The notes beneath the pieces were generated by a model. That model had not been told where the DNA came from. It did no database searches and saw only the letters and a program-made list of their open reading frames with translations. The position numbers and the translations under genes were made by a program. From Lachnospiraceae bacterium (lineage in GTDB: Bacteria; Bacillota; Clostridia; Lachnospirales; Lachnospiraceae): a DNA stretch of 64,000 nt. This document shows positions 1-64,000 of this stretch, one piece after another (position 1 is the stretch's first letter; every line of letters starts with the position of its first letter). Location of the stretch: the NCBI GenBank assembly GCA_045535935.1, contig JAZSMO010000012.1, forward strand, positions 35,813 to 99,812, in the 5' to 3' direction.

Positions 1-1138
1 GGAAACGTTGGAGATGGCGATCGGAAATCCGCTGTATCACTGGAGTCATTTGGAACTTCAGCGGTTTTTCGGATATGAGGGCTGGTTAAACGGTGATGCC
101 GCAGAGGAGGTTTGGAATCTTTGCAATGAGAAATTGCAAAACGGTATGACCGCAAGAAAGATGATTGAGATGTCAAACGTGACACTTATCTGTACGACGG
201 ACGATCCGGCGGACAGCCTGGAGTGGCATCAGAAAATTGCGGCGGATGAAAGCTTCAAGGTTCAGGTGCTTCCGGCGTGGAGACCGGAAAAGGCCATGAA
301 CATTACGAAACCGGATTATCTTGATTATCTGGACAGGCTCGGTAAGGTGAGCAAAGTGGAAATCAGAGATTTTGCATCTCTGATTGAGGCACTGAAAATA
401 AGAATGGAATTTTTCCATGAAAACGGATGCACCATTTCCGATCACTCTTTGGATTACGTTATGTATGCACCGGCTTCGGAGGCGCAGGTGGAAGAGATCT
501 TCCGGAAACGTCTTGCGGGAGGAGAGATCACCCCAGCGGAGAAAAAGCAGTTTGAGACGGCGTTCATGATTGCCATGGGCAGAGAATACCACAAAAAGAA
601 TTGGGTGATGCAGCTGCATTTTGCGGTAAAACGTGACAACAACGAAAGTATATTTGCATCCTGCGGACCGGATGCGGGAATTGACTGCATCAGCAATTTT
701 ACCCCGGCGGATCAGATGGCGGATTTCTTAAACGCACTGGCAAAGACCGGTCAGCTTCCGAAGACCATTCTTTATTCCCTGAATCCGGCGGACAATGCGA
801 CGATCGGAACGATTATGGGATGCTTCCAGGGAAGCGAAGCCATCGGAAAGATCCAGCAGGGAAGTGCATGGTGGTTCAACGACCACAAGGAAGGCATGAT
901 CGAGCAGATGAAGTCGCTGGCGAGTCTCGGACTGTTAGGCAATTTTATCGGAATGCTGACCGATTCCAGAAGCTTTTTATCTTATACCAGACATGAATAT
1001 TTCCGCAGAATTGCCTGTGAACTGATCGGCGGATGGGTGGAAAACGGAGAGTATCCGGCGGACTACAAGGCACTGGAAAAGATTATAAAAGGGATTTCCT
1101 ATAACAATGCAGTAAGGTATTTTAATTTCGATTTATAA
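1..1138 (+). CDS. uxaC: glucuronate (uronate) isomerase, 5' end cut by window edge
   Basis: The ORF is open to the window start (frame of 8..1138). The translation carries UxaC-type blocks (NPLYHWSHLELQRFF, WWFNDHKEGM, LTDSRSFLSYTRHEYFRR). It is followed by kdgK-like and uxuA. Confidence 0.9.
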   Translation, partial: ETLEMAIGNPLYHWSHLELQRFFGYEGWLNGDAAEEVWNLCNEKLQNGMTARKMIEMSNVTLICTTDDPADSLEWHQKIAADESFKVQVLPAWRPEKAMNITKPDYLDYLDRLGKVSKVEIRDFASLIEALKIRMEFFHENGCTISDHSLDYVMYAPASEAQVEEIFRKRLAGGEITPAEKKQFETAFMIAMGREYHKKNWVMQLHFAVKRDNNESIFASCGPDAGIDCISNFTPADQMADFLNALAKTGQLPKTILYSLNPADNATIGTIMGCFQGSEAIGKIQQGSAWWFNDHKEGMIEQMKSLASLGLLGNFIGMLTDSRSFLSYTRHEYFRRIACELIGGWVENGEYPADYKALEKIIKGISYNNAVRYFNFDL

Positions 1139-1155
1139 GAAGGGAGAATGGCAAA

Positions 1156-2253
1156 ATGGATTTAAATTTAAGACCTGCAAATGAATGTAAATTTGATGCG
1201 GTTTCTTTGGGAGAGGTTATGCTTCGTCTGGATCCGGGCGAGGGACGTATCCGCACGGCAAGACAGTTCCGCGCATGGGAAGGCGGCGGAGAGTACAATG
1301 TAGTGCGCGGTCTTCGCAGATGCTTTGGATTGAAAACAGCCGTGATTACGGCGTTTGCCGACAATGAAGTGGGAATGCTCATGGAGGATTTCATTCTTCA
1401 GGGCGGTGTGGATACTTCTCTCATCAAATGGATGAAGACAGACGGTATCGGAAGAACCTGTCGTAACGGTATCAATTTTACGGAGAGAGGATTCGGTATC
1501 CGCGGTGCGGTAGGATGTTCCGACCGTGCGAATACGGCGATTTCAAAGGCAACGTCGGAGGATTTCGATTTTGACTATATTTTCGGTGAACTCGGTGTGC
1601 GCTGGTTACATACCGGCGGAATTTACGCAGCTTTGTCCGAGCAGTCCTGTGAAACGGTATTGGCGGCGATTAAGACAGCAAAGAAATACGGAACGATCGT
1701 ATCTTACGACCTCAACTACCGTCCTTCCATGTGGAGTGCCATCGGCGGACATGCAAAGGCACAGGAGGTCAACAAAGAAATTGCCAAATATGTGGATGTC
1801 ATGATCGGAAACGAGGAGGACTTCACCGCATGTCTCGGTTTTGAGATTGAGGGCAACGACGCTAACTTGAAAGAACTCAACATCGAAGGATACAAAAAGA
1901 TGATCAATGAGGCGGTAAAGACCTACCCGAATTTCAAAGCGGTTGCAACGACGCTCCGAGAGGTGAAAACGGCGACGGTCAACGACTGGAGCGCACTTTG
2001 CTGGGCAGGCGGCGAAATTTATAAAGCAAAAGATTACAAAGGTCTTGAAATTATGGACCGTGTCGGCGGTGGTGATTCCTTTGCCTCCGGTTTGATTTAC
2101 GGACTGATGACCACAGGCGATGCCGAGGTGGCAGTCAACTACGGTGCAGCGCACGGTGCACTTGCCATGACAACACCGGGCGATACGACAATGGCCAGCA
2201 AAAAAGAAGTGGAAGCAATCATGGGCGGAGCAGGTGCCCGCGTACAGAGATAG
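1156..2253 (+). CDS. kdgK: PfkB-family sugar kinase, 2-dehydro-3-deoxygluconokinase-like
   Basis: 365 aa. The N-terminus (SLGEVMLRLDP) and the C-terminal DRVGGGDSFASGLIYG motif are typical of ribokinase/PfkB kinases. An SD (AGGGAG) lies upstream. It sits between uxaC and uxuA. Confidence 0.7.
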   Translation: MDLNLRPANECKFDAVSLGEVMLRLDPGEGRIRTARQFRAWEGGGEYNVVRGLRRCFGLKTAVITAFADNEVGMLMEDFILQGGVDTSLIKWMKTDGIGRTCRNGINFTERGFGIRGAVGCSDRANTAISKATSEDFDFDYIFGELGVRWLHTGGIYAALSEQSCETVLAAIKTAKKYGTIVSYDLNYRPSMWSAIGGHAKAQEVNKEIAKYVDVMIGNEEDFTACLGFEIEGNDANLKELNIEGYKKMINEAVKTYPNFKAVATTLREVKTATVNDWSALCWAGGEIYKAKDYKGLEIMDRVGGGDSFASGLIYGLMTTGDAEVAVNYGAAHGALAMTTPGDTTMASKKEVEAIMGGAGARVQR

Positions 2254-2275
2254 AAAAGGGTAAGGAGGAAATAAT

Positions 2276-3361
2276 ATGCCAATGCAGATGGGGTTCCGTT
2301 GGTACGGAGAAGGCAATGACAAAATCAGTCTTTCCTACATCAAACAGATTCCGGGCGTGACAAGTATTGTCTGGGCGCTTCACGACAAAATGCCGGGAGA
2401 AGTGTGGGAAGTAGAAGAGATTGCACAGGTACAGAAACAGCTTGAACCATATGGTTTTAACATGGACGTGGTGGAGTCGGTCAATGTTCACGATGACATT
2501 AAGATCGGACTTCCGACCCGCGATCAATACATTGAAAATTACATTCAGACGATCCGCAATCTTTCCAAGTTCGGCGTCAAAGTAATCTGCTATAATTTTA
2601 TGCCGATCTTTGACTGGACACGTACGGATCTGTTCCATCCGGTGGGTGACGGATCGACCGCTCTTTATTATGAGGCGAGTCGCATCCACGATGATCCGAA
2701 GGAGATGGCAGATTACATTTTAAATAATTTGGGCGGACTTACATTCCCGGGTTGGGAACCGGAGCGTATGGCAAAGCTTGACGAGTTGTTCGAGGCTTAC
2801 CGTCCGGTTAGCAAGGAGAAACTTTGGGAGAATCTCAAATATTTCCTGGAAAAACTTATGCCGGTCTGCCATGAGACAGACATCAAGATGGCGATTCATA
2901 TGGACGATCCGCCATGGGATATTTTCGGACTTCCGAGACTTCTCACAAGCGGAGAAAACATTGATCGTTTCTTATCTATGGTGGATGATCCTTATAACTG
3001 TCTGACGCTGTGTTCCGGAAGCTTAAATGCCGATCCGAACAATAAGGTGTCAGATATCGTCCGCAAACATTGCGACCGCATTGCATTTGCTCATATCCGC
3101 AATGTAAAGCATTTCGAAAACGGAGACTTCTCGGAGGCAAGCCACCGCGATTGCGACGGCGATACCGGAATTCTTGATATTTTGAAAGCTTACCATGACG
3201 GTGGTTACGAAGGATATATCCGCCCTGACCACGGACGTCATCTCTGGGGAGAAGGTCCGGGGAATGTACGACCGGGCTACGGCCTGTATGACCGTGCACT
3301 TGGGGTTATGTATATGCTCGGTGTTTGGGATATGTTGGATAAATTAGACAAAGAGAAGTAA
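2276..3361 (+). CDS. uxuA: mannonate dehydratase
   Basis: 361 aa. The N-terminus GFRWYGEGNDKISLSYIKQIPG and overall length match UxuA. AGGAGG lies 7 nt upstream of the ATG. Confidence 0.9.
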   Translation: MPMQMGFRWYGEGNDKISLSYIKQIPGVTSIVWALHDKMPGEVWEVEEIAQVQKQLEPYGFNMDVVESVNVHDDIKIGLPTRDQYIENYIQTIRNLSKFGVKVICYNFMPIFDWTRTDLFHPVGDGSTALYYEASRIHDDPKEMADYILNNLGGLTFPGWEPERMAKLDELFEAYRPVSKEKLWENLKYFLEKLMPVCHETDIKMAIHMDDPPWDIFGLPRLLTSGENIDRFLSMVDDPYNCLTLCSGSLNADPNNKVSDIVRKHCDRIAFAHIRNVKHFENGDFSEASHRDCDGDTGILDILKAYHDGGYEGYIRPDHGRHLWGEGPGNVRPGYGLYDRALGVMYMLGVWDMLDKLDKEK

Positions 3362-3403
3362 AATAGAGAAAAACATGTAATGTGATTGGGAAGGAAACAA
3401 TAA

Positions 3404-5335
3404 ATGAGAAGAACAGAAAAGCTCATGACCGGCTGGAGCTTCACGGATTTTTCCGGAGACAGACAGCCTGTAGCGCTTCCGCACACATGGAATGCGAAGG
3501 ACGGACAGGACGGCGGAAACGATTACCTGCGCGGAACTTGTATCTACGATAATGTAATCAAAAAACCACAGTTCGATCCGGAAAAAGAATGTGTGTATCT
3601 GCAGTTTCACGGGGTGAATGCAAGTGCGACGGTGCTGCTGAACGGGACAGAAATGATATCCCATGACGGAGGATATTCCACCTTCCGTGTGGACGTGACC
3701 AAGGCGCTTCTGGATGAAAATAAAATTGAGATCAAAGTGGACAACAGTGTCAATGACAGAGTGTATCCGCAGAAGGCAGACTTTACCTTCTACGGCGGAA
3801 TTTACAGAGATATCGAGTTTCTGATTGTTGACAGGAAGCATTTTGATCTGGATTACTATGGCGGACCGGGCATGAAATATGAAACGCAGGTGGAAGGGCG
3901 CAGTGCAAAAGTGCACGTGATCTCTTACTTGTGTGAGACGGCAAAAAACAGTGAGACAGAAGTCAAAGTAATTCTGTCGGATGCAGACGGAAAAGAAGTA
4001 GCTACGGGTAACGGATGTGAGACGACATTGGACATTCCGGAGGTTCACCTTTGGGACGGTCTGGAAGATCCGTATCTTTATACACTTACCTGTCAGTTGT
4101 GCGAAGGTAACGATGTGATCGATGAAATAGCATGCAAATGCGGTGTCCGTACCTTTGAGTTCAGTCCGAAGGATGGATTTCACCTGAACGGAAAGCGATA
4201 CCCGCTTCACGGGGTATCCCGTCATCAGGACTGGAGAGATATCGGAAATGCCATAGATACAGAGAAGATGGATTTGGATATGGAGCTGATCCGCGAGGTG
4301 GGAGCCAATACGATTCGCCTTGCGCACTATCAGCACAATCAATATTTTTATGATCTGTGCGACAAATACGGAATGATTGTCTGGGCAGAGATTCCTTATA
4401 TATCCGAGCATCTTCAGAACGGAAGAGAAAATACATTTTCGCAGATGAAGGAACTGATCGTTCAGAATTACAATCATCCTTCCATCGTGACGTGGGGTGT
4501 TTCCAACGAGATTACGATTTCCGGCGGAAGATACAAGAGAGATATGCTGGACAACCACCGTGCATTGCAGAAACTCTGTAAGGAGATGGATCCGGGAAGA
4601 CCGACGACACTGGCGTGCTTTGCTATGTGTTATCACTGGCATCCGGTGGCACATATCACGGATTTGGTCGGTTGGAATTTATATCTTGGCTGGTATGTTC
4701 CGGGATTTTTCTTAAACGACCTTTGGATCCGTTTCTGGCACTTCCTTTATCCGGACCGCTGTCTGTGCTATTCGGAATACGGTGCAGAAGGAATGCCGAA
4801 TCTTCACAGTCCGAAGCCTCGTCGCGGAGACAATACGGAAGAGTATCAGTGTAAGTATCATGAATATATGCTGCGGTGCTTCAAGCGTTATCCTTACATG
4901 TGGGCAACCTATGTGTGGAATATGTTTGATTTCGCAGCAGATGCGAGAAATCAGGGCGGTGAGCCGGGCATGAACCACAAGGGTCTTGTGACCTTTGACC
5001 GAAAGCTGAAGAAGGACAGTTTTTACCTTTATAAGGCATATTGGTCCGAAGAGCCATTCATTTATTTGGCGGGTAAACGATATGAATACCGCACGGAGCA
5101 GACAACAGAAATCACAGTGTACACCAACCAAAAGGAAGTGACACTTTTTAACAACGGAAAACAGGTGCAGACTCTGAAAGGAGAGCATGTGTTCAAATTT
5201 AAACTTCCGCTTGAGAAGAAAAACCGGATTGAAGTGAAGTCCGGCGAGTATACGGACAGTGCTGTGATTTACAAAACAGATAAGGCAAAACCGGAATATA
5301 AGCTGCAAAAAGGTGACAGCTCAAACTGGATGTAG
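3404..5335 (+). CDS. glycoside hydrolase family 2, probable beta-glucuronidase
   Basis: 643 aa with GH2 sugar-binding, Ig-like and TIM-barrel order. The acid/base is in WGVSNEI (E369) and the nucleophile in CYSEYGAEG (E458). An N524-H-K526 (NxK) motif sits in GMNHKGLVTFDRK, at nt 4973-4981. The hexuronate gene context supports the call. Confidence 0.7.
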   Translation: MRRTEKLMTGWSFTDFSGDRQPVALPHTWNAKDGQDGGNDYLRGTCIYDNVIKKPQFDPEKECVYLQFHGVNASATVLLNGTEMISHDGGYSTFRVDVTKALLDENKIEIKVDNSVNDRVYPQKADFTFYGGIYRDIEFLIVDRKHFDLDYYGGPGMKYETQVEGRSAKVHVISYLCETAKNSETEVKVILSDADGKEVATGNGCETTLDIPEVHLWDGLEDPYLYTLTCQLCEGNDVIDEIACKCGVRTFEFSPKDGFHLNGKRYPLHGVSRHQDWRDIGNAIDTEKMDLDMELIREVGANTIRLAHYQHNQYFYDLCDKYGMIVWAEIPYISEHLQNGRENTFSQMKELIVQNYNHPSIVTWGVSNEITISGGRYKRDMLDNHRALQKLCKEMDPGRPTTLACFAMCYHWHPVAHITDLVGWNLYLGWYVPGFFLNDLWIRFWHFLYPDRCLCYSEYGAEGMPNLHSPKPRRGDNTEEYQCKYHEYMLRCFKRYPYMWATYVWNMFDFAADARNQGGEPGMNHKGLVTFDRKLKKDSFYLYKAYWSEEPFIYLAGKRYEYRTEQTTEITVYTNQKEVTLFNNGKQVQTLKGEHVFKFKLPLEKKNRIEVKSGEYTDSAVIYKTDKAKPEYKLQKGDSSNWM

Positions 5336-5362
5336 TCAAAATAGAAAGAGAAGGAGAAAGGT

Positions 5363-8350
5363 ATGGAAAGCAAAAAAGAATTCAAACAACAGAAAAAAGC
5401 CTACAAAAAGGTGAAGCGCAAAGCCATCCGTCCATGGTGTTTTCTTACATGGTTTAGCGGTGTGCTGGCAGTAATCCTGATCGTTGCCACCGTTGCGGTC
5501 GGAATGTTCGACAACACAGTGGCACTGTTCGTGGGAGACACATTCTGGGAGCTTGAGAACGAAGACCCGGATGCAGTGTACTACGAATCGGATTTTGCAA
5601 CACAGGAAGAGAGAGTAGCAAGAGGGTATGAGCTTGTAAAACAGGTGGAAGGAGAAGGTGCGGCTCTGCTCATGAATGAAAACGGTGCCCTTCCGCTCGG
5701 AAAAGATGTCAATGTAAGTTTGTTCTCGACATCTTCCGTGAACTTTGTTTACGGTGGTACGGGTTCTGCCAATGTAGACTCTTCCAAGTCTGACAATCTG
5801 AAATCAGCACTGGAAAAAGCAGGTATCCATGTAAACCAGTCCTTGTGGGATTTTTATCTGACCGGAGAAGGAAGCGCCTATGTGCGTGACGGCGGCGGAT
5901 TTACAAGCGGAGCAGCGGTAGGTGAAGCACCTTGGAGTGCATACACACCGGAGGTTCTTGATTCCGTAGCTTCTTACGGCGATGCAGCCATCGTGACACT
6001 TTCCCGTGTCGGCGGCGAAGGCGTGGATCTTAATTTTCAGACTGTAAATTATCTGGAACTGGATGAGACAGAGAAAGAGATGATGTCCAATTTGGCACAG
6101 CTGAAAGAAGACGGTGTCATCAAAAAGATTATCGTTTTGGTAAACTCATCCAATCCTCTGGAACTGGATTTCTTAAAGAACAATGAGTACAGCGTGGACG
6201 CAACCTTATGGGTAGGCGGTGTCGGCGTGACAGGTATTAATGCGGTAGCAGAAATTTTAGCAGGTGATATCAACCCGTCCGGTAGTCTGGTAGATACATA
6301 TTGCTATGACAATTATTCAAGTCCGGCAATGAAAAACTTTGTACCTACCACTTACGAAGGATATGCGGAAGGAATCATTCCTGAAAATGCAAGCACTTAC
6401 ATGATTTACCAGGAAGGTATTTATGTTGGTTACAAATATTACGAAACCCGCTATGAAGATTATGTAATGGGAACCGGAAATGCGGGACAGTACGCATACG
6501 GCGATGACGTGGCGTTCCCGTTCGGTTACGGCTTAAGCTATACCGATTTTGAATACAGCGATATGAAGCTCGCTTATGATGAGGCGACCACCACATACAA
6601 CATCGAAGTGACGGTGAAGAACATCGGTGACGTAGCAGGAAAAGAAACGGTTCAGATTTACGTTTCCAGCCCTTACACACAGTACGATATCGAAAACGGT
6701 GTGGAGAAATCTGCGGTTTCTCTCGTTGGATTTGACAAGACAGAAATTCTGGAGCCGGGCGCAAGCGAGACTCTTACCATTCCGGTAGACGGAGACTACG
6801 TGGCAAGCTACGATGCATACGGTGCGGGAACTTATATTCTCGACGCAGGTGACTATTACTTCACAGCAGCGACAGATGCACACGATGCAGCTAACAACGT
6901 GCTCGCAGCCAAAGGATTTACACCGGCTAACACAGACGGTCGTATGGACGGCGAAGGAAATGCAGCACTTGCAATGAAATGGAACAATCCGCAGCTGGAT
7001 ACAACCACTTATGCAACAAGTGATACCGGCGCGCAGATAAATAACAAATTAAGCAATTCCGACATTAACTTAAATGACGGAGTACAGGAAAAAATCACTT
7101 ACGTTTCACGTAATGACTGGGAAGGCACAATGCCGACCGGCGAAATTTTAAAACTGACACTGACAGAGTACTTGAAGGAGGCACTTCAGGATGTACAGTA
7201 TGATCCGGCAGATTATGAATCTTTGGAAATGCCGACACTCGGTGCAGACAACGGATTAAAACTTGTGGATATGATCGGTCTTGACTATGACGATCCGAAG
7301 TGGGATCTGCTTCTTGATCAGCTCACCTTTGATGAGATGGTTTCCTTTATCGGAGATGCATTCCACTGGACAATGCCGGTGGAGTCGGTACAGGCTCCTG
7401 GTACCCGCGATGAAAACGGACCTCAGGGTCTTACGGTTACACTGTTCGGTTCCGGTCTCGGTGTTGAGACAACGGCGCTCACATCGGAGGACGTACTGGC
7501 AGCGACATTCAACAAAGATTTAGTATATGAAATGGGTAAGATTGTCGGAAACGACTGTCTGGCAGCAAACGTTGCCTTCCTCTACGGACCTGGTGCAAAC
7601 ACGCACAGAACTCCGTATGGCGGACGTAACTTTGAATATTATTCGGAAGACGGATGTCTCTCTTCCGAAATCGGAAGAGCAGAGGTTTCCGGTATCGAGG
7701 AAAAAGGTGTTCACGTAGTAATCAAACACTTTGCCCTCAACGACTGTGAGCAGAATCGTATCGGACTCGGTGTATGGCTTCCGGAACAGGCAGCCCGTGA
7801 GATTTACCTTCGTGCATTCCAGGGATCGCTGGAAGCATCCCAGGCCGGCGGTAACGGTGTTATGATGGCATACACACGCTGGGGTACCCAGTGGTCAGGT
7901 GCCAACGCAGGTCTTGTAAAAGGTATTATGAGCGAGGAATGGGGATGTAACGGTCTCCAGATTACAGATAACGTACTCACAACCTATGTAAACGGTGTAG
8001 ACGGTGTGATGGGCGGAACAACAACTTTCGATTCCATGATGGCATTCTATATTACGGATCAGCTTCCGAAATATGAAAATGATCCGGTTGTGGTAGCAGC
8101 CATGAAGGAAGCTTCTCATAAGAATTTATATGCAATTGCTCATTCCTGTGCAATGAACGGCATCGGAAAAGATACGGTTGTCAAAGCGACGACACCGGGA
8201 ACATTGGTGGCTGTCAGAGCCGGAGCGGTTATTTTCGGACTTCTGTTCGTAGTATCTCTTGTTTTCTGGATTAAGAAGAGACGTAAATTCATGAAGACAG
8301 AAGAATATGTTGCTTTCCAGGAACTGAAAAAAGCGAGAAAGCAGAAATAA
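5363..8350 (+). CDS. glycoside hydrolase family 3 with permuted domain order, membrane-anchored at both ends
   Basis: 995 aa. Order along the chain: N-terminal TM helix; GH3 C-type alpha/beta sandwich (LLMNENGALPLG...NPSGSLVDTY); Fn3-like module (GYGLSYTDFEYSD...VQIYVS); GH3 barrel (KHFALNDCEQNR, GLQITDN); C-terminal TM helix followed by KKRRK. Confidence 0.85.
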   Translation: MESKKEFKQQKKAYKKVKRKAIRPWCFLTWFSGVLAVILIVATVAVGMFDNTVALFVGDTFWELENEDPDAVYYESDFATQEERVARGYELVKQVEGEGAALLMNENGALPLGKDVNVSLFSTSSVNFVYGGTGSANVDSSKSDNLKSALEKAGIHVNQSLWDFYLTGEGSAYVRDGGGFTSGAAVGEAPWSAYTPEVLDSVASYGDAAIVTLSRVGGEGVDLNFQTVNYLELDETEKEMMSNLAQLKEDGVIKKIIVLVNSSNPLELDFLKNNEYSVDATLWVGGVGVTGINAVAEILAGDINPSGSLVDTYCYDNYSSPAMKNFVPTTYEGYAEGIIPENASTYMIYQEGIYVGYKYYETRYEDYVMGTGNAGQYAYGDDVAFPFGYGLSYTDFEYSDMKLAYDEATTTYNIEVTVKNIGDVAGKETVQIYVSSPYTQYDIENGVEKSAVSLVGFDKTEILEPGASETLTIPVDGDYVASYDAYGAGTYILDAGDYYFTAATDAHDAANNVLAAKGFTPANTDGRMDGEGNAALAMKWNNPQLDTTTYATSDTGAQINNKLSNSDINLNDGVQEKITYVSRNDWEGTMPTGEILKLTLTEYLKEALQDVQYDPADYESLEMPTLGADNGLKLVDMIGLDYDDPKWDLLLDQLTFDEMVSFIGDAFHWTMPVESVQAPGTRDENGPQGLTVTLFGSGLGVETTALTSEDVLAATFNKDLVYEMGKIVGNDCLAANVAFLYGPGANTHRTPYGGRNFEYYSEDGCLSSEIGRAEVSGIEEKGVHVVIKHFALNDCEQNRIGLGVWLPEQAAREIYLRAFQGSLEASQAGGNGVMMAYTRWGTQWSGANAGLVKGIMSEEWGCNGLQITDNVLTTYVNGVDGVMGGTTTFDSMMAFYITDQLPKYENDPVVVAAMKEASHKNLYAIAHSCAMNGIGKDTVVKATTPGTLVAVRAGAVIFGLLFVVSLVFWIKKRRKFMKTEEYVAFQELKKARKQK

Positions 8351-8375
8351 ACTTACAACAGGAAGGGAAAAGCTT

Positions 8376-9929
8376 ATGGAAAATCAAAAAGCGGCGACAG
8401 GAGTCAATCGTGCCAAAATGTACCAGCTGGCGCTGTTCCCCCTGAACAATGGTGCAACCAATGTGTACTATGTTTTAATCCTGTCGTATATTTCTACCTT
8501 TGGTAACAATGTATTGGCGATCGGTACGATCTTTGCTTCCGTAATGGTGACAGGCATGCGAGTGTTTGACGCCGTTACGGACCCGATCATCGGGGCGTTG
8601 ATGGATCGGACAAACGGTAAACTCGGAAAGTTCCGGCCGTTCATGGTCATCGGAAATGCGATCATGGCGGTTTCGACCTTTATTCTTTATATTTTGACAC
8701 CGTATATACCGGCGGATAAACAATGGCTTCGCTATGTGGCGTTTGTTCTGCTTTATGCGGTCTGGGTCATCGGTTATACGTTCCAGACATCCGTGACACG
8801 ATCCGGACAGACGGTACTCACCAATGATCCGAACCAGAGACCGCTCTTTACGATCTTTAATACGGTAGGGTCTATGGCAGGTATGGGTGTCATGCAGTTT
8901 TTGGCACCGATCATCCGCGCCAATGTAGCGGATTACAGCAGTGCAGACTTTTATTCGTTCCTGGCTCCGATCGGTATTATTACATCCATCGTTCTTACGA
9001 TTCTGGCCATGATTGGTATATGGGAGAAAGACAATCCGAAATATTTCGGTCTCGGCGCAGGTACGCAGGAAAAGATCAAAATTTCCGAATACATGGAAAT
9101 TATCAAAAACAACAATCCGATGCAGCGCCTTATGGTGGCGGGTGCAGGATGTAAACTGGCGCTTTCCATCGCGACCAATGTGACGGTACTCTGTATGCTT
9201 TACGGATGCATGATGGGCAACTACGACAGTCTTTATCTGCCGATGATGGTTATGGGATATGTATTCTCGGTTCCGTTCTTTATCCTGACGGTCCGCACAT
9301 CCCAGAAAAAGGGACAGAAAGCGTCATTGATGAAATATGTTACGCTTGCCCTTGTAGCTTACGTCGGAGTATTGGTGTTACTGCTTCTCTGGAAACAGGG
9401 TAATCCGACAGTCAACCTGACGCTTTGGAATAACGGAGCCATCAGCATTAACCTGTACACCGTGCTGTTTATTTTGTTCTTCGGTATCGGATATGGTGCT
9501 TATTATTCGACGGCGGATATGCCGATTCCGATGGTGGCAGACTGTTCCGACTATGAGACATACCGCTCCGGAAAATATATCCCGGGTGTTATGGGAACAC
9601 TGTTTTCTCTTGTAGATAAACTGGTGTCATCCCTGTCAGCTACCGTAGTAGGAATTGCAGTTTCCGTGATCGGACTTGAAAATCTTCCGACGGCAGAGAC
9701 ACCGTATTCTGCAGGCATGAACTGGGTAGTTATTATTCTGTTCTGTCTGATTCCGATGGCAGCATGGGTCATCACGCTTTTTGTCATGAAAGGATATATC
9801 TTGACGGGAGATAAGATGAAGGAGATTCAGGCGGTCAATGCAGCCCGCAAACAGGGTATGGAAGAAGGAATGACCATGGAGGAAGCCATGGCCAAATGGA
9901 AAACAATAGAGGATGTTAAAGGGGTTTAG
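8376..9929 (+). CDS. glycoside-pentoside-hexuronide (GPH)/MFS family sugar:cation symporter
   Basis: 517 aa polytopic membrane protein. It has the GPH-type signature DAVTDPIIGALMDRTNGKLGKFRPF near the N-terminus. It follows GH2/GH3 in the same orientation. Confidence 0.85.
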   Translation: MENQKAATGVNRAKMYQLALFPLNNGATNVYYVLILSYISTFGNNVLAIGTIFASVMVTGMRVFDAVTDPIIGALMDRTNGKLGKFRPFMVIGNAIMAVSTFILYILTPYIPADKQWLRYVAFVLLYAVWVIGYTFQTSVTRSGQTVLTNDPNQRPLFTIFNTVGSMAGMGVMQFLAPIIRANVADYSSADFYSFLAPIGIITSIVLTILAMIGIWEKDNPKYFGLGAGTQEKIKISEYMEIIKNNNPMQRLMVAGAGCKLALSIATNVTVLCMLYGCMMGNYDSLYLPMMVMGYVFSVPFFILTVRTSQKKGQKASLMKYVTLALVAYVGVLVLLLLWKQGNPTVNLTLWNNGAISINLYTVLFILFFGIGYGAYYSTADMPIPMVADCSDYETYRSGKYIPGVMGTLFSLVDKLVSSLSATVVGIAVSVIGLENLPTAETPYSAGMNWVVIILFCLIPMAAWVITLFVMKGYILTGDKMKEIQAVNAARKQGMEEGMTMEEAMAKWKTIEDVKGV

Positions 9930-9942
9930 CATACATTATGAG

Positions 9943-9977
9943 AAAAGCACTTTGGCTTGGCCAAAGTGCTTTTTTTG
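9943..9977 (+). terminator. rho-independent terminator of the glucuronide locus
   Basis: AAAAGCACTTTGG/CCAAAGTGCTTTT stem of about 13 bp with a 5 nt loop, followed by a T-run. Confidence 0.8.
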
Positions 9978-10061
9978 CGGAATTGCGCCAGATACACAAA
10001 GTCCGATATATTGGACACAACATTCATATAATAAGAATCAGAGAAAGGGAGGCTGGTTTGT

Positions 10062-10463
10062 ATGAGAAAAGTAAAGATGTTTGAAAAGGCGGCTTATATT
10101 CTTGTTGTGCTCGTGATTGTTGTAGCAGTCAGTATGTTGTGTTCGGTTCAGGCCAAGAGCCGTTCGCGGGCGGCAGTGTTGTTTGACAATGGTGCGTATG
10201 AGACGGCAGAACAAGAATATCAAAAACAGGTGCGGGATATTCTGGAAAGTTATGGAATATATCACAGCGGTCTTACCATGACGCGGGTGGTTTCCCTGGA
10301 GGGGGAAAGGGAGTATACCATTCTTATTTACAATGATAATTTATCTGATCTGGAAAAGGAATCGTATACAGACCTTTTTCATGAAATCAGTAAATGCAGG
10401 GTGTCTGCGCCGGATGGAAATATGCTTCCGGTGGAGGTGATTCTGACAGGATACATACATTAA
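10062..10463 (+). CDS. hypothetical membrane-anchored protein
   Basis: 133 aa. A strong SD (AGGGAGG) is present. It has one N-terminal TM helix (AAYILVVLVIVVAVSMLC). I recognise no family. Confidence 0.5.
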   Translation: MRKVKMFEKAAYILVVLVIVVAVSMLCSVQAKSRSRAAVLFDNGAYETAEQEYQKQVRDILESYGIYHSGLTMTRVVSLEGEREYTILIYNDNLSDLEKESYTDLFHEISKCRVSAPDGNMLPVEVILTGYIH

Positions 10464-10564
10464 CAGGAATTGTCAAAAAGGAGAGTTAAAATCCGCATGA
10501 CATTCAGACCGAATCGGGTTATACTTGTTTTGTACGAATATCTATAAGAGAAAGGTGAGTATAT

Positions 10565-11089
10565 ATGCGAGATAATCCGAGACCGTTTGAGGTTTACAGA
10601 CATTTTAAAGGGAATATGTATCAGATTCTGACGCTTGCTACCGATTCCGAGGACGGAAGCAGCAAAGTGGTATATCAGGCCATGTACGGTGATTATAAAG
10701 TGTATGTGAGAGATCTTGCTATGTTTATGAGCGAGACCGACTGCAGCAAGTATCCGGACTGTGAGCAGAAATACCGTTTTGAAAAGGTTGAAATGAAGCA
10801 GAAGGCGGAGATACCGCAGGTAAAAGAGCTGTCACAGGAAAATGAGGCGCCGAAGGAGGAACCGGCAGGAGAACTCGATCCGGGCGTTGCAGAATATCTG
10901 GATGCGTATACGGTAGATGAGAGAATCAATATTCTTACATCCATGCATCACAGAATTACCGATGACATGCTTATAACCATGGCGGTTGTTACGGATGTAG
11001 AGCTTAACGAAGGATCCACAGAGCAGAAGTATCAGGAACTGAAAAATTATCTTCTCATGAAGCAGAAATTTGAAAAACAAAGATATTAA
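10565..11089 (+). CDS. DUF1653-domain protein
   Basis: The N-terminus YRHFKGNMYQILTLATDSEDGSSKVVYQAMYGD resembles the DUF1653 core as I remember it. The C-terminal half is acidic. Confidence 0.65.
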   Translation: MRDNPRPFEVYRHFKGNMYQILTLATDSEDGSSKVVYQAMYGDYKVYVRDLAMFMSETDCSKYPDCEQKYRFEKVEMKQKAEIPQVKELSQENEAPKEEPAGELDPGVAEYLDAYTVDERINILTSMHHRITDDMLITMAVVTDVELNEGSTEQKYQELKNYLLMKQKFEKQRY

Positions 11090-11155
11090 CCTTTGAATGT
11101 GAGACGGAGCTGACTTTCCTGCAATTTTCGCAGAGACGGAAAGGGAGGAAGGATT

Positions 11156-12064
11156 ATGGGTTTCAGTTTAGAAGACAAGTTAGTGATCGGTGTCAGTTCG
11201 AGAGCGTTGTTCGATCTGTCCGTGGAAAATGAGATTTTCGAGACCGAGGGCGTAGAAGCATATCGGACGTATCAGATGGAACATGAAAATGACTGTTTGA
11301 AACCGGGGCCGGGATTTGCGCTGATTCGTGCACTTCTCAATCTTAACCGGCTGAAGGGCCATGAGAATTGTGTGGAGGTTATCATTATGTCCCGGAACAG
11401 TGCAGACACGTCGCTTCGGGTGTTCCATTCGATTCGGGAATATGGGTTGCCGATTACCCGTGCGGTTTTGGCTTCCGGAGCCTCTTTGGCACCGTATTTG
11501 GAAGCGTTTCATACCGATTTATTTTTGTCCGCCCATGAGGATGATGTGCAGAGTGCGATTGATTGTGGCATTGCGGCGGGTATTATATGCAGCGACGGGA
11601 TACATACATACAGCCATGCGGATGTACCTGCCCAGATTCGGATTGCCTTTGATGGTGATGCGGTTATTTTTTCGGATGAATCCGAGCAGATTTATCAGGA
11701 AAAAGGGCTGGAAGCCTTTGAAGAAAATGAGCGCCTTCAGGCTCAAAATCCATTGAAGGAAGGGCCGTTTGCAGGATTCTTACGACTTTTGTCAGAGATT
11801 CAGAAAGAGTTTCCGGGGCAGGAGGTTCCGATCCGCACAGCGCTTGTGACGGCCAGATGTGCTCCGGCTCATGAGAGAGTGATCCGGACACTGCGTGCAT
11901 GGAATGTCCGGGTGGACGAGGCGTTTTTCCTCGGCGGAATTCCGAAAAGAGATTTTCTCAAAGCATTCGGTGCACATATCTTCTTTGATGATCAGATGGT
12001 GCACACGCTGGCAGCTTCGGAGGTAGTGCCGGCGGCAAGAGTACCTTACAAGAATTCTGCGTGA
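11156..12064 (+). CDS. 5'-nucleotidase family protein (PF06189-like)
   Basis: 302 aa. It begins LVIGVSSRALFDLSVENEIFETEG and ends FFDDQ, as in the cytosolic 5'-nucleotidase family. A strong SD is present. Confidence 0.65.
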   Translation: MGFSLEDKLVIGVSSRALFDLSVENEIFETEGVEAYRTYQMEHENDCLKPGPGFALIRALLNLNRLKGHENCVEVIIMSRNSADTSLRVFHSIREYGLPITRAVLASGASLAPYLEAFHTDLFLSAHEDDVQSAIDCGIAAGIICSDGIHTYSHADVPAQIRIAFDGDAVIFSDESEQIYQEKGLEAFEENERLQAQNPLKEGPFAGFLRLLSEIQKEFPGQEVPIRTALVTARCAPAHERVIRTLRAWNVRVDEAFFLGGIPKRDFLKAFGAHIFFDDQMVHTLAASEVVPAARVPYKNSA

Positions 12065-12095
12065 TGTGAATGTTATGCAGACAGCAGGAGAATAA

Positions 12096-13181
12096 ATGAT
12101 TTCAGATATTATCGTAGAACCGCTTCTTACGTGGTACGACCAAAATAAAAGAATATTGCCATGGAGAGAAAACAGGGATCCATATCGCATCTGGGTGTCG
12201 GAGATTATGCTCCAACAGACCCGTGTTGAGGCAGTAAAGCCTTATTATGACCGGTTTGTCAAGGAATTGCCGGATGTCAGAAGCCTTGCACAGGCAGAGG
12301 AAGAAAGGCTTTTGAAATTGTGGGAAGGACTGGGGGATTATAACCGTGTCAAAAATATGCAGAAAGCTGCAAAGATGATTATGGAGAGTTATGGGGGCAA
12401 AATGCCGGAGGAGTATGATCTGCTTTTGCAGCTTCCGGGAATCGGCGCATATACGGCCGGTGCGGTTGCTTCTATTGCATATAATCAGCCGGTAGTGGCA
12501 GTCGACGGCAATGTGCTTCGCATTGTTACAAGACTGACGGCGGATTCAAGTGATATTCTCAGTGAAAAATTTAAACGCCATATACAGCAGGAACTTCTAA
12601 AGATTGTTCCTTGGGTCAGACCCGGTGATTTTAACCAGGCACTGATGGAGCTGGGAGCTACCGTATGTCTCCCGAACGGAGCGCCGAAATGCGATGAGTG
12701 TCCTTGGCATGATATGTGTATGGCCAGAGAACAGGGAAGGCTGGAGGAGATACCCTTTAAAAGGAAAAAGAAAGCCCGTGTGATAGAGAAAAAAACCGTT
12801 CTTTTACTTCAGGACGGAGCGCATACACTGATCCGCAGACGTCCGGATCAGGGACTGTTGGCGGGGCTATATGAATTTCCGCTTTTTGACGGATGGCTGG
12901 ATGAAGAACAGATAAAACAGGAAGTACAAAACCTTGGATGCTCTGCCTTGTATATCAAAGAGTCAGAGACTGCCGTACACATATTTTCTCATAAGGAATG
13001 GCATATGAAGGGGTGGCTTGTGAAGGTGGAAGAGCAGGGATTTTCTCATGGCGCTCTAAAGGAAGGCTGTTACCTGGTGACTTCCCAAACCATACAGTCC
13101 CAATATCCGATTCCAAGTGCTTTTCGTGCGTACACAAAATATGTGGATGTTTTACTTGGCAACGATATTTTTTTGAAGTAA
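12096..13181 (+). CDS. mutY: A/G-specific adenine DNA glycosylase
   Basis: LLTWYDQNKRILPWRE, SEIMLQQTRV, an HhH-GPD region (LPGIGAYTAGAV), an Fe-S cluster Cys pattern (C..PKCDECPW...C) and a NUDIX-like C-terminal domain. Confidence 0.9.
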   Translation: MISDIIVEPLLTWYDQNKRILPWRENRDPYRIWVSEIMLQQTRVEAVKPYYDRFVKELPDVRSLAQAEEERLLKLWEGLGDYNRVKNMQKAAKMIMESYGGKMPEEYDLLLQLPGIGAYTAGAVASIAYNQPVVAVDGNVLRIVTRLTADSSDILSEKFKRHIQQELLKIVPWVRPGDFNQALMELGATVCLPNGAPKCDECPWHDMCMAREQGRLEEIPFKRKKKARVIEKKTVLLLQDGAHTLIRRRPDQGLLAGLYEFPLFDGWLDEEQIKQEVQNLGCSALYIKESETAVHIFSHKEWHMKGWLVKVEEQGFSHGALKEGCYLVTSQTIQSQYPIPSAFRAYTKYVDVLLGNDIFLK

Positions 13182-13220
13182 AATCATTTTGATAAATAAT
13201 AAAAGTAAGAGGTTGGATAT

Positions 13221-14237
13221 ATGAAATTATTGACAATCACCGTACCGTGTTACAATTCGGCGGCGTATATGGAGCGCTGTGTGGATTCACTTCTTGTGGG
13301 CGGTGAAGAGGTAGAAATTATTATAGTCAACGACGGCTCGTCCGATCAGACAGCGCAGATTGCAGATGCGTATGCTCGTAAATATCCGACGATTGTCCGT
13401 GCGATCCACAAGGAAAACGGCGGCCATGGTTCGGCGGTCAATACCGGAATAGAAAATGCTACCGGATTGTATTTTAAAGTGGTGGACAGCGATGACTGGG
13501 TCAGTGAGAAGTCATACAAAGAGATTTTGGAGACCCTGCATGAGCTGGTCGTTTCCGGTAATCAGGTCGACATGTTACTTGCAAATTATGTATATGAAAA
13601 GGAAGGGGAAAAGCGTAAGAAAGTAGTTTCTTTCCGCCGCGCACTTCCGAAGAATGAAATATTCACATGGGATGAAGTGCGTCATTTCAAAAAGACGGAG
13701 TATATTCTCATGCATTCTATTATTTACAGAACGAGACTCCTTCATGAATGCGAACTTGAGCTTCCGGAGCACACGTTCTATGTGGACAATATATTTGCTT
13801 TCAATCCGCTTCCGTATGTCAGAAAGATGTATTATATTGATACAAATTTTTATCGTTATTACATCGGAAGAGAAGATCAGTCGGTCAATGAGAAAGTGAT
13901 GATCGGCCGCATTGACCAGCAGATCAAGGTCAACAAGCTGATGGTAGAATATTTCACGGAGACCAGAATTCCAAACAGGAAGACATATCGCTATATGATC
14001 AAATATCTGGATATTATCACCACGGTTTCTTCCATTATGCTGATCCGTGCGCGCACGGCGGAGGCACTGGAAAAGAAAGAAGAACTTTGGAAATATATCC
14101 GCATCACCAATCCGAGATTGTTCCGCCGTCTTCGCTACGGACTTCTCGGTAACGTAATCAATCTTCCGGGCAAGGGCGGAAGAAGATGCAGTGAGGCAAT
14201 TTATCGTTTGGCACAGAAGGTAATGAAATTTAACTGA
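13221..14237 (+). CDS. glycosyltransferase family 2
   Basis: ITVPCYNSAAYMERCVDSLL, IIIVNDGSSD and VDSDDW (DxD) motifs. Confidence 0.85.
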   Translation: MKLLTITVPCYNSAAYMERCVDSLLVGGEEVEIIIVNDGSSDQTAQIADAYARKYPTIVRAIHKENGGHGSAVNTGIENATGLYFKVVDSDDWVSEKSYKEILETLHELVVSGNQVDMLLANYVYEKEGEKRKKVVSFRRALPKNEIFTWDEVRHFKKTEYILMHSIIYRTRLLHECELELPEHTFYVDNIFAFNPLPYVRKMYYIDTNFYRYYIGREDQSVNEKVMIGRIDQQIKVNKLMVEYFTETRIPNRKTYRYMIKYLDIITTVSSIMLIRARTAEALEKKEELWKYIRITNPRLFRRLRYGLLGNVINLPGKGGRRCSEAIYRLAQKVMKFN

Positions 14238-15322
14238 TGAGTACGATTATTTTTACGATGACACATAAGGCGTTTACGCCGCCGAGTGATCCGATGTTTG
14301 TTCCGCTTCAAGTTGGGAAGGCACTGCGGGAGAACCTCGGCTATATCGGAGATGATACAGGGGATTCCATTTCTGCATGGAATCCTTATTTCAGTGAGCT
14401 TACAGGTATGTACTGGGTGTGGAAAAATTTTAAAACCGACGGAAATGTCGGATTGTGCCATTACCGGCGTTTTCTCATTCATGAGGACGGAAACGTTATC
14501 ACGGAGAAAGAGTACGATACCTTTCTCACAGACTACGATCTGATTACCACCAAGCAGGTTGTGCTCAACAATTCCTACTATGACGGCTATGCGGTCAATC
14601 ATCATATCAAGGATCTGATTGAGACCGGGAATGTGATAAAAGAAATGTATCCGGACTATCATGCGGATTTCGAGCGGATTGTTCACGGAAACCGCACCTA
14701 TTTCGGAAACATGATCGTCTGCAAAAAGACATTGTTTGACGCCTATTCCAAATGGCTGTTTGATATTCTTTTTGAGGTAAAAAAACGCATCGATATCGAG
14801 AATTACGATAATTACAGAAAGCGTGTGTTCGGTTTTATATCCGAGATACTTCTTTTGGTATACGCAGAGCATAACAGGCTGCGTGTCTGTGAATGCAAGG
14901 TCGGAATGCCGGAGGAAAAGGTGGAGACAAGAGAGGTCAAAGAACAACTGAAAGACTTTTTTAGCCGAAAAGATTACAAGGGAGCCGGTGATTGTCTGAG
15001 AATGGCGCTTGCCAAACGGCCCGATATTCTGATGGAGGCTTCGGATGTGGACGGACATCTCATGTTGTCGCTGGAAATCATCACAATCTGTGAACAGGAA
15101 GAAGCATCCGCAAATGAAAATATTTTGAGTAAAATTCAAGATTTTGAGGAACTGCTCCAATGGGTCTGCGAGTTGAACCACCTCGCAGAGCAAAAGACAA
15201 AAGAACGTTTAAAGCCGCATCAGTGGCAAAAAACATGTTGTGAAAAAAAGATTACGCCGCAGGCTTATGAAGTGGCCTGTGTGGTGGCAGAGCGAAAAAG
15301 AAAATTGTCCATGGCAGACTAA
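14237..15322 (+). CDS. DUF4422-domain protein (putative glycosyltransferase)
   Basis: Its start overlaps the GT2 stop (TGATG). FVPLQVGKA...NPYFSELTGMYWVWKN...CHYRRF is characteristic of DUF4422. Confidence 0.7.
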   Translation: MSTIIFTMTHKAFTPPSDPMFVPLQVGKALRENLGYIGDDTGDSISAWNPYFSELTGMYWVWKNFKTDGNVGLCHYRRFLIHEDGNVITEKEYDTFLTDYDLITTKQVVLNNSYYDGYAVNHHIKDLIETGNVIKEMYPDYHADFERIVHGNRTYFGNMIVCKKTLFDAYSKWLFDILFEVKKRIDIENYDNYRKRVFGFISEILLLVYAEHNRLRVCECKVGMPEEKVETREVKEQLKDFFSRKDYKGAGDCLRMALAKRPDILMEASDVDGHLMLSLEIITICEQEEASANENILSKIQDFEELLQWVCELNHLAEQKTKERLKPHQWQKTCCEKKITPQAYEVACVVAERKRKLSMAD

Positions 15323-15987
15323 TGAGATAGTTTGCTATGGACAACTTTTTTTGCCGGTACATCTGCGAGGATGTAAAGCGGTATATAGACAGCAACAAAT
15401 AATAGAACTGCTGCTATAACATCAATGACAGAATGCTGTTTTAAAAATAGCGTGGACAGCACAACGGAGATGCATGTCACGAAAGAGATCGGACAGATCC
15501 ATTTTTTCTTGCGGAGTGATTGGCTTTTGCGCACCGCCGCATGGACAGCGAGAGAATTAAAACAGTGAATACTCGGCAGTACGTTGGTGGAAGTGTCGGA
15601 TCTGTGAAGTATCTTTACCAAATCCACAAACATGTTGTCCCTTGCAAATTCTGTCGGACGAATGCGCAGACCGTTCGGATAGATAAACGATACGAACAAA
15701 AATACAGTCATTCCGACGCCGAGCATGGTACAGAGTCTATAGTAGTCTTTGCGTTCCAGAAACATGAATCCCACAACGGCAGCACCGATGTAGATAAACC
15801 ATAGCAGATAAGGGACAATGAAGTATTCACAAAATGGAATATATGCATCCAGATCTGATTCGATGATGTGAATACGTTCTATCGGTCTGCTCTCCAGATA
15901 GGCAAAAATCGGCATATAAAATATTCCGTATATGACGGGCAACAGCATATGTCCGTGTTTTTTCAAAAACGGTTTGATCCTGTTCAT
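15319..15987 (-). CDS. PAP2-family phosphatase (membrane)
   Basis: 222 aa polytopic protein with PAP2 motifs PSIHC and HSVIDV. Its 3' end overlaps the convergent gene by 4 nt. Confidence 0.8.
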   Translation of the reverse strand: MNRIKPFLKKHGHMLLPVIYGIFYMPIFAYLESRPIERIHIIESDLDAYIPFCEYFIVPYLLWFIYIGAAVVGFMFLERKDYYRLCTMLGVGMTVFLFVSFIYPNGLRIRPTEFARDNMFVDLVKILHRSDTSTNVLPSIHCFNSLAVHAAVRKSQSLRKKKWICPISFVTCISVVLSTLFLKQHSVIDVIAAVLLFVAVYIPLYILADVPAKKVVHSKLSH

Positions 15988-16031
15988 GAAAAATCCTTTC
16001 TGCGAGCCTGCGGCTGCTGCTTGTTGAGCAG

Positions 16032-16967
16032 TCAGGCTTTGCGATAGTTAAGTTTGGAATCTTCCGTATGTATGGTGAGCTCCGTATAGTGTCCGCAAAT
16101 CTCGCCGTCTGTGTGTACGCAGAGCGGTTTGCTTGTAACAATACGGATTCTGCGGGCTTTGTACATATGAATACCTTTATGCCCCTTGTGTTTTCCTTTC
16201 AGTGCAAGAGGAAAAACAGGAAGCGCCTGTAATGCCGTCAGATTGCTTGCGACGCACACATCCAGAAGACCGTCGGTGCCATCTGCATCCGGGCAGAGCA
16301 TAAATCCGCCGCCTTCGTAAGGAAGCTGCATAAACGAGGCAAAAATGAGGCGGTTGAAATGAATCGGTGGCTTATCGTCGAGATACAAATCACAGGACAC
16401 CGTCTCAAGAGAAATCAGTTGTTTTAAGGCGACGGCACAATAAATCAGTTTGCCCAGCCCCAGTTTGTTAAAAACATTTTTAAAAGGGGAACGCAACACT
16501 TCGTCACAGGTGGCGGCGTCAAAACCGATGCCGCAGCTGACGTTGAAGCGCCTTGATTTTTTGCCGTAACACGCTGCGCCGACATCCGTCTGCCTGGTGA
16601 CACCGCATTTTTTGAGTCCGGCCACCGTATCCACCGGGTCGGCGGATATACCGAGTGCTCTTGCGAAGTCATTGCTTGTTCCTGTCGGAAGATAAGAAAC
16701 GATCGTATGCTCTATATCATCGATGGCATTGACAACGCAGTTGAGTGTACCGTCACCGCCGAGAACAATCAGGCGGTTTAAGGACCCGTTGTGTGCAAAA
16801 AGCTGACGGTCGGTCACTGATTTTGTGTAGTTTCTTAAATCTTTTTCGGATTTGGTAAAGTGTACAATATATGTAACTTTGGCTTGGTCAAGCGCTGCTC
16901 TTAAGTGCTTCCACTGTTTTCTTGCAAGTCCCGACCTGGAACTTGGATTTACAATTACATGATACAT
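16032..16967 (-). CDS. diacylglycerol/lipid kinase family protein (YegS/BmrU-like)
   Basis: N-terminus VIVNPSSRSG plus the GGDGTLN motif. 311 aa. Confidence 0.85.
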   Translation of the reverse strand: MYHVIVNPSSRSGLARKQWKHLRAALDQAKVTYIVHFTKSEKDLRNYTKSVTDRQLFAHNGSLNRLIVLGGDGTLNCVVNAIDDIEHTIVSYLPTGTSNDFARALGISADPVDTVAGLKKCGVTRQTDVGAACYGKKSRRFNVSCGIGFDAATCDEVLRSPFKNVFNKLGLGKLIYCAVALKQLISLETVSCDLYLDDKPPIHFNRLIFASFMQLPYEGGGFMLCPDADGTDGLLDVCVASNLTALQALPVFPLALKGKHKGHKGIHMYKARRIRIVTSKPLCVHTDGEICGHYTELTIHTEDSKLNYRKA

Positions 16968-17196
16968 AGCTTACCTCATAAGATACGGAATAATATACAA
17001 AAATTAATTGCTGTGTTTCCGATAGACATAATCATACCATAAACATCCAAAGGCTTCTATAAATAAAAATAAAATTAATAAAAAATTAGGATTTTCAGTT
17101 GGGACAAAATATGATATAATTTCGAACGAGGTGTATGTATGTGTGCATACTCGCAGGAAAAGACTTAAAATATTATAATATACGGGAGGTACAAAT

Positions 17197-18435
17197 ATGT
17201 ATTCTTTAGATGAAGTAAGGAACGTAGACCCGGAAATCGCACAGGCGATTGAGGCGGAGCAGGCGAGACAGAATGACCATATCGAGCTGATTGCTTCCGA
17301 AAACTGGGTGAGCAAAGCAGTGATGGCAGCGATGGGCAGCCCGCTGACAAACAAATATGCAGAAGGTTATCCGGCAAAACGTTACTACGGCGGATGTGAC
17401 TGCGTGGACGTAGTGGAAGACCTTGCAAGAGACAGAGCCAAAGAGCTGTTTGGTTGTGACTATGCGAACGTTCAGCCACACTCAGGCGCACAGGCCAATA
17501 TGGCAGTATTCTTTGCTGTTATGGAGCCGGGCGATACATATATGGGTATGAACCTTGACCACGGCGGACATTTATCACATGGATCACCTGTAAATATGTC
17601 AGGTAAATATTACAACTGCGTACCTTACGGTGTAAACGATGACGGTTTCATCGACTATGATAAAGTAAGAGAGATTGCACTTGACTGCAAACCGAAAATG
17701 ATCATCGCAGGTGCATCTGCTTACGCAAGAAAGATCGACTTTAAGAAATTCCGTGAGATCGCTGATGAAGTAGGTGCTGTTCTCATGGTAGATATGGCTC
17801 ACATTGCAGGTCTTGTTGCAACAGGTCAGCATGAAAGCCCGATTCCTTACGCAGACGTTGTGACTACCACAACACACAAGACACTCCGCGGACCTCGTGG
17901 CGGACTTATCCTCTGCAACCAGGAAGCAGCAGATAAATTCAACTTCAACAAAGCCATCTTCCCGGGTATCCAGGGTGGACCGCTTATGCACGTAATCGCT
18001 GCAAAAGCAGTATGTTTCAAAGAAGCTCTTTCCGATGAGTTCAAAGCATACGGAAAAGCAGTCATCGACAACGCACAGGCTCTTTCCAAGGGGCTTATGG
18101 ACAGAGGTATCAAGATTGTATCCGGCGGTACAGACAACCACCTGATGCTTGTAGATCTTACAAACTTTGATCTGACAGGAAAGGCTGTTGAGAAGCTTCT
18201 TGATCAGGCGCATATTACAGCCAACAAGAACACCATCCCGAACGATCCGAAGTCACCGTTCGTGACAAGTGGTATCCGTCTCGGAACACCGGCCGTAACT
18301 TCCCGTGGTATGAACACAGAAGATATGGACAAGATTGCAGAAGCTATCGCACTTGTAATCAAAGGCGGCGAGGAGAAAGTTCCTGAGGCACAGGCTATCG
18401 TGGCTGAGCTCACAAAGAAATATCCGCTGAACTAA
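17197..18435 (+). CDS. glyA: serine hydroxymethyltransferase
   Basis: 412 aa. Highly conserved SHMT blocks are present ([37 protein letters not shown]). Confidence 0.97.
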
Positions 18436-18449
18436 TTTTAAGAATAGCG

Positions 18450-18487
18450 AAACCCGCACAGACGGTTGTCTGCGCGGGTTTTTTTGT
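18450..18487. terminator. bidirectional rho-independent terminator between glyA and the convergent fusion gene
   Basis: AAACCCGCACAGAC-GGTT-GTCTGCGCGGGTTT hairpin with a T-run on the plus strand and an A-run on its 5' side. Confidence 0.75.
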
Positions 18488-18493
18488 GCCATG

Positions 18494-21268
18494 TTATTCC
18501 TTCACGCCTCCAAGCACAATTCTCGAAACAATGCTTTTGGAAAAGAAAAGATATACAATCAGTGTCGGAAGGGTAAACAGGATCATTGACACATACATTT
18601 CCGGGCTTCCGGACGAGCCGCGCGGAGGCGCTCCTTCCATAAGCGTTGCGATGGTCCGCACTTCCGGCATAATAAGAATCAGGCTGTGCATAAAACCGTT
18701 GTTCCATGAGGCGGTAAAAGTAAAAATAAATTGCAGACACAGAGCCGGTTTTATAGATGGCAGTATCATCCGGTGGAAAATCGAAAGCTCCGAACATCCG
18801 TCGATTCGGGCTGCTTCCACAATGCTTTGCAAAGGAATCATCTTTAGATACATGCGCATAAAGTAAGCGGTCGCAGGCGTAGCAACGGCCGGCAGAATCA
18901 GTGGAACAAGTGTGTTTAAAAGCCCAAGATTCAGCGACAGCTTAAAGAAACCGACGGAGGTAGAAATCTGTGAAAACATCATTGCTGCGATGACAATTTT
19001 CCAAAGCGTTTTTCTGCCGCGGAAACGGAACATCTCAAAGCCGTATGCACACATACTTCCGAAATAAACGGCAAGCGTACCGGAAGAGAGTGAAACAATG
19101 AGAGAATATATCATGGCCTTGGAAATCGGACACAGCGAATAGCTTTCCGCCATCATAACATTGCTGTAGTTTTCCAAAAACTTTCCTTCCGGAATCAGGG
19201 TGAATCCGCGATGTATCAGGCTGTAGGCAGTGCGTGTGGAATTGACCAGCATAATGCCGATCGGATAAAGCGCTGCCAGGCAGAGCAGAGTACAGATGAA
19301 ACTCCGTAGCAGAATGGTTCTTACTGTCTTCGGATGTCGTCGCACGTATCGGATGCAGGCTTTAACGTCTGCTTTTTTCTTTTGGAAATATGCTTTGACA
19401 GCCGGCCGGATATCCGTTTTTTTCGGAAGCGGCCGCTTATTTATTTTACAAAGTACAAAGGTAATAATTTCGTGCAGCAGGCTCGCAGCCAGGATGGAAC
19501 AGACAAGCACGCATACGACAAAGAGACCGACGCCGGAAATCATTCCGAGATGCATGATAAACAGGTTGTGGATCAGATAAAGTTCCAGTGAAATTTTTCC
19601 GAGAAAATCCAGAACCCGGTTTTCAAAACGGCATTTTAAGGAAATCAGGAGCATCAGACAGACAAAGAAAAATGTCATGGTCAGCTGCGGACCCAGCGTC
19701 AGGAATTTGTCTGCATATCCCGGATTGGCTGCGGTTTCTGTCCAGTAGCCGTGGTTTGCCAGCATATAGCCGTTCAGTCGCGTAAAGGCACCAAAGCCGA
19801 TGAGACATCCGACGCATAGTAAAACATAGTATTTTTTACAAAAATCCAAAAACTTTGTTTCTTTCAAGGCAACGACAATTCCGAAGAAGAAAATCAGTGT
19901 GGAATTGTACCACCATTCGCCCTGAAACCAGTAATCGCCGTGACATAAAAGCAGGCTGAAGACAGTCAGCACACAAAGGAAGATAAACATACAGCCCACG
20001 GCGATTTTCCGGTTTTTGATAAAACGCATACAAAGATAAAAAGCGAGGTATAAAAAGGCAATCTCGACAATATACCACATATGAGTGTTGCGCAAAATCC
20101 ATCCGGTCAAATATCCGGCCCACTCTTTGAGATTGTAGTGTTTTCCCAAGCAGATATCCACAAGGAGGAAAACAAAGGTACATAAATAAAACGGAATCAG
20201 GATGGTAGGGAAACGCTTCTTGAAAAAGCCTTTCAGGTATCCCTCCTTTTCCAGCGTGCTTTTCATCAGTCCGTAGCCGGAGTAGAAGAAGAAAGCACCG
20301 ACAAGACAAACACCGAAGTTTTCCAGCACCTTAAAGATACTCGCATTTTCGGCGCCGACGGTCTGCACCAGGTGATGCATGACGATCAGAACGGCGAAAA
20401 AACCAAGCAGCGCTTTGGACTGTTTCAAACTGAGCGGGTCCTTTTGCCATGCACCGTAAATTTCGCTTTCATCGATTTGCCCGTGCTCCAGCATACGCAG
20501 CTCTTTGGCGCTCGGAATATAGTCTTCATCCTTGATTTTCATTCCGCAAAGAAGGATATAGCCCAGCGGAAGAATGAGAACCCATATGGAAAAACTGAAT
20601 TTTTTTGCCAAATCCAGAAATGTCTTTTTCGGCTCCTTCACACCGGCGGTTGCGTTTCCGGATGAAATGCTCTTAAGAACCGGCAGCATTTGGACATCCA
20701 GTGCCTTCAGCTGCGCTTCTGTGTCAAAGGCTTCCACATCATAGTGGTAGCAGTTCAGAAACAGATATTTGTCGCCGATGACAGTTGTGTATTTCGTATA
20801 AAGTGCATAATCACGGTGGACCTCCTCGGAATAAGAAGTGATTTCCTTTTCGAAGGTGATGTCCCTCAGGGTGACTTCTTCCCGACCGATTAGATTGTAA
20901 TTGGCAGGGTCTGTGTTATCCGGATTTGAAAAGGAGGCAGGAGCATCGCCGGTATCCGAAACGTACAGTTCAAGAAAGTTTTGCCAGTTGTCATCGATAA
21001 GCAGAAAAGAGACTCCCATTTTCTCCATCTCGCTCCGGAGCCCCTTTTTGTTATCCTTAAAAAATCGTGTCCATTTCCGGTCGGTTTCAAAGGAAATATC
21101 GGCATCTTTGACATATGTAATCGTTTTTCGGCCGGCATAAACGGTCTTTCCGTGTTTGGAGGCTTCCTCCTTGCTACCCGCCACATTTCCGGTGAGTGCA
21201 ACGGAGAGCACCGATATGACAAGGAGCAAAAGGACAGTATGTGTATTCCATTTAAACGGTATTTTCAT
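18494..21268 (-). CDS. tripartite fusion: signal-anchored extracellular domain + acyltransferase-3 domain + MalG-type ABC transporter permease
   Basis: A single uninterrupted 924 aa ORF. Residues about 1-220: TM helix plus a soluble domain. About 285-610: acyltransferase_3-like polytopic region (ALLGFFAVLIVMHHL..., FLGKISLELYLIHN). About 640-924: full carbohydrate ABC permease with the EAA loop (EAARIDGCSELSIFHRMILPSIKPAL). Confidence 0.8.
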   Translation of the reverse strand: MKIPFKWNTHTVLLLLVISVLSVALTGNVAGSKEEASKHGKTVYAGRKTITYVKDADISFETDRKWTRFFKDNKKGLRSEMEKMGVSFLLIDDNWQNFLELYVSDTGDAPASFSNPDNTDPANYNLIGREEVTLRDITFEKEITSYSEEVHRDYALYTKYTTVIGDKYLFLNCYHYDVEAFDTEAQLKALDVQMLPVLKSISSGNATAGVKEPKKTFLDLAKKFSFSIWVLILPLGYILLCGMKIKDEDYIPSAKELRMLEHGQIDESEIYGAWQKDPLSLKQSKALLGFFAVLIVMHHLVQTVGAENASIFKVLENFGVCLVGAFFFYSGYGLMKSTLEKEGYLKGFFKKRFPTILIPFYLCTFVFLLVDICLGKHYNLKEWAGYLTGWILRNTHMWYIVEIAFLYLAFYLCMRFIKNRKIAVGCMFIFLCVLTVFSLLLCHGDYWFQGEWWYNSTLIFFFGIVVALKETKFLDFCKKYYVLLCVGCLIGFGAFTRLNGYMLANHGYWTETAANPGYADKFLTLGPQLTMTFFFVCLMLLISLKCRFENRVLDFLGKISLELYLIHNLFIMHLGMISGVGLFVVCVLVCSILAASLLHEIITFVLCKINKRPLPKKTDIRPAVKAYFQKKKADVKACIRYVRRHPKTVRTILLRSFICTLLCLAALYPIGIMLVNSTRTAYSLIHRGFTLIPEGKFLENYSNVMMAESYSLCPISKAMIYSLIVSLSSGTLAVYFGSMCAYGFEMFRFRGRKTLWKIVIAAMMFSQISTSVGFFKLSLNLGLLNTLVPLILPAVATPATAYFMRMYLKMIPLQSIVEAARIDGCSELSIFHRMILPSIKPALCLQFIFTFTASWNNGFMHSLILIMPEVRTIATLMEGAPPRGSSGSPEMYVSMILFTLPTLIVYLFFSKSIVSRIVLGGVKE

Positions 21269-21277
21269 GTAGAGTAC

Positions 21278-21619
21278 CTATTCTTTCTTTTCTAAAACAT
21301 ATAGTTTTATTTTATTAATTATGGTTGCAAAAATCAGTGTGGCGGTCAAGACAAGAAGAACAAAAATCCGTAAGTCCCGCAGAATCCACTCTGCAAAATA
21401 TAAGATAAATACATTTTCCAAGAGAATCAGTTCCAAAGAAATTTTGCCTAAAAACTTCAGTGCTTTGTTGTGAATGCGCACTTTCATAAGTAGAAGCAAA
21501 AGTAAGCTGAGACCGCGTTCCCATTTTGAAACCGCCTTGTCTGTGACACCGAGTTTTTCTTTATCCATATGCGTTACCTCAATCCGCTGCATTCGGAGCG
21601 AAAAAAGGAAGCCAGCCAC
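21278..21619 (-). pseudogene. chimeric remnant: XRE-type HTH fragment joined to an acyltransferase-3 C-terminal fragment
   Basis: The 113 aa ORF contains LGVTDKAVSKWERG (second half of an XRE HTH). This is directly followed by FLGKISLELILLENVF, a paralogue of FLGKISLELYLIHNLF in the adjacent 924 aa gene. Confidence 0.5.
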
Positions 21620-21649
21620 ACCGGCAGTGCTTCCTTCTGTGTAAATAAA

Positions 21650-23650
21650 TTATTCTTTATAAGTTTTTTCAAACTCATCGATCGGCATCGGCTTCGCATA
21701 ATAATATCCCTGAATCAGGTCACATTCCTGCTCAATCAAAAAGTCTACCTGATCACGGCTTTCGATACCTTCCGCAACGATTTTCATATCCAGCTTCTTG
21801 GCAAGATCAATCACCTCGGAGACAATGAGCATTCCGCGGTCCAGAGAATTCATGCCGCGGAAGAAATCCGCATCGATCTTCAATACGTCGATCTGGAGTT
21901 CCTTGAGAGAATTCAGTGAAGAGTAGCCTGCGCCGAAATCGTCCATGGAAACAGGGAATCCGTGCTCACGGAGCTGCTTTACTGTGTTTAAAAGCACCTG
22001 CTTGTCGTCGAAGAATGCGCTTTCTGTCAGCTCCAGTTCGATCACATCGTGAGGGACATTGTATTTGTCTACGATTTTGCAAATATGATCCGCCAGATCC
22101 TCACGCGTAAAATGTGCACGGGATATATTGACGGAAATCGGAACAACCTTACGTCCCGCGGAAATCCATTGTGATTGTTTTCGCGCAATTTCTTCCAGCA
22201 TATAGTCATCCAATTTTAAGATAAATCCATTTTTCTCAAAAATAGGAATGAAGCGGTTTGGCGGGATAAAGCCTTCCGTTGGGTGGATCCATCGAACCAG
22301 TGCTTCCGCACCGCCGAGCTGTTCTCCTTTTGTGCTGATTTTCGGTTGCAGATACACTTGGAACTCATTGTTTGCGAGGGCGAGGTCCATTTCATCCTCC
22401 ACTTTGTGTTCCCAAAGATGTTGTTTATTCATTTCTTCGTCGAAAAAGGCAATGTGTGTTTCTGCGTCTTCGCCCATGAGTTCCCGCGCAATATAGGCGT
22501 TATTATAAAGAAGTTCCACATCTGTTTCTCCTTTTTCGGCCAGACAGACGCCGAAAGTAAAATGTAATTTCATATTCGGGAGAACCTGGCTGACAGACGC
22601 CTCTATTTTTTCGATGCGATCCAGGAGCGATTTTTCATTTTCGTACAAAAGCAGAAGCGCAAAATCCGCATTTTCCCGGTAAGCCATCTGCTCTTTGTTT
22701 CGAACAATTTTGCGGAGCGTATGATAAAAACGTTCCAAAAGTTCTTCGCCGTCCCTCACGCCGAAGCAGGTGCAGAAGCTTTGATATTTCCGCATGCGGA
22801 GATGTACAACAGCATATTTCCGGCGGCCGTTGCGATTCCTTTTCAGAAGCTTTGTGCTGTGCGTTGTAAAATGCAACCAGTTGTTTCCGCCGGTGACCAT
22901 GTCCGTGTAAATCACTTTCGTAATCCTGTGCTGGTCCGCCAGAACAAAAATAAAGGACACCAGGTAGTAGATACAGAAAATGACAAGCATTACGATTCCG
23001 GTTGCGAGCATGATGAGGATAAAAACAAAGTCCATCGCATATACATCGATATTGTTCAGTACACAGACATTGTAACTGCCTGCAGGTATCACAAACCAAA
23101 GTTTGGCGTGCAATATGCTTATATGTTCAAAGGACGACGAATTTTCGGAGAGAGCTTCAAGCGGTGAAAGATTTATATGGTCATAAAGATCCGGACTGAT
23201 GACCATTCCTCCGTCTTCAAAAGCAAAAACATTTTGTGCATCTTCTTCTATGACAATTTTGAGCGTATGTGACGTTCCGTTTTGCTGGAAATAAAAGTCG
23301 GAAGCCTCTTTCATGTCAGGATAGCGCTCGGAGGAGCTCCAGAGCGGCCTGTTATCTTCTGACAGAATGCTGACAGCAGCAATATCAGGCGAAAAGGTGA
23401 GATACGATAAAATTTTATTGCCGGTTGCATCGAGATCGTTCTCTGCAATGTTCTCGTAGGCAGAGGCAATACGCTCGGAATTCAAATTGCACAGATCTAT
23501 TTTCGTATAAAGTGTACTGACGACAGTCAAAGACGTGATGACTGCCAACATAATGATGAACATAAGTAAAAGAAAAATCAGACCGATGATCGACGGTACA
23601 ATCCGATTCTTTTTCATTTTTTTAATTCGTTTGTCTTTGGCTCTTTTCAT
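21650..23650 (-). CDS. membrane sensor protein with degenerate GGDEF domain and EAL phosphodiesterase domain
   Basis: 666 aa. Two TM helices flank a periplasmic-type region. The GGDEF position reads RENADF. The EAL domain looks intact (EALVRW, DDFGAGYSSL, EGIES, QGYYY). Confidence 0.85.
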   Translation of the reverse strand: MKRAKDKRIKKMKKNRIVPSIIGLIFLLLMFIIMLAVITSLTVVSTLYTKIDLCNLNSERIASAYENIAENDLDATGNKILSYLTFSPDIAAVSILSEDNRPLWSSSERYPDMKEASDFYFQQNGTSHTLKIVIEEDAQNVFAFEDGGMVISPDLYDHINLSPLEALSENSSSFEHISILHAKLWFVIPAGSYNVCVLNNIDVYAMDFVFILIMLATGIVMLVIFCIYYLVSFIFVLADQHRITKVIYTDMVTGGNNWLHFTTHSTKLLKRNRNGRRKYAVVHLRMRKYQSFCTCFGVRDGEELLERFYHTLRKIVRNKEQMAYRENADFALLLLYENEKSLLDRIEKIEASVSQVLPNMKLHFTFGVCLAEKGETDVELLYNNAYIARELMGEDAETHIAFFDEEMNKQHLWEHKVEDEMDLALANNEFQVYLQPKISTKGEQLGGAEALVRWIHPTEGFIPPNRFIPIFEKNGFILKLDDYMLEEIARKQSQWISAGRKVVPISVNISRAHFTREDLADHICKIVDKYNVPHDVIELELTESAFFDDKQVLLNTVKQLREHGFPVSMDDFGAGYSSLNSLKELQIDVLKIDADFFRGMNSLDRGMLIVSEVIDLAKKLDMKIVAEGIESRDQVDFLIEQECDLIQGYYYAKPMPIDEFEKTYKE

Positions 23651-23878
23651 GAAAAATCCTCACATATAATATTTGATTGCGTGATGTCAGAAAAATGCAA
23701 TCATAATTGTTATCATTTTACCATTAAGGAAAGCTACTTTTGTATCTACAAAAATACACAAAATCCCTTGCTTATATTTGGTAATTATGCTATCATATCT
23801 CTCGGTGACAAACAAGTGTGCGCAAGAGGCGTACAGTCAAAAACAACTGTTTGCGTGACGCAGACACGAGGTGAAATC

Positions 23879-24322
23879 ATGAAACAGACAACCGAATATT
23901 TCGTGGTGAAACAGAAAGCGTTGCCGGAAGTACTTCTCAAGGTGGTGGAAGCCAAGCGTCTGATCGATTCGGGACGGAACATTTCCGTGCAGGAAGCCGT
24001 GGATCGGGTCGGGATCAGCCGGAGTTCCTTCTATAAATATAAAGAAGACATCTTCCCGTTCCACGACACAGCGACCGGTACGACGATCACGCTGACGTTC
24101 CAGATGGATGACGAGCCGGGACTTCTCTCGGACGTGCTGAAAACAATCGCAACGTTCGGTGCGAACATCCTTACCATCCATCAGAGTATACCGATCAACG
24201 GTGTGGCTTCGCTTTCCATCAGTGTACAGGTTCTTCCGACGACGGGAGATGTATCAAAGATGGTCGATGCCATGGAGCAGCAAAAAGGCGTTCACTACGT
24301 GAAAATAATAGCTAAGGAGTAA
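23879..24322 (+). CDS. ACT-domain protein (UPF0735/PheB-like)
   Basis: I chose the start at ATG 23879, 6 nt after GAGGTG; the upstream part of ORF 23681.. has no SD and lies in the promoter region. The C-terminal ACT fold is TITLTFQMDDEPGLLSDVLKTIA. Confidence 0.8.
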   Translation: MKQTTEYFVVKQKALPEVLLKVVEAKRLIDSGRNISVQEAVDRVGISRSSFYKYKEDIFPFHDTATGTTITLTFQMDDEPGLLSDVLKTIATFGANILTIHQSIPINGVASLSISVQVLPTTGDVSKMVDAMEQQKGVHYVKIIAKE

Positions 24323-24328
24323 AGAAAA

Positions 24329-25534
24329 ATGGTAAAAGTAGCAGTATTAGGATACGGTACCGTAGGAAGCGGTATTGTAGAAGTAATTAAGACAAATCAG
24401 GACATGGTAAATAAAAAAGCAGGAGATGAGATCGATGTAAAATACATCCTTGATCTTCGTGATTTTCCGGGGGATCCGTATGAAAATCTTGTGGTACATG
24501 ACGTGGAAGTCATCTTAAACGATCCGGAAGTTCAGGTGATCGCAGAGGCTATGGGAGGCGTAGAACCTGCATATACATTTACAAAGAGAGCCCTTTCGTC
24601 AGGAAAGAGCGTTTGTACATCCAACAAAGAGCTTGTGGCAAAACATGGTCCGGAGCTTCTCCAGATCGCCCGCGACAACAAATGTAACTACATGTTTGAG
24701 GCCAGTGTCGGCGGCGGTATTCCGATCATTCGTCCTTTAAACGCATCCCTTACACCGGAGCGCGTGGACGGAATCACAGGTATCCTCAACGGAACGACCA
24801 ACTACATCCTCACAAAGATGGAAAAAGAAGGTTCCGACTTTGATGTGGTATTGAAGGAAGCCCAGGAAAAAGGCTATGCAGAGCGCAATCCGGAAGCGGA
24901 CGTGGAAGGATACGATGCCTGTCGTAAAATTGCCATTCTTTCTTCCCTTGTATATGGAAAGAATGTCAATTTTGAAAATATCTACACAGAAGGTATTACA
25001 AAGATCACAACGACTGATTTTACATATGCAAAGAAAGCAGGTTGGACGATCAAGCTTCTTGCGATGAGCAAAGAAGTGGACGGCAAATATTTTGCGATGG
25101 TAACCCCTTGCATGATCAACGCAAGCAATCCGCTTTACAGTGTCAATGACGTGTTCAACGGAATTCTCGTTCACGGAAATACACTGGGCAACACCATGTA
25201 CTACGGTGCAGGAGCAGGTAAGCTTCCGACCGCCAGTGCAGTTGTTTCCGATATTATCGACTGTGTGAAACATCTCGGCAAGACCGTATTCTGTTTCTGG
25301 GATGCAGAAGATTTGCAGCTTTCCAGCATGGACGATTCCGTGAAACGTTTCTTTGTCCGTGTGGCTGATGCAGATTTTGCGAAAGCACAGGAAGTGTTCG
25401 GCGATGTGGAAGTCATTGATGCAGACGTAGCCGGCGAAAAGGGATTCTTCACAAAGGCCATGAGCGAGAAAGAATTCAACGAAAAGAGCGCACAGATCGG
25501 CAATGTTTTAAGCCGTATCCGTGTGGAAGAATAG
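24329..25534 (+). CDS. hom: homoserine dehydrogenase
   Basis: VAVLGYGTVGSG Rossmann motif, the catalytic region FEASVGGGIPII and a C-terminal ACT-like tail. Confidence 0.92.
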   Translation: MVKVAVLGYGTVGSGIVEVIKTNQDMVNKKAGDEIDVKYILDLRDFPGDPYENLVVHDVEVILNDPEVQVIAEAMGGVEPAYTFTKRALSSGKSVCTSNKELVAKHGPELLQIARDNKCNYMFEASVGGGIPIIRPLNASLTPERVDGITGILNGTTNYILTKMEKEGSDFDVVLKEAQEKGYAERNPEADVEGYDACRKIAILSSLVYGKNVNFENIYTEGITKITTTDFTYAKKAGWTIKLLAMSKEVDGKYFAMVTPCMINASNPLYSVNDVFNGILVHGNTLGNTMYYGAGAGKLPTASAVVSDIIDCVKHLGKTVFCFWDAEDLQLSSMDDSVKRFFVRVADADFAKAQEVFGDVEVIDADVAGEKGFFTKAMSEKEFNEKSAQIGNVLSRIRVEE

Positions 25535-25549
25535 AAAGCAGGAAAACCT

Positions 25550-26752
25550 ATGAAATATGTAATTGTACTTGAGGACGGTATGGCAGATGAGCCGATCGAA
25601 GCGCTCGGAGGCAAAACACCATTAGCCTATGCTGACACACCGAACCTTGACCGTTTAAGCAAGATGAGTGAAATCGGAATGGTACACACGATTCCGGACG
25701 GCATGAAACCGGGAAGCGACACAGCCAATCTTTCCGTGATGGGATACGATCCGAAGATTTATTATTCCGGACGTTCTCCGCTGGAAGCACTCAGCATCGG
25801 CATTCCGATGAAGGATACGGACATTGCGATCCGTTGCAATATCGTGACGATTTCCGAGGATGATGTCCCGTTTGAAGAAAAAACGATCATCGATCACAGT
25901 TCAAGTGAAATCAGCACGGAGGAATGTGCGGTTTTACTGGAGGCGGTAAAAAAAGAACTTCAGAATGAAATGTATCAGTTTTACGTGGGAACGAGCTACC
26001 GTCATTGTTTGATTTGGGACAAAGGACAGGTGGTGGAGCTGACACCTCCGCATGATGTGCTCACACAGGTGATCGGACAGCATCTTCCGCAGGATGAAGC
26101 CCTGCGCGGGATGATGAAGAAGAGTTACGACATTCTTGTGAATCATCCGGTCAATATCGCCCGCAAAGAAAAAGGATTAAATCCGGCGAACTGTTGCTGG
26201 TTCTGGGGCGCAGGTACGAAACCGATGCTTTCTTCTTTCTATGAAAAGACAGGAAAGAAGGGACTTATGATCTCGGCGGTTGACCTTCTGAAGGGTATCG
26301 CAGTCGGTGCAGGTATGGATAATGCCGAGGTGGAAGGCGCAGATGCAGGTCTTCACACCAACTATACCGGCAAAAAAGACGCAGCAGTCAAGGCTCTCAC
26401 ACAGGATGGCTATGACTTTGCATATATTCACATTGAGGCTCCGGACGAGATGGGGCACCAGGGAAGCTATGAGAGAAAAGTGCAGGCGATCGAGTATATC
26501 GATGAAAAAGTAATCGGACCGCTCGTTTCCGAACTTTCTGCAGCAGGCGAGGAGTTCCGTATGCTTGTGCTTCCGGATCATCCGACACCGGTCCGCCTCC
26601 GTACCCATACAGCGGACAGCGTTCCGTATATGCTTTATGATTCTTCGGCTCCGCTGGATCAGACATGGGACTATACAGAAGAGGCAGCAACAGCTTCCGG
26701 CAACGTAGTTGCAAAGGGCTGCGAGATGATCGATATGTTATTTGCGAAATAA
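25550..26752 (+). CDS. cofactor-independent phosphoglycerate mutase-like metalloenzyme (ApgM family); candidate non-canonical homoserine kinase
   Basis: 400 aa. MKYVIVLEDGMAD...TPNLD N-terminus and IHIEAPDEMGHQG motif of the archaeal-type iPGM/alkaline-phosphatase superfamily. It is embedded between hom and aspartate kinase. Confidence 0.8.
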   Translation: MKYVIVLEDGMADEPIEALGGKTPLAYADTPNLDRLSKMSEIGMVHTIPDGMKPGSDTANLSVMGYDPKIYYSGRSPLEALSIGIPMKDTDIAIRCNIVTISEDDVPFEEKTIIDHSSSEISTEECAVLLEAVKKELQNEMYQFYVGTSYRHCLIWDKGQVVELTPPHDVLTQVIGQHLPQDEALRGMMKKSYDILVNHPVNIARKEKGLNPANCCWFWGAGTKPMLSSFYEKTGKKGLMISAVDLLKGIAVGAGMDNAEVEGADAGLHTNYTGKKDAAVKALTQDGYDFAYIHIEAPDEMGHQGSYERKVQAIEYIDEKVIGPLVSELSAAGEEFRMLVLPDHPTPVRLRTHTADSVPYMLYDSSAPLDQTWDYTEEAATASGNVVAKGCEMIDMLFAK

Positions 26753-26774
26753 AATTTGAGGAGATTTTTTAGAT

Positions 26775-28094
26775 ATGAAAAAAGTAGTGAAATTCGGTGG
26801 TAGTTCACTGGCAAGTGCTGAACAGTTCGGCAAAGTGGGAGCCATCATCCGTGCAGATAAGGACAGACGTTACGTGGTTCCTTCCGCACCGGGAAAACGT
26901 GACAGCAAAGATACTAAGGTGACAGATATGCTTTACGGTGCATATGCGCTCGCCGAAAAAGGTAAAAACTTTGACAAAGAGCTTGAGGCAATCAAAGCCA
27001 GATATCAGGAAATTATTGACGGATTGCGTCTGGAGCTTTCTCTTGACAAAGAGTTTGAAAAAGTAAAAGCAGACTTTGCGGCAAAAGCAGGTTCTGACTA
27101 CGCAGCAAGCCGCGGCGAGTATTTGAACGGTATCATCATGGCCGACTATCTTGGCTATGAATTTATCGATGCGGCAGAAGTTATCTTTTTTGATAATAAC
27201 GGAAACTTTATGGCAGATAAAACAAACGAAGTGCTTCGTGACAGACTGAAAGGCTGTGAGAGAGCGGTTATTCCGGGATTTTACGGAGCAAAGCTTGACG
27301 GAACGATCAAGACCTTCTCCCGTGGAGGTTCCGATATTACAGGTTCTATCGTTGCAAAAGCAGCAAAGGTAGATGTTTACGAAAACTGGACTGACGTTTC
27401 AGGATTCCTTGTGGCGGATCCTCGTGTCATCGAAAATCCAAAGGGTATCGAGACCATCACATACCGCGAGCTTCGCGAGCTTTCTTACATGGGAGCATCC
27501 GTACTTCATGAAGATGCGATTTTCCCTGTCCGCAAGGAAGGTATTCCGATCAATATCCGAAATACCAACGCGCCGAAGGACAAAGGCACCTGGATTGTGG
27601 AGGATACCTGTCAGAGATCCAAATATACTATCACAGGTATCGCAGGTAAAAAAGGCTTCTGTGCCATCAACATTGAAAAAGACGGTATGAACTCAGAGGT
27701 TGGGTTTGGCAGAAAAGTGCTTCAGGCCTTTGAAGAAAACGGAATTTCCTTCGAGCATGTTCCGTCCGGTATCGATACGATGACTGTGTTTGCACACCAG
27801 TCCGAGTTTGAAGAAAAAGAGCAGAATGTTCTTGCAGCGATTCATAAGCTTGCAAGTCCTGACTTTATCGAACTGGAAGCAGACCTTGCGCTGATCGCTG
27901 TCGTAGGACGCGGAATGCGCCAGACAAGAGGTACTGCGGGAAGAATCTTCTCCGCATTAGCACATGCTAACGTAAACGTAAAAATGATCGACCAGGGATC
28001 TTCCGAGCTTAACATCATCATCGGTGTCAAAAATGATGATTTCGAGGAAGCAATCCGTGCCATCTATCGTATATTCGTAGAGATCCAGTTATAA
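26775..28094 (+). CDS. lysC: aspartate kinase
   Basis: The VVKFGGSSLAS N-terminus, the GGSD motif and tandem C-terminal ACT domains (ALIAVVGRGM) are present. Confidence 0.92.
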   Translation: MKKVVKFGGSSLASAEQFGKVGAIIRADKDRRYVVPSAPGKRDSKDTKVTDMLYGAYALAEKGKNFDKELEAIKARYQEIIDGLRLELSLDKEFEKVKADFAAKAGSDYAASRGEYLNGIIMADYLGYEFIDAAEVIFFDNNGNFMADKTNEVLRDRLKGCERAVIPGFYGAKLDGTIKTFSRGGSDITGSIVAKAAKVDVYENWTDVSGFLVADPRVIENPKGIETITYRELRELSYMGASVLHEDAIFPVRKEGIPINIRNTNAPKDKGTWIVEDTCQRSKYTITGIAGKKGFCAINIEKDGMNSEVGFGRKVLQAFEENGISFEHVPSGIDTMTVFAHQSEFEEKEQNVLAAIHKLASPDFIELEADLALIAVVGRGMRQTRGTAGRIFSALAHANVNVKMIDQGSSELNIIIGVKNDDFEEAIRAIYRIFVEIQL

Positions 28095-28143
28095 AATTGA
28101 CGATTGATTACAGTGACCGGTACATGGTCCTAAGGAGATAATT

Positions 28144-29382
28144 ATGAGCAGTGAAATCAGAGATATCAATCTGGCAGAAAGCGGCGAACGCAAAATAGAG
28201 TGGGTAAAACGGAATTGCGATCTTCTTCGTATGCTGGAGGAAGAGTTTGCAAAGACGAAGCCTTTTGCCGGTAAAAAAGTGGCACTTTCCGTGCATCTGG
28301 AAGCAAAAACCGCTTATCTTTGCAAGGTGCTTGCAGCCGGCGGAGCGCAGATGTATGTGACGGGCTCCAACCCGCTTTCCACACAGGATGACGTGGCGGC
28401 GGCTCTTGTGGCAGCAGGACTTGAAGTCCATGCGTGGTATGATGCCACAGATGAAGAGTACAACCACCATATCCGCAAGGTGCTGGAGGTCGGACCGAAT
28501 ATTATCATCGACGACGGCGGGGACCTGGTGCATATGATGCACACCGAGTTCCGCGATTTGATTCCGAATGTCATCGGCGGATGCGAGGAAACGACGACGG
28601 GTATCATCCGCCTGGAAGCCATGGATGCGGCCGGCGAGCTGATGTTCCCTATGGTAAAAGTAAACAATGCAGACTGCAAGCATTTATTTGATAATCGTTA
28701 CGGAACCGGACAGTCCGTCTGGGACGGTATCAACCGCACGACCAACCTGATTGTTGCAGGCAAGACGGTAGTCGTAGCCGGTTACGGCTGGTGCGGAAAA
28801 GGAACCGCCATGCGTGCGAAAGGTCTCGGCGCAAAGGTAGTTGTGACTGAAATCGACCCGATCAAGGCGATTGAAGCAGTCATGGACGGCTTTGAAGTTA
28901 TGCCGATGAATGAGGCGGCAAAGATTGGTGATTTCTTTGTGACGGTGACAGGCTGTAACAAAGTCATTGACGAGGAAGATTTTGCTGTGATGAAGGATGG
29001 TGCCATCCTTTGCAATGCAGGACATTTTGATTGTGAAATTGATATGGCGAGACTCAAAGAAATCGCCGTAGAAAAGAAAGAAATGCGCAAAAACATTATG
29101 GGCTACAAGCTTCCGAGCGGCCAGTGGATTTTCGTTCTGGCAGAAGGACGTCTTGTCAACCTGGCAGCAGGCGACGGACATCCGGCGGAAATCATGGACA
29201 TGAGCTTTGCCATTCAGGCGTTGTCCGCAAAGTATCTTGTGGAACATGCCAATCAGCTTAATTCCAAACTGATTGACGTTCCAAAGGAAGTAGACAACAA
29301 TGTCGCAGCCAGAAAGCTTGCATTCCTCGGAAAACAGATTGACACCTTGACCGACGAGCAGGTAGCGTATTTGAATTCTTAA
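28144..29382 (+). CDS. ahcY: adenosylhomocysteinase
   Basis: 412 aa. Conserved blocks are present (LAESGERKIEWV, GCEETTTG, VAGYGWCGKG NAD motif, NLAAGDGHPAEIMD). Confidence 0.95.
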   Translation: MSSEIRDINLAESGERKIEWVKRNCDLLRMLEEEFAKTKPFAGKKVALSVHLEAKTAYLCKVLAAGGAQMYVTGSNPLSTQDDVAAALVAAGLEVHAWYDATDEEYNHHIRKVLEVGPNIIIDDGGDLVHMMHTEFRDLIPNVIGGCEETTTGIIRLEAMDAAGELMFPMVKVNNADCKHLFDNRYGTGQSVWDGINRTTNLIVAGKTVVVAGYGWCGKGTAMRAKGLGAKVVVTEIDPIKAIEAVMDGFEVMPMNEAAKIGDFFVTVTGCNKVIDEEDFAVMKDGAILCNAGHFDCEIDMARLKEIAVEKKEMRKNIMGYKLPSGQWIFVLAEGRLVNLAAGDGHPAEIMDMSFAIQALSAKYLVEHANQLNSKLIDVPKEVDNNVAARKLAFLGKQIDTLTDEQVAYLNS

Positions 29383-29419
29383 TTTGTTTGAGTATGTGAC
29401 GCAAGTTTAATGACAATGC

Positions 29420-29462
29420 GGGGCATATAGAGGAGAAAATCCTTTATATGCCCTCTTTTATT
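29420..29462 (+). terminator. rho-independent terminator after ahcY
   Basis: GGGGCATATAGAGGA-GAAAA-TCCTTTATATGCCC hairpin (one mismatch) followed by TCTTTTATT. Confidence 0.7.
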
Positions 29463-29687
29463 GGTTCTAAAATGCGTTATGTAAACCAAAAGGACATGTG
29501 ACGCGGACAAAAGCTAATGACACCCCGTTTTTTGCAAAAAACGGGGTATCACAAGACAATAGTAATTCATATGCCCAAATAGTTTACATAACTACAGCCC
29601 AAAGAAATTAAGCGGGGTACCGCAGAACAAAAGATTTGCTATATGCCCAACGTCCGGAAAGGGGTGCTGAAACAAATCTTAAATATC

Positions 29688-30326
29688 CTAAAATCCAAGA
29701 TCCTCCGCAACAAGGAATACCTTGATTCTTCCGTCGTGTTTGCTCTTTCTGGTGATAACAACCTGACAGCAGATACAGTCAGGAGAGAGACAGCCTGCAC
29801 ATGCGCCTGTGACTGAGCAAGGAGTGTTCTTATTTAAACGGATTGTGTTTGGCGGGCTGGCAACATTTTGTGTTCTTGTCAGGCCGCTGCCGATATCGGT
29901 TACTACTTTGTTCATGCCCACAACGAGATAGACATGTTTCGGTCCGTGAATCAAGCAGGCAACGCGATTGCCGTTTCCGTCGATGTTGACCAGTTCGCCG
30001 TCCATTGTGATGGCATTGGTGCTCATGAGATAGTAATCGCTGCACACTGTTTTTGCATAGATTTCGCGATCTTCCTCCGGAGATTTTGCAGATGCGCGAT
30101 CAATCAATTCATATTTGCCTCCGAATTTGAGTGCATCCATGAGTCCGCATTCTTTTAAGGATTCGGAACCACCCCAGGCAACCGTTGCGCCTTCTTCCAT
30201 CATGGAAAGAATCTTCTCACATGCTTCTGCGGAATTTTCGCAGTAGATACCCTCCATATTTCTTTTCTCAAGATTTTCGATAATGACCTTTGCTTTTTTG
30301 GCAAAGGCTTCTTTTACATATGACAT
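29688..30326 (-). CDS. LUD-domain (DUF162, LutC/YkgG-like) protein
   Basis: 212 aa. The layout is typical of the lactate-utilisation LUD family (GATVAWGGSESL..., MSTNAITMDGELVNIDGNGNRV), with a Cys-rich C-terminus. Confidence 0.75.
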   Translation of the reverse strand: MSYVKEAFAKKAKVIIENLEKRNMEGIYCENSAEACEKILSMMEEGATVAWGGSESLKECGLMDALKFGGKYELIDRASAKSPEEDREIYAKTVCSDYYLMSTNAITMDGELVNIDGNGNRVACLIHGPKHVYLVVGMNKVVTDIGSGLTRTQNVASPPNTIRLNKNTPCSVTGACAGCLSPDCICCQVVITRKSKHDGRIKVFLVAEDLGF

Positions 30327-30547
30327 AGAAATACCTCCCTTTCTTTTTTGATTGTATCATAAAATATGCGCCATGAACAGATGTGATGCACCTGCTTTGT
30401 GTTTAGAATTGTGTGAATATTTCCTCTTTTTTGCTTTTTTTTACACATAAATTCACAAAAAATATGGAAAGAAAAGGAAATATAGGCAGAAAACTACAAA
30501 AAAACGTATAAAAAATGAAAAAATATCAAAAATATTTTAAAATTGTG

Positions 30548-30576
30548 TTGACAAATGTCAAAAGAGAAGATATACT
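30548..30576 (+). promoter_or_regulatory. near-consensus sigma-A promoter with A/T-rich UP region
   Basis: TTGACA (30548-53), a 17 nt spacer, then TATACT (30571-76). About 150 nt of A-tract-rich sequence precedes it. Confidence 0.6.
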
Positions 30577-30922
30577 AAATTCATACAAAAGAAATTCATA
30601 TAGATTAAATCTAATGAAAGAGAGGTACAAGCCGCCAAAAACATAAGCGTCGTACTTTAGAAGAAGTACATAGGAGAAAACATTAGTTGCATTCAAGTAC
30701 ATGGAGAGAAGAGAAGCAGTAAAGTACAAAAGATAAAGTGATAATCAAACATGAGATATCAGCTTACTGCAGTACAATCAGTACAAAGCCGAGGATGGAA
30801 CGAATTACAACAGAATACGGAGGTAGGTCCCATGGATCAAATAGTTAATTAGCGGGTGTCAGTTGAAAAGAGATTGATGCCCGCTAAGTCTTTGTGCTAT
30901 ACTAGGGATGTAAAATCAGTAT

Positions 30923-32407
30923 ATGCACGTGATGTTCGGAGGGTATGAAGTGGATTTTGAAACGAGCGGATTGAGCAGAGAAGAGATAAGAAAAAGAAGA
31001 AGAAAAAAAGAGAGAACGCAGGCAATGGCACTTTTGGCGGCTGCGCTCCTTGTAGTTATACTCTTGGTTGGCGGAGGCATTTTCGGAATTGTCAAACTGG
31101 TCGGCGGAAAATCACCGAAGGATGAAAAGCCGGCGGTGGACGCAGTGACGACAGAAAGTGTGGCAGAAGCATCGCAGGAAGACAGCCGGGCGGAGGAATC
31201 TGCAGCGGATGCAGAGCAGGAGACAGATTCCGATGCGACGGAGGAAGAGTCTGCAGACACGGAAGAAACTGCAGATGCAGAAGAGTCGACAGATGCGACA
31301 GAAGAGGAGCCGGATACGGCAGATCCGTTTGGGGATGATGCGTTAGATGCACAGTTAGAGGCTCTGGTGGATGAAAAAATTGCATCCCTGACACTGGAAG
31401 ATAAAATTGCAGGATTGTTTTTTGTGACTCCGGCGCAGCTTATGGGCGTGGAGAGCGATGTGAAGACAGTGGGAAGTGATTTCGGCGAAAAGATGTCGGC
31501 CTATCCGGTGGGCGGAATTGTGCTTGACGCTTCTAATATGGAATCAGAAGAAGGTTTTATGGGGCTTGTTGTCAATATGAAGGGATATATCCCGAGTGAT
31601 CTCTTCGTCGGTATGGAACACGAAGGCGGAGAGAATTCGCCGCTTGTTCAGGGCGGAGTTACGGAGACAGTGATTTCTCCGCTTTCGGAAATCGGAGAGA
31701 GTCTCGGAGCATCCGGCGCTTACAGTGCAGGTATTTCGCTGGGCGGGGAGCTTCGCCAGTATGCGATCAATGTAGATTTTGCACCGAATGTGGACGTTTC
31801 GCTGAAAGAGGGAAGCGTGGCAGAAGCAGAAGGCTTCGGCGTGGATATGGAAGAGACGGCGCAGCTTGGAAAAAATATGGTAAAAGGTTTGTCTGATCAG
31901 GGAATTTTTACCGCAGTGAAGCATTTTCCGAGTTACGGTGATGTGACACAGGACGGCGACAGCGGCCAGGTGATATCCCAGCGGACCAAAGAAGATTTGC
32001 AGGGCGAGTATGCACCTTACATAGAGGCGATTGATGCAGGAGCGGATTTTGTTATGGTATCACATGTTAGTCTTCCGCAAGTTAGAGGAGATAACAGACC
32101 TGCTTCGTTGTCAAAAGAGGTTATCACGGATATCATCCGTACAGAGTGGGAGTACGACGGAATTGTCATGACGGATTTCATGAATAAGTCGTGCATGTAC
32201 CAGAAATATACTTACGCGGAAGCTGCAGTGGGAGCCATTGAAGCGGGCGCAGACATGATTCTTTGTCCGAAAAATTTCCTGAAATCATACAACGGTATTC
32301 TGGATGCGGTCAATGCAGGCACCATAACGGAAGAGCGCATTGACGAGTCTTTGCGAAGAATTTACCGTGTAAAACTTTCAGGTTCACTGGAAACGACAGA
32401 AAATTAA
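30923..32407 (+). CDS. glycoside hydrolase family 3 N-domain protein (NagZ-like beta-N-acetylhexosaminidase), membrane-anchored
   Basis: It has one TM helix and then an acidic low-complexity linker. The GH3 barrel follows, with KHFPSYGDVTQDGDSG and VMTDF motifs. The start is uncertain (ATG 30923 or GTG 30950 after GGAGGG). Confidence 0.8.
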   Translation: MHVMFGGYEVDFETSGLSREEIRKRRRKKERTQAMALLAAALLVVILLVGGGIFGIVKLVGGKSPKDEKPAVDAVTTESVAEASQEDSRAEESAADAEQETDSDATEEESADTEETADAEESTDATEEEPDTADPFGDDALDAQLEALVDEKIASLTLEDKIAGLFFVTPAQLMGVESDVKTVGSDFGEKMSAYPVGGIVLDASNMESEEGFMGLVVNMKGYIPSDLFVGMEHEGGENSPLVQGGVTETVISPLSEIGESLGASGAYSAGISLGGELRQYAINVDFAPNVDVSLKEGSVAEAEGFGVDMEETAQLGKNMVKGLSDQGIFTAVKHFPSYGDVTQDGDSGQVISQRTKEDLQGEYAPYIEAIDAGADFVMVSHVSLPQVRGDNRPASLSKEVITDIIRTEWEYDGIVMTDFMNKSCMYQKYTYAEAAVGAIEAGADMILCPKNFLKSYNGILDAVNAGTITEERIDESLRRIYRVKLSGSLETTEN

Positions 32408-32415
32408 AAAAAGAA

Positions 32416-32444
32416 TTGACAAATCAGAATGTGTATAGTATAGT
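32416..32444 (+). promoter_or_regulatory. sigma-A promoter of tRNA-Gly
   Basis: TTGACA (32416-21), a 17 nt spacer, then TATAGT (32439-44). It lies about 30 nt upstream of the tRNA. Confidence 0.6.
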
Positions 32445-32476
32445 TAATTTTGCCCGCTGAAAAGCGTGGCAAATAT

Positions 32477-32548
<72 letters not shown>

Positions 32549-32561
32549 CTCAAGTAGCATG

Positions 32562-32592
32562 AAAAAGACATCCGAAGGATGTCTTTTTTTGT
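32562..32592 (+). terminator. rho-independent terminator after tRNA-Gly
   Basis: AAAAAGACATCC-GAA-GGATGTCTTTTT followed by a T-run. Confidence 0.8.
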
Positions 32593-32656
32593 TTGACAGA
32601 AGCAAGTCCATAAAATACAATCTATATAGTATTTGATACAGGCAGGAGAAAAAAAT

Positions 32657-34162
32657 ATGGTTTTTAATTCCGTAGATTTTCTGATTTTCTTCCCGGTCGT
32701 ACTGCTGGTTTATTTTTTTGTACCACGGAAGATTCGTTATATCTGGCTTTTGGTCGCCAGTTATTATTTTTATATGAGTTGGAACCCGAAGTATGCGGTG
32801 CTGATTGCACTTTCGACGGTGATTACGTATCTGAGCGGTGTTTTGCTGGGAAAAGCCGGAACGATCCGGGATGCCCGGAAAGAAAAACGCACGAAAAATT
32901 GGATTGTAGCCGGAAGCTTTGTGACCAATCTCGGCATTTTGTTCTTTTTTAAATATTTTGATTTTGCACTTATGAATCTGAACCGGGTGCTTGGACGTCT
33001 CGGCATCGAAATGATAGAGAAGCCGTTTGACGTGTTGTTGCCGGTGGGTATTTCCTTTTATACATTTCAGGCGCTCAGTTACACGATGGATGTGTACCGG
33101 AAAGAGATTGCGCCGGAAAAAAATCTGTTGAAATATGCATTGTTTGTGTCGTTCTTTCCGCAGCTTGTGGCGGGACCGATCGAGCGTTCCACAAAGCTGA
33201 TGAAGCAGATGCAGCAGGTGCATACGTTCCGTCTTTGGAACTATGACAATATTACAGGCGGTGCGGCGATTATGCTCTGGGGCTATTTCATGAAAATGGT
33301 TGTGGCGGACAGGCTTGCGATTACGGTAGATACGGTGTTTGGCAGTTATGCATCCTATGATGCCACGGTGCTCATTTTAGCGGCGGTTTTGTTTGCGTTT
33401 CAGATTTACTGTGATTTCGGAAGTTATTCCATGATTGCGGTCGGTTGTGCCAAGGTCATGGGATTTGAACTGATGGAAAACTTTAATACGCCGTATTTTG
33501 CCACGAGTATCAAAGAGTTTTGGCGCAGATGGCATATTTCGCTCAGCAGTTGGTTCCGTGATTATCTGTACATTCCGCTGGGTGGAAACCGGAAGGGCAA
33601 AGGACGCAAATATCTGAATCTTATGATTACGTTCCTCGTGAGCGGACTTTGGCACGGAGCAAGCTTTAGTTTTGTTGTATGGGGAGGACTTCACGGTCTG
33701 TACCAGGTGGTCGGAGAACTGACAAAGCCGGTGCGGGAAAAAATGGTGTCTGCATGTAAGGTGCGGACGGACAGCTTCGTGTACCGCGCTGTGCAGGGGC
33801 TCATTACGTTTGTGCTGGTTGATTTTGCGTGGATTTTCTTCCGCTGCGGTTCGCTGGGAGAAAGCTTACAGTATATAAAGTGCATATTTGGCGGATTTGA
33901 TCTGTCCGTGTGGTCGGACGCGGCGAGACTTGCGCCTGGGCTTTCGATGGTAGAATTTTGGATTGCGCTCATTTCCCTCGGTATTTTGCTTTTGGTGGAT
34001 ATGGTCCGCTATTGCAAGGGAATGCAGCTGTATGCGTATTTAAACACGAAAGCATTGTGGCTGCGGTGGAGTGTTTATCTGTTTCTTGCAGCTGCCATCT
34101 TTTTGCTTGGCATCTACGGACCGGCCTATAATGCGACAGAATTTATTTATTTCCAATTTTAG
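32657..34162 (+). CDS. MBOAT-family membrane O-acyltransferase (AlgI/DltB/PatA-like)
   Basis: I chose the start at ATG 32657, 7 nt after AGGAGA. It begins MVFNSVDFLIFFPVV and has ISFYTFQALSYTMDVY and FWRRWHISLSSWFRDYLYIPLGGNR with the conserved His. Confidence 0.9.
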   Translation: MVFNSVDFLIFFPVVLLVYFFVPRKIRYIWLLVASYYFYMSWNPKYAVLIALSTVITYLSGVLLGKAGTIRDARKEKRTKNWIVAGSFVTNLGILFFFKYFDFALMNLNRVLGRLGIEMIEKPFDVLLPVGISFYTFQALSYTMDVYRKEIAPEKNLLKYALFVSFFPQLVAGPIERSTKLMKQMQQVHTFRLWNYDNITGGAAIMLWGYFMKMVVADRLAITVDTVFGSYASYDATVLILAAVLFAFQIYCDFGSYSMIAVGCAKVMGFELMENFNTPYFATSIKEFWRRWHISLSSWFRDYLYIPLGGNRKGKGRKYLNLMITFLVSGLWHGASFSFVVWGGLHGLYQVVGELTKPVREKMVSACKVRTDSFVYRAVQGLITFVLVDFAWIFFRCGSLGESLQYIKCIFGGFDLSVWSDAARLAPGLSMVEFWIALISLGILLLVDMVRYCKGMQLYAYLNTKALWLRWSVYLFLAAAIFLLGIYGPAYNATEFIYFQF

Positions 34163-34173
34163 AAGGAAGCGAT

Positions 34174-35184
34174 ATGAAAAAAAAGATAGGTAAAATTGTC
34201 GGGTTTTTGATACTTCTCTCGATAATACTATGGAAACTGAATGATGTGGTAGCATTTAAATATACCGACGGAATCACGCAGATGGAGCATTTTTATGATC
34301 TTGATGAGGACACGGTGGATGTACTTGTGCTCGGATCTTCCCACGCGTTTGTCAATGTGAGTCCGGCACTTTTGTATGAGCAGTACGGAATTGCGTCCTA
34401 CGATCTGTGTGCAAGTATGCAGCCTATGTGGAACACGTATTATTATTTGAAGGAGGCGCTTGCGTACCAGACGCCGGAGCTGATTGTTCTCGATGTGTAC
34501 CGCCTTGTGGAGGCATTCCCGTATTCCAAGGAAAGTAAGCTTGTGAAAACGACATATGGGATGCGCCTTTCTGCCAACAAATATTATGCGATCAAAGAGA
34601 GTCTCAGCGAGGAGACGAAGGGGGATCTGCTTCGCCATATGGTGGAGTTTCCTGCGTATCACAGCCGGTATGTGGATTTGGCGGCGGAAGATTTTGACCG
34701 CAGTCTGGTGGTCGGAGACGGATATAAAGGGGCGCACCCGGTGACGGAGACAGCGGCGAAGCAGCGGCCGGAGCTTAATCATGTAACGGAGGCCATGGAG
34801 ATTGAGCCGAAAACGATGGAATATTTTGAAAAGATCCTTGCGCTGGCAAAGGAGAAGGATATTCCGGTTTTACTCATCAATGCTCCTTATATTATGATTG
34901 AGGATGACAAGAAAGTGTTTAATACACTGGAAAAGTATTTGGATGAAAAGAAACCCGGCCATGTGGATTACGTGGACTTCAACGGACTGTATGATGAGAT
35001 GGGACTTGACTTTACAACGGATTTTGCAGATGACAATCATTTGAATATCAGCGGACTGCCGAAATTTAACAAAGTCCTGGGTGAGTATCTTTCCGAAAAT
35101 TATGACTTGCAGGACAGAAGAGGAGACGAAAGGTTCTCTTCTTATGAGGATGCAGTTGCAGAATTGCAAAAATACTACCGTTAG
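34174..35184 (+). CDS. membrane-anchored SGNH/DltD-like protein, probable partner of the MBOAT acyltransferase
   Basis: 336 aa with an N-terminal TM helix. VLVLGSSHAF is a block-I-like Ser motif and DDNH near the C-terminus is a block-V DxxH. It starts 11 nt after the MBOAT gene. Confidence 0.6.
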   Translation: MKKKIGKIVGFLILLSIILWKLNDVVAFKYTDGITQMEHFYDLDEDTVDVLVLGSSHAFVNVSPALLYEQYGIASYDLCASMQPMWNTYYYLKEALAYQTPELIVLDVYRLVEAFPYSKESKLVKTTYGMRLSANKYYAIKESLSEETKGDLLRHMVEFPAYHSRYVDLAAEDFDRSLVVGDGYKGAHPVTETAAKQRPELNHVTEAMEIEPKTMEYFEKILALAKEKDIPVLLINAPYIMIEDDKKVFNTLEKYLDEKKPGHVDYVDFNGLYDEMGLDFTTDFADDNHLNISGLPKFNKVLGEYLSENYDLQDRRGDERFSSYEDAVAELQKYYR

Positions 35185-35213
35185 GCGCAAAAGTGGCGTC
35201 ATAAAGGGAAATA

Positions 35214-35246
35214 GAAAAGAGCCGGAACTTCCGGCTCTTTGTTTAT
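35214..35246. terminator. bidirectional rho-independent terminator
   Basis: AAAAGAGCCGGAA-C-TTCCGGCTCTTTG flanked by A-rich and T-rich runs, between convergent genes. Confidence 0.75.
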
Positions 35247-35258
35247 GAAGTATTCAGA

Positions 35259-35885
35259 TTATAATTTTAACTCGGTCGGAGCTGCTGTCAGAGCATCTAC
35301 ACGATCGGAAATCTCATTCATGGTCTCTTTGATAGAGTGGTTGATTTCGCCGGATACGCTTGCAAGTTTACCTACTTCGTCAGCAACAACGGCGAATCCC
35401 TTTCCGGCTTCACCTGCACGAGCAGCCTCGATGGAAGCGTTCAGTGCGAGCATACGCTGTTTTGACTCAATCTTGTCCAGTGCGTGAGATTTTTCAAGCA
35501 TCTGGTCAACCAAAGCACGGAATGTATGTAATTCTTCTTTGTACTTGTCGATTTCAGCAGTGTTTTCTGATGTCTGGTACTGGCAATTCAAAGCTGTGGA
35601 TAAAATATTCTGAAGCTGCTTGAATGCGTTGCGTACGGTTTCATCCTGAGCAGACATGCCTTCCGGAACTCCGAAGGTAATCTGTGCAATCACAGTTTCG
35701 CCGATGGAAAGAAGAGAAAGGGAATCGTCAACGGAACATGCGGTATACATGTTGCGATCAAAGTCTTCCATAAGGGCAGAGTCATCAAAGTCTGTGATGG
35801 TGGCCGTTAAGCCGGTGACAAGCGACCAGTCGGCAATATATTTGCCTAATGCTTCAAAATTTGCGAATTCGTTTATTTTTTTCAT
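35259..35885 (-). CDS. short soluble methyl-accepting-chemotaxis-like protein (MA signalling-domain fragment)
   Basis: 208 aa with no TM helix. The C-terminal half holds the MCP hairpin-tip core [30 protein letters not shown]. The N-terminal 90 aa or so is unassigned (faintly PocR-like). Confidence 0.7.
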
Positions 35886-36085
35886 ATTTATATGTCCTTT
35901 CTATAATTATAGGAATACACTATATTCAGTATAACAAAATAGTTCGAAGATTTGTATACCAAATTACAAAAAAGTTGTAGAAATTATCAAATATTTTTTG
36001 TTTAAAATGTCAGCACAAGAATAACAGTCCTATTTGTTATTTTTTGGTTTTGTGATAGAATAGATATAAGAGTATTGAAATTAGG

Positions 36086-36808
36086 ATGACAGGAAAGATG
36101 AACGGAGCATTACTTAAAAAAATTGCGGTGGTCACTATGTTGGTCGATCATCTCGGCGCGGCATTTTTTATCATCTATACAAGTGGGTATGACGGGACGG
36201 CTGCATTCGGCGGGGCGGATGTGATGTATCAGTTGTTGCGCATCATAGGCCGGACGGCATTTCCGATTTTTTGTTTTCTTATCGTAGAAGGGTTCTTTTT
36301 TACAAGGAGCCGATGGAAATATTTACTGCGGCTGTTTTTGTTTGCACTGTTGTCCGAGGTGCCGTTTGATCTGGCTTTTCATGACAAAGTGTGGGATATG
36401 TCCATGCAGAATGTCTTTTTTACTTTGTTTCTTGGTTTGCTGGCATTGATGGCACTGGATATGGGAAGGCAGGCGATGGAAGCCTGCAATTCGAAATTCT
36501 CTCCGAAAGTTGTCGCTTCGGGAGTGGGCACACTGCTTTGTGTTGCGGCCGCATATTTCGGCCGGACGGATTATGATGTCAGCGGTGTGTTCTTGATTCT
36601 GATTTTTTATCTGTTCAGAGAAAGCAGAGGGCTTGCATGTTTGTGCGGATATTTGTGCATGCTGCATGAGATGTGGTGTTTTCCGGCGTTTGTGCTTTTA
36701 TACTTTTATAATGGGGCGAAGGGAAAAGGCAGTAAATATTTTTATTATGTTTTTTATCCGGCGCATTTGGTTCTTTTGGCGTTATTTCGAATGCTATGTT
36801 TAAAATAA
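36086..36808 (+). CDS. TraX-family membrane protein
   Basis: LKKIAVVTMLVDHLGAAFF and FPIFCFLIVEGF are typical TraX motifs. The start is uncertain (ATG 36086 or 36098). Confidence 0.75.
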   Translation: MTGKMNGALLKKIAVVTMLVDHLGAAFFIIYTSGYDGTAAFGGADVMYQLLRIIGRTAFPIFCFLIVEGFFFTRSRWKYLLRLFLFALLSEVPFDLAFHDKVWDMSMQNVFFTLFLGLLALMALDMGRQAMEACNSKFSPKVVASGVGTLLCVAAAYFGRTDYDVSGVFLILIFYLFRESRGLACLCGYLCMLHEMWCFPAFVLLYFYNGAKGKGSKYFYYVFYPAHLVLLALFRMLCLK

Positions 36809-36827
36809 AAGATGGGAGGACTATGAT

Positions 36828-38423
36828 ATGAAGCTGATGTTTATTGGGGCCGATCATGAGGTTACGGGCAGTTGTCACTACATTGAGGCGTGTGGCAAGC
36901 ATATACTGATCGATTACGGCATGGAGCAGGGAGTCAATGTATTTGAAAATGTAGATATTCCGGTGCATGAGTCGATGATTGATTATGTGTTGTTGACGCA
37001 TGCGCATGTGGATCATTCCGGTATGCTTCCGCTGCTGTATGCAAGAGGATTCCGCGGGCAGATTTTTTCAACGGATGCCACGGCGGATCTTTGCAGTATT
37101 ATGCTTCGTGACTGTGCGCACATTCAGATGCAGGAGGCAGAATGGAAAAACCGCAAGGCAAAGCGTAGTGCGGCGCATCCGCCGGTAGAACCGCTTTATA
37201 CCATGGAAGATGCGGATGGAACCATCAAGTGCTTTGTGCCATGTCATTATGATCAGATGGTTACACTGTGTGAAGGGATTCAGATTCGGTTTACGGACAT
37301 CGGACATCTGCTTGGGTCTGCAAGTATTGAAGTCTGGATTACCGAGGATAAGGTTTCCAAGAAGATTGTGTTCTCGGGAGATATCGGCAATGTGGAACAA
37401 CCGCTGATCAAGGATCCTCAGTTAACCAAGGAGGCGGATTATGTAGTCATGGAATCCACCTAAGGTGACCGCATCCATTCGACAGAAAGACCGGATTATG
37501 TGGCGGAACTGACGCAGATACTCAAGGAGACCTTTGACAAGGGCGGTAATGTGGTCATCCCTTCCTTTGCGGTAGGGCGTACACAGGAAATGCTTTATTT
37601 CCTGCGCAAGATTAAGATGGAAAAACTGGTGGAAGGACATCCGGATTTTCCGGTGTATGTCGATAGCCCTTTGGCGGTGGAAGCGACAGGTATATTCCAC
37701 AAAAATATATATAACTGCTTTGATGAGGAAGCGATGGCCCTGGTCAATCAGGGGATTAACCCGATCAGCTTTCCGGGACTGCGGCTTTCCATCACAAGTG
37801 ATGAGTCAAAAGCAATCAACTTTGACGACACTCCTAAGGTTATCCTTTCAGCCTCCGGTATGTGTGAGGCCGGACGTATCCGCCATCATTTGAAACATAA
37901 CCTTTGGCGTCCGGAATGTACCGTTTTGTTTGTGGGATATCAGGCGGTCGGTACGCTGGGACGTATCATTGTGGAAGGCGTGGATGAAGTAAAATTGTTC
38001 GGTGAGCCGATTCAGGTGAGAGCCAAGATTGCGAAGCTGACCGGGCTTTCCGGACATGCGGACAAAAATGGTCTGATTGCATGGATTAACGGCTTTGAAA
38101 AAAAGCCGGAGCGAGTGTTTGTTGTCCATGGTGAAGATACCGTATGTTCAGCGTTTGCACAGTGCCTTCATCATGAATATGGGTATGAGACATATGCACC
38201 GTACAGCGGCGCGGAGTTTGATATGGTGACCAATACAATCACCTACGATGCCCAGGGAGTTGCGATCAAGAAAAAGAAAGTGGCAAGCGATATATTCCGC
38301 AGGCTGCTTGATGCAGGTCACAGACTTATGGCGGTTATTCAGCGCAATGAGGGTGGCGCAAACAAAGATCTTGCCAAGTTCGCAGATCAGATCAATGCGC
38401 TTTGTGACAAATGGGACAGATAA
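36828..38423 (+). pseudogene. beta-CASP metallo-beta-lactamase-fold RNA-metabolising hydrolase interrupted by a single in-frame TAA
   Basis: ORFs 36828..37463 and 37500..38423 are in the same frame. Reading through gives VVMEST*GDRIHSTERPDY, so TAA (37461-63) replaces Tyr of the conserved ESTYG motif. HAHVDHSG and the C-terminal GLSGHAD motifs are present. Confidence 0.8.
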
Positions 38424-38445
38424 GAGAAAGTGAGGAACAGAGGCC

Positions 38446-39294
38446 ATGAGTATGGCAGATCAGATTTTTATTCAAATGTGTAAGGATATACTGGAGAACG
38501 GAACCAGTACGGAGGGAGAAAAGGTGCGTCCGCACTGGGAGGACGGCGCAAGTGCCTACACGATAAAAAAGTTCGGTGTGGTAAACCGTTATGACCTTTC
38601 CAAAGAGTTTCCGATTCTGACACTTCGCAGGACTGCACTGAAGAGCGCGACCGATGAGATGCTTTGGATTTGGCAACAGAAGTCAAACAATATCCATGAT
38701 CTCCACAGCCATATCTGGGATGAGTGGGCGGATGAGACCGGCTCCATCGGAAAAGCATACGGTTATCAGATGGGAGTCAAACATCACTACAAGGAAGGGA
38801 TGATGGATCAGGTGGACCGCGTGATCTATGATCTGAAGAACAATCCGTTCAGCCGTCGTATTATGACCAATATATACGTACATCAGGATCTGCACGAGAT
38901 GAATCTGTATCCGTGTGCTTACAGCATGACCTTTAATGTGACTCAGCAGAAGGGAGAGGATAAGCTTCGGCTCAATGCGATATTGAACCAGCGTTCGCAG
39001 GATGTTCTTGCGGCCAACAACTGGAATGTTGTCCAGTATGCGGTGCTTGTGCATATGCTGGCGCAGGTATGTGATATGCAGGTCGGTGAACTGGTGCATG
39101 TCATCGCCGATGCGCATATTTATGACAGACATGTTCCGATTATCAAAGAGCTGATCGAAAGAGAGCCACTTCCGGCTCCGAAGTTTACTCTGAATCCGGA
39201 AGTGAAAGATTTTTATCAGTTTACAAGAGAGGATGTCAGCCTGGAGGGGTATGAGACCCATCCACAGATTACCGACATTCCGATTGCGATTTAG
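38446..39294 (+). CDS. thyA: thymidylate synthase
   Basis: ThyA blocks are present (LWIWQQKSNN, AYGYQ, PCAYSMTFNV catalytic Cys, NQRSQD). Confidence 0.95.
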   Translation: MSMADQIFIQMCKDILENGTSTEGEKVRPHWEDGASAYTIKKFGVVNRYDLSKEFPILTLRRTALKSATDEMLWIWQQKSNNIHDLHSHIWDEWADETGSIGKAYGYQMGVKHHYKEGMMDQVDRVIYDLKNNPFSRRIMTNIYVHQDLHEMNLYPCAYSMTFNVTQQKGEDKLRLNAILNQRSQDVLAANNWNVVQYAVLVHMLAQVCDMQVGELVHVIADAHIYDRHVPIIKELIEREPLPAPKFTLNPEVKDFYQFTREDVSLEGYETHPQITDIPIAI

Positions 39295-39328
39295 ATTGCA
39301 ATTTAAATGAAATGAGACGGAGGAAGAT

Positions 39329-39817
39329 ATGAAACTTATCGTTGCAGTAGATAAAAATTGGGGGATCGGAAGAAAAAACGCACTTCTGGTTCATATTCCG
39401 AATGATATGAAATTTTTCAGAAATGAGACGATGGGAAAGGTGATTATCATGGGGCGTAAAACCCTTGAGAGTTTTCCGCAGGGACAGCCGCTTTCCGGAA
39501 GAACCAACATCGTGCTCACATCGGATCAAAACTATTCCGTGAAAGGTGCGATTGTGGTTCACAGCGTGGAGGAGGCCATCGAGGAGAGTAAAAAGCACGG
39601 CGATGAGGTGTACTGCATCGGCGGCGCCAGCGTGTACAAGCAGTTCCTTTCTTACTGCGATACAGCGTATGTGACGAGAATCGATCACGCTTACGAGGCG
39701 GATACGTTCTTTCCGAATCTGGATGAAATGCCGGAATGGAAGATGACGCAGGAGAGCGAGGAACAGACCTATTTTGATATTGAGTATCGTTTTACTACCT
39801 ATGAAAAGATAAAATAA
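39329..39817 (+). CDS. folA: dihydrofolate reductase
   Basis: 162 aa with MKLIVAVDKNWGIGRKNALLVHIPNDMKFFRNETMG, IMGRKTLESFP and IGGASVY. It lies immediately downstream of thyA. Confidence 0.92.
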   Translation: MKLIVAVDKNWGIGRKNALLVHIPNDMKFFRNETMGKVIIMGRKTLESFPQGQPLSGRTNIVLTSDQNYSVKGAIVVHSVEEAIEESKKHGDEVYCIGGASVYKQFLSYCDTAYVTRIDHAYEADTFFPNLDEMPEWKMTQESEEQTYFDIEYRFTTYEKIK

Positions 39818-39825
39818 TTCCAATA

Positions 39826-39868
39826 AAACAGCACCGAAGGCATTCGCTTTCCGGTGCTGTTTTTGTTT
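39826..39868. terminator. rho-independent terminator between folA and the convergent GGDEF gene
   Basis: AAACAGCACCG...CGGTGCTGTTT stem with a T-run downstream and an A-run upstream. Confidence 0.75.
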
Positions 39869-39882
39869 ATTTATACATAGGA

Positions 39883-40989
39883 TTACTTTGCATTGTATGT
39901 GCTTACCACTTTGTTTCGGCCGGAAGTCTTTCCGATATAGAGCTTTTCGTCGGCCAGAGTCAGCACCTGATCCAGACCTTTGCCGGAGTGATATTCTTCT
40001 ACGCCGACACTGATTGTCAGATGCAATGTTACATCTTTGAAAGAAAATTCTTGGTTTTCTATTTTTATGCGAAGCTCTTCTAAGAATTTGATTGCCTGAT
40101 CATAGTCCATATTTTCGAAAGTGAGAAGAAATTCTTCACCTCCCCAGCGGGCAACATGTCCCTTGTCTTCCATGTATGTTTTCAGAAGATAGGAAAGGGA
40201 CTTTAACACGAAGTCTCCCATGCCGTGGCCGTATTCGTCGTTTACCTTTTTAAAGAAGTCAATGTCCATGATAGCAAGAGAAAAATCTGTCTGATACTTG
40301 TTGTAATTGTTTGTGAGAATAGACAGATGCTCGTTCATGGCACGGCGGTTCCAAAGTGTTGTCAGTGCATCTGTGTTAACCAACTGTTCCAGTCGCTTGT
40401 TGTATTGAATGATCTTTTCTTCTGATTTCGTATATTTTTCGTAAAAGGCATAAGCGATGGTGGTAAAGGTGAAAAATGTCAGACTGATGTTGATGGTTGA
40501 CAAAATAATGCGCATATGCACAGGTGGTGCAGTGTGCAATGGGATAAAATTATTTACAATTGCAATCAGAAGTACGAGCACACCGCAAGAGATAGCGTAA
40601 ATCAGCTTGCGACGGATGCGGATCCGGACGGAAAAGAAAACAAGAAGTATGGTAGAAAATATGATCGGAATGAAGAAATAGCCCCAGCCGACAAAGACAG
40701 AGAGTAAAACGGAACTGATAAGGATGATTGCATTAAATAACCATACAGATGTCAATGTTTTATTTTCGTAGGTGCATATGATGGCACCTAAAAGAATACC
40801 GATGTCGAAAATCAGAAATAATGTCATAAAAATGTCTCCGGTATAGGCGACCGGAAAAATTAAGATAAAGTGATGTATAATGCATATGATGGAAAGAATA
40901 CGGACCAAAACGGAAAGGTCGTTGGAATCGCCTTCTTTTTCCATATCTTTTAAGATGGTATTTTTGATTTTTTGTATGATATCTTTCAT
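39883..40989 (-). CDS. membrane-bound diguanylate cyclase (GGDEF)
   Basis: 368 aa. The N-terminal half has about 6 TM helices. The C-terminal GGDEF domain has DALTTLWNRR and an intact RWGGEEFLL active site. Confidence 0.85.
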   Translation of the reverse strand: MKDIIQKIKNTILKDMEKEGDSNDLSVLVRILSIICIIHHFILIFPVAYTGDIFMTLFLIFDIGILLGAIICTYENKTLTSVWLFNAIILISSVLLSVFVGWGYFFIPIIFSTILLVFFSVRIRIRRKLIYAISCGVLVLLIAIVNNFIPLHTAPPVHMRIILSTINISLTFFTFTTIAYAFYEKYTKSEEKIIQYNKRLEQLVNTDALTTLWNRRAMNEHLSILTNNYNKYQTDFSLAIMDIDFFKKVNDEYGHGMGDFVLKSLSYLLKTYMEDKGHVARWGGEEFLLTFENMDYDQAIKFLEELRIKIENQEFSFKDVTLHLTISVGVEEYHSGKGLDQVLTLADEKLYIGKTSGRNKVVSTYNAK

Positions 40990-41165
40990 GGTCAGGAACC
41001 TCTGTTATGTATATTTGTGCTATGTTTTAAAGTATACCATAATTTTTCGCTATGTTCTATATGAAAAAATGATATATTGACAGTATAAAAAAGGCGGTGG
41101 TAAACTGTTGGTTGTATAGAAAAGGCGTTTGACAGCCCGACAAAATCACGAAAGGAAGCGAAGTT

Positions 41166-42191
41166 ATGGAAAAGAAAAATATCGACTGGTCAAATCTCGG
41201 TTTCGGATACATACAGACAGATATGAGATTTGTTTCAAATTATAAAGACGGCGCATGGGATGAAGGCGCTTTGACGGAGGACGCGACTGTCGTGATTAAC
41301 GAGTGCGCAGGAGTTCTTCAGTATGCACAGACAATATTTGAGGGTATGAAAGCATATACCACAGAGGATGGACATATCGTAGTGTTCCGTCCGGATCTCA
41401 ATGCATCCCGCATGGCAGATTCTGCGCGCAGACTTGAGATGCCGGTATATCCGGAAGATAAATTTGTAGAAGCGGTTGTAAAGACGGTGGAAGCGAATGC
41501 AGCATATGTACCTCCATATGGTTCCGGCGCATCTTTATACCTTAGACCTTATATGTTCGGAAGTAATCCGGTTATCGGAGTAAAGCCGGCGGACGAATAT
41601 CAGTTCCGTGTTTTTGCGACACCGGTCGGACCGTATTTTAAAGGCGGCGTGAAGCCGTTGACACTGAAAGTCAGTGATTATGACAGAGCAGCACCATGCG
41701 GAACCGGTCATATCAAAGCCGGTCTCAACTACGCAATGAGTCTTCATGCGATTGTGACTGCACATGAAGAAGGCTATGATGAAAACATGTATCTGGATGC
41801 ATCCACAAGAACAAAAGTGGAAGAGACAGGCGGAGCGAACTTCCTGTTTGTGACAAAGGACAATAAAGTGGTAACACCGAAGTCAGACAGCATTCTTCCG
41901 TCTATCACACGTCGTTCACTGATGTACGTTGCAAAAGAGTATCTGGGACTCGAAGTGGAAGAGAGAGAAGTTTACATTGACGAAGTTAAAGATTTTGCTG
42001 AGTGCGGACTCTGCGGAACCGCAGCAGTTATCTCTCCGGTAGGAAAGATTGTAAATCACGGAGAAGAAATCTGTTTCCCGAGCGGAATGGACAAAATGGG
42101 ACCGATTACACAGAAGCTTTATGATACACTGACCGGTATTCAGATGGGAAGAATCGAAGCTCCGGAAGGCTGGATCAAAGTGATTTGCTAA
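41166..42191 (+). CDS. ilvE: branched-chain amino acid aminotransferase
   Basis: 341 aa class-IV aminotransferase (IFEGMKAY, LYLRPYMFG, EETGGANFLFV). Confidence 0.9.
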   Translation: MEKKNIDWSNLGFGYIQTDMRFVSNYKDGAWDEGALTEDATVVINECAGVLQYAQTIFEGMKAYTTEDGHIVVFRPDLNASRMADSARRLEMPVYPEDKFVEAVVKTVEANAAYVPPYGSGASLYLRPYMFGSNPVIGVKPADEYQFRVFATPVGPYFKGGVKPLTLKVSDYDRAAPCGTGHIKAGLNYAMSLHAIVTAHEEGYDENMYLDASTRTKVEETGGANFLFVTKDNKVVTPKSDSILPSITRRSLMYVAKEYLGLEVEEREVYIDEVKDFAECGLCGTAAVISPVGKIVNHGEEICFPSGMDKMGPITQKLYDTLTGIQMGRIEAPEGWIKVIC

Positions 42192-42367
42192 AATAGAAGA
42201 CAAAAATAAGAAAAGAGTGGTACAGACGGATGTTTTGTATCATTCTTTTTTTTGAAAAAATTTTATGAAAAACTATTGACAAATCAAAATAAAGCTGTAT
42301 TATTGTATTAAACGAGTAGTACAGTAATACAAAATGCGTGTCATCAAAATAGAAAGGAGAGAAGACT

Positions 42368-42736
42368 ATGTCATGGGATTTGAATAACGACAGACCGATT
42401 TATGCACAGATTGTTGAGAAGATTCAACTGCGGATCGTGTCGGGATTTTATCCATTGGGAAGCAAGCTGCCAAGTGTCAGGGAATTGGCTGCGGAAGCAG
42501 GGGTGAATCCGAATACGATGCAGAAAGCGTTTATGGAGCTGGAGAGAAGCGGTTTGCTCACAACCATGCGGACAAGCGGGAGAATAGTTACGGAGGATGA
42601 ATCAATGATTCGAGAAGTGAAGGAAACAATTGCAAAACAGGAAATAGAGCAATTTTTCAAAAAAATGAGGGAAATCGGATTCAGCCAGGAACAAACTTTG
42701 GATCTGGCGAAAAGTGTGTGTAAGGAGGAAAAATAA
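42368..42736 (+). CDS. GntR-family (YtrA-subfamily) transcriptional regulator
   Basis: 122 aa. The winged HTH is PIYAQIVEKIQLRIVSGFYPLGSKLPSVRELAAEAGVNPNTMQKAF. The short C-terminus is typical of YtrA. It is followed by ABC genes. Confidence 0.85.
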   Translation: MSWDLNNDRPIYAQIVEKIQLRIVSGFYPLGSKLPSVRELAAEAGVNPNTMQKAFMELERSGLLTTMRTSGRIVTEDESMIREVKETIAKQEIEQFFKKMREIGFSQEQTLDLAKSVCKEEK

Positions 42737-43437
42737 TGAGTGCATTAGTGGAATGTGTAGGACTGACAAAATGCTATACCAACGGAGTTCCGGCTGTTGC
42801 AGGACTTAATCTGACGATTGAAAAGGGGCATATCGTCGGACTTTTGGGACCGAACGGAAGCGGTAAGACAACCTTGATCAAGATGATCAACGGGTTGTTG
42901 CGTCCGACGGAAGGCGCTGTTTTGGTCAATGGATTTGAACCGGGTGTTGAGACGAAGAAAAGGGTATCTTATCTTCCGGAGCGGACCTATTTGGAGGCGC
43001 AGAGAACGGTGGCGGATATGCTTGCGTTCTTTGAAGATTTTTATGAAGATTTCAAACCGGACAGAGCAAAAGAGATGCTTGCGTCGCTCGGAATTGAGCC
43101 GAAGGCGAGAATGAAGACACTTTCAAAAGGTACGAAAGAAAAAGTACAGCTCATTCTTGTAATGAGCCGAGACGCAGATTTGTTTATTTTGGATGAGCCG
43201 ATCGCAGGTGTGGATCCGGCGGCAAGAGATTATATTATCCGCACGATTATCAGCAACTACAATCCGGAAGCTTCCGTGATCATTTGTACTCATTTGATTT
43301 CAGATATCGAGAATATTTTGGATGATGTGGTGTTTATCAAACAGGGACAGATTGTTCTCCAGATGTCGGTGGACGATATCAGAGAAAAACACGGCAAGAC
43401 AGTAGATGCTTATTTCAGGGAGGTGTTCGCATGTTAA
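42736..43437 (+). CDS. ABC transporter ATP-binding protein
   Basis: Walker A GPNGSGKTT, signature LSKGTKEK, Walker B LFILDEP. Its start overlaps the regulator's stop. Confidence 0.88.
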   Translation: MSALVECVGLTKCYTNGVPAVAGLNLTIEKGHIVGLLGPNGSGKTTLIKMINGLLRPTEGAVLVNGFEPGVETKKRVSYLPERTYLEAQRTVADMLAFFEDFYEDFKPDRAKEMLASLGIEPKARMKTLSKGTKEKVQLILVMSRDADLFILDEPIAGVDPAARDYIIRTIISNYNPEASVIICTHLISDIENILDDVVFIKQGQIVLQMSVDDIREKHGKTVDAYFREVFAC

Positions 43438-44246
43438 AGAAATTATTTGTACATGAGTGGAAAGACAGTTGGAGACTGGTCGGAATCATGAATCTGATCG
43501 TAATCGGACTGACATTAATCGGAACTTTTTTCCTGAATAATGAGACATGGAATGCCATGGATAAAAATGAATTTATTGCAGTGACGGTTGTGACGTATAT
43601 GATGTTCTTTATTTCCAGTATTGCGGCGCTTTCTATGGTTGTTACTTTTTATTTCTACATCCGTTTTTACAGAAATCTGTACACGGATCAGGGATATCTG
43701 ATGCATACGTTGCCGGTAACGGCGCACCAGCTCATCTGGTCGAAGACGTTTGTGGCAACAATCTGGATGGTAATCAGTACAGTCGTTATGATAGGTTCTG
43801 TCTTCGGACTGGTATTTGCTGCAATTCCGGGAGAGGGACGGAGCGAATTTTGGAGTGAAATGTCAGAGGCATTTGCAACGATGGATTTTGACGGCAGAGC
43901 AGTAGCGATTGTTCTTTTGTACATTATCGCAATGATAGTAGGTCAGTTATCCAATGTTTTTATGGGATATGCTTCTATCAGTATCGGACAGATGTTCAAG
44001 AAACAGAAGGTACTCGGAGCCATTGGTGTTTATATCGGTATATACATGTTGATCCAGACGATTTCTTCTTACGGAATGCTGTTTGTTACAATGTTCATTG
44101 ATCCGTATGTAATGGAGACGTCCATGGAAGCGGATAATTTTATGATTGTATTTCTGTTGATTTTAATGCTTATTTCAGGACTGTTGTCCGCAGGATTCTA
44201 CTGTATCACACATTACATAATGAAGAATAAACTGAATCTTGAATAA
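43431..44246 (+). CDS. ABC-2-type membrane protein (putative permease of the YtrA-type module)
   Basis: 271 aa with about 6 TM helices. It overlaps the ATPase gene by 7 nt. Confidence 0.6.
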   Translation: MLKKLFVHEWKDSWRLVGIMNLIVIGLTLIGTFFLNNETWNAMDKNEFIAVTVVTYMMFFISSIAALSMVVTFYFYIRFYRNLYTDQGYLMHTLPVTAHQLIWSKTFVATIWMVISTVVMIGSVFGLVFAAIPGEGRSEFWSEMSEAFATMDFDGRAVAIVLLYIIAMIVGQLSNVFMGYASISIGQMFKKQKVLGAIGVYIGIYMLIQTISSYGMLFVTMFIDPYVMETSMEADNFMIVFLLILMLISGLLSAGFYCITHYIMKNKLNLE

Positions 44247-44270
44247 TTAAAAAACAGATAACAAAATAGA

Positions 44271-44311
44271 AAACCTCTGCATATGATGATAAAAAATGCA
44301 GAGGTTTTTTT
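44271..44311 (+). terminator. rho-independent terminator of the GntR-ABC operon
   Basis: AAACCTCTGCAT...ATGCAGAGGTTT stem followed by T7. The T-run abuts ATG 44312. Confidence 0.8.
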
Positions 44312-45574
44312 ATGCGAAAATATAATCTGAGACAGGCACAGGTCAGCGATATGGTCGATCGCGGGACGCTTGCTTTGCAGGTGACAAGCTCTATTGGCAG
44401 GATTCCGGTGGAAAATGCCAGAATTCGCATTTCTTACACAGGGGAGCCGGATCGGGTTTTGGAGGAGTTAACAACAAATGACAGTGGGGAGACCGAAAAT
44501 GTTGAATTGGCGGCGCCTCCTATTGAACTGAGTCTTGAACCGTCGGAAATACAGCCGTATTCCGAATATAATATTCTGGTGGATGCGCCGGGATATGAGT
44601 CGGTTATCATTACCGGAAGCGAAATTCTTGCAGACCGGACAGCGGTTCAAAATGTGGTCATGACACCTGTTGAGAGTATGGACGAAGCGGAGGAAGATAT
44701 CGATATTCCGGAACATACGCTGTATGGGGATTATCCGTCCAAAATTCCTGAATCTGAGATTAAACCGATGGCTGAAACGGGAGAAATCGTATTGTCGCGT
44801 GTGGTAATTCCGGAATATGTGGTTGTTCATGATGGAGTTCCTTCGGATGCGACGGCAAATAATTATTATGTGAGATACAAGGATTATATTAAAAATGTTG
44901 TTTCTTCAGAGATTTATGCCACATGGCCGGAGGCTGCCATTTATGCCAATACGCTCTGTATTCTTTCGGTCACTTTGAACCGTGTGTTTACGGAGTGGTA
45001 TCGTGGGAAAGGGTATGATTTTACGATTACAAGCTCTACGGCTTATGATCAGAAGTGGATTTACGGAAGAAATACGTATGAAAATATGGATCGGATTGTG
45101 GATAGTATATTTGCAAACTATCTGTCACGTCCGGGAGTGAAACAGCCGATTTATACCGGTTATTGTGACGGTAACCAGACAAATTGCGACGGACTGAAGC
45201 AGTGGGGAAGCAAGTATCTGGCGGAGGAGGGGTATTCAGCCATAGAGATTATCCGCTATTATTTCGGAAATGACATGTATATCAATACGTCGGAGGCAAT
45301 TGCGGGGATTCCTGCGTCATGGCCGGGATATAATCTGGGAATCGGTGCAAGCGGGGATAAGGTGAGACAGATGCAGAACCAGCTTAGAAGAATTGCACAG
45401 AATTATCCGGCGATACCGGTAATCACGGCAGATGGGGTTTACGGAGAACAGACTGCTGAAGCAGTCCGTACATTCCAAAGAATATTCCGGCTTCCGCAGA
45501 CAGGCATAGTAGATTATTCTACGTGGTATGAGATATCTAATATCTATGTGGGTGTCACACGGATTGCGGAATAA
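44312..45574 (+). CDS. peptidoglycan-binding-domain protein, SleC-like putative cell-wall/spore-cortex hydrolase
   Basis: 420 aa. The N-terminus is a CarboxypepD_reg-like beta module. The central region resembles cortex-lytic enzymes. The C-terminal PG_binding_1 repeat is GDKVRQMQNQLRRIAQNYP...DGVYGEQTAEAVRTFQRIF. Confidence 0.6.
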   Translation: MRKYNLRQAQVSDMVDRGTLALQVTSSIGRIPVENARIRISYTGEPDRVLEELTTNDSGETENVELAAPPIELSLEPSEIQPYSEYNILVDAPGYESVIITGSEILADRTAVQNVVMTPVESMDEAEEDIDIPEHTLYGDYPSKIPESEIKPMAETGEIVLSRVVIPEYVVVHDGVPSDATANNYYVRYKDYIKNVVSSEIYATWPEAAIYANTLCILSVTLNRVFTEWYRGKGYDFTITSSTAYDQKWIYGRNTYENMDRIVDSIFANYLSRPGVKQPIYTGYCDGNQTNCDGLKQWGSKYLAEEGYSAIEIIRYYFGNDMYINTSEAIAGIPASWPGYNLGIGASGDKVRQMQNQLRRIAQNYPAIPVITADGVYGEQTAEAVRTFQRIFRLPQTGIVDYSTWYEISNIYVGVTRIAE

Positions 45575-45576
45575 AA

Positions 45577-45933
45577 TTATAATTGATTTTTGATGGCTTC
45601 GAAGCTCTGCTTGCTGATGATGTGTTCGATTTTGCAGGCATCTTCGATAGCTATATCTTCCGGGACACCGATTTTAATGAGCCAACCCGATAGCACTTCA
45701 TGTCTCTCGAATACCATTTCGGCAATTTCTTTTCCTGCATCGGTAAGATAGATGAATCCTGCGTCGGTTACCGTAATATAGTTTTTCTCGCGAAGATTTT
45801 TCATGGCTATACTGATGCTGGATTTTTTGAAATTTAACTCTGTGGCAATATCAATCGAACGGACAACCGGAAGTTTGCGGCTGAGTACCAGTATGGTTTC
45901 AAGATAATTTTCGGCAGATTCATTTATATGCAT
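45577..45933 (-). CDS. DtxR/MntR-family metal-dependent transcriptional regulator (short form)
   Basis: 118 aa. It has SAENYLETILVL, a winged HTH, and the RHEVL and EDACKIEHIIS metal-ligand regions. Confidence 0.8.
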   Translation of the reverse strand: MHINESAENYLETILVLSRKLPVVRSIDIATELNFKKSSISIAMKNLREKNYITVTDAGFIYLTDAGKEIAEMVFERHEVLSGWLIKIGVPEDIAIEDACKIEHIISKQSFEAIKNQL

Positions 45934-46051
45934 AACAAATTCCCTTCCCTACAAAAACAGATCTTTATAATTATAGAAAAGTATACCACACTAATCGGAA
46001 AAATGGTATACTTACAAAAAGAGTTTCTGCGTGGAAAGGGAGGTGAAACAG

Positions 46052-49000
46052 TTGTACCGTGTAGAGAGATATCTGTCGCTGGAAGATATGCAGCAGGATG
46101 GTGGTGTGCTCGAAGTGTCAGAGAGCAGGATCGAGTTGTCAGTGGGTGAGGATGAGGTCTGTGACGGTGAGATCAGAGTGCGCTCCGGATCGGGACGGGA
46201 GGTACATGTATTTTGTTATTCCGATCACTATCGGATGCAGTGCCGTGTCAATGAATTTATCGGAAGAGAAGGTACATTAAATTATCGTTTTGATGCGGCC
46301 GGTCTGGATGTCGGAAGCATCGTAAAGGGTGAATTTTGTCTGCTTTCCGAGGCGGGAGAATATCATATCCCGTTTTCGGTTACCGTCAGACAGCCTCTTG
46401 CCGGGACGTCGTTGGGAGAAATCCGCAATCTGTTTCACTTTGCAAACCTTGCCAAAGAAAATTGGAAAGAAGCGGTAAAGCTTTTTTATTCCGAGTATTT
46501 TCATATGCTTTTTTACGGGCACGATCATCGTTACTACGATCTCTACCGCGCGTTGTCGGGATGTGCGGGGAATGAGCACAATGTCGATGAGTTTCTTGTC
46601 GGGATACATAAAAAGCAGAAAAACACCTATCATGTGGCAGAGGAAGGATTGCTGTTAAACCATGTGTCGGGAGTGAGACAGGAGTCGCTCACACTGATTT
46701 GTGACGGATGGGGATATATGCATGTAAAAGTCCGCACGCAGGGAGAATTTTTGACTCCGCTGAAGACGAGCCTGTCGGAGGCGGATTTTGACCGGAATAC
46801 ATGCAAGGTGTTGTTTGAAGTGAATGAAGATATGCTTTTCGGTGAATGCGCGACAGGAAGTGTTGTGTTTGAATATGACGGAGGAAGTGTTGAGGTTCCG
46901 GTCATAGTCAACCGTCCGGCGGAGATGTCCCGAAAACAGTTGCAGAGGCAGGAAGAGAAGCTGTTACTTGTACAGCTGATGCACCAGTATATCGCTTGTG
47001 AAACATTGCCTTTGCAGCGCAGTGCCTATTTGAAGGATGCGGAGAAGACAATAGAGAAGATTAATGCCGGATATGGCAGGAATCTGTGGGGAAGATTGTA
47101 TCAGATGCATGTTCTGATAGAGCAGGATCGTGCAAATGAGGCCAAATGGGTTCTTTCCCATATAGAAAATACGCACAAGCAGGAAAATATGGAGCCGGCC
47201 CAATACGGATACTACCTTTACCTGCGAAGTGAACTTGCAGAGGATGAGAGATTTCGCAGAAGCGTCACGGAGCAATTAAAAAAGTTACTCGATGCTAACC
47301 CTAAAGAAACATTTCTCGCCTGTCTTTATATGAAGATGATGGAGGATGTGGTTTGGCAAAAACGACTCACCTTTTATGAGCATCAGTATGCACAGGGGAG
47401 TCGGAGTCCGCTGTTATATCTGGAAGCCTATAAAGTGTTTGCGGAAAGTCCGGCGTATCTTGTGAAGATAGATGAGTTCGAGATCAGCGTGTTGCGATTC
47501 GGAATACGTTATGGGTTATATACGGCGGAGATGGCAGAGAGGGTCGCTGATCTGATTCTCCGGAAGAAGGATATGTCTGCCATGCTTTTCCGTTTTTTGG
47601 GAGAAAGCTACGGAGTGTATCCGCAGGATTCCATGTTGCAGGCGCTTTGCGTTCTGATGATCCGCAGCGGTATGTGCGGACCGGAGTGCTTCGGCTGGTA
47701 TGAACTTGCAGTGCACAAGCAGATGAGAATCACGTCGCTGTATGAATATTATATGAGATCGGCTGATACGAGAGCGGATCGCCTTCCGCCGAGAGCAGTT
47801 CTCATGTATTTTGCATATCGGTGTGACCTGGATGAAAGAAGAATCGCATATCTGTATGCGCTTCTGGTACGGCACAGGGAAGAGATTCCGGAGCTGTTTC
47901 GCCAATATAGGGATAATATAGAACAATTTGCAATTTCAGAACTTGAAAAGGGACTGATCAGTGAGAATCTGGCGGTGATATACCGGTATTTTCTTGCAGA
48001 AGGGGAGACGGTGCTTCCGAAGGACAAAATACAAAAGGTGGCCTTTCGCCATTTGATCAAGGTGCACAGGGACGGAATTGCAAATGTGATTGTCGTACAG
48101 GACAAATTAAAACAGGAAACGGCCTACCCGATTGAGAAAGACCGTGCGTATGTGGATTGCTATACACCGGATTATGTCGTTGTTCTTGAGGATGCAGAAG
48201 GAAACCGTTACTGTGACGAAGCCGCTTGGACCGATATCCAATTGATGCCGGTGGAGAAGCCGGCGATGTATCTGCCCCAGCAACCGGTGACCAATATCGG
48301 AATTGCGCTTTATCAGACAAATATAGGTGGCAATCCGGAGCAGGCCGATCCGGCGCTTTGGCCGATATATGAGCAGCTGGCGGTTTCTTCGCGGGTGGAT
48401 GAAGGATATCGCTGTGAGGTCGCAACCCGATTGTTACGGTTGTATTTTGACAATGAGAAATACGATGAGATGCACAGGATTTTGAAATCGTATGATGTAT
48501 CTGCTGTCACGTCGTCTGAGCGTGCTGAGGTGGTACGCTACCTGGTTTATCTGGAGCAGGATGCACAGGCACTGGATATTTTGTACAATTATGGATTTGA
48601 AAATGTATCGGCGAAGGTACTCGCCCGGTTGATCGTAAGAATCCTGGAGACCGAACCGCTGTTTGACGGAAGGCTGTCGGCGCTCGTGTACTATACATTT
48701 AAGCTTGGGAAATATACACAGGATATGTTGCTGTATCTTTGCCGATATTTTGAAGGGTCACTGAAACAGATGCGTGATATATGGCGGGCGGCGGCCGGTT
48801 TTGATGTGGATGCATCCCGCATTGCGGAGCGGATTCTTCAGGCGTATTTGTTTTCTCGTGCCTATCTGGCGGGGATAGCGGATGTGTTTGAGTACTATAT
48901 GTCGCACAGGAAAAGAGACAGCGTGGTCAGATGTTATCTTCGTGCAATGGCATATCGCTATTTTGTGAAGCAGCAGGTTGTTTCGCCGGAAGTATTTACG

Positions 49001-49588
49001 GCAATGGAAAATCTTCTTTGTAACAGCAGTGAGACGGATGATGTGAGCAAGGTGGCATATTTACATTATATGGCTACCGAAACAGACAGTTACAGTGACA
49101 GGCAAAAAATGTTGATCACGGAACTTGTCAATGAGCTTATTTCGGAAAAACAGTATGTCCCGTTCCTTTCCTCTTTTACAGCGTTTATTCCATGGCTTCG
49201 CCCGTATGCAGAACTGTCGTATCTGGAATACCGGACGGCTCCGGGAAGTGTGGTGACCTTGCATTATCTGCAGGAAGGCCGGGAAGAACAATACTGCCAG
49301 AAGAAATTGGATGAAATTTGTGCCGGTTATTTCTGTCACAACTTTGTTTTGTTTTTCGGCCAGCGTCTGCAATATTATTTTACGGAGAGTAATGACGGGG
49401 AACGAAAACTGACAGAGAGCGGCTTTTTGGAAAAGAGCGATATGACCGGAGAGGAAAGTGAGAGCAGATACGGTCTTCTCAATGATATTGTGATGTGTGA
49501 TGCGTTGGGAGATGAGAGGACGAAGCAGGAGCTTATTTCGAGATACAAAAAGGAGTCCCTTCGGACGGAGTTACTATTTGGAGAATAA
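46052..49588 (+). CDS. large uncharacterised protein: two N-terminal beta-sandwich-like modules, about 800 aa helical-repeat region, beta-rich C-terminus
   Basis: ORF 46031..49588. The likely start is TTG 46052, 6 nt after GGGAGGTG. I recognise no catalytic motif and see no TM helix. It is the first gene of a coupled four-gene operon. Confidence 0.7.
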   Translation: MYRVERYLSLEDMQQDGGVLEVSESRIELSVGEDEVCDGEIRVRSGSGREVHVFCYSDHYRMQCRVNEFIGREGTLNYRFDAAGLDVGSIVKGEFCLLSEAGEYHIPFSVTVRQPLAGTSLGEIRNLFHFANLAKENWKEAVKLFYSEYFHMLFYGHDHRYYDLYRALSGCAGNEHNVDEFLVGIHKKQKNTYHVAEEGLLLNHVSGVRQESLTLICDGWGYMHVKVRTQGEFLTPLKTSLSEADFDRNTCKVLFEVNEDMLFGECATGSVVFEYDGGSVEVPVIVNRPAEMSRKQLQRQEEKLLLVQLMHQYIACETLPLQRSAYLKDAEKTIEKINAGYGRNLWGRLYQMHVLIEQDRANEAKWVLSHIENTHKQENMEPAQYGYYLYLRSELAEDERFRRSVTEQLKKLLDANPKETFLACLYMKMMEDVVWQKRLTFYEHQYAQGSRSPLLYLEAYKVFAESPAYLVKIDEFEISVLRFGIRYGLYTAEMAERVADLILRKKDMSAMLFRFLGESYGVYPQDSMLQALCVLMIRSGMCGPECFGWYELAVHKQMRITSLYEYYMRSADTRADRLPPRAVLMYFAYRCDLDERRIAYLYALLVRHREEIPELFRQYRDNIEQFAISELEKGLISENLAVIYRYFLAEGETVLPKDKIQKVAFRHLIKVHRDGIANVIVVQDKLKQETAYPIEKDRAYVDCYTPDYVVVLEDAEGNRYCDEAAWTDIQLMPVEKPAMYLPQQPVTNIGIALYQTNIGGNPEQADPALWPIYEQLAVSSRVDEGYRCEVATRLLRLYFDNEKYDEMHRILKSYDVSAVTSSERAEVVRYLVYLEQDAQALDILYNYGFENVSAKVLARLIVRILETEPLFDGRLSALVYYTFKLGKYTQDMLLYLCRYFEGSLKQMRDIWRAAAGFDVDASRIAERILQAYLFSRAYLAGIADVFEYYMSHRKRDSVVRCYLRAMAYRYFVKQQVVSPEVFTAMENLLCNSSETDDVSKVAYLHYMATETDSYSDRQKMLITELVNELISEKQYVPFLSSFTAFIPWLRPYAELSYLEYRTAPGSVVTLHYLQEGREEQYCQKKLDEICAGYFCHNFVLFFGQRLQYYFTESNDGERKLTESGFLEKSDMTGEESESRYGLLNDIVMCDALGDERTKQELISRYKKESLRTELLFGE

Positions 49589-49591
49589 AAA

Positions 49592-50887
49592 GTGGATGTT
49601 GTAATCGGATATGATATAAATGAATATTACGCACAGATTTCCTATGCAGGACCGGGGCAGGAACCTGAGACGCTGGAATTTCCGGCGTTTAAGGAGGAGG
49701 GGAATATCGAGACGGCTCTTTGCAAACGCCATGGAGTAAATCAGTGGTTTTGCGGAAAGGAAGCAGTCAAAAAAGGGGTTTCCGGAGATGGGACGCTGGT
49801 GGAGCATTTGTGGACTCTGCTCGGCGAGCAGGAAACAATTCTTATTGAAAAAAAAGAGTACCGGACGGCCGAGCTTTGCAACCTTTTTCTGGGAAGGACG
49901 CTTACCTGGGCATTGGGACGTCTGGAAGAAATCTACAAAGAACCGGTCCATGTCAGGGCGTTGATGCTTTCTTCCGAGAATTACAAAGATATCATGCGCA
50001 AGCAGGCAGATGTTTTGACGGCCGCACTTCCGGTGCCGCCGGAACGCATCTTTTTTCAAGGACATGAAGACAGTCTGTATGCGTATATGGTACATCAGCC
50101 GGAGAGACTGAGAGGCTATGAAACGGGCGTGTTTGACCTGACCGGAGAGACAATGGTGTCCTATCGTGTCACAATGAACCACCGAACACAGCCGATTGTC
50201 ACTACCGTAGAGAAGCAACCGGTTTTGGAGCTTGTAAAAAAGAAACATTACCCGTCGATTATGGAACATGACCGCTGCCTTGCGCAGCTTGATTTGCAGC
50301 TGAAGGCCTATGTGGAAGCATTTACGCAGGGAAGGATTGTGACAAGTCTTTATCTGATCGGAGACGGATTTCAAGGGGATTGGTACAAAGAAAGCCTGAA
50401 AGTGCTGTGCCGCAATCGGAAAGTATATGCAGGAAACAATCTGTTCGGAAAAGGCGCCTGCTACAGTGCGATAGAAAAAATATGGCCGACGGAAGATTAC
50501 GCCAATTTCCTGTTTATGGGGCGTGATATGCTTCGTTATAATGTGGGGGTATCTTTGCAAAACCACGACGGAGAAGAGTATTATCCTCTGTTGGATGCCG
50601 GGACGAACTGGTACGACGCAAAGTCCGAGATTACATTTATGATGGAAGATCCGGAATCGGTGGAACTATTGATTACACCGATCAGCGGAACCGGTGCGTA
50701 CACGGAAACGCTTTGTCTTGAACCTTTGCCTAAACGGCCGTTTCGCAGCTATCGGATGACGCTCACGGCACAAATGCAATCAGAAGAAAATCTTTATATC
50801 TCTATTCAGGATGAGGGATTTGGTGAGCTGTATCCCAAAGTACCTCTCGGTATGACTTATGATCTTACACTCGGAGGAAATAAATGA
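49592..50887 (+). CDS. HSP70/actin-fold protein with degenerate nucleotide-binding motifs
   Basis: The GTG start lies 3 nt after the upstream stop, with a GGAGA SD. It is collinear with the DnaK NBD: VVIGYDINEYYAQIS (phosphate-1), ALMLSSENY...RIFFQGHEDSLYAY, GVFDLTGETMVSY (phosphate-2), LYLIGDGFQ (adenosine), NNLFGKGACYSA. Confidence 0.7.
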   Translation: MDVVIGYDINEYYAQISYAGPGQEPETLEFPAFKEEGNIETALCKRHGVNQWFCGKEAVKKGVSGDGTLVEHLWTLLGEQETILIEKKEYRTAELCNLFLGRTLTWALGRLEEIYKEPVHVRALMLSSENYKDIMRKQADVLTAALPVPPERIFFQGHEDSLYAYMVHQPERLRGYETGVFDLTGETMVSYRVTMNHRTQPIVTTVEKQPVLELVKKKHYPSIMEHDRCLAQLDLQLKAYVEAFTQGRIVTSLYLIGDGFQGDWYKESLKVLCRNRKVYAGNNLFGKGACYSAIEKIWPTEDYANFLFMGRDMLRYNVGVSLQNHDGEEYYPLLDAGTNWYDAKSEITFMMEDPESVELLITPISGTGAYTETLCLEPLPKRPFRSYRMTLTAQMQSEENLYISIQDEGFGELYPKVPLGMTYDLTLGGNK

Positions 50888-51657
50888 GTAAACTATATAC
50901 CTGTATAGGTAAAACGGCGCAAAAACCATATAGTATCCTGTCGGGCAAAGTAAATGTCTATACATTGGAGGAAATCTGCTTTTGTATCTGTGACAGGACA
51001 GACCTTCTGGACGATACATTCCTAAGTGGCGGGCTTGCAGAATTTGTGAGAACGCAGCTCGGACTGGATGATCTGGCGCAGAATCTGGACAGAGTGCTGG
51101 AACAAGGCTGTCTTTTGCATGAGTTTTGTGATATGATTCTCTCGTATGCGGCATATCCGGATCAGGGAATACGTCGAAAGGTCGTGGAACAGATCAGAGA
51201 GAATCAGGAGCTTTCCGTTGTGGACAGACTTGTTCGCAGGGCCGATACTTACCATAGGGAAAAGGAGTATTACAAAGCACAAAAAGCTTATCGAAACCTT
51301 CTTCTTATGGAGGAGGTGCAGCAGGATTTTGCTTTGACGGCGCAGTTGTATGATAAGCTGGGATGCGTGGCGGCAAAGATGTTTCATTATGAAACGGCGG
51401 GATATTGCTTTGAGAAGAGCTGCAGATTTGTTGAAAATGCGCAGGTGCGCAAAAAGTACATGCTGTGTATGCGTCTCACGATGCCACGGGAGAAATATAT
51501 GAACCGGGTAATGCAGCAGGAAGATTGCGGACAATGGATCGCCGAGGTCGAACAGGCTTATGAGACGGCGGATATACATGCGCAGCAGTATTGGAAGGAT
51601 AACACGGCGGATATGAATCAGATCAAAGAGGAGTTCTGCCGGATGGTATTGGAGTAA
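50884..51657 (+). CDS. uncharacterised helical (TPR-like) protein
   Basis: 257 aa. Its ATG overlaps the upstream TGA (ATGA). It contains a TPR-like segment YYKAQKAYRNLLLMEE...LYDKLGCVAAKMFHYETAGYCFEKS. Confidence 0.65.
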   Translation: MSKLYTCIGKTAQKPYSILSGKVNVYTLEEICFCICDRTDLLDDTFLSGGLAEFVRTQLGLDDLAQNLDRVLEQGCLLHEFCDMILSYAAYPDQGIRRKVVEQIRENQELSVVDRLVRRADTYHREKEYYKAQKAYRNLLLMEEVQQDFALTAQLYDKLGCVAAKMFHYETAGYCFEKSCRFVENAQVRKKYMLCMRLTMPREKYMNRVMQQEDCGQWIAEVEQAYETADIHAQQYWKDNTADMNQIKEEFCRMVLE

Positions 51658-51659
51658 GT

Positions 51660-52865
51660 ATGAGTTTCTGGGAAAAATTGTTTAAAAGAGTAAACAAATA
51701 CAGAAATATCGATGAGATGATGGACGAGGAACTCCGTCCTGATGAGGAGGACGGCTATATCGTATCCCCGGATCAGATCGATATAAAAAATTCCGGCGAC
51801 AGAGAGCGATATGTGCTCAGTTTGCTGGAACAGATTGCAGATGCATCGGTGCAGATTGAATCCTACAAGGAAGAGTACAGTACCGTCAACCGTTATCTGC
51901 AGGATACGGAGGATTTGGAGTATATTCGCGGAGAAGACAAAAACAGTCTCATGGAATATGCCAAGGCAATCAGTCTTTTGGAAAAAGATAAGACCAAATA
52001 TGAAGAGAAAAAACAGCGGCTTGCAGATGACGATTTCATCCGCATGGAAAAATTGGAAGAAAACGCAGAAGAAGGCATCCGAAAGCTGACGGAGGCGGAG
52101 GAATACCAACAGGCAATCCGCAGTGATTTAATGCGGCTTGAAAATGAGAAACAGGCCTGCATGTTCCGGAAACAGGAGGCGGCTGCGGCGATGGAAAATC
52201 TTCGCGGAATGGCGATTATTTGTACCGTGGCTTTGTTTGCCTGCATGGGAATGCTTATTTTTATGCAGTTTGTGCTGGAAATGAAAACGCTGGTCGGTTA
52301 TATACTGACAGCATCGGTTGCGGCTTTGGCGCTTACGGCTATGTACATGAAATACGTCGAAGCGGTGAGTGAAAAGAAGCGTTCTTCTCATAGTCTGAAC
52401 AAAGTTATCCTTTTGCAGAACAGAGTTAAAATCCGCTATGTGAACAACACCAATCTTGTGGATTATCTATATATGAAGTATGGGGTTTCTTCGGCAAAAG
52501 AACTGACACAGATATGGGGACGATACCAGTCTGAAAAGGAGGAGCGGGCCCGGATCAAAGAAACCATGAAAGACCTTTCGTTTACACAGGAGCAGCTGGT
52601 CCGTCTTCTGCGCAAGTACAATTTGTATGACCCGGTCATCTGGCTGCATCAGGTGGATGCGATTTTGGATCCGAAGGAAATGGTGGAGGTGCGCCATGCA
52701 CTGATTGCCAGAAGACAAAAAATCCGCAAGCAGATGGAATTCAATACCGAGAATGCGGAAAGTGCCCAGCAGCTGATCAGAGACTTGGTGGGAGAGTATC
52801 CGCAGTATGCAAAAGAAATATTGAAGATGGTTTCCGATTATGAGGACAAATACCCGTCATCCTAA
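51660..52865 (+). CDS. uncharacterised coiled-coil membrane protein (two central TM helices)
   Basis: 401 aa, starting 2 nt after the upstream stop. The N-terminal 180 aa or so is charged heptad-like sequence. A TM hairpin follows (GMAIICTVALFACMGMLIFMQFVL / LVGYILTASVAALALTAMYM). The C-terminal 170 aa or so is helical. Confidence 0.65.
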   Translation: MSFWEKLFKRVNKYRNIDEMMDEELRPDEEDGYIVSPDQIDIKNSGDRERYVLSLLEQIADASVQIESYKEEYSTVNRYLQDTEDLEYIRGEDKNSLMEYAKAISLLEKDKTKYEEKKQRLADDDFIRMEKLEENAEEGIRKLTEAEEYQQAIRSDLMRLENEKQACMFRKQEAAAAMENLRGMAIICTVALFACMGMLIFMQFVLEMKTLVGYILTASVAALALTAMYMKYVEAVSEKKRSSHSLNKVILLQNRVKIRYVNNTNLVDYLYMKYGVSSAKELTQIWGRYQSEKEERARIKETMKDLSFTQEQLVRLLRKYNLYDPVIWLHQVDAILDPKEMVEVRHALIARRQKIRKQMEFNTENAESAQQLIRDLVGEYPQYAKEILKMVSDYEDKYPSS

Positions 52866-52951
52866 AAAGATGGATTGACATGAAATGGATGACGTGATAA
52901 CATTACAGCGTATTCGATTTAGTCTGCTAAAGCAGAAAAGAGGAGGAAAAA

Positions 52952-53773
52952 ATGAAAAAATTACTTGCTTTATTATTATGTGTGACAATGACGGCTTTCA
53001 TGCTGACAGGTTGCGGTGGGGCTTCGGAAGAATCCGGAACAGCTTCCGCAGAAGGTGAAAGAACAACATTTACCGTTGGTTTCGATGCAGAATTTCCACC
53101 ATACGGATATATGGATGACAATGGAGAATATGTAGGATTTGACCTTTCTCTTGCACAGGAAGTGTGTAACAGAAACGGTTGGGAGCTTGTAAAACAGCCG
53201 ATCAACTGGGATACCAAAGACATGGAGCTTTCTTCCGGCGCAATCGATTGTATCTGGAACGGATTTACGATCAACGGACGTGAAGATGATTATACATGGT
53301 CTGTACCATATGTAGACAACAGTCAGGTATTTGTTGTGGCAGCAGATTCCGGTATTGCTGCGCAGGCAGACCTCGCCGGAAAAACGGTTGCGGTACAGGC
53401 AGATTCATCTGCACTTGCAGCACTGAACGATGAGGAAAACACAGCTTTGACAGAGAGCTTTGCTTCACTGAACCAGTTTGCAGATTACAATACAGCTTTT
53501 ATGGATCTTGAAGCCGGCGCTGTGGATGCGGTTGCTATGGATATCGGTGTTGCGAATTTTCAGATGGAATCCAGAGAAGCAGGAAAATTCATTATTTTAG
53601 ATGAATATCTTTCGACAGAACAGTACGGCGTAGGCTTCCTTCTCGGGAATGAAGCGCTGAGAGATCAGGTGCAGAAGACATTGCTTGAGATGGTGGAAGA
53701 CGGTACTTTTGCTAAGATCGCAGAAGAATGGGGACTTAGCGATGTAGTTTGTCTTAAGGCTGCTGCAGAATAA
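52952..53773 (+). CDS. amino-acid ABC transporter substrate-binding lipoprotein
   Basis: It has a lipobox LTGCGG and type-3 SBP motifs (FTVGFDAEFPPYGY, DCIWNGFT). Confidence 0.88.
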   Translation: MKKLLALLLCVTMTAFMLTGCGGASEESGTASAEGERTTFTVGFDAEFPPYGYMDDNGEYVGFDLSLAQEVCNRNGWELVKQPINWDTKDMELSSGAIDCIWNGFTINGREDDYTWSVPYVDNSQVFVVAADSGIAAQADLAGKTVAVQADSSALAALNDEENTALTESFASLNQFADYNTAFMDLEAGAVDAVAMDIGVANFQMESREAGKFIILDEYLSTEQYGVGFLLGNEALRDQVQKTLLEMVEDGTFAKIAEEWGLSDVVCLKAAAE

Positions 53774-53853
53774 GAAACTTGCGAAGGTGCCTTTTCAGGC
53801 ACCTTCTTATACTTTGCACGCTATAACCTGCGGCGGCAAAAAAGGAGGAACTT

Positions 53854-54504
53854 ATGGATATTATTACAATGCTGAAACAGTTGGCAGAAGGAATGATTGT
53901 GACGGGACAGATATTTTTCCTGACGCTTTTATTTTCGCTGCCGCTCGGTCTGATCATAGCATTCGGGAGAATGGCAAAAAACGGATTGATCAGAACCATT
54001 TCCAAAATCTACATATCCATCATGCGCGGAACGCCGCTGATGTTACAGCTGATCGTTGTTTACTTTGCACCGTACTATGTGTTTGGTGTGCGGTTCGGTT
54101 CGGGATACCGTATGGTGGCCGTGATTCTCGGTTTTGTGCTCAACTATGCAGCATACTTTGCCGAGATATACCGTGCGGGTATTCAGGCGATTCCGGTGGG
54201 ACAGCATGAGGCGGCCCAGGTGCTTGGCTTCTCGAAATCGCAGACTTTTTTCCGTATTATCCTTCCGCAGGTGATCAAGCGAATCTTACCGCCGGTGACC
54301 AATGAAGTGATTACGCTCGTCAAAGATACTTCACTGGCCTTTGTACTTACCGTGGCGGAAATGTTCACGCTGGCGAAACAGATTGCAGCTGCTCAGACGA
54401 CAGTGATTCCGCTGATGGTGGCCGGTCTTTTCTATTACATATTCAACCTTCTTGTGGCTTTTGTGATGGAAGCAATCGAGAAAAAATTGGGATATTACAG
54501 GTAG
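53854..54504 (+). CDS. amino-acid ABC transporter permease (HisM/GlnP type)
   Basis: 216 aa with the conserved YISIMRGTPLMLQL and EAA-like loop FAEIYRAGIQAIPVGQHEAAQVLG. Confidence 0.9.
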   Translation: MDIITMLKQLAEGMIVTGQIFFLTLLFSLPLGLIIAFGRMAKNGLIRTISKIYISIMRGTPLMLQLIVVYFAPYYVFGVRFGSGYRMVAVILGFVLNYAAYFAEIYRAGIQAIPVGQHEAAQVLGFSKSQTFFRIILPQVIKRILPPVTNEVITLVKDTSLAFVLTVAEMFTLAKQIAAAQTTVIPLMVAGLFYYIFNLLVAFVMEAIEKKLGYYR

Positions 54505-54516
54505 GAGGTGCGGAGT

Positions 54517-55278
54517 ATGAATTTACTTGAGATCAATCATATGAAAAAATCATTCGGAGATCTGGAAGTGATCAAGGACTTTTCGCTCTCGGTAAAGGAA
54601 GGAGAGGTGGTTTCCATTATCGGTCCTTCCGGTTCGGGAAAGTCAACGATCCTGCGCTGCGCTACTTTGTTGGAGCAGATGGATGACGGTGAACTGATTT
54701 ATATGGGAGAGCACGCAGCCAAAAGCGTGGATGGGAAAAGTGTTTATATGTCCAAGAATGCACTGAAAAAAATCCGCAGCTACTTTGGATTGGTGTTTCA
54801 GAATTTCAATCTGTTTCCGCATTACAATGTGCTGAAAAACATCATGGATGCACCGGTGACGGTAGGAAAGATTCCGAAGGAAGAAGCAAAGGAGCGCGCA
54901 TTGAAGCTTTTGGACCAGCTTGGCCTTTCCGAAAAGGGCAATGCGTATCCGTATCAACTGTCCGGAGGACAGCAGCAACGTGTCTCTATCGCAAGAGCGC
55001 TTGCATTGCAACCGAAGATTCTCTTTTTTGATGAGCCGACCAGTGCGTTGGATCCGGAGCTGACCGGTGAGGTGCTGAAGGTAATCAAAGAGCTTGCTGC
55101 ACAGAAGATGACGATGATTATCGTGACACACGAAATGCAGTTTGCCAAGGAATTGTCCGACCGCATTATCTTCATGGAAAACGGTGTGGTAGTTCAGGAG
55201 GGAACGCCGGATGAAGTGTTCCATTCAGACAATGAAAGAATTCGCGAATTTATCGGAAAAATCGAAGCGGTATATTAG
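54517..55278 (+). CDS. amino-acid ABC transporter ATP-binding protein
   Basis: The ATG at 54517 lies 6 nt after GGAGGTG. Walker A GPSGSGKST, signature LSGGQQQR, Walker B ILFFDEPTSALD. Confidence 0.92.
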   Translation: MNLLEINHMKKSFGDLEVIKDFSLSVKEGEVVSIIGPSGSGKSTILRCATLLEQMDDGELIYMGEHAAKSVDGKSVYMSKNALKKIRSYFGLVFQNFNLFPHYNVLKNIMDAPVTVGKIPKEEAKERALKLLDQLGLSEKGNAYPYQLSGGQQQRVSIARALALQPKILFFDEPTSALDPELTGEVLKVIKELAAQKMTMIIVTHEMQFAKELSDRIIFMENGVVVQEGTPDEVFHSDNERIREFIGKIEAVY

Positions 55279-55295
55279 GAATATATTATGATAAA

Positions 55296-55332
55296 AAGAA
55301 ACGGTTCCCAGGAGGGAACCGCTTCTTTTTTC
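55296..55332 (+). terminator. rho-independent terminator of the amino-acid ABC operon
   Basis: AGAAACGGTTCCC-AGGA-GGGAACCGCTTCT followed by T6. Confidence 0.8.
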
Positions 55333-55481
55333 TTATGAGGGATTCATGAAAAAATATAAAGAGTTGAAACACGTATCAGAAAGAAGTTTGAGGGGGGACT
55401 TCGTTTCTGATGAGTTTAGTATAGATGGAAAGTGTGTTGAAATTGTGTTCGAAACTTTAAAAAAAAATAAATATTCTAAAC

Positions 55482-55512
55482 AAAAAAAGAAATGAGCCTT
55501 CGAAAAGGCTCT
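55482..55512 (-). terminator. rho-independent terminator of the DUF5684-like gene
   Basis: GAGCCTT-CGAAA-AGGCTC hairpin. On the minus strand it is followed by TTTCTTTTTTTG. Confidence 0.7.
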
Positions 55513-55525
55513 TTTGCTCTCTGAA

Positions 55526-55918
55526 TTACTGTGGTCCGATGTATTCGGATTCGCCGAAACCGAGGATCATGTAGAAGATCGGTGGGAGGAACAGAAGTCC
55601 GAAACCAAATCCTACGCCGTGTCCGAAAGCTGATGAAAGCTTGAACAGGGCGATAATCTGGAATACAGCGCCCACACATGGAATAAACATGAGAAGGAAC
55701 ATCCAGCCGTTACCCCATGCAATATCAAAAAGACAATACATGTTGTAGAACGGAACGATAGCTGCCCAACCCGGTTTGCCTGCTTTTGCAAACATCTTCC
55801 ACATACCGATGATGTTGATCACGCCGATAGCAAGAACAACAATGTAATAAATCATCATTGCACCGGCCATGGCACCTGCTACAGCAGGATCCATCATGCT
55901 TGAATAATCTGTTGTCAT
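55526..55918 (-). CDS. small polytopic membrane protein (DUF5684-like)
   Basis: 130 aa with MWKMFAKAGKPGWAAIVPFYNMYCLFDIAWG, a motif I associate with DUF5684. Confidence 0.65.
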   Translation of the reverse strand: MTTDYSSMMDPAVAGAMAGAMMIYYIVVLAIGVINIIGMWKMFAKAGKPGWAAIVPFYNMYCLFDIAWGNGWMFLLMFIPCVGAVFQIIALFKLSSAFGHGVGFGFGLLFLPPIFYMILGFGESEYIGPQ

Positions 55919-56084
55919 TTGTTTTCCCTCCTGAATAAGAATTTTTACACTTTAGTATTCTAACATAAAGAAGTGATTTTGTCGAGAATCATGTGATTGC
56001 GGATCTTCCCGGTCTGGTTGCACCGATTCGTGGATTGTGATAGGATAGCAAAAAATAGGATGACAAAAAAAGAGACGAAGGATA

Positions 56085-56684
56085 ATGATTAAAAATATTG
56101 TGTTTGATATCGGAAATGTATGTGTGGATTTTTGTTACAGAGAATTTTTCGAAAGCTTCGGCTTTTCGGATGAAATTGTAGACCGGATTTGCAAAGCTAC
56201 GGCAGAAAATAAAGTTTGGGATCTCGGCGACGGCGGAAAAGTTTCGGAAGAGGAACTTTTAGAAGTGTTTGTTGCACAGGATCCGGAAATCGAACCATAT
56301 ATCAGAAAAGTATATGAGAATTTCAGTGGGATTATCCGTGAACGAAAAGAGACCATACCTTGGCTTGAGGAGCTGCGGACAAAAGGGTACCGTATTTACT
56401 ATCTTTCCAACTATCCGTCCAAAATAGAACGTGAATGTGCGGATCAGATGGAGTTTATCAATCATATGGACGGCGGAATTTTATCCTACAAGGTCGGTAT
56501 GGTAAAGCCGGACGGCGAGATTTATCAAAAGCTTCTGGAACTGTATGATTTGAAAGCGGAAGAGAGTCTGTTTCTGGATGACAGGGCAGATAATTGTGAA
56601 GCGGCAGAGCGGGAAGGTTTTACGGCGATTCGGTTCACCACGCGGGAAGAAGTGCTTGAAAAGATGGCGCAGCTGGGGATATAA
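56085..56684 (+). CDS. HAD-superfamily hydrolase
   Basis: Motif I is IVFDIGNV. The cap region and the motif LFLDDRADNCEAA are present. 199 aa. Confidence 0.8.
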   Translation: MIKNIVFDIGNVCVDFCYREFFESFGFSDEIVDRICKATAENKVWDLGDGGKVSEEELLEVFVAQDPEIEPYIRKVYENFSGIIRERKETIPWLEELRTKGYRIYYLSNYPSKIERECADQMEFINHMDGGILSYKVGMVKPDGEIYQKLLELYDLKAEESLFLDDRADNCEAAEREGFTAIRFTTREEVLEKMAQLGI

Positions 56685-56758
56685 AGCCTGTAGGTTCGGA
56701 CGGTAGGTAGATTGCGCGGGGCATTTAAGCAAGAAAACAAGCTGTGGTGCCCCGCCAC

Positions 56759-57034
56759 CTATTCTTCACTCTGCTTTGCATCTGTGAAAGCAGCAGCTTC
56801 TTCCTCGTCCAAATTGGAGAAATCAGCAAATGTTTTTTTGTCGGTCAGTTTGCCGTAAATCCATACATAAAGCCAAATCAGAATCGGCACGGCGATTGTG
56901 GCGAACAGACAGATAAAAAACAGCTTCTGACTGCCCGGGAAACTGAAAAGAGCGCTGATGAGAGTGATGATATATAACGCCACCAGCAGGATAATACCAA
57001 TCAGGGCGGCGATGCGTTGTTTTTTACTGTACAT
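56759..57034 (-). CDS. small membrane protein, hypothetical
   Basis: 91 aa with two TM helices and an acidic C-terminal tail. I recognise no family. Confidence 0.45.
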   Translation of the reverse strand: MYSKKQRIAALIGIILLVALYIITLISALFSFPGSQKLFFICLFATIAVPILIWLYVWIYGKLTDKKTFADFSNLDEEEAAAFTDAKQSEE

Positions 57035-57220
57035 AAGAAACCTTCTTTCTGAGTGTGCTTACAATGTTTCATTCATTGTAATTGCTTTTTTTGATTTTGG
57101 CAAGAAACATATAACTTCTTATGGAAAATGCAGTGCGGGGGTGTTATACTGAAAAGGATGTAAAAGCATATATGCAGCCATGCATTGACATAAAGCGCAA
57201 TAGAGAAACGGAGATATGAT

Positions 57221-58717
57221 ATGAAGAAAAACAGCATTCCGAAACAGCTTTTACAGGCTGGGATGACTTTGGCGGACCGCAGATATCGGGTGGATGAACT
57301 GATTGGCGATAACGGTCTGACTGTCACATATAAGGGATATGACACCTTCCGCAAAAAGATTGTCGTAATCCGGGAGCTTTTCCCGCAGTCCATATTGAAC
57401 AGAGATATAGACCATGATTACAAGGTCGAGTGCAAAAAGATGTCGGATGAAGAGTTGTTTCAAAGTATGAAGGAACACATGATCCGCAGAGCCAAAAAGT
57501 TGATCGGATTGTATCCGGTGGACGGAATTGTAAATGTGTTGACTTATCTTGAGGAGCGAGAGACGGTCTATGTGATCGAGGAATATGTGCAGGGCCAGAC
57601 ATTAGAAAATAAACTGTGGAAGAGACACAGTGCCAAGTTTTTGCCGGAGGATCTCATGCAGTACCTGCTTCCTGTGATGGAAACATTGATGCGTCTTCAC
57701 GCACAGGGGATGTTTCACGGCAGTGTGTATCCGGAAAATATAATCCTTACTGCGGACGGAAAGGTATTGCTGGCAGATATGGTGAATCCGATAGAGGATG
57801 TGTCAGCGCCGCAGCTCGGAGACATTAAGATTCGCAAGGATGCATATTCTCCGGTGGAATTATACGTCCCGGAGGCAAAGAGAGGACCGTCTGCGGACAT
57901 CTATGAAGTGTCAGCAATTTTTTACCGTTACGCGACGGGAGAGCCGCTTCCTGTTTATTATGACAGAGTCAATGAGGAAAAGAAAACAGAAGATCCGCTT
58001 CATATGCAGACAAGGGTTATGAAGTTCCAGAGTGAGGCGATTATGAAAGGAACGGCAGTTTATGACTTTGAACGCTATGAGACGATGGAGCAGCTAAGAG
58101 ATGCGCTTTGCCCTGAGGATGTGGATTATGAGCATCTGAATGCAAAGATGATGGAGGCAAAGACTTTCTCCAAGGAAGATTTATGGTACAAACACGGGAA
58201 AAGAGCCAGAAATAAATATGTGTTTACGGTTGCGGCGATTCTGATCGTGGCAGTGATTGCTCTGGGACCGGGACTGACGGACGTCGGGAAAAGCGTTTTG
58301 ATTAACCGATTTTATCAAAAATTTTCCGAAGCGGATATGGCAAAGCAGTTTGTTATGGTGGCCGGAATGTCCAAGACGGAGCGTGATTTGTACACAAACA
58401 ATTATGTGGATGTGGATCGTACACTTTCCGACGAAGAAAATTCGGAACAGATGGAGATCAAATATTATGATTTCCAGTTGGAAAAATATATTACAAATGA
58501 AAAGTTCGATACGACGAAAACTTATTACGAATATATGAAAATTGATTATCGTCAGAATGAGGTATGGGTCAACTATATATCTGACATGAAAAATGTACAG
58601 ACGACGATGAAGTTGGTGCCGAACCGGGATGGTAAATACGAAGTCAAGACCATATCTGTAGATAAGTATGGGGAGTCGGAAGAAGAAATCATTTATGTGA
58701 ATTACACAAAAAAATAA
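57221..58717 (+). CDS. membrane-anchored Hanks-type kinase-fold protein, predicted pseudokinase
   Basis: 498 aa. The kinase fold is recognisable (IGDNGLTVTYKG, YVIEEYVQGQTL, SPVE, SADIYEV). However VAIK reads VVIR and HRDxKPEN reads HGSVYPEN. One TM helix lies near residues 335-355 and a C-terminal domain of about 140 aa follows. Confidence 0.7.
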   Translation: MKKNSIPKQLLQAGMTLADRRYRVDELIGDNGLTVTYKGYDTFRKKIVVIRELFPQSILNRDIDHDYKVECKKMSDEELFQSMKEHMIRRAKKLIGLYPVDGIVNVLTYLEERETVYVIEEYVQGQTLENKLWKRHSAKFLPEDLMQYLLPVMETLMRLHAQGMFHGSVYPENIILTADGKVLLADMVNPIEDVSAPQLGDIKIRKDAYSPVELYVPEAKRGPSADIYEVSAIFYRYATGEPLPVYYDRVNEEKKTEDPLHMQTRVMKFQSEAIMKGTAVYDFERYETMEQLRDALCPEDVDYEHLNAKMMEAKTFSKEDLWYKHGKRARNKYVFTVAAILIVAVIALGPGLTDVGKSVLINRFYQKFSEADMAKQFVMVAGMSKTERDLYTNNYVDVDRTLSDEENSEQMEIKYYDFQLEKYITNEKFDTTKTYYEYMKIDYRQNEVWVNYISDMKNVQTTMKLVPNRDGKYEVKTISVDKYGESEEEIIYVNYTKK

Positions 58718-58790
58718 AAATGTTTTGAAAAATACAGAGAAATGGTATATACTGTCCTAAGATGTGTTTTGCAAAAGCAGGACAGAGCAA

Positions 58791-59315
58791 ATGAGTAAGG
58801 AGCAAAATGAAATGCAGTTATTAGAAAAATGGCGCGGTATGGCGTATTCTGAAAAAGCAAATAAAGGAGATCTGCAGAAGTTATGGCAGAAATATTTCCG
58901 CCTGGAAAAAGAGATGTATGCGAAACTTCTTGAAAATCCGGACGAGGAAGTAAAAGGCCCGGTAAGAGATCTTGCGAAAAAATATGATGTGGATATTATG
59001 ACCATGACAGGATTTCTGGATGGTATCAATGACTCACTCGTTGAGCCGAATCCGATCGAGGAGATGACAGAGGATACAGAAGTATCTTTAAAATTTGACA
59101 AAGAACTTCTTTACAAAAACATGGTTGCTGCTGAGGCAGACTGGTTGTACGGTCTTCCGCAGTGGGAAAAGATCTTTGATGAAGAAAAACGCAAAGAACT
59201 TTACAAAGAGCAGAAGAGATCTACAACCATCGTAAAGGAAGAAAGAATCTATCCAAACGATCCGTGTCCATGCGGTAGTGGTAAAAAGTACAAAAAATGT
59301 TGTGGAAAAAATTAA
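58791..59315 (+). CDS. SEC-C metal-binding-motif protein
   Basis: The C-terminus is [18 protein letters not shown] chose the start at ATG 58791, because ATG 58764 lies only about 12 nt 3' of the -10-like TATACT and so too close to the probable TSS. Confidence 0.7.
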
Positions 59316-59344
59316 TTTTTCCGGGCATAATATAAAGTAACACG

Positions 59345-59578
59345 TGGAAGAGAAGAGTAATCCGTGAAAATATGCCAGAGAGAAGCGCCGGCCCATGGCT
59401 GTGCTGAAAGCGCTTTCATACGGAAACGGACGAAAACTAACTCTGAGTGGCCCTAATCCGGTCCGGTGATTCCGTTATCATCAATGAGTGGTCTGGTAAG
59501 TCGTTGTAAGCGCACAGGCAAGCAGGGTGGAACCGCGTAGATTACGTCCCATGCACAGATATGTGCATGGGATTTTTT
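59345..59578 (+). promoter_or_regulatory. T-box leader, probable Thr (ACU) specifier, with terminator/antiterminator
   Basis: AGAGAGAAG and GTGCTGAAAG stem-I elements are present. The candidate specifier is GAAAACUAA (ACU followed by A). The T-box sequence is AGCAGGGTGGAACCGCG. The terminator is TCCCATGCACA-GAT-ATGTGCATGGGA plus T6. thrS lies downstream. Confidence 0.8.
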
Positions 59579-59629
59579 ATTGCAAGAAAATGTTATGCAA
59601 CAGATATAAAAGGAGAAGGAGGCAAAGAA

Positions 59630-59905
59630 ATGAAGGAATTTTTAGAAGAAAAAAAGGAACAGCTTTTTGACGGGGAATTGACCATGACCAAATTGGATTT
59701 TTGGTTGATTGTTATGCTTGTTTTTGTGGTCGGTGTTTTGTACGGACTTGCAAAAGCACCGTGGACCCAAGGGGTGAAAATGACCATCGGAAGCAATAAC
59801 GGAAGCAATAATGTCGTAAATCCGCCGGAAGATGACGAATGTGAATGCATCGGATGCTGTGAGGCGGATGAAGAAGAGGACGAAGACGTAATATCTTTTA
59901 AGTAG
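59630..59905 (+). CDS. small single-pass membrane protein with Cys-rich acidic tail, hypothetical
   Basis: The ATG at 59630 follows AAGGAGAAGGAGG. 91 aa with one TM helix (FWLIVMLVFVVGVLYGL) and a C-terminus DDECECIGCCEADEEEDED. It lies between the T-box and thrS. Confidence 0.6.
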   Translation: MKEFLEEKKEQLFDGELTMTKLDFWLIVMLVFVVGVLYGLAKAPWTQGVKMTIGSNNGSNNVVNPPEDDECECIGCCEADEEEDEDVISFK

Positions 59906-59938
59906 GAAGAAAAACAGACAAAAAGAAGGAGCAGACAG

Positions 59939-61906
59939 ATGAAAATTACATTAAAAGACGGAAGCGTAAAAGAATACGCACAGGCAATGAGCGTGTATGA
60001 CATTGCGCTCGACATCAGTGAAGGACTTGCAAGAGCAGCCTGCGCCGGTGAAGTGAACGGAGAGGTTGTGGATCTGCGTACAGTGGTGGAAGCAGATTGC
60101 GAACTTAATATTTTGACAGGAAACGACGAGCAGGGTCTGCGCACCATGCGCCACACATGTTCCCACGTGCTGGCAGAGGCAGTAAAGAGACTGTTCCCGG
60201 AGGCAAAGCTTGCCATCGGACCTTCCATCGATGAAGGATACTATTATGATTTTGAGCATGCACCGTTCTCAAGAGAAGATCTCGACAATCTTGAAAAAGA
60301 GATGAAGAAGATTATCAAAGAAGGTAACAAACTTGAGAAGTTTACCCTTCCGAGAGAAGAGGCAATCAAATATATGGAAGAAAAAGGTGAGCCGTACAAA
60401 GTGGAGCTCATTCAGGATCTTCCGGAGGATAGCATTATTTCTTTCTACAGCCAGGGAGACTTCGTGGATCTCTGTGCAGGACCGCACCTGATGCGCACAA
60501 AGGGAATCAAAGCGTTTAAGCTGATTTCTTCTTCCATGGCATATTGGAGAGGTGATTCTAATAAAGCACAGCTTCAGCGGATTTACGGAACTGCATTTAA
60601 CAACAAGGAAGACCTTGCAGCTTACCTGGAACACCTTGAGGATATCAAGAAACGCGATCACAACAAACTCGGCCGTGAGATGGAATTATTTGCAACGGTT
60701 GATGTGATCGGTCAGGGACTTCCTCTGATTCTGCCGAAGGGCGTAAAGATGATCTCGAAGATGCAGAGATGGATCGAGGATTTAGAGGATAAAGAGTGGG
60801 GCTACGTCCGCACAAAGACACCACTCATGGCTAAGAGTGACCTGTACAAGATTTCTGGTCACTGGGATCATTACAAGGACGGTATGTTCGTGCTCGGAGA
60901 TGAAGAGGTGGACAAAGAAGTGTTTGCTCTTCGTCCGATGACTTGTCCGTTCCAGTATTATGTTTATAAAAATTCGCAGAAATCTTACCGTGATCTTCCG
61001 TATCGTATGGGAGAGACATCGACACTGTTCCGTAACGAGGAATCCGGTGAAATGCACGGTCTGACTCGTGTGAGACAGTTTACCATTTCGGAAGGACACA
61101 ATGTAATCCGCCCGGATCAGGCAGAAGAAGAACTTGCCAACTGTCTGCACCTTGCAATTTATATTTTAAATACACTCGGTCTCCAGGATGACGTGACTTA
61201 TCGTCTGTCGAAATGGGATCTGGAAAATAAGGAAAAATATCTCGGAGATGCTAATTATTGGGAAAGTACACAGGGAGCACTTCGTAAAATCCTTCAGGAA
61301 GAAAATCTTCCGTTTACGGAGGCGGACGGTGAAGCAGCGTTCTACGGACCGAAGATTGATATTCAGGCAAAGAATGTTTACGGAAAAGAAGATACGATGA
61401 TTACCATCCAGCTTGACTGTGCCATTGCTGAGAAGTTCGATATGTACTACATCGACCAGAACGGAGAAAAACAGCGTCCGTACATCATTCACAGAACATC
61501 GCTCGGATGTTACGAGAGAACACTTGCATGGCTCATTGAAAAATATGCCGGCAAATTCCCGACATGGCTTTGTCCGGAGCAGGTTCGCGTGCTTCCGATT
61601 TCCGAGAAATACGCCGATTATGCAGAAAAAGTGCGCAAAGAATTAGCGTGCAACGGAGTTGATGTCGCAGTGGACAATCGTTCCGAAAAGATCGGTTACA
61701 AGATTCGAGATGCGAGACTTTCCAAAGTGCCTTACATGCTTGTTGTCGGACAGCAGGAAGAAGAACAGGGACTTGTTTCTGTCAGAAGCCGCTACGAAGG
61801 AAATGAGGGACAGAAGAGCATCGAAGAATTTGTGGATGCAATCTGTAAGGAAATCCGTACCAAAGAAATCCGCAAGGAACTTCCGGAAGAGGAAAAGAAA
61901 AAATAA
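59939..61906 (+). CDS. thrS: threonine--tRNA ligase
   Basis: 655 aa with a TGS domain (MKITLKDGS), the editing-domain HTCSH motif, a class II core and an anticodon-binding domain. Confidence 0.96.
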   Translation: MKITLKDGSVKEYAQAMSVYDIALDISEGLARAACAGEVNGEVVDLRTVVEADCELNILTGNDEQGLRTMRHTCSHVLAEAVKRLFPEAKLAIGPSIDEGYYYDFEHAPFSREDLDNLEKEMKKIIKEGNKLEKFTLPREEAIKYMEEKGEPYKVELIQDLPEDSIISFYSQGDFVDLCAGPHLMRTKGIKAFKLISSSMAYWRGDSNKAQLQRIYGTAFNNKEDLAAYLEHLEDIKKRDHNKLGREMELFATVDVIGQGLPLILPKGVKMISKMQRWIEDLEDKEWGYVRTKTPLMAKSDLYKISGHWDHYKDGMFVLGDEEVDKEVFALRPMTCPFQYYVYKNSQKSYRDLPYRMGETSTLFRNEESGEMHGLTRVRQFTISEGHNVIRPDQAEEELANCLHLAIYILNTLGLQDDVTYRLSKWDLENKEKYLGDANYWESTQGALRKILQEENLPFTEADGEAAFYGPKIDIQAKNVYGKEDTMITIQLDCAIAEKFDMYYIDQNGEKQRPYIIHRTSLGCYERTLAWLIEKYAGKFPTWLCPEQVRVLPISEKYADYAEKVRKELACNGVDVAVDNRSEKIGYKIRDARLSKVPYMLVVGQQEEEQGLVSVRSRYEGNEGQKSIEEFVDAICKEIRTKEIRKELPEEEKKK

Positions 61907-61980
61907 AACCTGCGCATAAATAGCCTTTGTTTGTTTCATACTATGTATGTAACGTATAAAACAAACAGGAGGTGCAGGAT

Positions 61981-62295
61981 ATGGCAGTTTTACAATGCGG
62001 TGTGGAAACATGTACGTACAATAAAGAAAAGCTTTGTTGCAAGGGCGATATTCTTGTGGGAGGTAAGCAGGCAGACAAATCCAAGGATACCTGTTGTGCA
62101 TCCTTCCGTCAGGAAAAGGGAGATCGCTTTGTCAGTGCATTAGAACATCCGAGCAAAACGATCAGTATCGACTGTGAGGCGGAAAAATGCGTTTATAATG
62201 ACAATTATAAATGCTATGCGGAAGCAGTGCGAATCAGCGGAAATCGTGCAGGAAGCAGCAAAGAAACAATTTGTGAAACTTTTAAAGAAAAATAG
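61981..62295 (+). CDS. DUF1540-domain protein (two Cys-rich repeats)
   Basis: The ATG at 61981 follows AGGAGGTG. Repeats are CGVETCTYNKEKLCC and CEAEKCVYNDNYKCYA. Confidence 0.75.
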   Translation: MAVLQCGVETCTYNKEKLCCKGDILVGGKQADKSKDTCCASFRQEKGDRFVSALEHPSKTISIDCEAEKCVYNDNYKCYAEAVRISGNRAGSSKETICETFKEK

Positions 62296-62296
62296 C

Positions 62297-62485
62297 TTGA
62301 CATTACATGCTCAAGATGTTATTCTATTTGAGCATGTGAGTTACATATGCGTAGATCAAAGCAGAGTATCCACTCTCACCCTGCGACAATCGGGTTGTCA
62401 GGTGTTTATATCTACAATTTGGCAAGTCCTCTCTTGTCATATTTGGATTTTTCGAGTGGGTAGTCTGACTACTCACTTTTTTTTG
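62297..62485 (+). promoter_or_regulatory. infC operon promoter plus L20-type leader/attenuator
   Basis: TTGACA (62297-302), a 17 nt spacer, then TATTCT. A leader of about 130 nt ends in the GAGTGGGTAG-TCTGA-CTACTCAC hairpin plus T8 (62453-62485), immediately before the infC SD. This arrangement is known for Firmicute infC-rpmI-rplT operons. Confidence 0.6.
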
Positions 62486-62509
62486 TTTGAATTCTTATGG
62501 AGGTGTTAC

Positions 62510-63019
62510 ATTATCAGCGATTTAATGATTAACGAACAGATCAGAGACAAGGAAGTACGTGTGATCGGTGAAGACGGAGAACAGCTTGGTATCATGTCCT
62601 CAAGGGATGCGCAGAAGCTTGCGGATGAAGCAGGACTTGATCTTGTCAAAATTGCCCCGACAGCCAAACCACCGGTGTGTAAGATTGTCGATTACGGCAA
62701 ATATCGTTATGAACAGGCCAGAAGAGAGAAAGAGGCGAAGAAAAAACAGAAGACAATAGAGATCAAAGAGATTCGTCTTTCGCCGAACATTGATACCAAT
62801 GACCTGAACACAAAAGTAAATGCAGCAAAGAAGTTTATCACCAAGGGTGATAAGGTGAAAGTCACACTTCGATTCAGAGGACGTGAGATGGCGCATATGG
62901 CGTCCAGCAAACACATTCTGGATGACTTTGCCGAGGCACTTGCAGAAATTGCAGTTGTGGAGAAGCCTGCCAAAGTAGAAGGAAGAAGTATGACAATGAT
63001 CTTAGCGGAAAAACGCTAA
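62510..63019 (+). CDS. infC: translation initiation factor IF-3 (non-canonical ATT start)
   Basis: INEQIRDKEVRVIGEDGEQLG and the rest match IF-3. The only start at proper distance from GGAGGTG (62499-505) is ATT 62510. The long upstream ORF extension (62174..) covers the leader and terminator. Confidence 0.9.
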   Translation: MISDLMINEQIRDKEVRVIGEDGEQLGIMSSRDAQKLADEAGLDLVKIAPTAKPPVCKIVDYGKYRYEQARREKEAKKKQKTIEIKEIRLSPNIDTNDLNTKVNAAKKFITKGDKVKVTLRFRGREMAHMASSKHILDDFAEALAEIAVVEKPAKVEGRSMTMILAEKR

Positions 63020-63093
63020 AAATGCTTTTGACTTGAATTGATGCAATTTGAGTTAAAATAGATTTGGAGCAACTTGATTAGGAGGAATTTAAA

Positions 63094-63291
63094 ATGCCAA
63101 AGGTTAAAACAAACAGATCAGCAGCAAAACGTTTCAAAGTAACAGGAACAGGTAAATTAAAAAGAAATAAAGCTTACAAACGCCATATCTTAACAAAGAA
63201 GTCAGCAAAGACTAAGAGAAATCTCAGAAAACCTGCAATGACGGATGCATCAAACGTTAAGAATATGAAGAAAATCACACCATATTTATAA
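63094..63291 (+). CDS. rpmI: 50S ribosomal protein L35
   Basis: [24 protein letters not shown], 65 aa. Confidence 0.97.
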
Positions 63292-63313
63292 GATGTAAGG
63301 AGGATGTAAAGAA

Positions 63314-63670
63314 ATGGCTAGAATTAAAGGCGGTTTAAACGCAAAGAAAAAACATAACAGAGTATTAAAACTTGCAAAAGGTTACAGAGGAGCAAGATCC
63401 AATCAGTATAGAGTAGCAAAACAGTCCGTTATGCGTGCATTAGCTACATCATATAAGGGACGTAAAGAAAGAAAACGTCAGATGAGACAGCTTTGGATTG
63501 CGCGTATCAATGCAGCTGCAAGATTAAACGGATTAAGCTACAGCAAATTCATGTATGGATTAAAGTTAGCTGAGATCGACATCAACAGAAAGATGTTAGC
63601 AGAGATGGCAGTAAATGATGCTGCAGGATTTACTTCTTTAGCAGAAATTGCAAAATCTAAACTTGCATAA
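63314..63670 (+). CDS. rplT: 50S ribosomal protein L20
   Basis: [29 protein letters not shown], 118 aa. Confidence 0.97.
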
Positions 63671-63680
63671 TAAACGTACA

Positions 63681-63713
63681 AAAGCATCGGATAGAAATAT
63701 TCGGTGCTTTTTA
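63681..63713 (+). terminator. rho-independent terminator after rplT
   Basis: AAAGCATCGG-ATAGAAATAT-TCGGTGCTTT hairpin (with G-U pairs) followed by TTATAAA. Confidence 0.65.
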
Positions 63714-63736
63714 TAAATAAGTCAGGAGAATATGAT

Positions 63737-64000
63737 ATGTTAGAACATTTACAGCCAACCGCGGTTTTTTCTTATTTTGAAGAGATTTGCAGCATTCCGC
63801 ACGGTTCCTACAATGTTGCGAAAATCAGCGATTATCTCGTGGATTTCGCCCGAAAAAGGAACCTGTGGTACACACAGGATAAGGCGGGTAATGTAATCAT
63901 TGTCAAAGAGGCGACAGCCGGATATGAAGACAAAGAGCCGATCATCATTCAGGGACATATGGATATGGTGGCAGTCAAAGAGGAAGGCTGCGATAAGGAT
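63737..64000 (+). CDS. pepD: aminoacyl-histidine dipeptidase (PepD-like, M20 family), 3' end cut by window edge
   Basis: The ATG at 63737 follows AGGAGA. MLEHLQPTAVFSYFEEICSIPHGSYN...IIIQGHMDMV is a typical PepD N-terminus. The frame is open to the window end. Confidence 0.8.
   Translation, partial: MLEHLQPTAVFSYFEEICSIPHGSYNVAKISDYLVDFARKRNLWYTQDKAGNVIIVKEATAGYEDKEPIIIQGHMDMVAVKEEGCDKD

Follow-up and report, generated by a model that had tools for sequence, protein, structure and literature searches.

Results

Organization of the fusion gene and its protein

The window (the whole stretch of 64,000 nt of DNA that was analysed) carries on its minus strand a gene for a membrane protein in which an N-terminal extracytoplasmic domain, an acyltransferase-3 (AT3) domain and an ABC permease domain of the MalG type are joined in one chain, and close upstream of it lies a short remnant ORF (Table 1). 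The initial annotation described the frame as uninterrupted, and it does start with ATG and run for 924 aa with zero internal stops.

Table 1. Positions of the fusion gene, its parts and its flanking features in the window (AF2, AlphaFold2 model; TM, transmembrane helix)
Feature	Position (nt)	Strand	Basis
Complete fusion ORF, 924 aa + stop, three-module membrane protein	18494..21268	-	
TM1, N-terminal signal-anchor helix, about aa 9-27	21188..21244	-	Hydropathy peak 2.41; AF2 helix aa 9-26
Extracytoplasmic domain, aa 28-225, predicted PsbP/Mog1/DcrB/LpqN-like alpha-beta fold	20594..21187	-	AF2 and Foldseek
TM2, about aa 226-243, chain back to cytoplasm	20540..20593	-	Hydropathy and AF2
Variable cytoplasmic loop, aa 244-280	20429..20539	-	Alignment
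AT3 (Acyl_transf_3) membrane domain, aa 281-610	19439..20428	-	Pfam, invariant columns, PHROG
K/R-rich cytoplasmic linker, aa 611-653	19310..19438	-	Hydropathy and AF2
CUT1 MalG-type ABC importer transmembrane domain, aa 654-924, six helices	18497..19309	-	Pfam, NCBIfam, homology, fold
EAA loop / coupling helix, aa 818-837	18758..18817	-	24-sequence alignment
MalG-type C-terminal tail ...IVLGGVKE	18497..18520	-	Alignment
Terminator-like hairpin, 14-bp stem, directly past stop codon	18450..18481	-	
Remnant ORF, 96 codons	21278..21568	-	blastn, alignment, HMM matches

In the predicted topology the chain passes from inside to outside through TM1, places the ectodomain outside and returns through TM2, after which the 10-helix AT3 domain and the six-helix MalG-type domain each begin and end in the cytoplasm, with the K/R-rich linker and the EAA loop inside. 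This arrangement is self-consistent and gives about 18 TM helices in one protein; the AF2 model of the full protein had a pTM of 0.66. The extracellular N-terminal domain that had been proposed was recovered as a region between two hydrophobic helices that folds confidently when modelled alone (pLDDT 92.5). There was no Pfam match and no sequence-family match to it, and Foldseek matched the model to PsbP, DcrB, EagT6/SciW and LpqN with E values of 1e-6 to 2e-3 (PsbP, E 1e-6 to 4e-5 and TM-score 0.45-0.62; DcrB, DUF1795, E 2.5e-4; LpqN, E 2e-3), the likeness to PsbP, DcrB and LpqN being at the level of fold only, with 9-14% identity. By structural similarity of the predicted model the ectodomain therefore appears to belong to the PsbP/Mog1/DcrB/LpqN-like fold. 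The cytoplasmic loop after TM2 is far shorter in more distant homologues.

The second module had been likened to an acyltransferase_3 domain, and Pfam Acyl_transf_3 (PF01757) matched aa 289-598 with an E value of 9e-24 (84.6 bits against a cut-off of 31), the match covering positions 9-324 of the 326 in the profile; a PHROG O-acetyltransferase family also matched (E 2e-20). The AF2 secondary-structure string places about ten long helices within aa 281-609 and the hydropathy peaks concur. Published hallmarks of AT3 domains are a His in TMH1 and the motif FFxISG in TMH2 (OafA H25, F41 and G46; PMC7448272), and both the TMH1 His and FFxxSG are present here and invariant in 24 homologues. The residues invariant in that set include H298/H299, F327-F328-x-S330-G331, R352 and H567, the last within an LYLIH567N motif, and there are two motifs specific to the family, GEWWYN and GYWTE. 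The R/K-X10-H spacing is not kept: the nearest basic residue is K285, 13 residues before H298 (K-X12-H), and position -11 is Leu. Of the RXXR motif, described as ‘highly but not absolutely conserved’ (PMC7448272), KKR352 is present with R352 invariant, and the second Arg is absent 3-4 residues downstream. By profile and helix core the domain can be placed in the Acyltransferase-3/TmAT family. No SGNH domain was detected in the fusion protein with Pfam or NCBIfam, and the AT3 domain runs into the cytoplasmic linker and permease, not into an 11th TM helix. The linker was correctly described as K/R-rich (17 K/R against 3 D/E over aa 599-656); a long helix is predicted at aa 621-644, and the position of the linker is conserved across the 24 homologues.

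For the C-terminal module, previously called a complete MalG-type permease with an intact EAA loop, Pfam BPD_transp_1 (PF00528) matched aa 735-917 above its cut-off (E 1.8e-7, 31.5 bits against 26.4). The NCBIfam models for GlcU, UgpE and MalG aligned over aa 654-924, and the idea of a specific orthologue of any of the three was rejected, the scores being far under the equivalog cut-offs (GlcU 88.6 against 340, UgpE 73.5 against 297 and MalG 49.1 against 261 bits). Stand-alone CUT1 ‘membrane protein 2’ permeases, ordinary Lachnospiraceae MalG-type ones among them, share about 40% identity with the permease part (E about 1e-55, 95-100% coverage). The predicted fold matched SugB, MalG and AlgM2 in Foldseek with target TM-scores of 0.75-0.83 (8hps_B, SugB, E 6.6e-9 and 0.83; 3puv_G, MalG, 0.75), SugB aligned with the domain at E 1.8e-17, and identity to solved structures was 22-26%. 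The EAA loop, E818-A-A-R-I-D-G824 ... L836-P837 (aa 818-837, EAARIDGCSELSIFHRMILP), fits the consensus EAA---G---------I-LP (PMC6906923), and its residues E818, R821, D823, G824, E827 and P837 are invariant in the 24 sequences. The same holds for I917, G920 and E924 of the C-terminal tail, which aligns with the tails of SugB and AlgM2, and a P3-like loop is retained as well. Judged from these sequence features, the C-terminal module is a complete CUT1 MalG-type permease domain.

Conservation of the architecture

The initial annotation had allowed that the fusion might be a recent deletion-generated chimera and had proposed looking for its architecture in other genomes. The same architecture was found in 42 protein clusters (90% identity clustering) with 35-97% identity, and in independent assemblies of 27 GTDB species that belong exclusively to the Lachnospiraceae; the carriers include cultured isolates, some of them from the rumen (isolates with the gene are, for example, Lachnospiraceae bacterium AB2028 and NC2008 and Eubacterium sp. 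MSJ-21); there are 11 full-length representatives of the fusion among 1.84 billion at 50% identity. In comparisons with two relatives dN/dS lay at 0.08-0.12 for the ectodomain, the AT3 domain and the permease and at 0.16 for the linker; with values of about 0.1 throughout, every module is under purifying selection. These results bear on whether the gene could be an artefact, either of a recent deletion that joined two genes or of misassembly at about 19350-19450. Beyond the unusual architecture nothing further speaks for this except that the locus did undergo a deletion, though upstream of the fusion gene. The junction and linker, in contrast, are shared by the 27 species down to 35% identity, the GC content is continuous across the AT3/permease junction without a break, and the linker has the low dN/dS just given. 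On the strength of cross-genome conservation, smooth composition and purifying selection, we regard an artefact as ruled out for practical purposes, its probability being negligible. The fusion gene is a real, conserved gene of herbivore-gut Lachnospiraceae. We found no description of an AT3 and ABC permease domain pair in the literature; the ectodomain-AT3-MalG architecture is apparently undescribed, and the function proposed for it below is a prediction.

The nearest paralogues (P0043, P0044, P0045, P0054 and P0055) carry a canonical AT3 at the C-terminal position occupied here by the permease. Alignment of the fusion-type AT3 with this second AT3 by hhalign was marginal (probability 49%) and served solely to match up the FFxxSG and LYLIH motifs of the two types.

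The upstream cassette and other neighbours

About a third of the species have a membrane-anchored XRE regulator (XRE-TM) and a small paralogous AT3 directly upstream, the fusion gene being third in the order regulator, small AT3, fusion gene. In the window a deletion of about 1.36 kb has destroyed both upstream genes. Compared with L011 and L017, the locus has lost about 1.36 kb as well as about 55 bp, and in the remnant ORF the start of the XRE-TM gene continues in frame into the final 75 or so codons of the small AT3, so that this one ORF is matched by both the HTH-TM and the AT3small HMM profiles. The three-gene cassette, the remnant at 21278-21568 and the second AT3 domain of the paralogues had all been overlooked in the initial annotation. 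The promoter region has been replaced in the window and no sigma-70-like site was found there upstream of the fusion gene, which makes expression in this strain uncertain.

The HTH/AT3small pair is not beside the fusion gene in 17 of the 27 species, and in two lineages close relatives are distinguished only by having or lacking it; the fusion protein is therefore not dependent on the pair, and regulator and small AT3 would together form an accessory regulatory module. A larger role for the regulator would follow if the fusion protein were mainly the sensor of a complex that reports extracellular glycan to the XRE protein (or to a BlaR1/BlaI-type system in the paralogues), modification or transport not being its primary role. 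The membrane-anchored XRE regulator is indeed directly upstream in 8-9 species, paralogue P0043 comes after a BlaI/BlaR1-like pair, and P0029 precedes a Peripla_BP_4 gene and GGDEF genes. Nevertheless we consider this sensory role very unlikely, given that a linked regulator is absent in those same 17 species and has been lost repeatedly while the fusion gene was retained, and that the catalytic-type AT3 residues are invariant.

Other neighbours were less informative. In the distant clade a 252-aa protein, NAGPA and DUF5717 are conserved beside the gene but yielded no functional lead, and adjacency to glyA was dismissed as a functional link, being synteny only. An origin in phage or defence systems was likewise rejected, there being no PADLOC match at the locus and only generic PHROG matches (O-acetyltransferase and HTH families).

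Absence of linked ABC partner genes

Outside this family, the CUT1 permeases that are known work as MalF/MalG-type heterodimers supplied by a binding protein, and we know of no precedent for a homodimer of MalG-type domains only. The earlier remark that no partner genes lie nearby holds for the window, in which motif scans and Pfam recovered neither a further CUT1 permease nor a sugar-binding protein or MsmX-type ATPase; apart from the fusion, the window has just one type I ABC importer, a system for polar amino acids (52952-55278). The remark extends to relatives. When 27 loci were surveyed (by custom HMMs, by clustering the neighbouring ORFs all against all and by scans for Walker A and LSGGQ), 26 of them had no second EAA-type permease, solute-binding protein or MsmX-like ATPase within +/-10 kb. 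The one exception has a complete but unrelated CUT1 operon that lies on the other strand, and no ABC partner was a conserved neighbour across the 27. ABC_tran and ABC2_membrane genes that recur near some loci were rejected as candidates because they are ABC-2 exporter sets, not EAA-type partners.

The fusion protein could still take the place of MalG in a CUT1 importer encoded elsewhere, borrowing that importer's MalF-type permease, binding protein and ATPase and adding acylation to it. We think this unlikely: canonical CUT1 permease pairs are, as far as is known, almost always adjacent and co-evolving, whereas a linked MalF-type gene was found in none of the 27 species and the family has long diverged as a unit without a linked partner. 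What recommends it is the identity of about 40% to ordinary Lachnospiraceae MalG-type permeases, the retention of the P3-like loop, EAA loop and tail that canonical complexes need, and the location of the transmembrane sugar site of the model system MalFGK2 in MalF, not in MalG (PMC6906923).

The lack of a linked ATPase gene would also be expected if the MalG-type domain had given up any ATPase-related role and been exapted as a dimerisation or membrane scaffold for the acyltransferase, standing in for the second AT3 of the paralogues, whose canonical AT3 at the same position suggests that different membrane modules are tolerated there. The EAA loop and C-terminal tail, however, rank with the best conserved parts of the whole chain, both are cytoplasmic and to our knowledge known only as ATPase contacts, and dN/dS is as low in the permease as in the AT3 module; a mere scaffold is thus an improbable explanation.

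Discussion

Proposed function

We tentatively favour the view, at somewhat less than even confidence, that the fusion protein is a functional inner-membrane glycan acyltransferase whose MalG-type half, likely homodimeric, docks an ATPase encoded in trans. By analogy with OatA, OafA and Oac, the AT3 domain would take an acyl group from acyl-CoA in the cytoplasm and transfer it to an acceptor, a carbohydrate or glycolipid, at the outer face of the membrane, and the PsbP/LpqN-like ectodomain would present that acceptor, as the SGNH domain may do in OatA and OafA. Because the EAA loop and C-terminal tail are invariant, we infer that the MalG-type domain has kept its function in ABC coupling. Its ATPase would probably be of the MsmX/MsmK ‘multitask’ type, and in Firmicute CUT1 systems one ATPase, encoded elsewhere, is commonly shared (PMC7658222). 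Pairing of the whole protein with itself as a homodimer seems most likely because no MalF-type gene lies alongside in the 27 genomes. In such a complex ATP-driven movement or gating of a sugar substrate could be physically tied to acylation, a hypothetical coupling of the kind that the initial annotation had suggested. Points that weigh against the favoured view are the lack of a known precedent for a homodimer of MalG-type domains, the position of the MalFGK2 sugar site in MalF, and the departures of the AT3 domain from R/K-X10-H and RXXR.

Beyond this favoured view, it is doubtful that the protein is a self-contained homodimeric ABC machine that dispenses with a binding protein, the shared ATPase moving a sugar or glycolipid while the AT3 domain acylates it. 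If true, this would amount to an ATP-coupled ‘acylation-linked translocation’, with a logic analogous to that of group translocation, and to the first CUT1-type permease functioning without a MalF-type partner.

Peptidoglycan, O-antigens, capsules and secreted glycans are substrates for O-acylation by AT3 enzymes, and the modification affects resistance to lysozyme, to phage and to antibody. The way in which AT3-only enzymes locate and handle the acceptor is treated as an open question in reviews of the family, and a natural fusion of AT3 with an ABC permease would offer a direct handle on whether transmembrane acyl transfer can be coupled to ATP-driven substrate movement. It also challenges the assumptions that CUT1 systems obligatorily have MalF/MalG-type pairs and a binding protein. 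Because the family is small and conserved and occurs in rumen isolates that are in culture, it is experimentally tractable, and even if the permease were a mere scaffold the family would illustrate the reuse of ABC modules.

Comparison with known systems

The closest comparison is with tandem proteins from rumen and gut Clostridia that have the order ectodomain-AT3-AT3 (e.g. P0043, P0045, P0050 and P0055); these are uncharacterised and carry only the names ‘acyltransferase’ or ‘OafA/YrhL’. They have the GEWWYN-type AT3 in common with the fusion (42-51% identity). In P0043, P0045 and P0050 the similarity extends into the preceding N-terminal part (query coverage 62-66%), and an XRE-TM regulator and a small AT3 gene accompany some of the tandem proteins too. 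At the C-terminus, where the fusion has the MalG-type permease, they carry a second AT3 of the canonical kind with R-X10-H.

Like OatA (peptidoglycan) and OafA/OafB (O-antigen), the fusion has a 10-helix AT3 with the TM1 His and FFxxSG, and as in those enzymes an extracytoplasmic domain with a presumed role in handling the acceptor is joined to it. It differs in lacking SGNH, the 11th helix, the R/K-X10-H spacing and the second Arg of RXXR, and in having a PsbP-like ectodomain at the N-terminus and an ABC permease at the C-terminus. VanT provides an AT3 precedent for a cytoplasmic C-terminus that continues into a second functional module, although in VanT that module is a soluble enzyme and here it is a membrane transporter domain.

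With MalG, SugB and AlgM2 the fusion shares the six-helix fold, the EAA loop and the C-terminal G-x-V-K tail, but its domain is part of a longer chain, not a separate subunit, and genes for a MalF-type partner, a binding protein or an ATPase are not linked to it. OpuA and GlnPQ are homodimeric and carry an extracytoplasmic domain and an EAA-type permease on one polypeptide, with the ATPase either separate or fused; their fused extracytoplasmic domain has a classical binding-protein fold, whereas that of the fusion is PsbP/DcrB-like and an AT3 domain lies between it and the permease.

Conservation of the fusion gene

The fusion ORF starts with ATG and its frame is uninterrupted, and the description of it in the initial annotation (frame, domain calls, linker and EAA loop) was correct in each checkable detail; the C-terminal part does match the BPD_transp_1 profile above its cut-off (see table). 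Both Pfam domains occur together in 42 clusters at 90% identity in the protein database, mostly of 890–943 aa and ranging from 97% to 35% identity, and scanning all 1.84 billion 50%-identity representatives gave 11 full-length fusion clusters and one fragment. Of the GTDB representative species, 27 match all three modules, every one Lachnospiraceae. The gut of ruminants, deer, horses or rabbits is the source of most carriers (the cultured strains AB2028, NC2008 and Eubacterium sp. MSJ-21 are among the 27), and the public annotation of their fusion proteins is ‘acyltransferase family protein’. Linker and junction are undisrupted in the homologue alignment, no break in base composition was seen across the junction, and comparison with two relatives gives a dN/dS of 0.16 for the linker and of 0.08–0.12 for each of the three modules (ectodomain, AT3 and permease). 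The fusion ORF is a real gene: an artefact is barely credible given the same architecture in 42 clusters and 27 species, the uniformly low dN/dS and a junction that aligns cleanly. The suggestion of a recent deletion-generated chimera unique to this assembly is likewise rejected, as architecture, linker and junction are kept across the 27 species. In Wujia sp. PUUB23 (locus L039, 11051–13878) the gene lies in two overlapping ORFs broken between ectodomain and AT3, owing to a frameshift or to an error in sequencing; this split gene corresponds to the 638-aa database protein P0021.

Features of the fusion protein and its surroundings (nucleotide positions refer to the window)
Feature	Position	Strand	Description
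Fusion gene	18494–21268	-	924 codons
Signal-anchor helix	aa 9–27		hydropathy, AlphaFold2
Alpha/beta domain	between the two N-terminal helices		200 residues; hydropathy, AlphaFold2
Second helix	aa 226–243		hydropathy, AlphaFold2
Variable loop	between second helix and AT3		hydropathy, AlphaFold2
AT3	aa 281–609		about ten helices; hydropathy, AlphaFold2
Acyl_transf_3	aa 289–598		Pfam E 9e-24, over curated cut-off
Linker, long K/R-rich helix	between AT3 and permease		17 K/R vs 3 D/E in aa 599–656; hydropathy, AlphaFold2
Permease	C-terminal, after linker		six helices; hydropathy, AlphaFold2
BPD_transp_1	aa 735–917		Pfam E 1.8e-7, over curated cut-off
Cassette gene 1 (relatives)			XRE-type HTH protein, one TM helix, short outside tail; 150–197 aa
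Cassette gene 2 (relatives)			small AT3, stand-alone paralogue of the fusion's AT3; 351–376 aa
Cassette gene 3 (relatives)			fusion gene
Deletion scar	21278–21660	-	
Remnant ORF	21278–21568	-	96 codons, in-frame; regulator start joined to last two helices of small AT3
GGDEF/EAL terminator hairpin	21611–21625		
Envelope-related cluster	13221–16967		GT2, DUF4422, PAP2 and DAG-kinase genes
Polar amino-acid importer	52952–55278		complete system
Large ORF	46031–49588		1185 aa; next gene directly after matches DUF5716_C (46031–50887 overall)

Topology and predicted structure

Topology was derived from hydropathy and from an AlphaFold2 prediction that used 24 homologues (pLDDT 81, pTM 0.66). The predicted arrangement is self-consistent, with the ectodomain outside, the ends of AT3 and the linker inside and the permease running in-to-in, which would place its EAA loop on the cytoplasmic side. 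Modelled by itself (pLDDT 92.5), the ectodomain has a PsbP/Mog1 fold (Foldseek E 1e-6 to 2e-3), as do DcrB, EagT6 and SciW (both DUF1795 chaperones) and LpqN, an envelope lipoprotein of mycobacteria. In Foldseek the permease model gave target TM-scores of 0.75–0.83 against SugB, MalG and AlgM2. Residues 654–924 align with the NCBIfam models GlcU, UgpE and MalG at scores far under the equivalog thresholds, so the domain is CUT1-type and an orthologue of no named permease. Residues 640–924, searched alone, matched thousands of ordinary ‘carbohydrate ABC transporter permease / membrane protein 2’ proteins, with about 40% identity over full length (E ~1e-55) to stand-alone permeases.

AT3 and ATPase-coupling motifs

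Invariant AT3 residues in the homologue alignment (TM1 His H298/H299, F327-F328-x-S330-G331, R352 and H567 in LYLIH567N) are counterparts of the published AT3 hallmarks. As the R/K-X10-H spacing is not kept (K-X12-H instead), the second Arg of RXXR is absent and GEWWYN and GYWTE are invariant, the domain belongs to a divergent AT3 subfamily. In the permease, residues 818–837 (EAARIDGCSELSIFHRMILP) fit the classical EAA---G---------I-LP loop, the docking site for the ABC ATPase (PMC6906923). The E, R, D, G, E and P of this loop are invariant among homologues, and the C-terminal tail (...LGGVKE) is conserved too; SugB and AlgM2 have tails that align with it. In MalFGK2 structures the MalG tail goes into the MalK dimer interface, and we know of no role for the EAA loop and MalG-type tail besides ATPase coupling. 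The permease domain probably still works with an ABC ATPase, chiefly because both features are invariant, which also makes it quite unlikely that the domain is a scaffold that has lost ATPase use.

Genomic context

The fusion gene is flanked by a convergent glyA on one side and a GGDEF/EAL gene on the other, with the envelope-related cluster beyond glyA. Another DUF4422 gene occurs near the fusion gene in the differently arranged L012/L013 locus, and a DUF5717 protein of 1188 aa (L027, 6305–9868) is encoded beside it in a distant clade (L027, L031, L036). No CUT1 partner for the fusion permease was found anywhere in the 64 kb window, where the sole other type I importer is the polar amino-acid system, and when the 10 kb on each side of the gene was searched in 27 species with purpose-built HMMs, clustering of the neighbours and scans for ATPase motifs, no MalF-type permease, binding protein or MsmX-type ATPase proved to be conserved there; the lack of nearby ABC partner genes noted initially is thus borne out in both. 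Firmicute CUT1 systems share ‘multitask’ ATPases (PMC7658222), so the missing linked ATPase is normal; to have neither MalF-type partner nor binding protein linked is abnormal for CUT1. That the protein is an alternative MalG subunit serving a CUT1 importer encoded elsewhere we consider unlikely.

Homologues of at least 42% identity form a clade in which the fusion gene comes last in a compact row of three genes, all in one direction. The small AT3 (3363–4490 in L011, 8867–9994 in L001 and equivalents) keeps GEWWYN, GYWTE, FFxxSG and the TM1 His, and its H567-equivalent is Glu or Gln, except in L003, L005 and L015, which have Ile, Asn or Leu; it may be catalytically altered, or regulatory in role. 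The window has neither XRE-TM regulator nor small AT3 gene, about 1.36 kb plus about 55 bp being missing relative to L011 (whose fusion protein is 97% identical) and L017, and a deletion scar marks their place. The upstream region of about 160 bp in these two loci is replaced by 83 bp with the GGDEF/EAL terminator hairpin, and no sigma-70-like promoter was detected in the replaced region. In a second lineage a 1.9-kb regulator/small AT3 pair in L012 is absent from L019. As the pair is entirely missing at the fusion gene in 17 of the 27 species and variable between relatives, it is accessory and the fusion protein independent of it. A role for the fusion protein as sensor for linked regulators is improbable.

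Paralogues and origin

The nearest paralogues are a much larger, uncharacterised set from rumen and gut Clostridia (700–1400 aa) with an ectodomain-AT3-AT3 tandem, sharing the GEWWYN-type AT3 (42–51% identity) and in some cases the N-terminal region; at the C-terminus, 335 residues make up another AT3, this one canonical and with R-X10-H. As this second AT3 holds the C-terminal position, the fusion family looks like a sub-branch whose C-terminal module was swapped for a MalG-type permease from a local CUT1 system. Downstream of one tandem gene, that of P0055 (L015/L016), come an XRE-TM gene and one for a small AT3, and another, that of P0043 (L014), is preceded by a BlaI/BlaR1-like pair; some members lie beside SLH-domain and polysaccharide-lyase-like surface proteins. 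Relative to L017 the fusion segment (18495–21584) has diverged less than the rest of the locus (94.5% nucleotide identity, dS 0.18, vs 82–83% in both flanks, with dS 0.38 for glyA and 0.85 for DAG-kinase), and L019 vs L012 gives the same pattern (93% vs 79%), which suggests recent recombination or transfer between related lineages. Other MalG-type permeases carry N-terminal extensions of 140–400 residues (P0361, 717 aa; P0332, 678 aa; P0347, P0372 and P0342) and are possibly further unusual permease fusions; in two of them 400 residues have no Pfam match, and one has a LacI-type HTH and partial Peripla_BP_1, maybe a gene-call fusion.

Proposed function and comparison with known systems

From the architecture, topology, conservation, selection and retained AT3 and ATPase-coupling motifs shown here we infer the remainder of a mechanism. 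With acyl-CoA as donor, the AT3 domain would acylate a carbohydrate or glycolipid outside the cytoplasm, and this acceptor would be held by the PsbP/LpqN-like ectodomain. A shared MsmX/MsmK-type ATPase would bind to the permease, which most likely forms a homodimer since two EAA loops are required and a MalF-type partner is never linked; movement or gating of substrate would then be tied to acylation. Taken as one layered statement this is tentative, with slightly under an even chance of being right throughout; the coupling of transport to acylation is a plausible hypothesis. As membrane-anchored regulators are linked, and in some lineages envelope glycosyltransferase and lipid genes too, we lean weakly towards inducible cell-envelope modification over nutrition.

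Reviews of AT3 proteins describe AT3-only, AT3-SGNH, AT3-racemase (VanT) and NRF-AT3 architectures and none of them mentions an ABC permease fused to AT3; full-text literature searches for the domain pair by names or accessions returned unrelated genome surveys only. The component families (AT3 and CUT1 MalG-type) are known already, and each part departs from its canonical system in one defining feature: unlike canonical AT3-SGNH proteins the fusion AT3 has neither an SGNH domain nor an 11th helix, and unlike a canonical CUT1 MalG-type system the permease has no linked MalF-type partner or binding protein.

Follow-up and report, generated by a model that had tools for sequence, protein, structure and literature searches.

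A four-gene operon of Lachnospiraceae encoding a lid-less Hsp70-fold protein and a candidate membrane-tethered scaffold

Ssz1, which pairs with Zuo1 in the yeast ribosome-associated complex (RAC), is an Hsp70 of atypical kind whose substrate-binding domain (SBD) is truncated; it acts as a stable structural subunit and holds a peptide of its partner, a J-protein, as a pseudo-substrate. The CnuD/CnuCD proteins of CoCoNuT type III McrBC systems combine a degenerate Hsp70-like NBD/SBD with HEAT repeats, and the CnuD module is predicted to bind ATP and barely to hydrolyse it (PMC11090510). Pfam, for its part, catalogues DUF5717_N, DUF5717 and DUF5716_C as families without a function. Here we describe an operon of four genes, A to D, within a 64,000-nucleotide window of a Lachnospiraceae genome (GCA_045535935.1 JAZSMO010000012.1:35813-99812). 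A preliminary description of this locus had mentioned Pfam DUF families built on such proteins, and correctly so: A belongs to DUF5717_N/DUF5717 and B to DUF5716_C, both as full-length members with high scores. These entries record neither the operon of four genes nor the relationship of the entire B protein to Hsp70, and they do not cover C and D, which have no family. Searches of NCBIfam, PADLOC, PDB sequences and PDB profiles linked A-D to no characterised system; PADLOC-DB returned no family for any of the four at E ≤ 0.1, Pfam gave only DUFs for the operon and no functional family, and in the literature we found no description of the function of the four-gene system. Profile and fold searches thus produced no match to a characterised system, and the original view of a candidate undescribed system was not refuted.

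All four genes lie on the plus strand: gene A at 46031–49588 (1185 aa from a GTG start), gene B at 49592–50887 (431 aa, GTG), gene C at 50884–51657 (257 aa, ATG) and gene D at 51660–52865 (401 aa, ATG). ORF calls and direct reading of the junctions confirmed the packing first reported, with gaps of 3, −4 and 2 nt: the A/B junction reads GGAGaaTAAaaaGTG, the B/C junction, an ATGA overlap, reads GGAGGaaataaATGA, and the C/D junction reads GGAGTAAgtATG, while the Shine-Dalgarno sequences of the B, C and D starts, one each, lie within the preceding gene. An alternative start for gene A, the TTG at 46052, gives a protein of 1178 aa; because GGGAGGTG lies just upstream of it, an ATG occupies its exact position in the four closest relatives and the NCBI gene call for A is also 1178 aa, this codon is likely to be the true start rather than the GTG at 46031. 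The Pfam matches of A and B, together with the homologues retrieved for A (270 proteins), B (226) and D (2421), establish that the ORFs are real genes. The near-zero gaps, by contrast, belong to this clade, and most other loci have gaps of 10–80 nt; tight clustering is family-wide and strict stop/start coupling is not.

Species-representative genomes contain at least 572 stretches that match the operon, and we studied the genomic context of the best 80. Among these 80 loci, B is accompanied by A in 79, by C in 79 and by D in 77, in the order A-B-C-D and with close spacing, over a range of B identities of 33–69%; the four genes are therefore co-conserved in other genomes. The same order recurs at 23–28% identity in two distant loci (L081 and L082) with unrelated flanks (valS, mgsA), and D is missing beside A-B-C in two loci (L050 and L069). 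The syntenic flanks include purB, purF, purC, an amino-acid ABC transporter, HtpG and a SpoIID-like gene; in the best 80 loci, HtpG lies within 6 kb upstream of the operon in 29, and the SpoIID-like gene with PG_binding_1 lies within 10 kb in 42, often adjacent. This last gene may lie on either strand, and none of the Butyrivibrio loci, all of which retain A-B-C-D, has it. We found no copy of the operon on plasmids; 'phage' matches were rejected as bacterial DNA, and 2.9 million viral contigs yielded a single match, at the edge of a contig. On the best reading, the operon is specific to Lachnospiraceae of gut and rumen and their close relatives and is vertically inherited. Flanking genes are about 68% identical, as compared to median identities of 32% for A, 36% for B and 26% for C; core housekeeping machinery does not usually diverge so fast. 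With 44%, D is the most conserved protein of the operon.

Upstream of gene A, at 46004–46012 on the plus strand, lies an extended −10 sequence, TGGTATACT, that is invariant in the window and in loci L001–L004. It is half of a perfect inverted repeat with 9-nt arms, and the other half (45980–45988) reads identically toward a divergent gene at 45577–45933 on the minus strand, whose product a profile search placed in the MntR/DtxR family, as expected from its earlier description as a metal-dependent repressor. From its sequence, the element at 46004–46012 is likely to serve as the operon promoter, of the sigma-A extended −10 type. In 32 of 72 loci, TGGTATA occurs in the 120 nt that precede gene A, while none of 72 upstream regions contains a CIRCE or CtsR operator with 3–4 mismatches allowed, and sigma-E/K-type −10 motifs were not enriched in the upstream regions scanned. 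In this clade the palindromic divergent promoter region is common to the MntR-like gene and A, but the MntR-like gene adjoins the operon only in the closest relatives, 4 of the best 80 of at least 572 loci, and we rejected it as a component of the system. The matching stretches (at least 572), the syntenic flanks, the TGGTATA element, the lack of CIRCE and CtsR operators and the absence of any plasmid, genuine phage or PADLOC signal argue together for a housekeeping role.

Protein B matches DUF5716_C (PF18980) over residues 124–416 with E 9e-80 and 268.3 bits (cut-off 34.7). Its AF2 model, predicted like that of A as a monomer, has a pLDDT of 90.4, and Foldseek against the PDB ranked DnaK/Hsp70 chains first, spanning both NBD and SBD (E 2e-18 to 1e-13, TMq 0.5–0.6, identity 11–13%), with the Ssz1-Zuo1 RAC chains 6sr6, 5mb9 and 7x3k among the top matches. 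Residues 1–305 (49592–50506) adopt the actin/Hsp70 fold, subdomain IIB being reduced, and residues 306–426 form an SBDbeta-like beta-sandwich (50507–50887, including the stop codon). B thus has the two-domain fold of canonical Hsp70, but in the model everything after residue 305 is beta, without helices, up to the end of the protein at residue 431, so that the alpha-helical lid (SBDalpha) is absent; an EEVD-type C-terminal tail is also lacking. Column counts over 43 sequences revealed that both phosphate loops, DxGTTNS and DLGGGTFD, are lost: the family consensus at these sites is D-L-[NG]-[EN]-x-[FY] and D-L-T-G-E-T, the second G occurs in only 15 of 43 sequences, and GGG is absent. Model, fold search and counts therefore bear out the view of B as an HSP70-fold protein whose glycine-rich phosphate loops have been replaced. 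The adenosine-side motifs are retained, as are acidic residues at D8 (D/E in 43/43), E160 (E/D in 43/43) and D182 (D/E in 35/43), and we read D8 and E160 as probable equivalents of DnaK D8 and E171, LIGDGF as that of LVGGQT, and GNNLFSKGA as that of NPDEAVAIGAA. B also keeps a hydrophobic motif resembling the interdomain linker. The relationship is faint in sequence: B gave no match to Pfam HSP70 at E ≤ 0.01 and none to the PDB at E ≤ 10, as a single sequence or as a profile, and hhalign placed B 348–412 on DnaK 425–495 only weakly (E 0.077, 65 columns), a match in which, on our own reading, the strand motifs of DnaK SBDbeta appear to be paralleled.

The preliminary description of C as a small TPR-like protein was supported by its family profile, which matched consensus and engineered TPR proteins in the PDB over positions of about 110–200 (E 2e-14 to 1e-5); as a single sequence, C stays under the Pfam TPR gathering score (20.4 against 27 bits). 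A conserved N-domain (residues 1–100; G9, P15, E29 and E30 invariant in the alignment) is followed by 2–3 TPRs at about residues 110–200 and a variable helical tail. In at least eight deeply divergent lineages, B and C make up a single protein of 685–765 aa, with C at the C-terminal end of B, and these fusions are only 24–35% identical between lineages. Recurrent gene fusion supports a physical association of B and C and suggests that their partnership is stable.

Protein A (135 kDa) matches DUF5717_N (PF18984; E 2e-234, 780.8 bits, cut-off 25) over model positions 12–871 of 875, and DUF5717 (PF18983; E 1e-79, 267.9 bits, cut-off 25) over all 306 positions. Its AF2 model (mean pLDDT 86.5) contains four Ig-like beta-sandwiches and two TPR-like solenoids, which together with Foldseek upholds the idea of a beta-sandwich and helical-repeat scaffold. 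The N-terminal module (46109–46912) comprises an Ig/ASH-like beta-sandwich (residues 27–120), a helical insert (134–191) and a second beta-sandwich (199–294); the most conserved patch of A by invariant columns, G129 to Y153 (NLFHFANLA), lies in the helical insert. Foldseek matched this module to tandem Ig-like/ASH-like domains of ciliary central-pair proteins (E 7e-7 to 1e-5) and, in BFVD, to BACON/Ig-like domains. It is followed by alpha-solenoid 1 with TPR-like repeats (46931–48043, residues 301–671), beta-sandwich 3 (48047–48241, residues 673–737), alpha-solenoid 2 (48296–49210, residues 756–1060), and beta-sandwich 4 with a C-terminal helical hairpin (49217–49579, residues 1063–1134 and 1146–1183), the region that corresponds to the C-terminal Pfam family DUF5717. 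The solenoids superpose on the TPR scaffolds Ski3, Ctr9, Naa15, Prp6 and IFT-A subunits (Foldseek E 5e-6 to 1e-4), which points to A as a protein-protein interaction platform; with TM-scores of 0.09–0.15 of the query and 9–14% identity, this likeness is generic repeat similarity, and those proteins lack the four interspersed beta-sandwiches of A. Since the model holds only interaction folds and no enzyme fold, alpha/beta domain or P-loop domain, we favour a scaffold role for A.

Among the four proteins, only D has Kyte-Doolittle windows of at least 1.6. Alignment and hydrophobicity scan agreed with its earlier description as a coiled-coil protein with a central transmembrane hairpin: hydrophobic helices at about residues 183–205 and 210–232, separated by a 4-residue loop, form a hairpin at 52206–52355 (residues about 183–232), preceded by a putatively cytoplasmic coiled-coil region with heptad-like conservation (51792–52199, residues about 45–180). 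Residues 55–190 gave a Rad50-coil-like NCBIfam match (E 1.6e-5, far below the cut-off), the D profile matched only coiled-coil proteins in the PDB (E 0.07–7), and no Pfam family was found for D. K/R-rich flanks and the positive-inside rule suggest that both large domains are cytoplasmic. After the hairpin, a juxtamembrane motif and a C-terminal helical domain extend to the stop codon (52404–52865); the motif, VILLQNxVKIRYVNNTNLxDYLYxKYG at residues 249–275, is the most conserved stretch of the operon, with invariant columns at I250, L252, N254, N262, N265, L266, Y269 and K273. The N-terminal tip (51660–51695) is amphipathic and basic and carries the motif M-[GS]-F-W-x-x-L-F-K-R, and its hydrophobic moment ranks in the 97th percentile within D; the family pattern, MGFxxxLFxxxK, is kept in the distant homologues of L081 and L082. 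The C-terminal motif of MinD is of the KGFLKRLFGG type, and the tip of D resembles the membrane-targeting helices of MinD and FtsA in being short, amphipathic and basic with a high hydrophobic moment, but differs in being N-terminal and on a protein that already has a transmembrane hairpin. It may bind the membrane or, just as well, offer a hydrophobic and basic peptide to the SBDbeta of B or to a TPR groove.

These features could be those of a genuine ATP-driven Hsp70 chaperone or targeting station tethered to the membrane, in which B would cycle on hydrophobic and basic client segments of nascent membrane or secreted proteins, C would be a TPR co-chaperone, A would present clients and D would dock the machine, by analogy with Tom70 and Sec72, the TPR receptors on which Hsp70 docks in eukaryotes. 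The Hsp70 NBD and SBDbeta fold, the weak parallel to the DnaK strand motifs and the TPR partner fused to B in many lineages fit this account, as does HtpG within 6 kb in 29 of the best 80 loci, perhaps mere synteny; and because D8, E160, mostly D182 and the linker-like motif are kept, B may yet cycle on ATP. We nevertheless consider it unlikely: compared to canonical Hsp70, B has neither the GTT and GGGT glycines and threonines nor a lid or EEVD-type tail, its subdomain IIB is reduced, and the operon, which has no heat-shock operator of the CIRCE/CtsR kind, supplies neither a J-protein nor a nucleotide-exchange factor (Pfam detected DnaJ and GrpE domains in none of A, C and D at E ≤ 0.01). Alternatively, B might form actin-like filaments in a membrane-attached cytoskeletal or division element, like FtsA or MreB with their anchors, a notion to which its superfamily fold, the targeting-helix-like tip, coiled coil and membrane anchor of D and the family-wide, housekeeping look of the operon lend something. 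It is quite improbable, as Foldseek places Hsp70s first over NBD and SBD, and an SBDbeta and lost nucleotide loops disfavour ATP-dependent polymerisation.

A defence role, as floated in the preliminary description, would make A, B and C the sensors of an invader and the two-TM protein D an effector that disrupts the membrane. CoCoNuT CnuC/CnuD share helical repeats, Ig-like domains and coiled coils with A-D, CnuD being compared by its description (PMC11090510), A, B and C evolve fast, and one D homologue has a weak SLATT_4 match (E 0.022). Pfam and the model of A, however, show no McrB GTPase, DUF2357, nuclease, CSD, helicase or other effector domain, and there is no PADLOC match; this operon occupies no defence island but keeps a stable syntenic site among pur genes and transporters across 33–69% identity, off plasmids and genuine phages, with D its slowest-evolving member and a sigma-A-type promoter element. 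Because of this housekeeping context we regard defence as very unlikely. The SpoIID-like neighbour in 42 of the best 80 loci and, in this clade, the promoter region common to A and the MntR-like gene might indicate a sporulation, germination or metal-stress module; but the latter gene adjoins so few loci, the former lies on either strand and is missing from Butyrivibrio, and sigma-E/K motifs are not enriched. Butyrivibrio is non-sporulating, and its retention of the operon, together with the sigma-A-type element, makes such a role highly improbable. That A-D are mere syntenic neighbours with unrelated functions, as the absence of D from two loci and the inferred nature of their interactions might suggest, is extremely improbable: order and spacing survive a complete change of flanks, B and C fuse recurrently, and the overlapping or near-zero junctions each carry an internal Shine-Dalgarno sequence.

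Weighing these alternatives, we tentatively favour a housekeeping scaffold or adaptor that is tethered to the membrane on its cytoplasmic side and has B as a structural pseudo-Hsp70. D would be its anchor, the hairpin setting the N-terminal coiled coil and the conserved C-terminal domain in the cytoplasm and the N-terminal tip providing a second contact, to the membrane or to a partner. B and C would form an obligate unit of a lid-less Hsp70 homologue with degenerate loops and a small TPR protein. By analogy, we propose that B is a structural Hsp70 like Ssz1, its SBDbeta clamping a linear peptide from a partner; nucleotide turnover would be slow at best, and unfolded clients would not be cycled. 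The partner of B would be a TPR protein rather than a J-protein, and A-D, which differ from RAC in having a membrane anchor and a scaffold of 135 kDa, show no sign of ribosome association. A would be the platform that recruits further proteins. Beyond the B-C pair, mutual binding of all four proteins is hypothetical, as are the stoichiometric complex and the membrane tether initially envisaged. Such an assembly would serve Lachnospiraceae as a scaffold or adaptor, not an enzyme, for example in the organisation of the envelope or of membrane proteins.

Genes A (46031-49588, 1185 aa), B (49592-50887, 431 aa), C (50884-51657, 257 aa) and D (51660-52865, 401 aa) follow one another on the + strand of the window and amount to ~2,270 codons in total. 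The A/B, B/C and C/D junctions read GGAGaaTAAaaaGTG, GGAGGaaataaATGA and GGAGTAAgtATG, giving intergenic gaps of 3, -4 and 2 nt, so that the close packing of four ORFs reported in the preliminary description is confirmed by both the ORF coordinates and the junction reads; the Shine-Dalgarno sequences of the B, C and D starts each lie within the preceding gene. Gene A probably begins at TTG 46052, which is preceded by GGGAGGTG: a start there yields 1178 aa, the length of the public gene call, and the four closest relatives carry an ATG at the matching position. An Rfam scan of 45400-53100 found no RNA element. An antisense ORF of 330 aa (49574-50566, - strand) overlaps gene B and bears no sign of coding; it is most likely spurious, given the hundreds of homologues of the B encoded opposite it, on the + strand.

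Scanning a single genome for each GTDB species revealed at least 572 stretches that encode a relative of B, and an exhaustive profile search grouped the B family into 1,799 clusters at 50% identity. The best 80 of the at least 572 loci are from Lachnospiraceae (Butyrivibrio, Kineothrix, Eisenbergiella and many MAGs); within these 80, B is adjoined by A in 79, by C in 79 and by D in 77, and the genes present are in every case same-stranded, close together and arranged A-B-C-D. One absence each of A, C and D coincides with a contig end, and in L050 (Eisenbergiella porci; 12145-14400) and L069 (12132-13700) unrelated short ORFs follow A-B-C in place of D. The quartet is also found at 23-28% identity in two distant loci, L081 (MT835486.1) and L082 (MT835719.1), so the co-conservation claimed for the four genes held up. 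In L081 it is flanked by mgsA, a phosphodiester glycosidase gene and valS, indicating that the quartet outlasts complete turnover of its surroundings. Flanking proteins share ~68% identity, as compared to 44% for D, 36% for B, 32% for A and 26% for C; together with the housekeeping synteny described below, this indicates that the locus is old and vertically inherited, though A, B and C evolve fast.

Mobile origins were rejected. No plasmid match was found, and a search of 2.9 million IMG/VR contigs returned one match, at a contig edge. Five GenBank matches named 'Bacteriophage sp.' are unverified virome scaffolds; the L081 and L082 records among them are labelled 'UNVERIFIED: Bacteriophage sp.' with human faecal viromes as their source. 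Since L081, the one scaffold whose flanks were read, carries bacterial housekeeping genes (valS and mgsA, with a MoxR-like AAA ATPase beside them), both loci appear to be bacterial chromosomal fragments misannotated as phage.

Residues 124-416 of B constitute DUF5716_C (Pfam), and the structural model of the protein (pLDDT 90.4) matches DnaK and other Hsp70s by Foldseek (E 2e-18, TMq 0.5-0.6, identity 11-13%) across both the nucleotide-binding domain (NBD) and the beta-sandwich substrate-binding domain (SBDbeta), with chains of the ribosome-associated complex (RAC) among its top fold matches. The model points to distant homology with Hsp70 and predicts that B works like it. Similarity at the sequence level was below detection with Pfam HSP70 and PDB profiles; aligning the B profile by hhalign with an E. 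coli DnaK sequence placed B 348-412 weakly on SBDbeta 425-495 (E 0.077), which is consistent with the fold result and nothing more. Across 43 homologues, the acidic residues are kept (D8, D/E in 43/43; E160, E/D in 43/43; D182, D/E in 35/43), both phosphate loops, GTT and GGGT, have been replaced, and LIGDGF and GNNLFSKGA are near-invariant; we read the latter two as the putative equivalents of DnaK LVGGQT and NPDEAVAIGAA. Subdomain IIB is shrunk in the model to about one long helix, and B stops after the beta-domain and thus lacks a lid. It departs from canonical Hsp70s in sequence-level membership, phosphate loops, lid and, as judged within the operon genes only, co-chaperones: no J-protein or exchange factor is encoded in the operon.

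C consists of a conserved N-domain of 100 residues, in which G9, P15, E29 and E30 are invariant, followed by 2-3 tetratricopeptide repeats (TPRs) that are sub-threshold in Pfam when a single sequence is used and match consensus TPR proteins at E 2e-14 with the family profile. B-C fusion proteins of 685-765 aa occur in at least eight lineages sharing only 24-35% identity, a recurrence that argues for direct association of B and C.

Of the four proteins, D alone has hydrophobic segments, two of them (~183-205 and 210-232), with four residues in between and K/R on the flanks; given these flanks, both large parts of D are predicted to be cytoplasmic. A coiled coil of ~140 residues lies on the N-terminal side of the hairpin, and immediately after the hairpin comes the operon's most conserved motif, LLQNxVKIRYVNNTNLxDYLYxKYG. 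At its very N-terminus D has a basic, amphipathic tip (MGFxxxLFxxxK) whose conservation extends to very distant homologues. Searches of D and 20 homologues against Pfam yielded no family (only sub-threshold DUF2207_C matches in 11/20, best E 3.5e-4, and, besides these, scattered noise), and D found a coiled-coil artefact alone in NCBIfam and non-significant coiled coils alone when its profile was run against the PDB.

A is covered over its full length by DUF5717_N (E 2e-234) and DUF5717 (E 1e-79). Its AlphaFold2 model (38 homologues as input; mean pLDDT 86.5) comprises four beta-sandwiches (aa 27-120, 199-294, 673-737 and 1063-1134) and two alpha-solenoids (aa 301-671 and 756-1060), together with a helical insert (aa 134-191) and a C-terminal helical hairpin (aa 1146-1183). 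Foldseek against the PDB retrieved nothing but Ig/ASH-like domains in tandem, from ciliary central-pair proteins, and the large TPR scaffolds Ski3, Ctr9, Naa15, Prp6 and IFT-A, all at low TM-score, and against BFVD only generic Ig/BACON-like matches; neither these searches nor the model revealed an enzyme fold. Invariant residues of A are mostly aromatic or aliphatic and concentrate at G129-Y153, a patch that looks like an interface, not an active site. Neither A nor B matched the PDB at E<=10 in sequence and profile searches, and A, B and C hit no specific NCBIfam family. The proteins had been portrayed at the outset as a beta-sandwich and helical-repeat scaffold (A), a degenerate HSP70-like protein with replaced phosphate loops (B), a small TPR-like protein (C) and a coiled-coil protein with a transmembrane hairpin (D), and each of these portraits proved correct.

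The surroundings of the operon are of a housekeeping kind. Downstream lie purB (51/80 of the best loci), purF (41/80) and purC (29/80), these and purA occurring there in 17-51/80, and an amino-acid ABC transporter is found in the flanks of 31/80; in 29/80 loci (seen in L013-L080), the 6 kb preceding gene A encode HtpG (Hsp90). The proximity of HtpG and the purine genes probably reflects conserved synteny, not a functional link. In the window, the ABC transporter and a HAD hydrolase are followed downstream by a Ser/Thr protein kinase-like gene (498 aa) and a gene for a 183-aa protein with a terminal SEC-C zinc-binding motif (57221-59315, + strand). A SpoIID-like/PG-binding protein is encoded upstream, on either strand, in 40-42/80 loci; its counterpart in the window (44312-45574, + strand; 420 aa) combines a weak SpoIID-like region with a PG_binding_1 domain at the C-terminus and lacks an obvious signal peptide; its identity across Lachnospiraceae is 58-87%. 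It often directly adjoins the operon, but is missing from the vicinity in the Butyrivibrio loci. At a guess, it may be a SleC-like cortex-lytic enzyme.

The divergent neighbour (45577-45933, - strand; 118 aa) is a metal-dependent repressor, as first described, of the MntR/DtxR family, with an HTH and a metal-binding/dimerisation domain, and scores below NCBIfam equivalog cut-offs; its adjacency to the operon is confined to the four closest genomes (4/80 loci), and we rejected it as an integral regulator or part of the system. The stretch between this gene and A holds a perfect inverted repeat of 9 nt, AGTATACCA (45980-45988) and TGGTATACT (46004-46012), invariant in the window and its four closest relatives. 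Each arm reads as a putative extended -10 element (TGnTATACT) for one of the divergent genes; alternatively, the MntR-like repressor could use the repeat as its operator. In 32/72 loci, TGGTATA is present in the 120 nt preceding A; CIRCE and CtsR operators occur in 0/72, and SigD, SigH and SigE/K motifs are not enriched in these 72 upstream regions. That the operon is a sporulation or metal-stress module seems very improbable.

DUF5717 and DUF5716 carry no function in Pfam, and C and D belong to no family. Literature searches by DUF names, Pfam/InterPro accessions and descriptive terms retrieved nothing relevant: within the library searched, no paper names DUF5717, DUF5716 turned up only in an unrelated study, and one paper served as an analogue only. 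The latter concerns CnuD of type III CoCoNuT McrBC systems, which has a degenerate Hsp70-like NBD/SBD with predicted ATP binding and barely any hydrolysis, and is the closest described prokaryotic analogue of B (PMC11090510). A defence system with D as a two-transmembrane effector is nevertheless improbable: the McrB GTPase and DUF2357 that define such McrBC systems are both absent from the operon, its housekeeping surroundings are the reverse of a defence island, and none of the four proteins matched PADLOC. The proposal of an undescribed, co-conserved four-gene system around a degenerate Hsp70 was essentially right, with no literature description and no characterised match found.

The reading we tentatively prefer is that the operon encodes a housekeeping, membrane-tethered scaffold or adaptor with a structural pseudo-Hsp70. 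The assembly would be non-enzymatic and sit at the cytoplasmic face of the membrane: D would contribute a membrane hairpin and long arms in the cytoplasm, B and C a peptide-binding module derived from Hsp70 in permanent partnership with a TPR protein, and A an outsized platform built from interaction domains. B would hold on to a linear partner segment without client cycling, much as the structural Hsp70 Ssz1 of yeast RAC, to which we liken it; the missing lid, lost phosphate loops, reduced IIB and lack of a J-protein or exchange factor make a structural Hsp70 the best-supported mechanism. A true ATP-driven, membrane-tethered chaperone or targeting station is unlikely, and an actin-like cytoskeletal element a good deal more so; mere synteny of the four genes is the least credible account. 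MinD and FtsA have amphipathic membrane-targeting helices, which the hydrophobic basic N-tip of D resembles; the tip is a candidate for the segment held by B, and a membrane-targeting helix is equally plausible. Slightly more doubtful than the preferred reading, the operon may specify a previously unrecognised Lachnospiraceae-wide machine, in which a lid-less pseudo-Hsp70/TPR module is a permanent structural subunit of a membrane-tethered 135 kDa Ig/solenoid platform, for a housekeeping process (membrane/envelope organisation, protein sorting) done by different proteins in other Firmicutes. If true, bacteria would have an equivalent of the structural-Hsp70 assemblies that eukaryotes possess, for example RAC, without a described homologous system.

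Lachnospiraceae are among the most abundant butyrate producers of the human gut and rumen, and to our knowledge their family-specific cell biology is little characterised. The operon is a large coding investment, kept in hundreds of species, with no enzyme domain, in which a bacterial Hsp70 appears repurposed as a degenerate, lid-less, probably structural module fused to or paired with a TPR protein. We know of such structural repurposing in eukaryotes (Ssz1) and, in prokaryotes, only as predicted for McrBC-type defence systems (CnuD). The finding is not categorically new, since every part has a known fold, two of them are DUFs already in the catalogue and the function is only predicted; at present the operon is better called a 'conserved unknown' than a proven new mechanism. 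For bacterial cell biology and Hsp70 evolution, a family-wide, lid-less, TPR-fused Hsp70 with a membrane anchor and a 135 kDa platform would be surprising. Knowing what it does would assign functions to two DUFs in Pfam and to two proteins without a family, and could reveal a lineage-specific membrane-associated process.

Follow-up and report, generated by a model that had tools for sequence, protein, structure and literature searches.

The protein encoded at 49592-50887 of the window (the whole stretch of 64,000 nucleotides analysed here) belongs to the family DUF5716, and we consider that it is a catalytically inert, lidless Hsp70 paralog, which would act as a fixed clamp on a TPR-like partner and work together with a DUF5717 protein in a complex (we give this reading a probability of about 0.7). 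According to this explanation the protein has kept the Hsp70 architecture, i.e. an actin-type nucleotide-binding domain (NBD), a hydrophobic linker and the beta sandwich of the substrate-binding domain (SBD-beta), and would no longer cycle with ATP, being held in a single state, probably the docked one. According to the prediction, the adjacent TPR-like protein inserts its conserved N-terminal end into the peptide groove and would be clamped there permanently. Together the two proteins would form an adaptor without enzymatic activity and join the 1185-aa DUF5717 protein in one complex, which in many species may be tethered to the membrane by a coiled-coil protein with two transmembrane helices.

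49592..50887, plus strand: DUF5716 protein, 431 aa, lidless Hsp70 paralog with degenerate ATPase motifs (open reading frame, Pfam, structure model)
49580..49583, plus strand: GGAG ribosome-binding site, 8 nt 5' of the GTG start (seen in the sequence)

The open reading frame starts with a GTG at 49592 and stops with a TGA at 50887 on the plus strand. The stop of the 5' neighbour is found at 49586-49588 and the ATG of the 3' neighbour, at 50884, overlaps the stop as ATGA. This is a real gene and not a chance reading frame, because the Pfam profile DUF5716_C (PF18980) matches residues 124-416 with 268.3 bits (gathering cut-off 34.7, E 8.8e-80), there are 226 relatives in the database with identities of 33-80%, and the homologs share the N-terminal start M-D/E-V-V-I-G. 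No match was obtained from NCBIfam, nor up to an E of 10 from a search of all PDB chains with the sequence and the family profile, and our literature search on DUF5716 or DUF5717 retrieved no relevant study. All the strings quoted in a previous sequence-only reading of this DNA are present in the translation: DINEYYA (residues 8-14), SSENY (127-131), RIFFQGHEDSLYAY (152-165), DLTGETMV (182-189), GDGFQ (257-261) and NNLFGKGACYSA (282-293).

49592..50497, plus strand: residues 1-302, Hsp70-type NBD fold with lobe IIB mostly deleted (VIA-align and alignment)

The AF2 model of the 431-aa protein had a pLDDT of 90.6. The best 50 Foldseek matches listed were all Hsp70s (E down to 4e-18) and the 50 entries listed by VIA-align were all of the Hsp70 family, with Z values of 21-23 to Hsp70s. 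DnaK matched with a Z of 22 and Ssz1 was among the top matches (Z 23.1 and 22.7). Specifically, residues 2-428 superimposed on residues 2-504 of DnaK (7kru_A) with 393 residues aligned, and in the case of Hsp70 NBD chains of approximately 380 residues the number aligned was 275-294 (Z 21-23). The model was closer to docked DnaK (7kru/7krv, rmsd 6.8-6.9 A) than to the undocked ADP states (2v7y/5obu, 18-19 A). In the same way, hhalign placed residues 1-415 collinear with residues 1-471 of DnaK. The proposal of an Hsp70 fold collinear with DnaK, made from the letters alone, is thus borne out by the model, the structural superposition and the profile alignment.

At the sequence level the homology was followed through intermediate paralogs, because the direct profile alignment between DUF5716 and DnaK was weak (hhalign 45% local with P 2e-4, and 12% global); the PF00012 (Hsp70) profile gave no match to the protein. 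The paralogs come from an extended operon found in other Lachnospirales-type families (locus L054), comprising DUF5717, an Hsp70, a GrpE-domain protein, a DUF5716-like protein of 523 aa, another Hsp70, an Hsp70-vWA and a TPR protein. The hhalign comparison of DUF5716 with the 523-aa paralog gave 100% (E 3e-44), and of this paralog with DnaK 99.1%; the same 523-aa protein matches both PF18980 (1.5e-26) and PF00012 (1.4e-17). Paralog H3, a true Hsp70, gave 98.1% with DUF5716 (E 8e-14) and 100% with DnaK (E 3e-45), and paralog H1 gave 1.3% with DUF5716. The tree located DUF5716 nested inside the extended-cluster Hsp70s (SH-aLRT 100). The profile alignment to the Hsp70s that had been suggested as a check was therefore weak in its direct form (45%) and positive by way of the paralogs, with 98-100% in the first step and 99-100% to DnaK in the second, so that descent from the Hsp70 superfamily is supported at this level transitively only, through the cluster paralogs. 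Three of the extended-cluster paralogs retain DxGTTNS, K70, DxGGGT and GGS, and the reduced operon of the window lacks exactly these three motif-intact Hsp70s and the GrpE-domain gene. A literature search on the extended and reduced forms found no study of either.

50498..50884, plus strand: residues 303-431, Hsp70 SBD-beta with no alpha-helical lid after it (fold, PDB search, hhalign)
50507..50521, plus strand: F306-G310, hydrophobic linker between the domains, FLFMG (YVFLG in the family consensus) against DnaK VLLLD (alignments)

The beta-rich tail of about 125 residues noticed previously is present by DSSP, although it had been described as replacing the canonical substrate-binding domain, and this part of the description has to be corrected. 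Folded alone (pLDDT 86) and compared with 48,161 PDB representatives, the tail had seven top matches above the background, six of them titled as SBDs of the Hsp70 family, with Z values of 7.0-10.2 (the next was 5.9). Among them were the SBDs of human Hsp70 (Z 10.2, rmsd 2.9 A, 114 residues aligned), mortalin (Z 9.5) and DnaK (Z 7.0). Besides, the hhalign profile of the tail against the SBD-beta of H3 gave 95.9%. The tail is the canonical SBD-beta sandwich of Hsp70, and what is absent is only the SBD-alpha helical lid, since the protein ends a few residues past the last SBD-beta strand.

49607..49636, plus strand: former phosphate-1 loop, G6-Q15, GYDINEYYAQ against DnaK GIDLGTTNS (hhalign, MAFFT)
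49811..49813, plus strand: W74, aligned to the catalytic Lys70 of DnaK (hhalign and MAFFT concur)
50057..50074, plus strand: Q156-S161, QGHEDS, at the place of DnaK N-E-P-T-A-A with its catalytic Glu171 (alignments)
50129..50158, plus strand: former phosphate-2 loop, V180-V189, VFDLTGETMV against DnaK VYDLGGGTFD (hhalign, MAFFT)
50354..50383, plus strand: former adenosine motif, L255-W264, LIGDGFQGDW against DnaK LVGGSTRIP (family alignment)
50432..50458, plus strand: G281-A289, GNNLFGKGA, counterpart of the Hsp70 NPDE-VA-GA (alignments)

We have examined the former ATP-binding motifs by counting conservation over 46 DUF5716 members, with Lys70 and Glu171 of DnaK taken as the established catalytic residues in E. 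coli numbering. The correspondences with DLGTTNS, DLGGGTFD, GGSTR and NPDE..GA were reproduced by profile-profile and multiple alignment, and the replacement of the ATP-binding signatures that had been proposed is confirmed by hhalign, MAFFT and the variation among the 46 members. In place of the phosphate-1 motif D-x-G-T-T-x-S, DUF5716 has D-I-N-E-Y-Y-A; G6 and Q15 are invariant in the family, D or E stands at position 8, and the variable positions 10-14 contain no Thr-Thr. The position of Lys70 is occupied by L, W, Y or V and never by K. The register at Glu171 is uncertain by two residues, pointing to Q156 (43 of 46 members) with hhalign and to H158 (35 of 46) with MAFFT; an acidic residue (E or D) occupies position 160 in every member. 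The phosphate-2 motif D-x-G-G-G-T-x-D is absent too, with D-L-T-G-E-T-M-V instead; D182 is found in 30 of the 46 members and the G-G-G-T positions are variable or deleted. The adenosine motif is conserved in an altered form, GGxxR being absent and G-D-G-F-Q found at the same place (G257 in 46/46, D or E at 258, G259 in 44/46, F260 and W264 each in 45/46). The most invariant stretch of the family is G281-A289, with G281, N282, N283, G288 and A289 in every member. Approximately 90 residues of DnaK lobes IIA/IIB have no counterpart in DUF5716, where only the helix 223-245 is left. Lobe IIB forms one wall of the adenosine pocket of Hsp70s. From the alignments we infer that the nucleotide pocket is absent, and a pseudo-ATPase is the best reading of the protein. 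The suggestion of a non-catalytic structural or regulatory subunit also holds as the best reading, given the lost motifs and the family variation.

A non-canonical nucleotide site, which the sequence-only reading had also mentioned, is kept as a reading, given that invariant residues persist in the former cleft. The remodelled cleft might bind a nucleotide or another small ligand, and the protein would then be a ligand-controlled switch and not a fixed scaffold. This is unlikely in our opinion. The high conservation in the former cleft speaks for it (Q15, G257 and G281-N282-N283 in all 46 members, F260 and W264 in 45, G259 in 44 and Q156 in 43), as does the retention of the hydrophobic linker, through which allosteric signals pass in Hsp70s. 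However, the same residues could just as well be conserved because they stabilise the packing of the lobes or the docking of the linker, both phosphate loops are variable (one with deletions), there is no Lys at the position of K70, most of lobe IIB is gone, and the operon has no GrpE-like, DnaJ or J-domain gene left.

46031..49588, plus strand: DUF5717 protein, 1185 aa, presumed scaffold, 5' gene of the operon (Pfam, synteny)
50884..51657, plus strand: TPR-like helical partner, 257 aa, coupled to DUF5716 by the ATGA overlap (weak TPR matches, synteny)
51660..52865, plus strand: fourth gene, 401-aa coiled-coil protein with hydrophobic helices at ~183-203 and ~210-232 (hydropathy scan)

The surroundings of the gene were compared with 16 related loci in other genera of Lachnospiraceae. 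The order DUF5717 / DUF5716 / TPR-like was the same in all 16, and relatives of 685-725 aa are fusions of DUF5716 with the TPR-like protein. The 1185-aa protein matches DUF5717_N (E 1.9e-234) and DUF5717 (E 1.4e-79), with 3 nt between its stop codon and the start of DUF5716; a protein-atlas look-up of DUF5717 returned its own family alone. Across 201 genomes the presence and absence of DUF5716 and DUF5717 were nearly identical. The operon was single-copy and present in all of the 17 Lachnospiraceae genomes sampled, which is more in keeping with a core gene than with a defence island. The 401-aa gene follows the TPR-like gene in nine of the 16 loci, and its product looks like an optional membrane anchor. 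Other neighbours were rejected as parts of the system: a divergent gene for a DtxR-type repressor (45577-45933, minus strand) had homologs in none of the 16 loci, and a 5' SpoIID/PG-binding gene had a similar gene in one. The amino-acid ABC transporter at the 3' side was found in four of the 16, a sign of local synteny and nothing more. Scans for promoters and terminators showed no enrichment over shuffled sequence, and no GTPase family was matched among the operon genes or the neighbours scanned.

Another explanation, which we regard as very unlikely, is that of a co-chaperone similar to Hsp110 (a nucleotide-exchange factor or holdase) acting on the housekeeping DnaK. Actually, Hsp110/Sse1 and Ssz1 score as high as DnaK, all three being among the top structural matches (Z 21.9-23.1), and the genome has one canonical DnaK. 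The exchange activity of Hsp110 requires bound ATP and contacts through lobe IIB, however, and DUF5716 retains neither the ATP-binding motifs nor the lobe IIB contacts; moreover it is strictly linked to DUF5717 and the TPR-like gene, and the dnaK operon is located on another contig. As for an actin-like filament former of the MreB/ParM type not derived from Hsp70, the NBD does fall within the actin/Hsp70/sugar-kinase fold class, but we find this hardly credible, since the MreB comparison proposed earlier came out negative (hhalign 0.2% against the two MreB homologs of the genome, with 99.3% for the control DnaK-MreB), the lists of 50 entries from Foldseek and from VIA-align contain the Hsp70 family alone, an Hsp70 linker and SBD-beta are present, and, filament formers being dependent on nucleotide, the loss of the motifs speaks against it.

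50549..50566, plus strand: residues 320-325, DnaK beta1 and loop L1,2 (E. coli I401-G406), predicted partner contact (interface list, hhalign)
50633..50665, plus strand: residues 348-358, DnaK beta3, loop L3,4 and beta4 (E. coli F426-V436), predicted partner contact (interface list, hhalign)
50884..50904, plus strand: partner residues 1-7, MSKLYTC (consensus M-x-x-x-hydrophobic-L-C), predicted in the SBD-beta groove (complex model)
50968..50973, plus strand: partner E29-E30, without variation in 19 homologs, predicted contact with R388 and the 410-413 loop of DUF5716 (complex model)

Coming back to the lidless clamp as the preferred reading, we have modelled the complex of DUF5716 with the TPR-like protein. 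The ipSAE values, which are scores of a model and not measurements, were 0.77, 0.77 and 0.79, against 0.00 for the best control; the mark set for this score is attained by 58 of 80 solved complexes and by 2 of 110 mismatched pairs. The runs agreed in at least 98% of the contacts and the pLDDT of the partner was at least 82. In the predicted interface the groove formed by 320-325 and 348-358 receives residues 1-7 of the partner, and R388 (at least 90% conserved) meets the invariant E29. The first seven residues of the partner are thus predicted to occupy the classical peptide groove, a placement that may stem from likeness, because Hsp70-peptide and Ssz1-Zuo1 complexes have already been solved.

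Hsp70s are defined by their ATP-driven cycle. To our knowledge, most examples of Hsp70s that are stable, lack ATPase activity and serve as structural subunits come from eukaryotes, Ssz1 being one of them. In the present case a bacterial lineage has reduced an Hsp70 to three elements (the core of the NBD, the linker and the peptide clamp), and the same two partners always accompany it. Lachnospiraceae are a dominant family of the human and animal gut, and DUF5716 has been kept single-copy in every genome sampled. The system could be a natural minimal model of how the Hsp70 scaffold is used without nucleotide, and the extended and reduced operons may represent an evolutionary series from an active cluster with several Hsp70s to a dead remnant. 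For the Pfam families DUF5716 and DUF5717, the outcome is a structural assignment and a map of partners that can be tested. More speculatively, and with clear doubts about the picture as a whole, DUF5717, the dead Hsp70 and the TPR-like protein (plus the two-TM coiled-coil protein where present) might make up a cytoplasmic machine not described before, independent of nucleotide and belonging to the core of the Lachnospiraceae. Its permanent peptide clamp would be the prokaryotic counterpart of Ssz1-Zuo1, a new ligand or partner would be bound in the remodelled and highly conserved cleft, and the role would be housekeeping at the membrane (e.g. envelope, division or sporulation) and not stress proteostasis.

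In comparison with DnaK, DUF5716 has the same domain order (NBD, hydrophobic linker, SBD-beta), but it lacks phosphate loops 1 and 2, K70, GGxxR, most of lobe IIB and the lid. Our literature search on atypical bacterial Hsp70s and on operons with Hsp70, vWA and GrpE retrieved only one paper, on conflict systems (Kaur et al., 2020, PMC7159879). The GAP1-N2 systems described there, in Firmicutes and Actinobacteria, have accessory Hsp70 genes with their own GrpE and a TPR-bearing repeat protein (a Hsp70, GrpE and TPR/DnaJ-FNIII theme); they are centred on GTPases and GAP1, and their extra Hsp70 has no peptide-binding domain (PMC7159879). In DUF5716, on the contrary, the peptide-binding domain is the best-kept part, and no GTPase family was matched in the operon or in the neighbours scanned. 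A GAP1-N2 identity was rejected on account of this GTPase-centred organisation.

Closer likenesses are found in the extended operon, which has the same DUF5717 first gene and a 523-aa paralog that is close kin (SH-aLRT 100). The TPR protein of the extended type has the same N-terminal motif as the partner, as observed in the corresponding gene of sister locus L055. The differences are that the reduced operon lacks the vWA fusion and that in its DUF5716 lobe IIB and what was left of the phosphate-loop residues have been lost as well.

Ssz1 is the atypical Hsp70 of the eukaryotic ribosome-associated complex, and its partner Zuo1, a J-domain protein, acts on a third Hsp70 at the ribosome. Ssz1 retains the phosphate loops and lobe IIB, whereas DUF5716 has lost the former and most of the latter; its partner is a small TPR-like protein without a J domain, and the third component is the 1185-aa DUF5717 protein. 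The comparison (structures PDB 5mb9, 6sr6 and 4gni) is offered as an analogy of mechanism and not as membership, common descent being supported at the level of the Hsp70 superfamily only. Ssz1 binds ATP and does not hydrolyse it, has a complete SBD-beta and no SBD-alpha lid, and works as an obligate heterodimer in which no canonical cycle is possible (PMC7083937). Residues 1-7 of its partner occupy the SBD-beta groove, where they act as a built-in pseudo-substrate and stabilise the complex (PMC7083937), and it is in the equivalent groove that residues 1-7 of the TPR-like partner are predicted to bind in the DUF5716 system.

The DUF5716 gene was read on the plus strand as follows, together with the other genes of its operon.

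Genes of the operon
46031-49588, plus strand: DUF5717, 1185 aa, first gene
49592-50887, plus strand: DUF5716, 431 aa, GTG at 49592 to TGA at 50887, second gene
50884-51657, plus strand: TPR-like protein, 257 aa, third gene
51660-52865, plus strand: coiled-coil protein, 401 aa, with two hydrophobic helices, fourth gene

A GGAG lies 8 nt ahead of the GTG, the 1185-aa gene stops at 49586-49588, ahead of the start, and the ATG of the downstream gene (50884) shares bases with the DUF5716 stop as ATGA. Pfam DUF5716_C matched the product with an E of 8.8e-80 and the database held 226 relatives (33-80% identity; the named ones nearly all from Lachnospiraceae, a few from Acetatifactor or Bacillota) with identical start and length; this match and these relatives show the gene to be genuine. 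All the strings quoted in the sequence-only reading were found in the protein, at residues 8-14, 127-131, 152-165, 182-189, 257-261 and 282-293.

Plain sequence searches of the 431-aa protein gave no link to any solved structure, nor did the PF00012 profile match it. Its AlphaFold2 model, built from a 46-sequence alignment, had a pLDDT of 90.6 and a pTM of 0.81, and the best 50 Foldseek matches of this predicted model in the PDB were all Hsp70s (E as low as 4e-18). In VIA-align (Z 21-23) the entries holding only the nucleotide-binding domain covered residues 1-300, and with full-length entries residues 2-428 fell on DnaK 2-504 (393 residues, 7kru_A). Direct profile-profile alignment with 27 DnaKs was weak (45%, P 2e-4) and collinear over 1-415 on 1-471. 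The Hsp70 fold collinear with DnaK proposed from the sequence was borne out. What makes the link solid is that intermediates from other families of the same order match both sides. A 523-aa paralog at one such locus (L054) hit both DUF5716_C (1.5e-26) and HSP70 (1.4e-17), and in hhalign DUF5716 matched the 523-aa group (100%, E 3e-44) and the Hsp70 paralog H3 (98.1%), which in turn matched DnaK with 99.1 and 100% respectively. In a DnaK-rooted maximum-likelihood tree the 13 sampled DUF5716 proteins (SH-aLRT 100) were nested within the cluster-specific Hsp70s, in the order H4-vWA, H1, H3, 523-aa paralogs, 494-aa intermediate and DUF5716, an order that is indicative only because long branches meet there. 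Pfam places the protein in DUF5716, and its descent puts it in the Hsp70 superfamily.

The tail had been thought to replace the canonical substrate-binding domain, and this has to be corrected: it is the beta part of that domain (SBD-beta). Residues 303-431 folded alone (pLDDT 86) and compared without prefilter with 48,161 PDB representatives gave seven matches above background, six of them titled Hsp70-family; the eighth was an unrelated PRMT barrel (Z 5.9).

Matches of the tail model above background
Human Hsp70 SBD: Z 10.2, rmsd 2.9 A, 114 residues aligned
6u42_5F, a chain of a ciliary doublet-microtubule entry: Z 10.0
Mortalin SBD: Z 9.5
BiP: Z 8.5
Sse1: Z 7.6
Chain of the RAC (Ssz1-Zuo1) entry 5mb9: Z 7.3
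DnaK SBD: Z 7.0

The tail profile also matched the SBD-beta of H3 (95.9%), and the hydrophobic linker is retained (FLFMG, family consensus YVFLG, versus VLLLD in DnaK). The chain ends a few residues past the last beta strand, and therefore the alpha-helical lid is the only part of the domain missing. The full-length model superimposed on docked DnaK states with an rmsd of 6.8-6.9 A versus 18-19 A for undocked ADP states; this may point to an arrangement fixed in the docked state.

The substituted ATP-binding signatures noticed in the single sequence proved to be a loss affecting the whole family, with hhalign and MAFFT giving concordant correspondences to DnaK.

Correspondences by hhalign and MAFFT
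Phosphate-1 loop: GIDLGTTNS in DnaK, here GYDINEYYA
Catalytic Lys70 position: W74
Phosphate-2 loop: VYDLGGGTFD in DnaK, here VFDLTGETMV
Adenosine motif: LVGGSTR in DnaK, here LIGDGFQ
NPDE-VA-GA of Hsp70: here NNLF-GK-GA

The counterpart of Glu171 was Q156 (hhalign) or H158 (MAFFT), a register uncertain by two residues. Across the 46 aligned members the phosphate-binding residues are not conserved: in the first loop, positions 10-14 are free to vary and Thr-Thr is never seen, D182 is kept in only 30 members with the glycines behind it lost or deleted, and at the Lys70 position every member has a hydrophobic or aromatic residue (L, W, Y or V). The phosphate-binding site is therefore not maintained by selection, and the protein fails the catalytic features that define a canonical Hsp70. 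In Hsp70s lobe IIB walls the adenosine pocket on one side and makes the contact with GrpE. Here about 90 DnaK residues, between the IIA hairpin and the last IIB helix, are without an equivalent, and DSSP on the predicted model gave a single helix (223-245) where the lobe would be, which we read as the loss of most of IIB. The 523-aa paralog has half-degenerate motifs (GIDIGTKST, DYGGQQ, VGGGF) with IIB still present, and three paralogs of the extended cluster retain DxGTTNS, Lys70, DxGGGT and GGS. Q15, Q156, G257, G259, F260, W264 and G281-N282-N283 remain invariant in the former cleft; from conservation they may mark a different ligand site, or serve lobe or linker packing. A remodelled ligand-binding switch is accordingly worth naming, as an improbable alternative.

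In some relatives DUF5716 is fused with the TPR-like protein (685-725 aa), and the C-terminal part of one fusion matched the 257-aa protein with an E of 2e-32. Complex prediction with the window's own two proteins and their alignments scored 0.77, 0.77 and 0.79 (best control 0.00; in the benchmark, 58 of 80 solved complexes came up to this mark, as did 2 of 110 mismatched pairs), scores that may partly reflect likeness because Hsp70-peptide and Ssz1-Zuo1 complexes are already solved. At least 98% of the contacts were common to the runs, with a partner pLDDT of at least 82, and the predicted interface was confined to SBD-beta. Residues 320-325 and 348-358, mapped by hhalign to beta1/L1,2 (I401-G406) and beta3/L3,4/beta4 (F426-V436) of DnaK, make up the classical peptide groove and would contact partner residues 1-7 (MSKLYTC, family consensus hydrophobic-L-C). 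The partner's invariant E29-E30 would be contacted by R388 and by loop 410-413, part of the conserved DEGFGE motif. The predictions support binding of the two proteins.

All 16 loci compared, which come from further genera of the window's family, had the order DUF5717, DUF5716, TPR-like protein, and in nine the coiled-coil gene came next. Among 201 genomes sampled from the order, DUF5716_C was present in 102 and DUF5717 in 106, and counted family by family the two hardly differed; all 17 genomes of the window's own family had both. Being single-copy and universal in the family, the system would have a housekeeping rather than a defence role. Two upstream genes were considered as conserved neighbours and rejected over the 16 loci; these and two genes further away are listed below.

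Other genes of the window
44312-45574, plus strand: SpoIID-like protein with C-terminal peptidoglycan-binding domain, just upstream of the operon
45577-45933, minus strand: small DtxR/MntR-type metal-dependent repressor, divergent from the operon
57221-58717, plus strand: 498-aa protein with a weak Ser/Thr protein kinase match (E 7e-13), downstream of amino-acid ABC transporter genes
36828-38423, plus strand: metallo-beta-lactamase / beta-CASP / RMMBL hydrolase (RNase J-like architecture) with one in-frame TAA at 37461-37463

A close SpoIID-like homolog (E 6.5e-160) was present in one of the 16 loci, upstream on the opposite strand; no DtxR-type homolog was found beside the operon in any, and this gene is probably a chance neighbour. 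The hydrolase is split into two ORFs of 211 and 307 aa in a common frame, by a stop within VMEST*GDR, presumably the Tyr position of a conserved E-S-T-Y-G motif; the gene is a pseudogene by nonsense mutation unless the assembly is in error here.

Two loci from other Lachnospirales-type families (L054 and L055) carry a larger operon headed by the same DUF5717 gene, followed by an Hsp70, a GrpE-domain protein, a DUF5716-like paralog, a second Hsp70, an Hsp70-vWA fusion and a TPR protein that is longer than the window's partner and shares its N-terminal motif. The fusion is a motif-intact lidless Hsp70 ending in a von Willebrand A domain, and inside the operon it adjoins a 630-644-aa protein with a C-terminal GrpE domain.

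Hsp70-vWA fusions
L054, 7495-9573, minus strand
L055, 6787-8862, minus strand

What the window's operon has lost is precisely the Hsp70s with intact motifs and the exchange factor, and in its own genome (85.7% complete) PF00012 found DnaK and two MreB-type matches and no others. This is in keeping with a core able to work without a nucleotide cycle. An Hsp110-like role as helper of this DnaK seems quite unlikely. Kinship to MreB found no support in hhalign (0.2%, versus 99.3% for the DnaK-MreB control), and an actin-like filament former is very hard to credit.

We favour, with a probability of roughly 0.7, a dead, lidless Hsp70 that would clamp the TPR-like protein permanently or serve as its adaptor, the pair sitting within a DUF5717-based and often membrane-tethered complex. 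A literature search on DUF5716 or DUF5717 found no paper. The Hsp70/GrpE/TPR theme of the GAP1-N2 GTPase systems (PMC7159879) is a thematic similarity only. Ssz1 of the ribosome-associated complex is a lidless Hsp70 that neither hydrolyses ATP nor is able to cycle, and residues 1-7 of Zuo1 are bound by its SBD-beta as a pseudo-substrate with a stabilising effect (PMC7083937). It is Ssz1, which differs in retaining ATP binding and in having a J protein as partner, that the DUF5716 protein would most resemble in its working.
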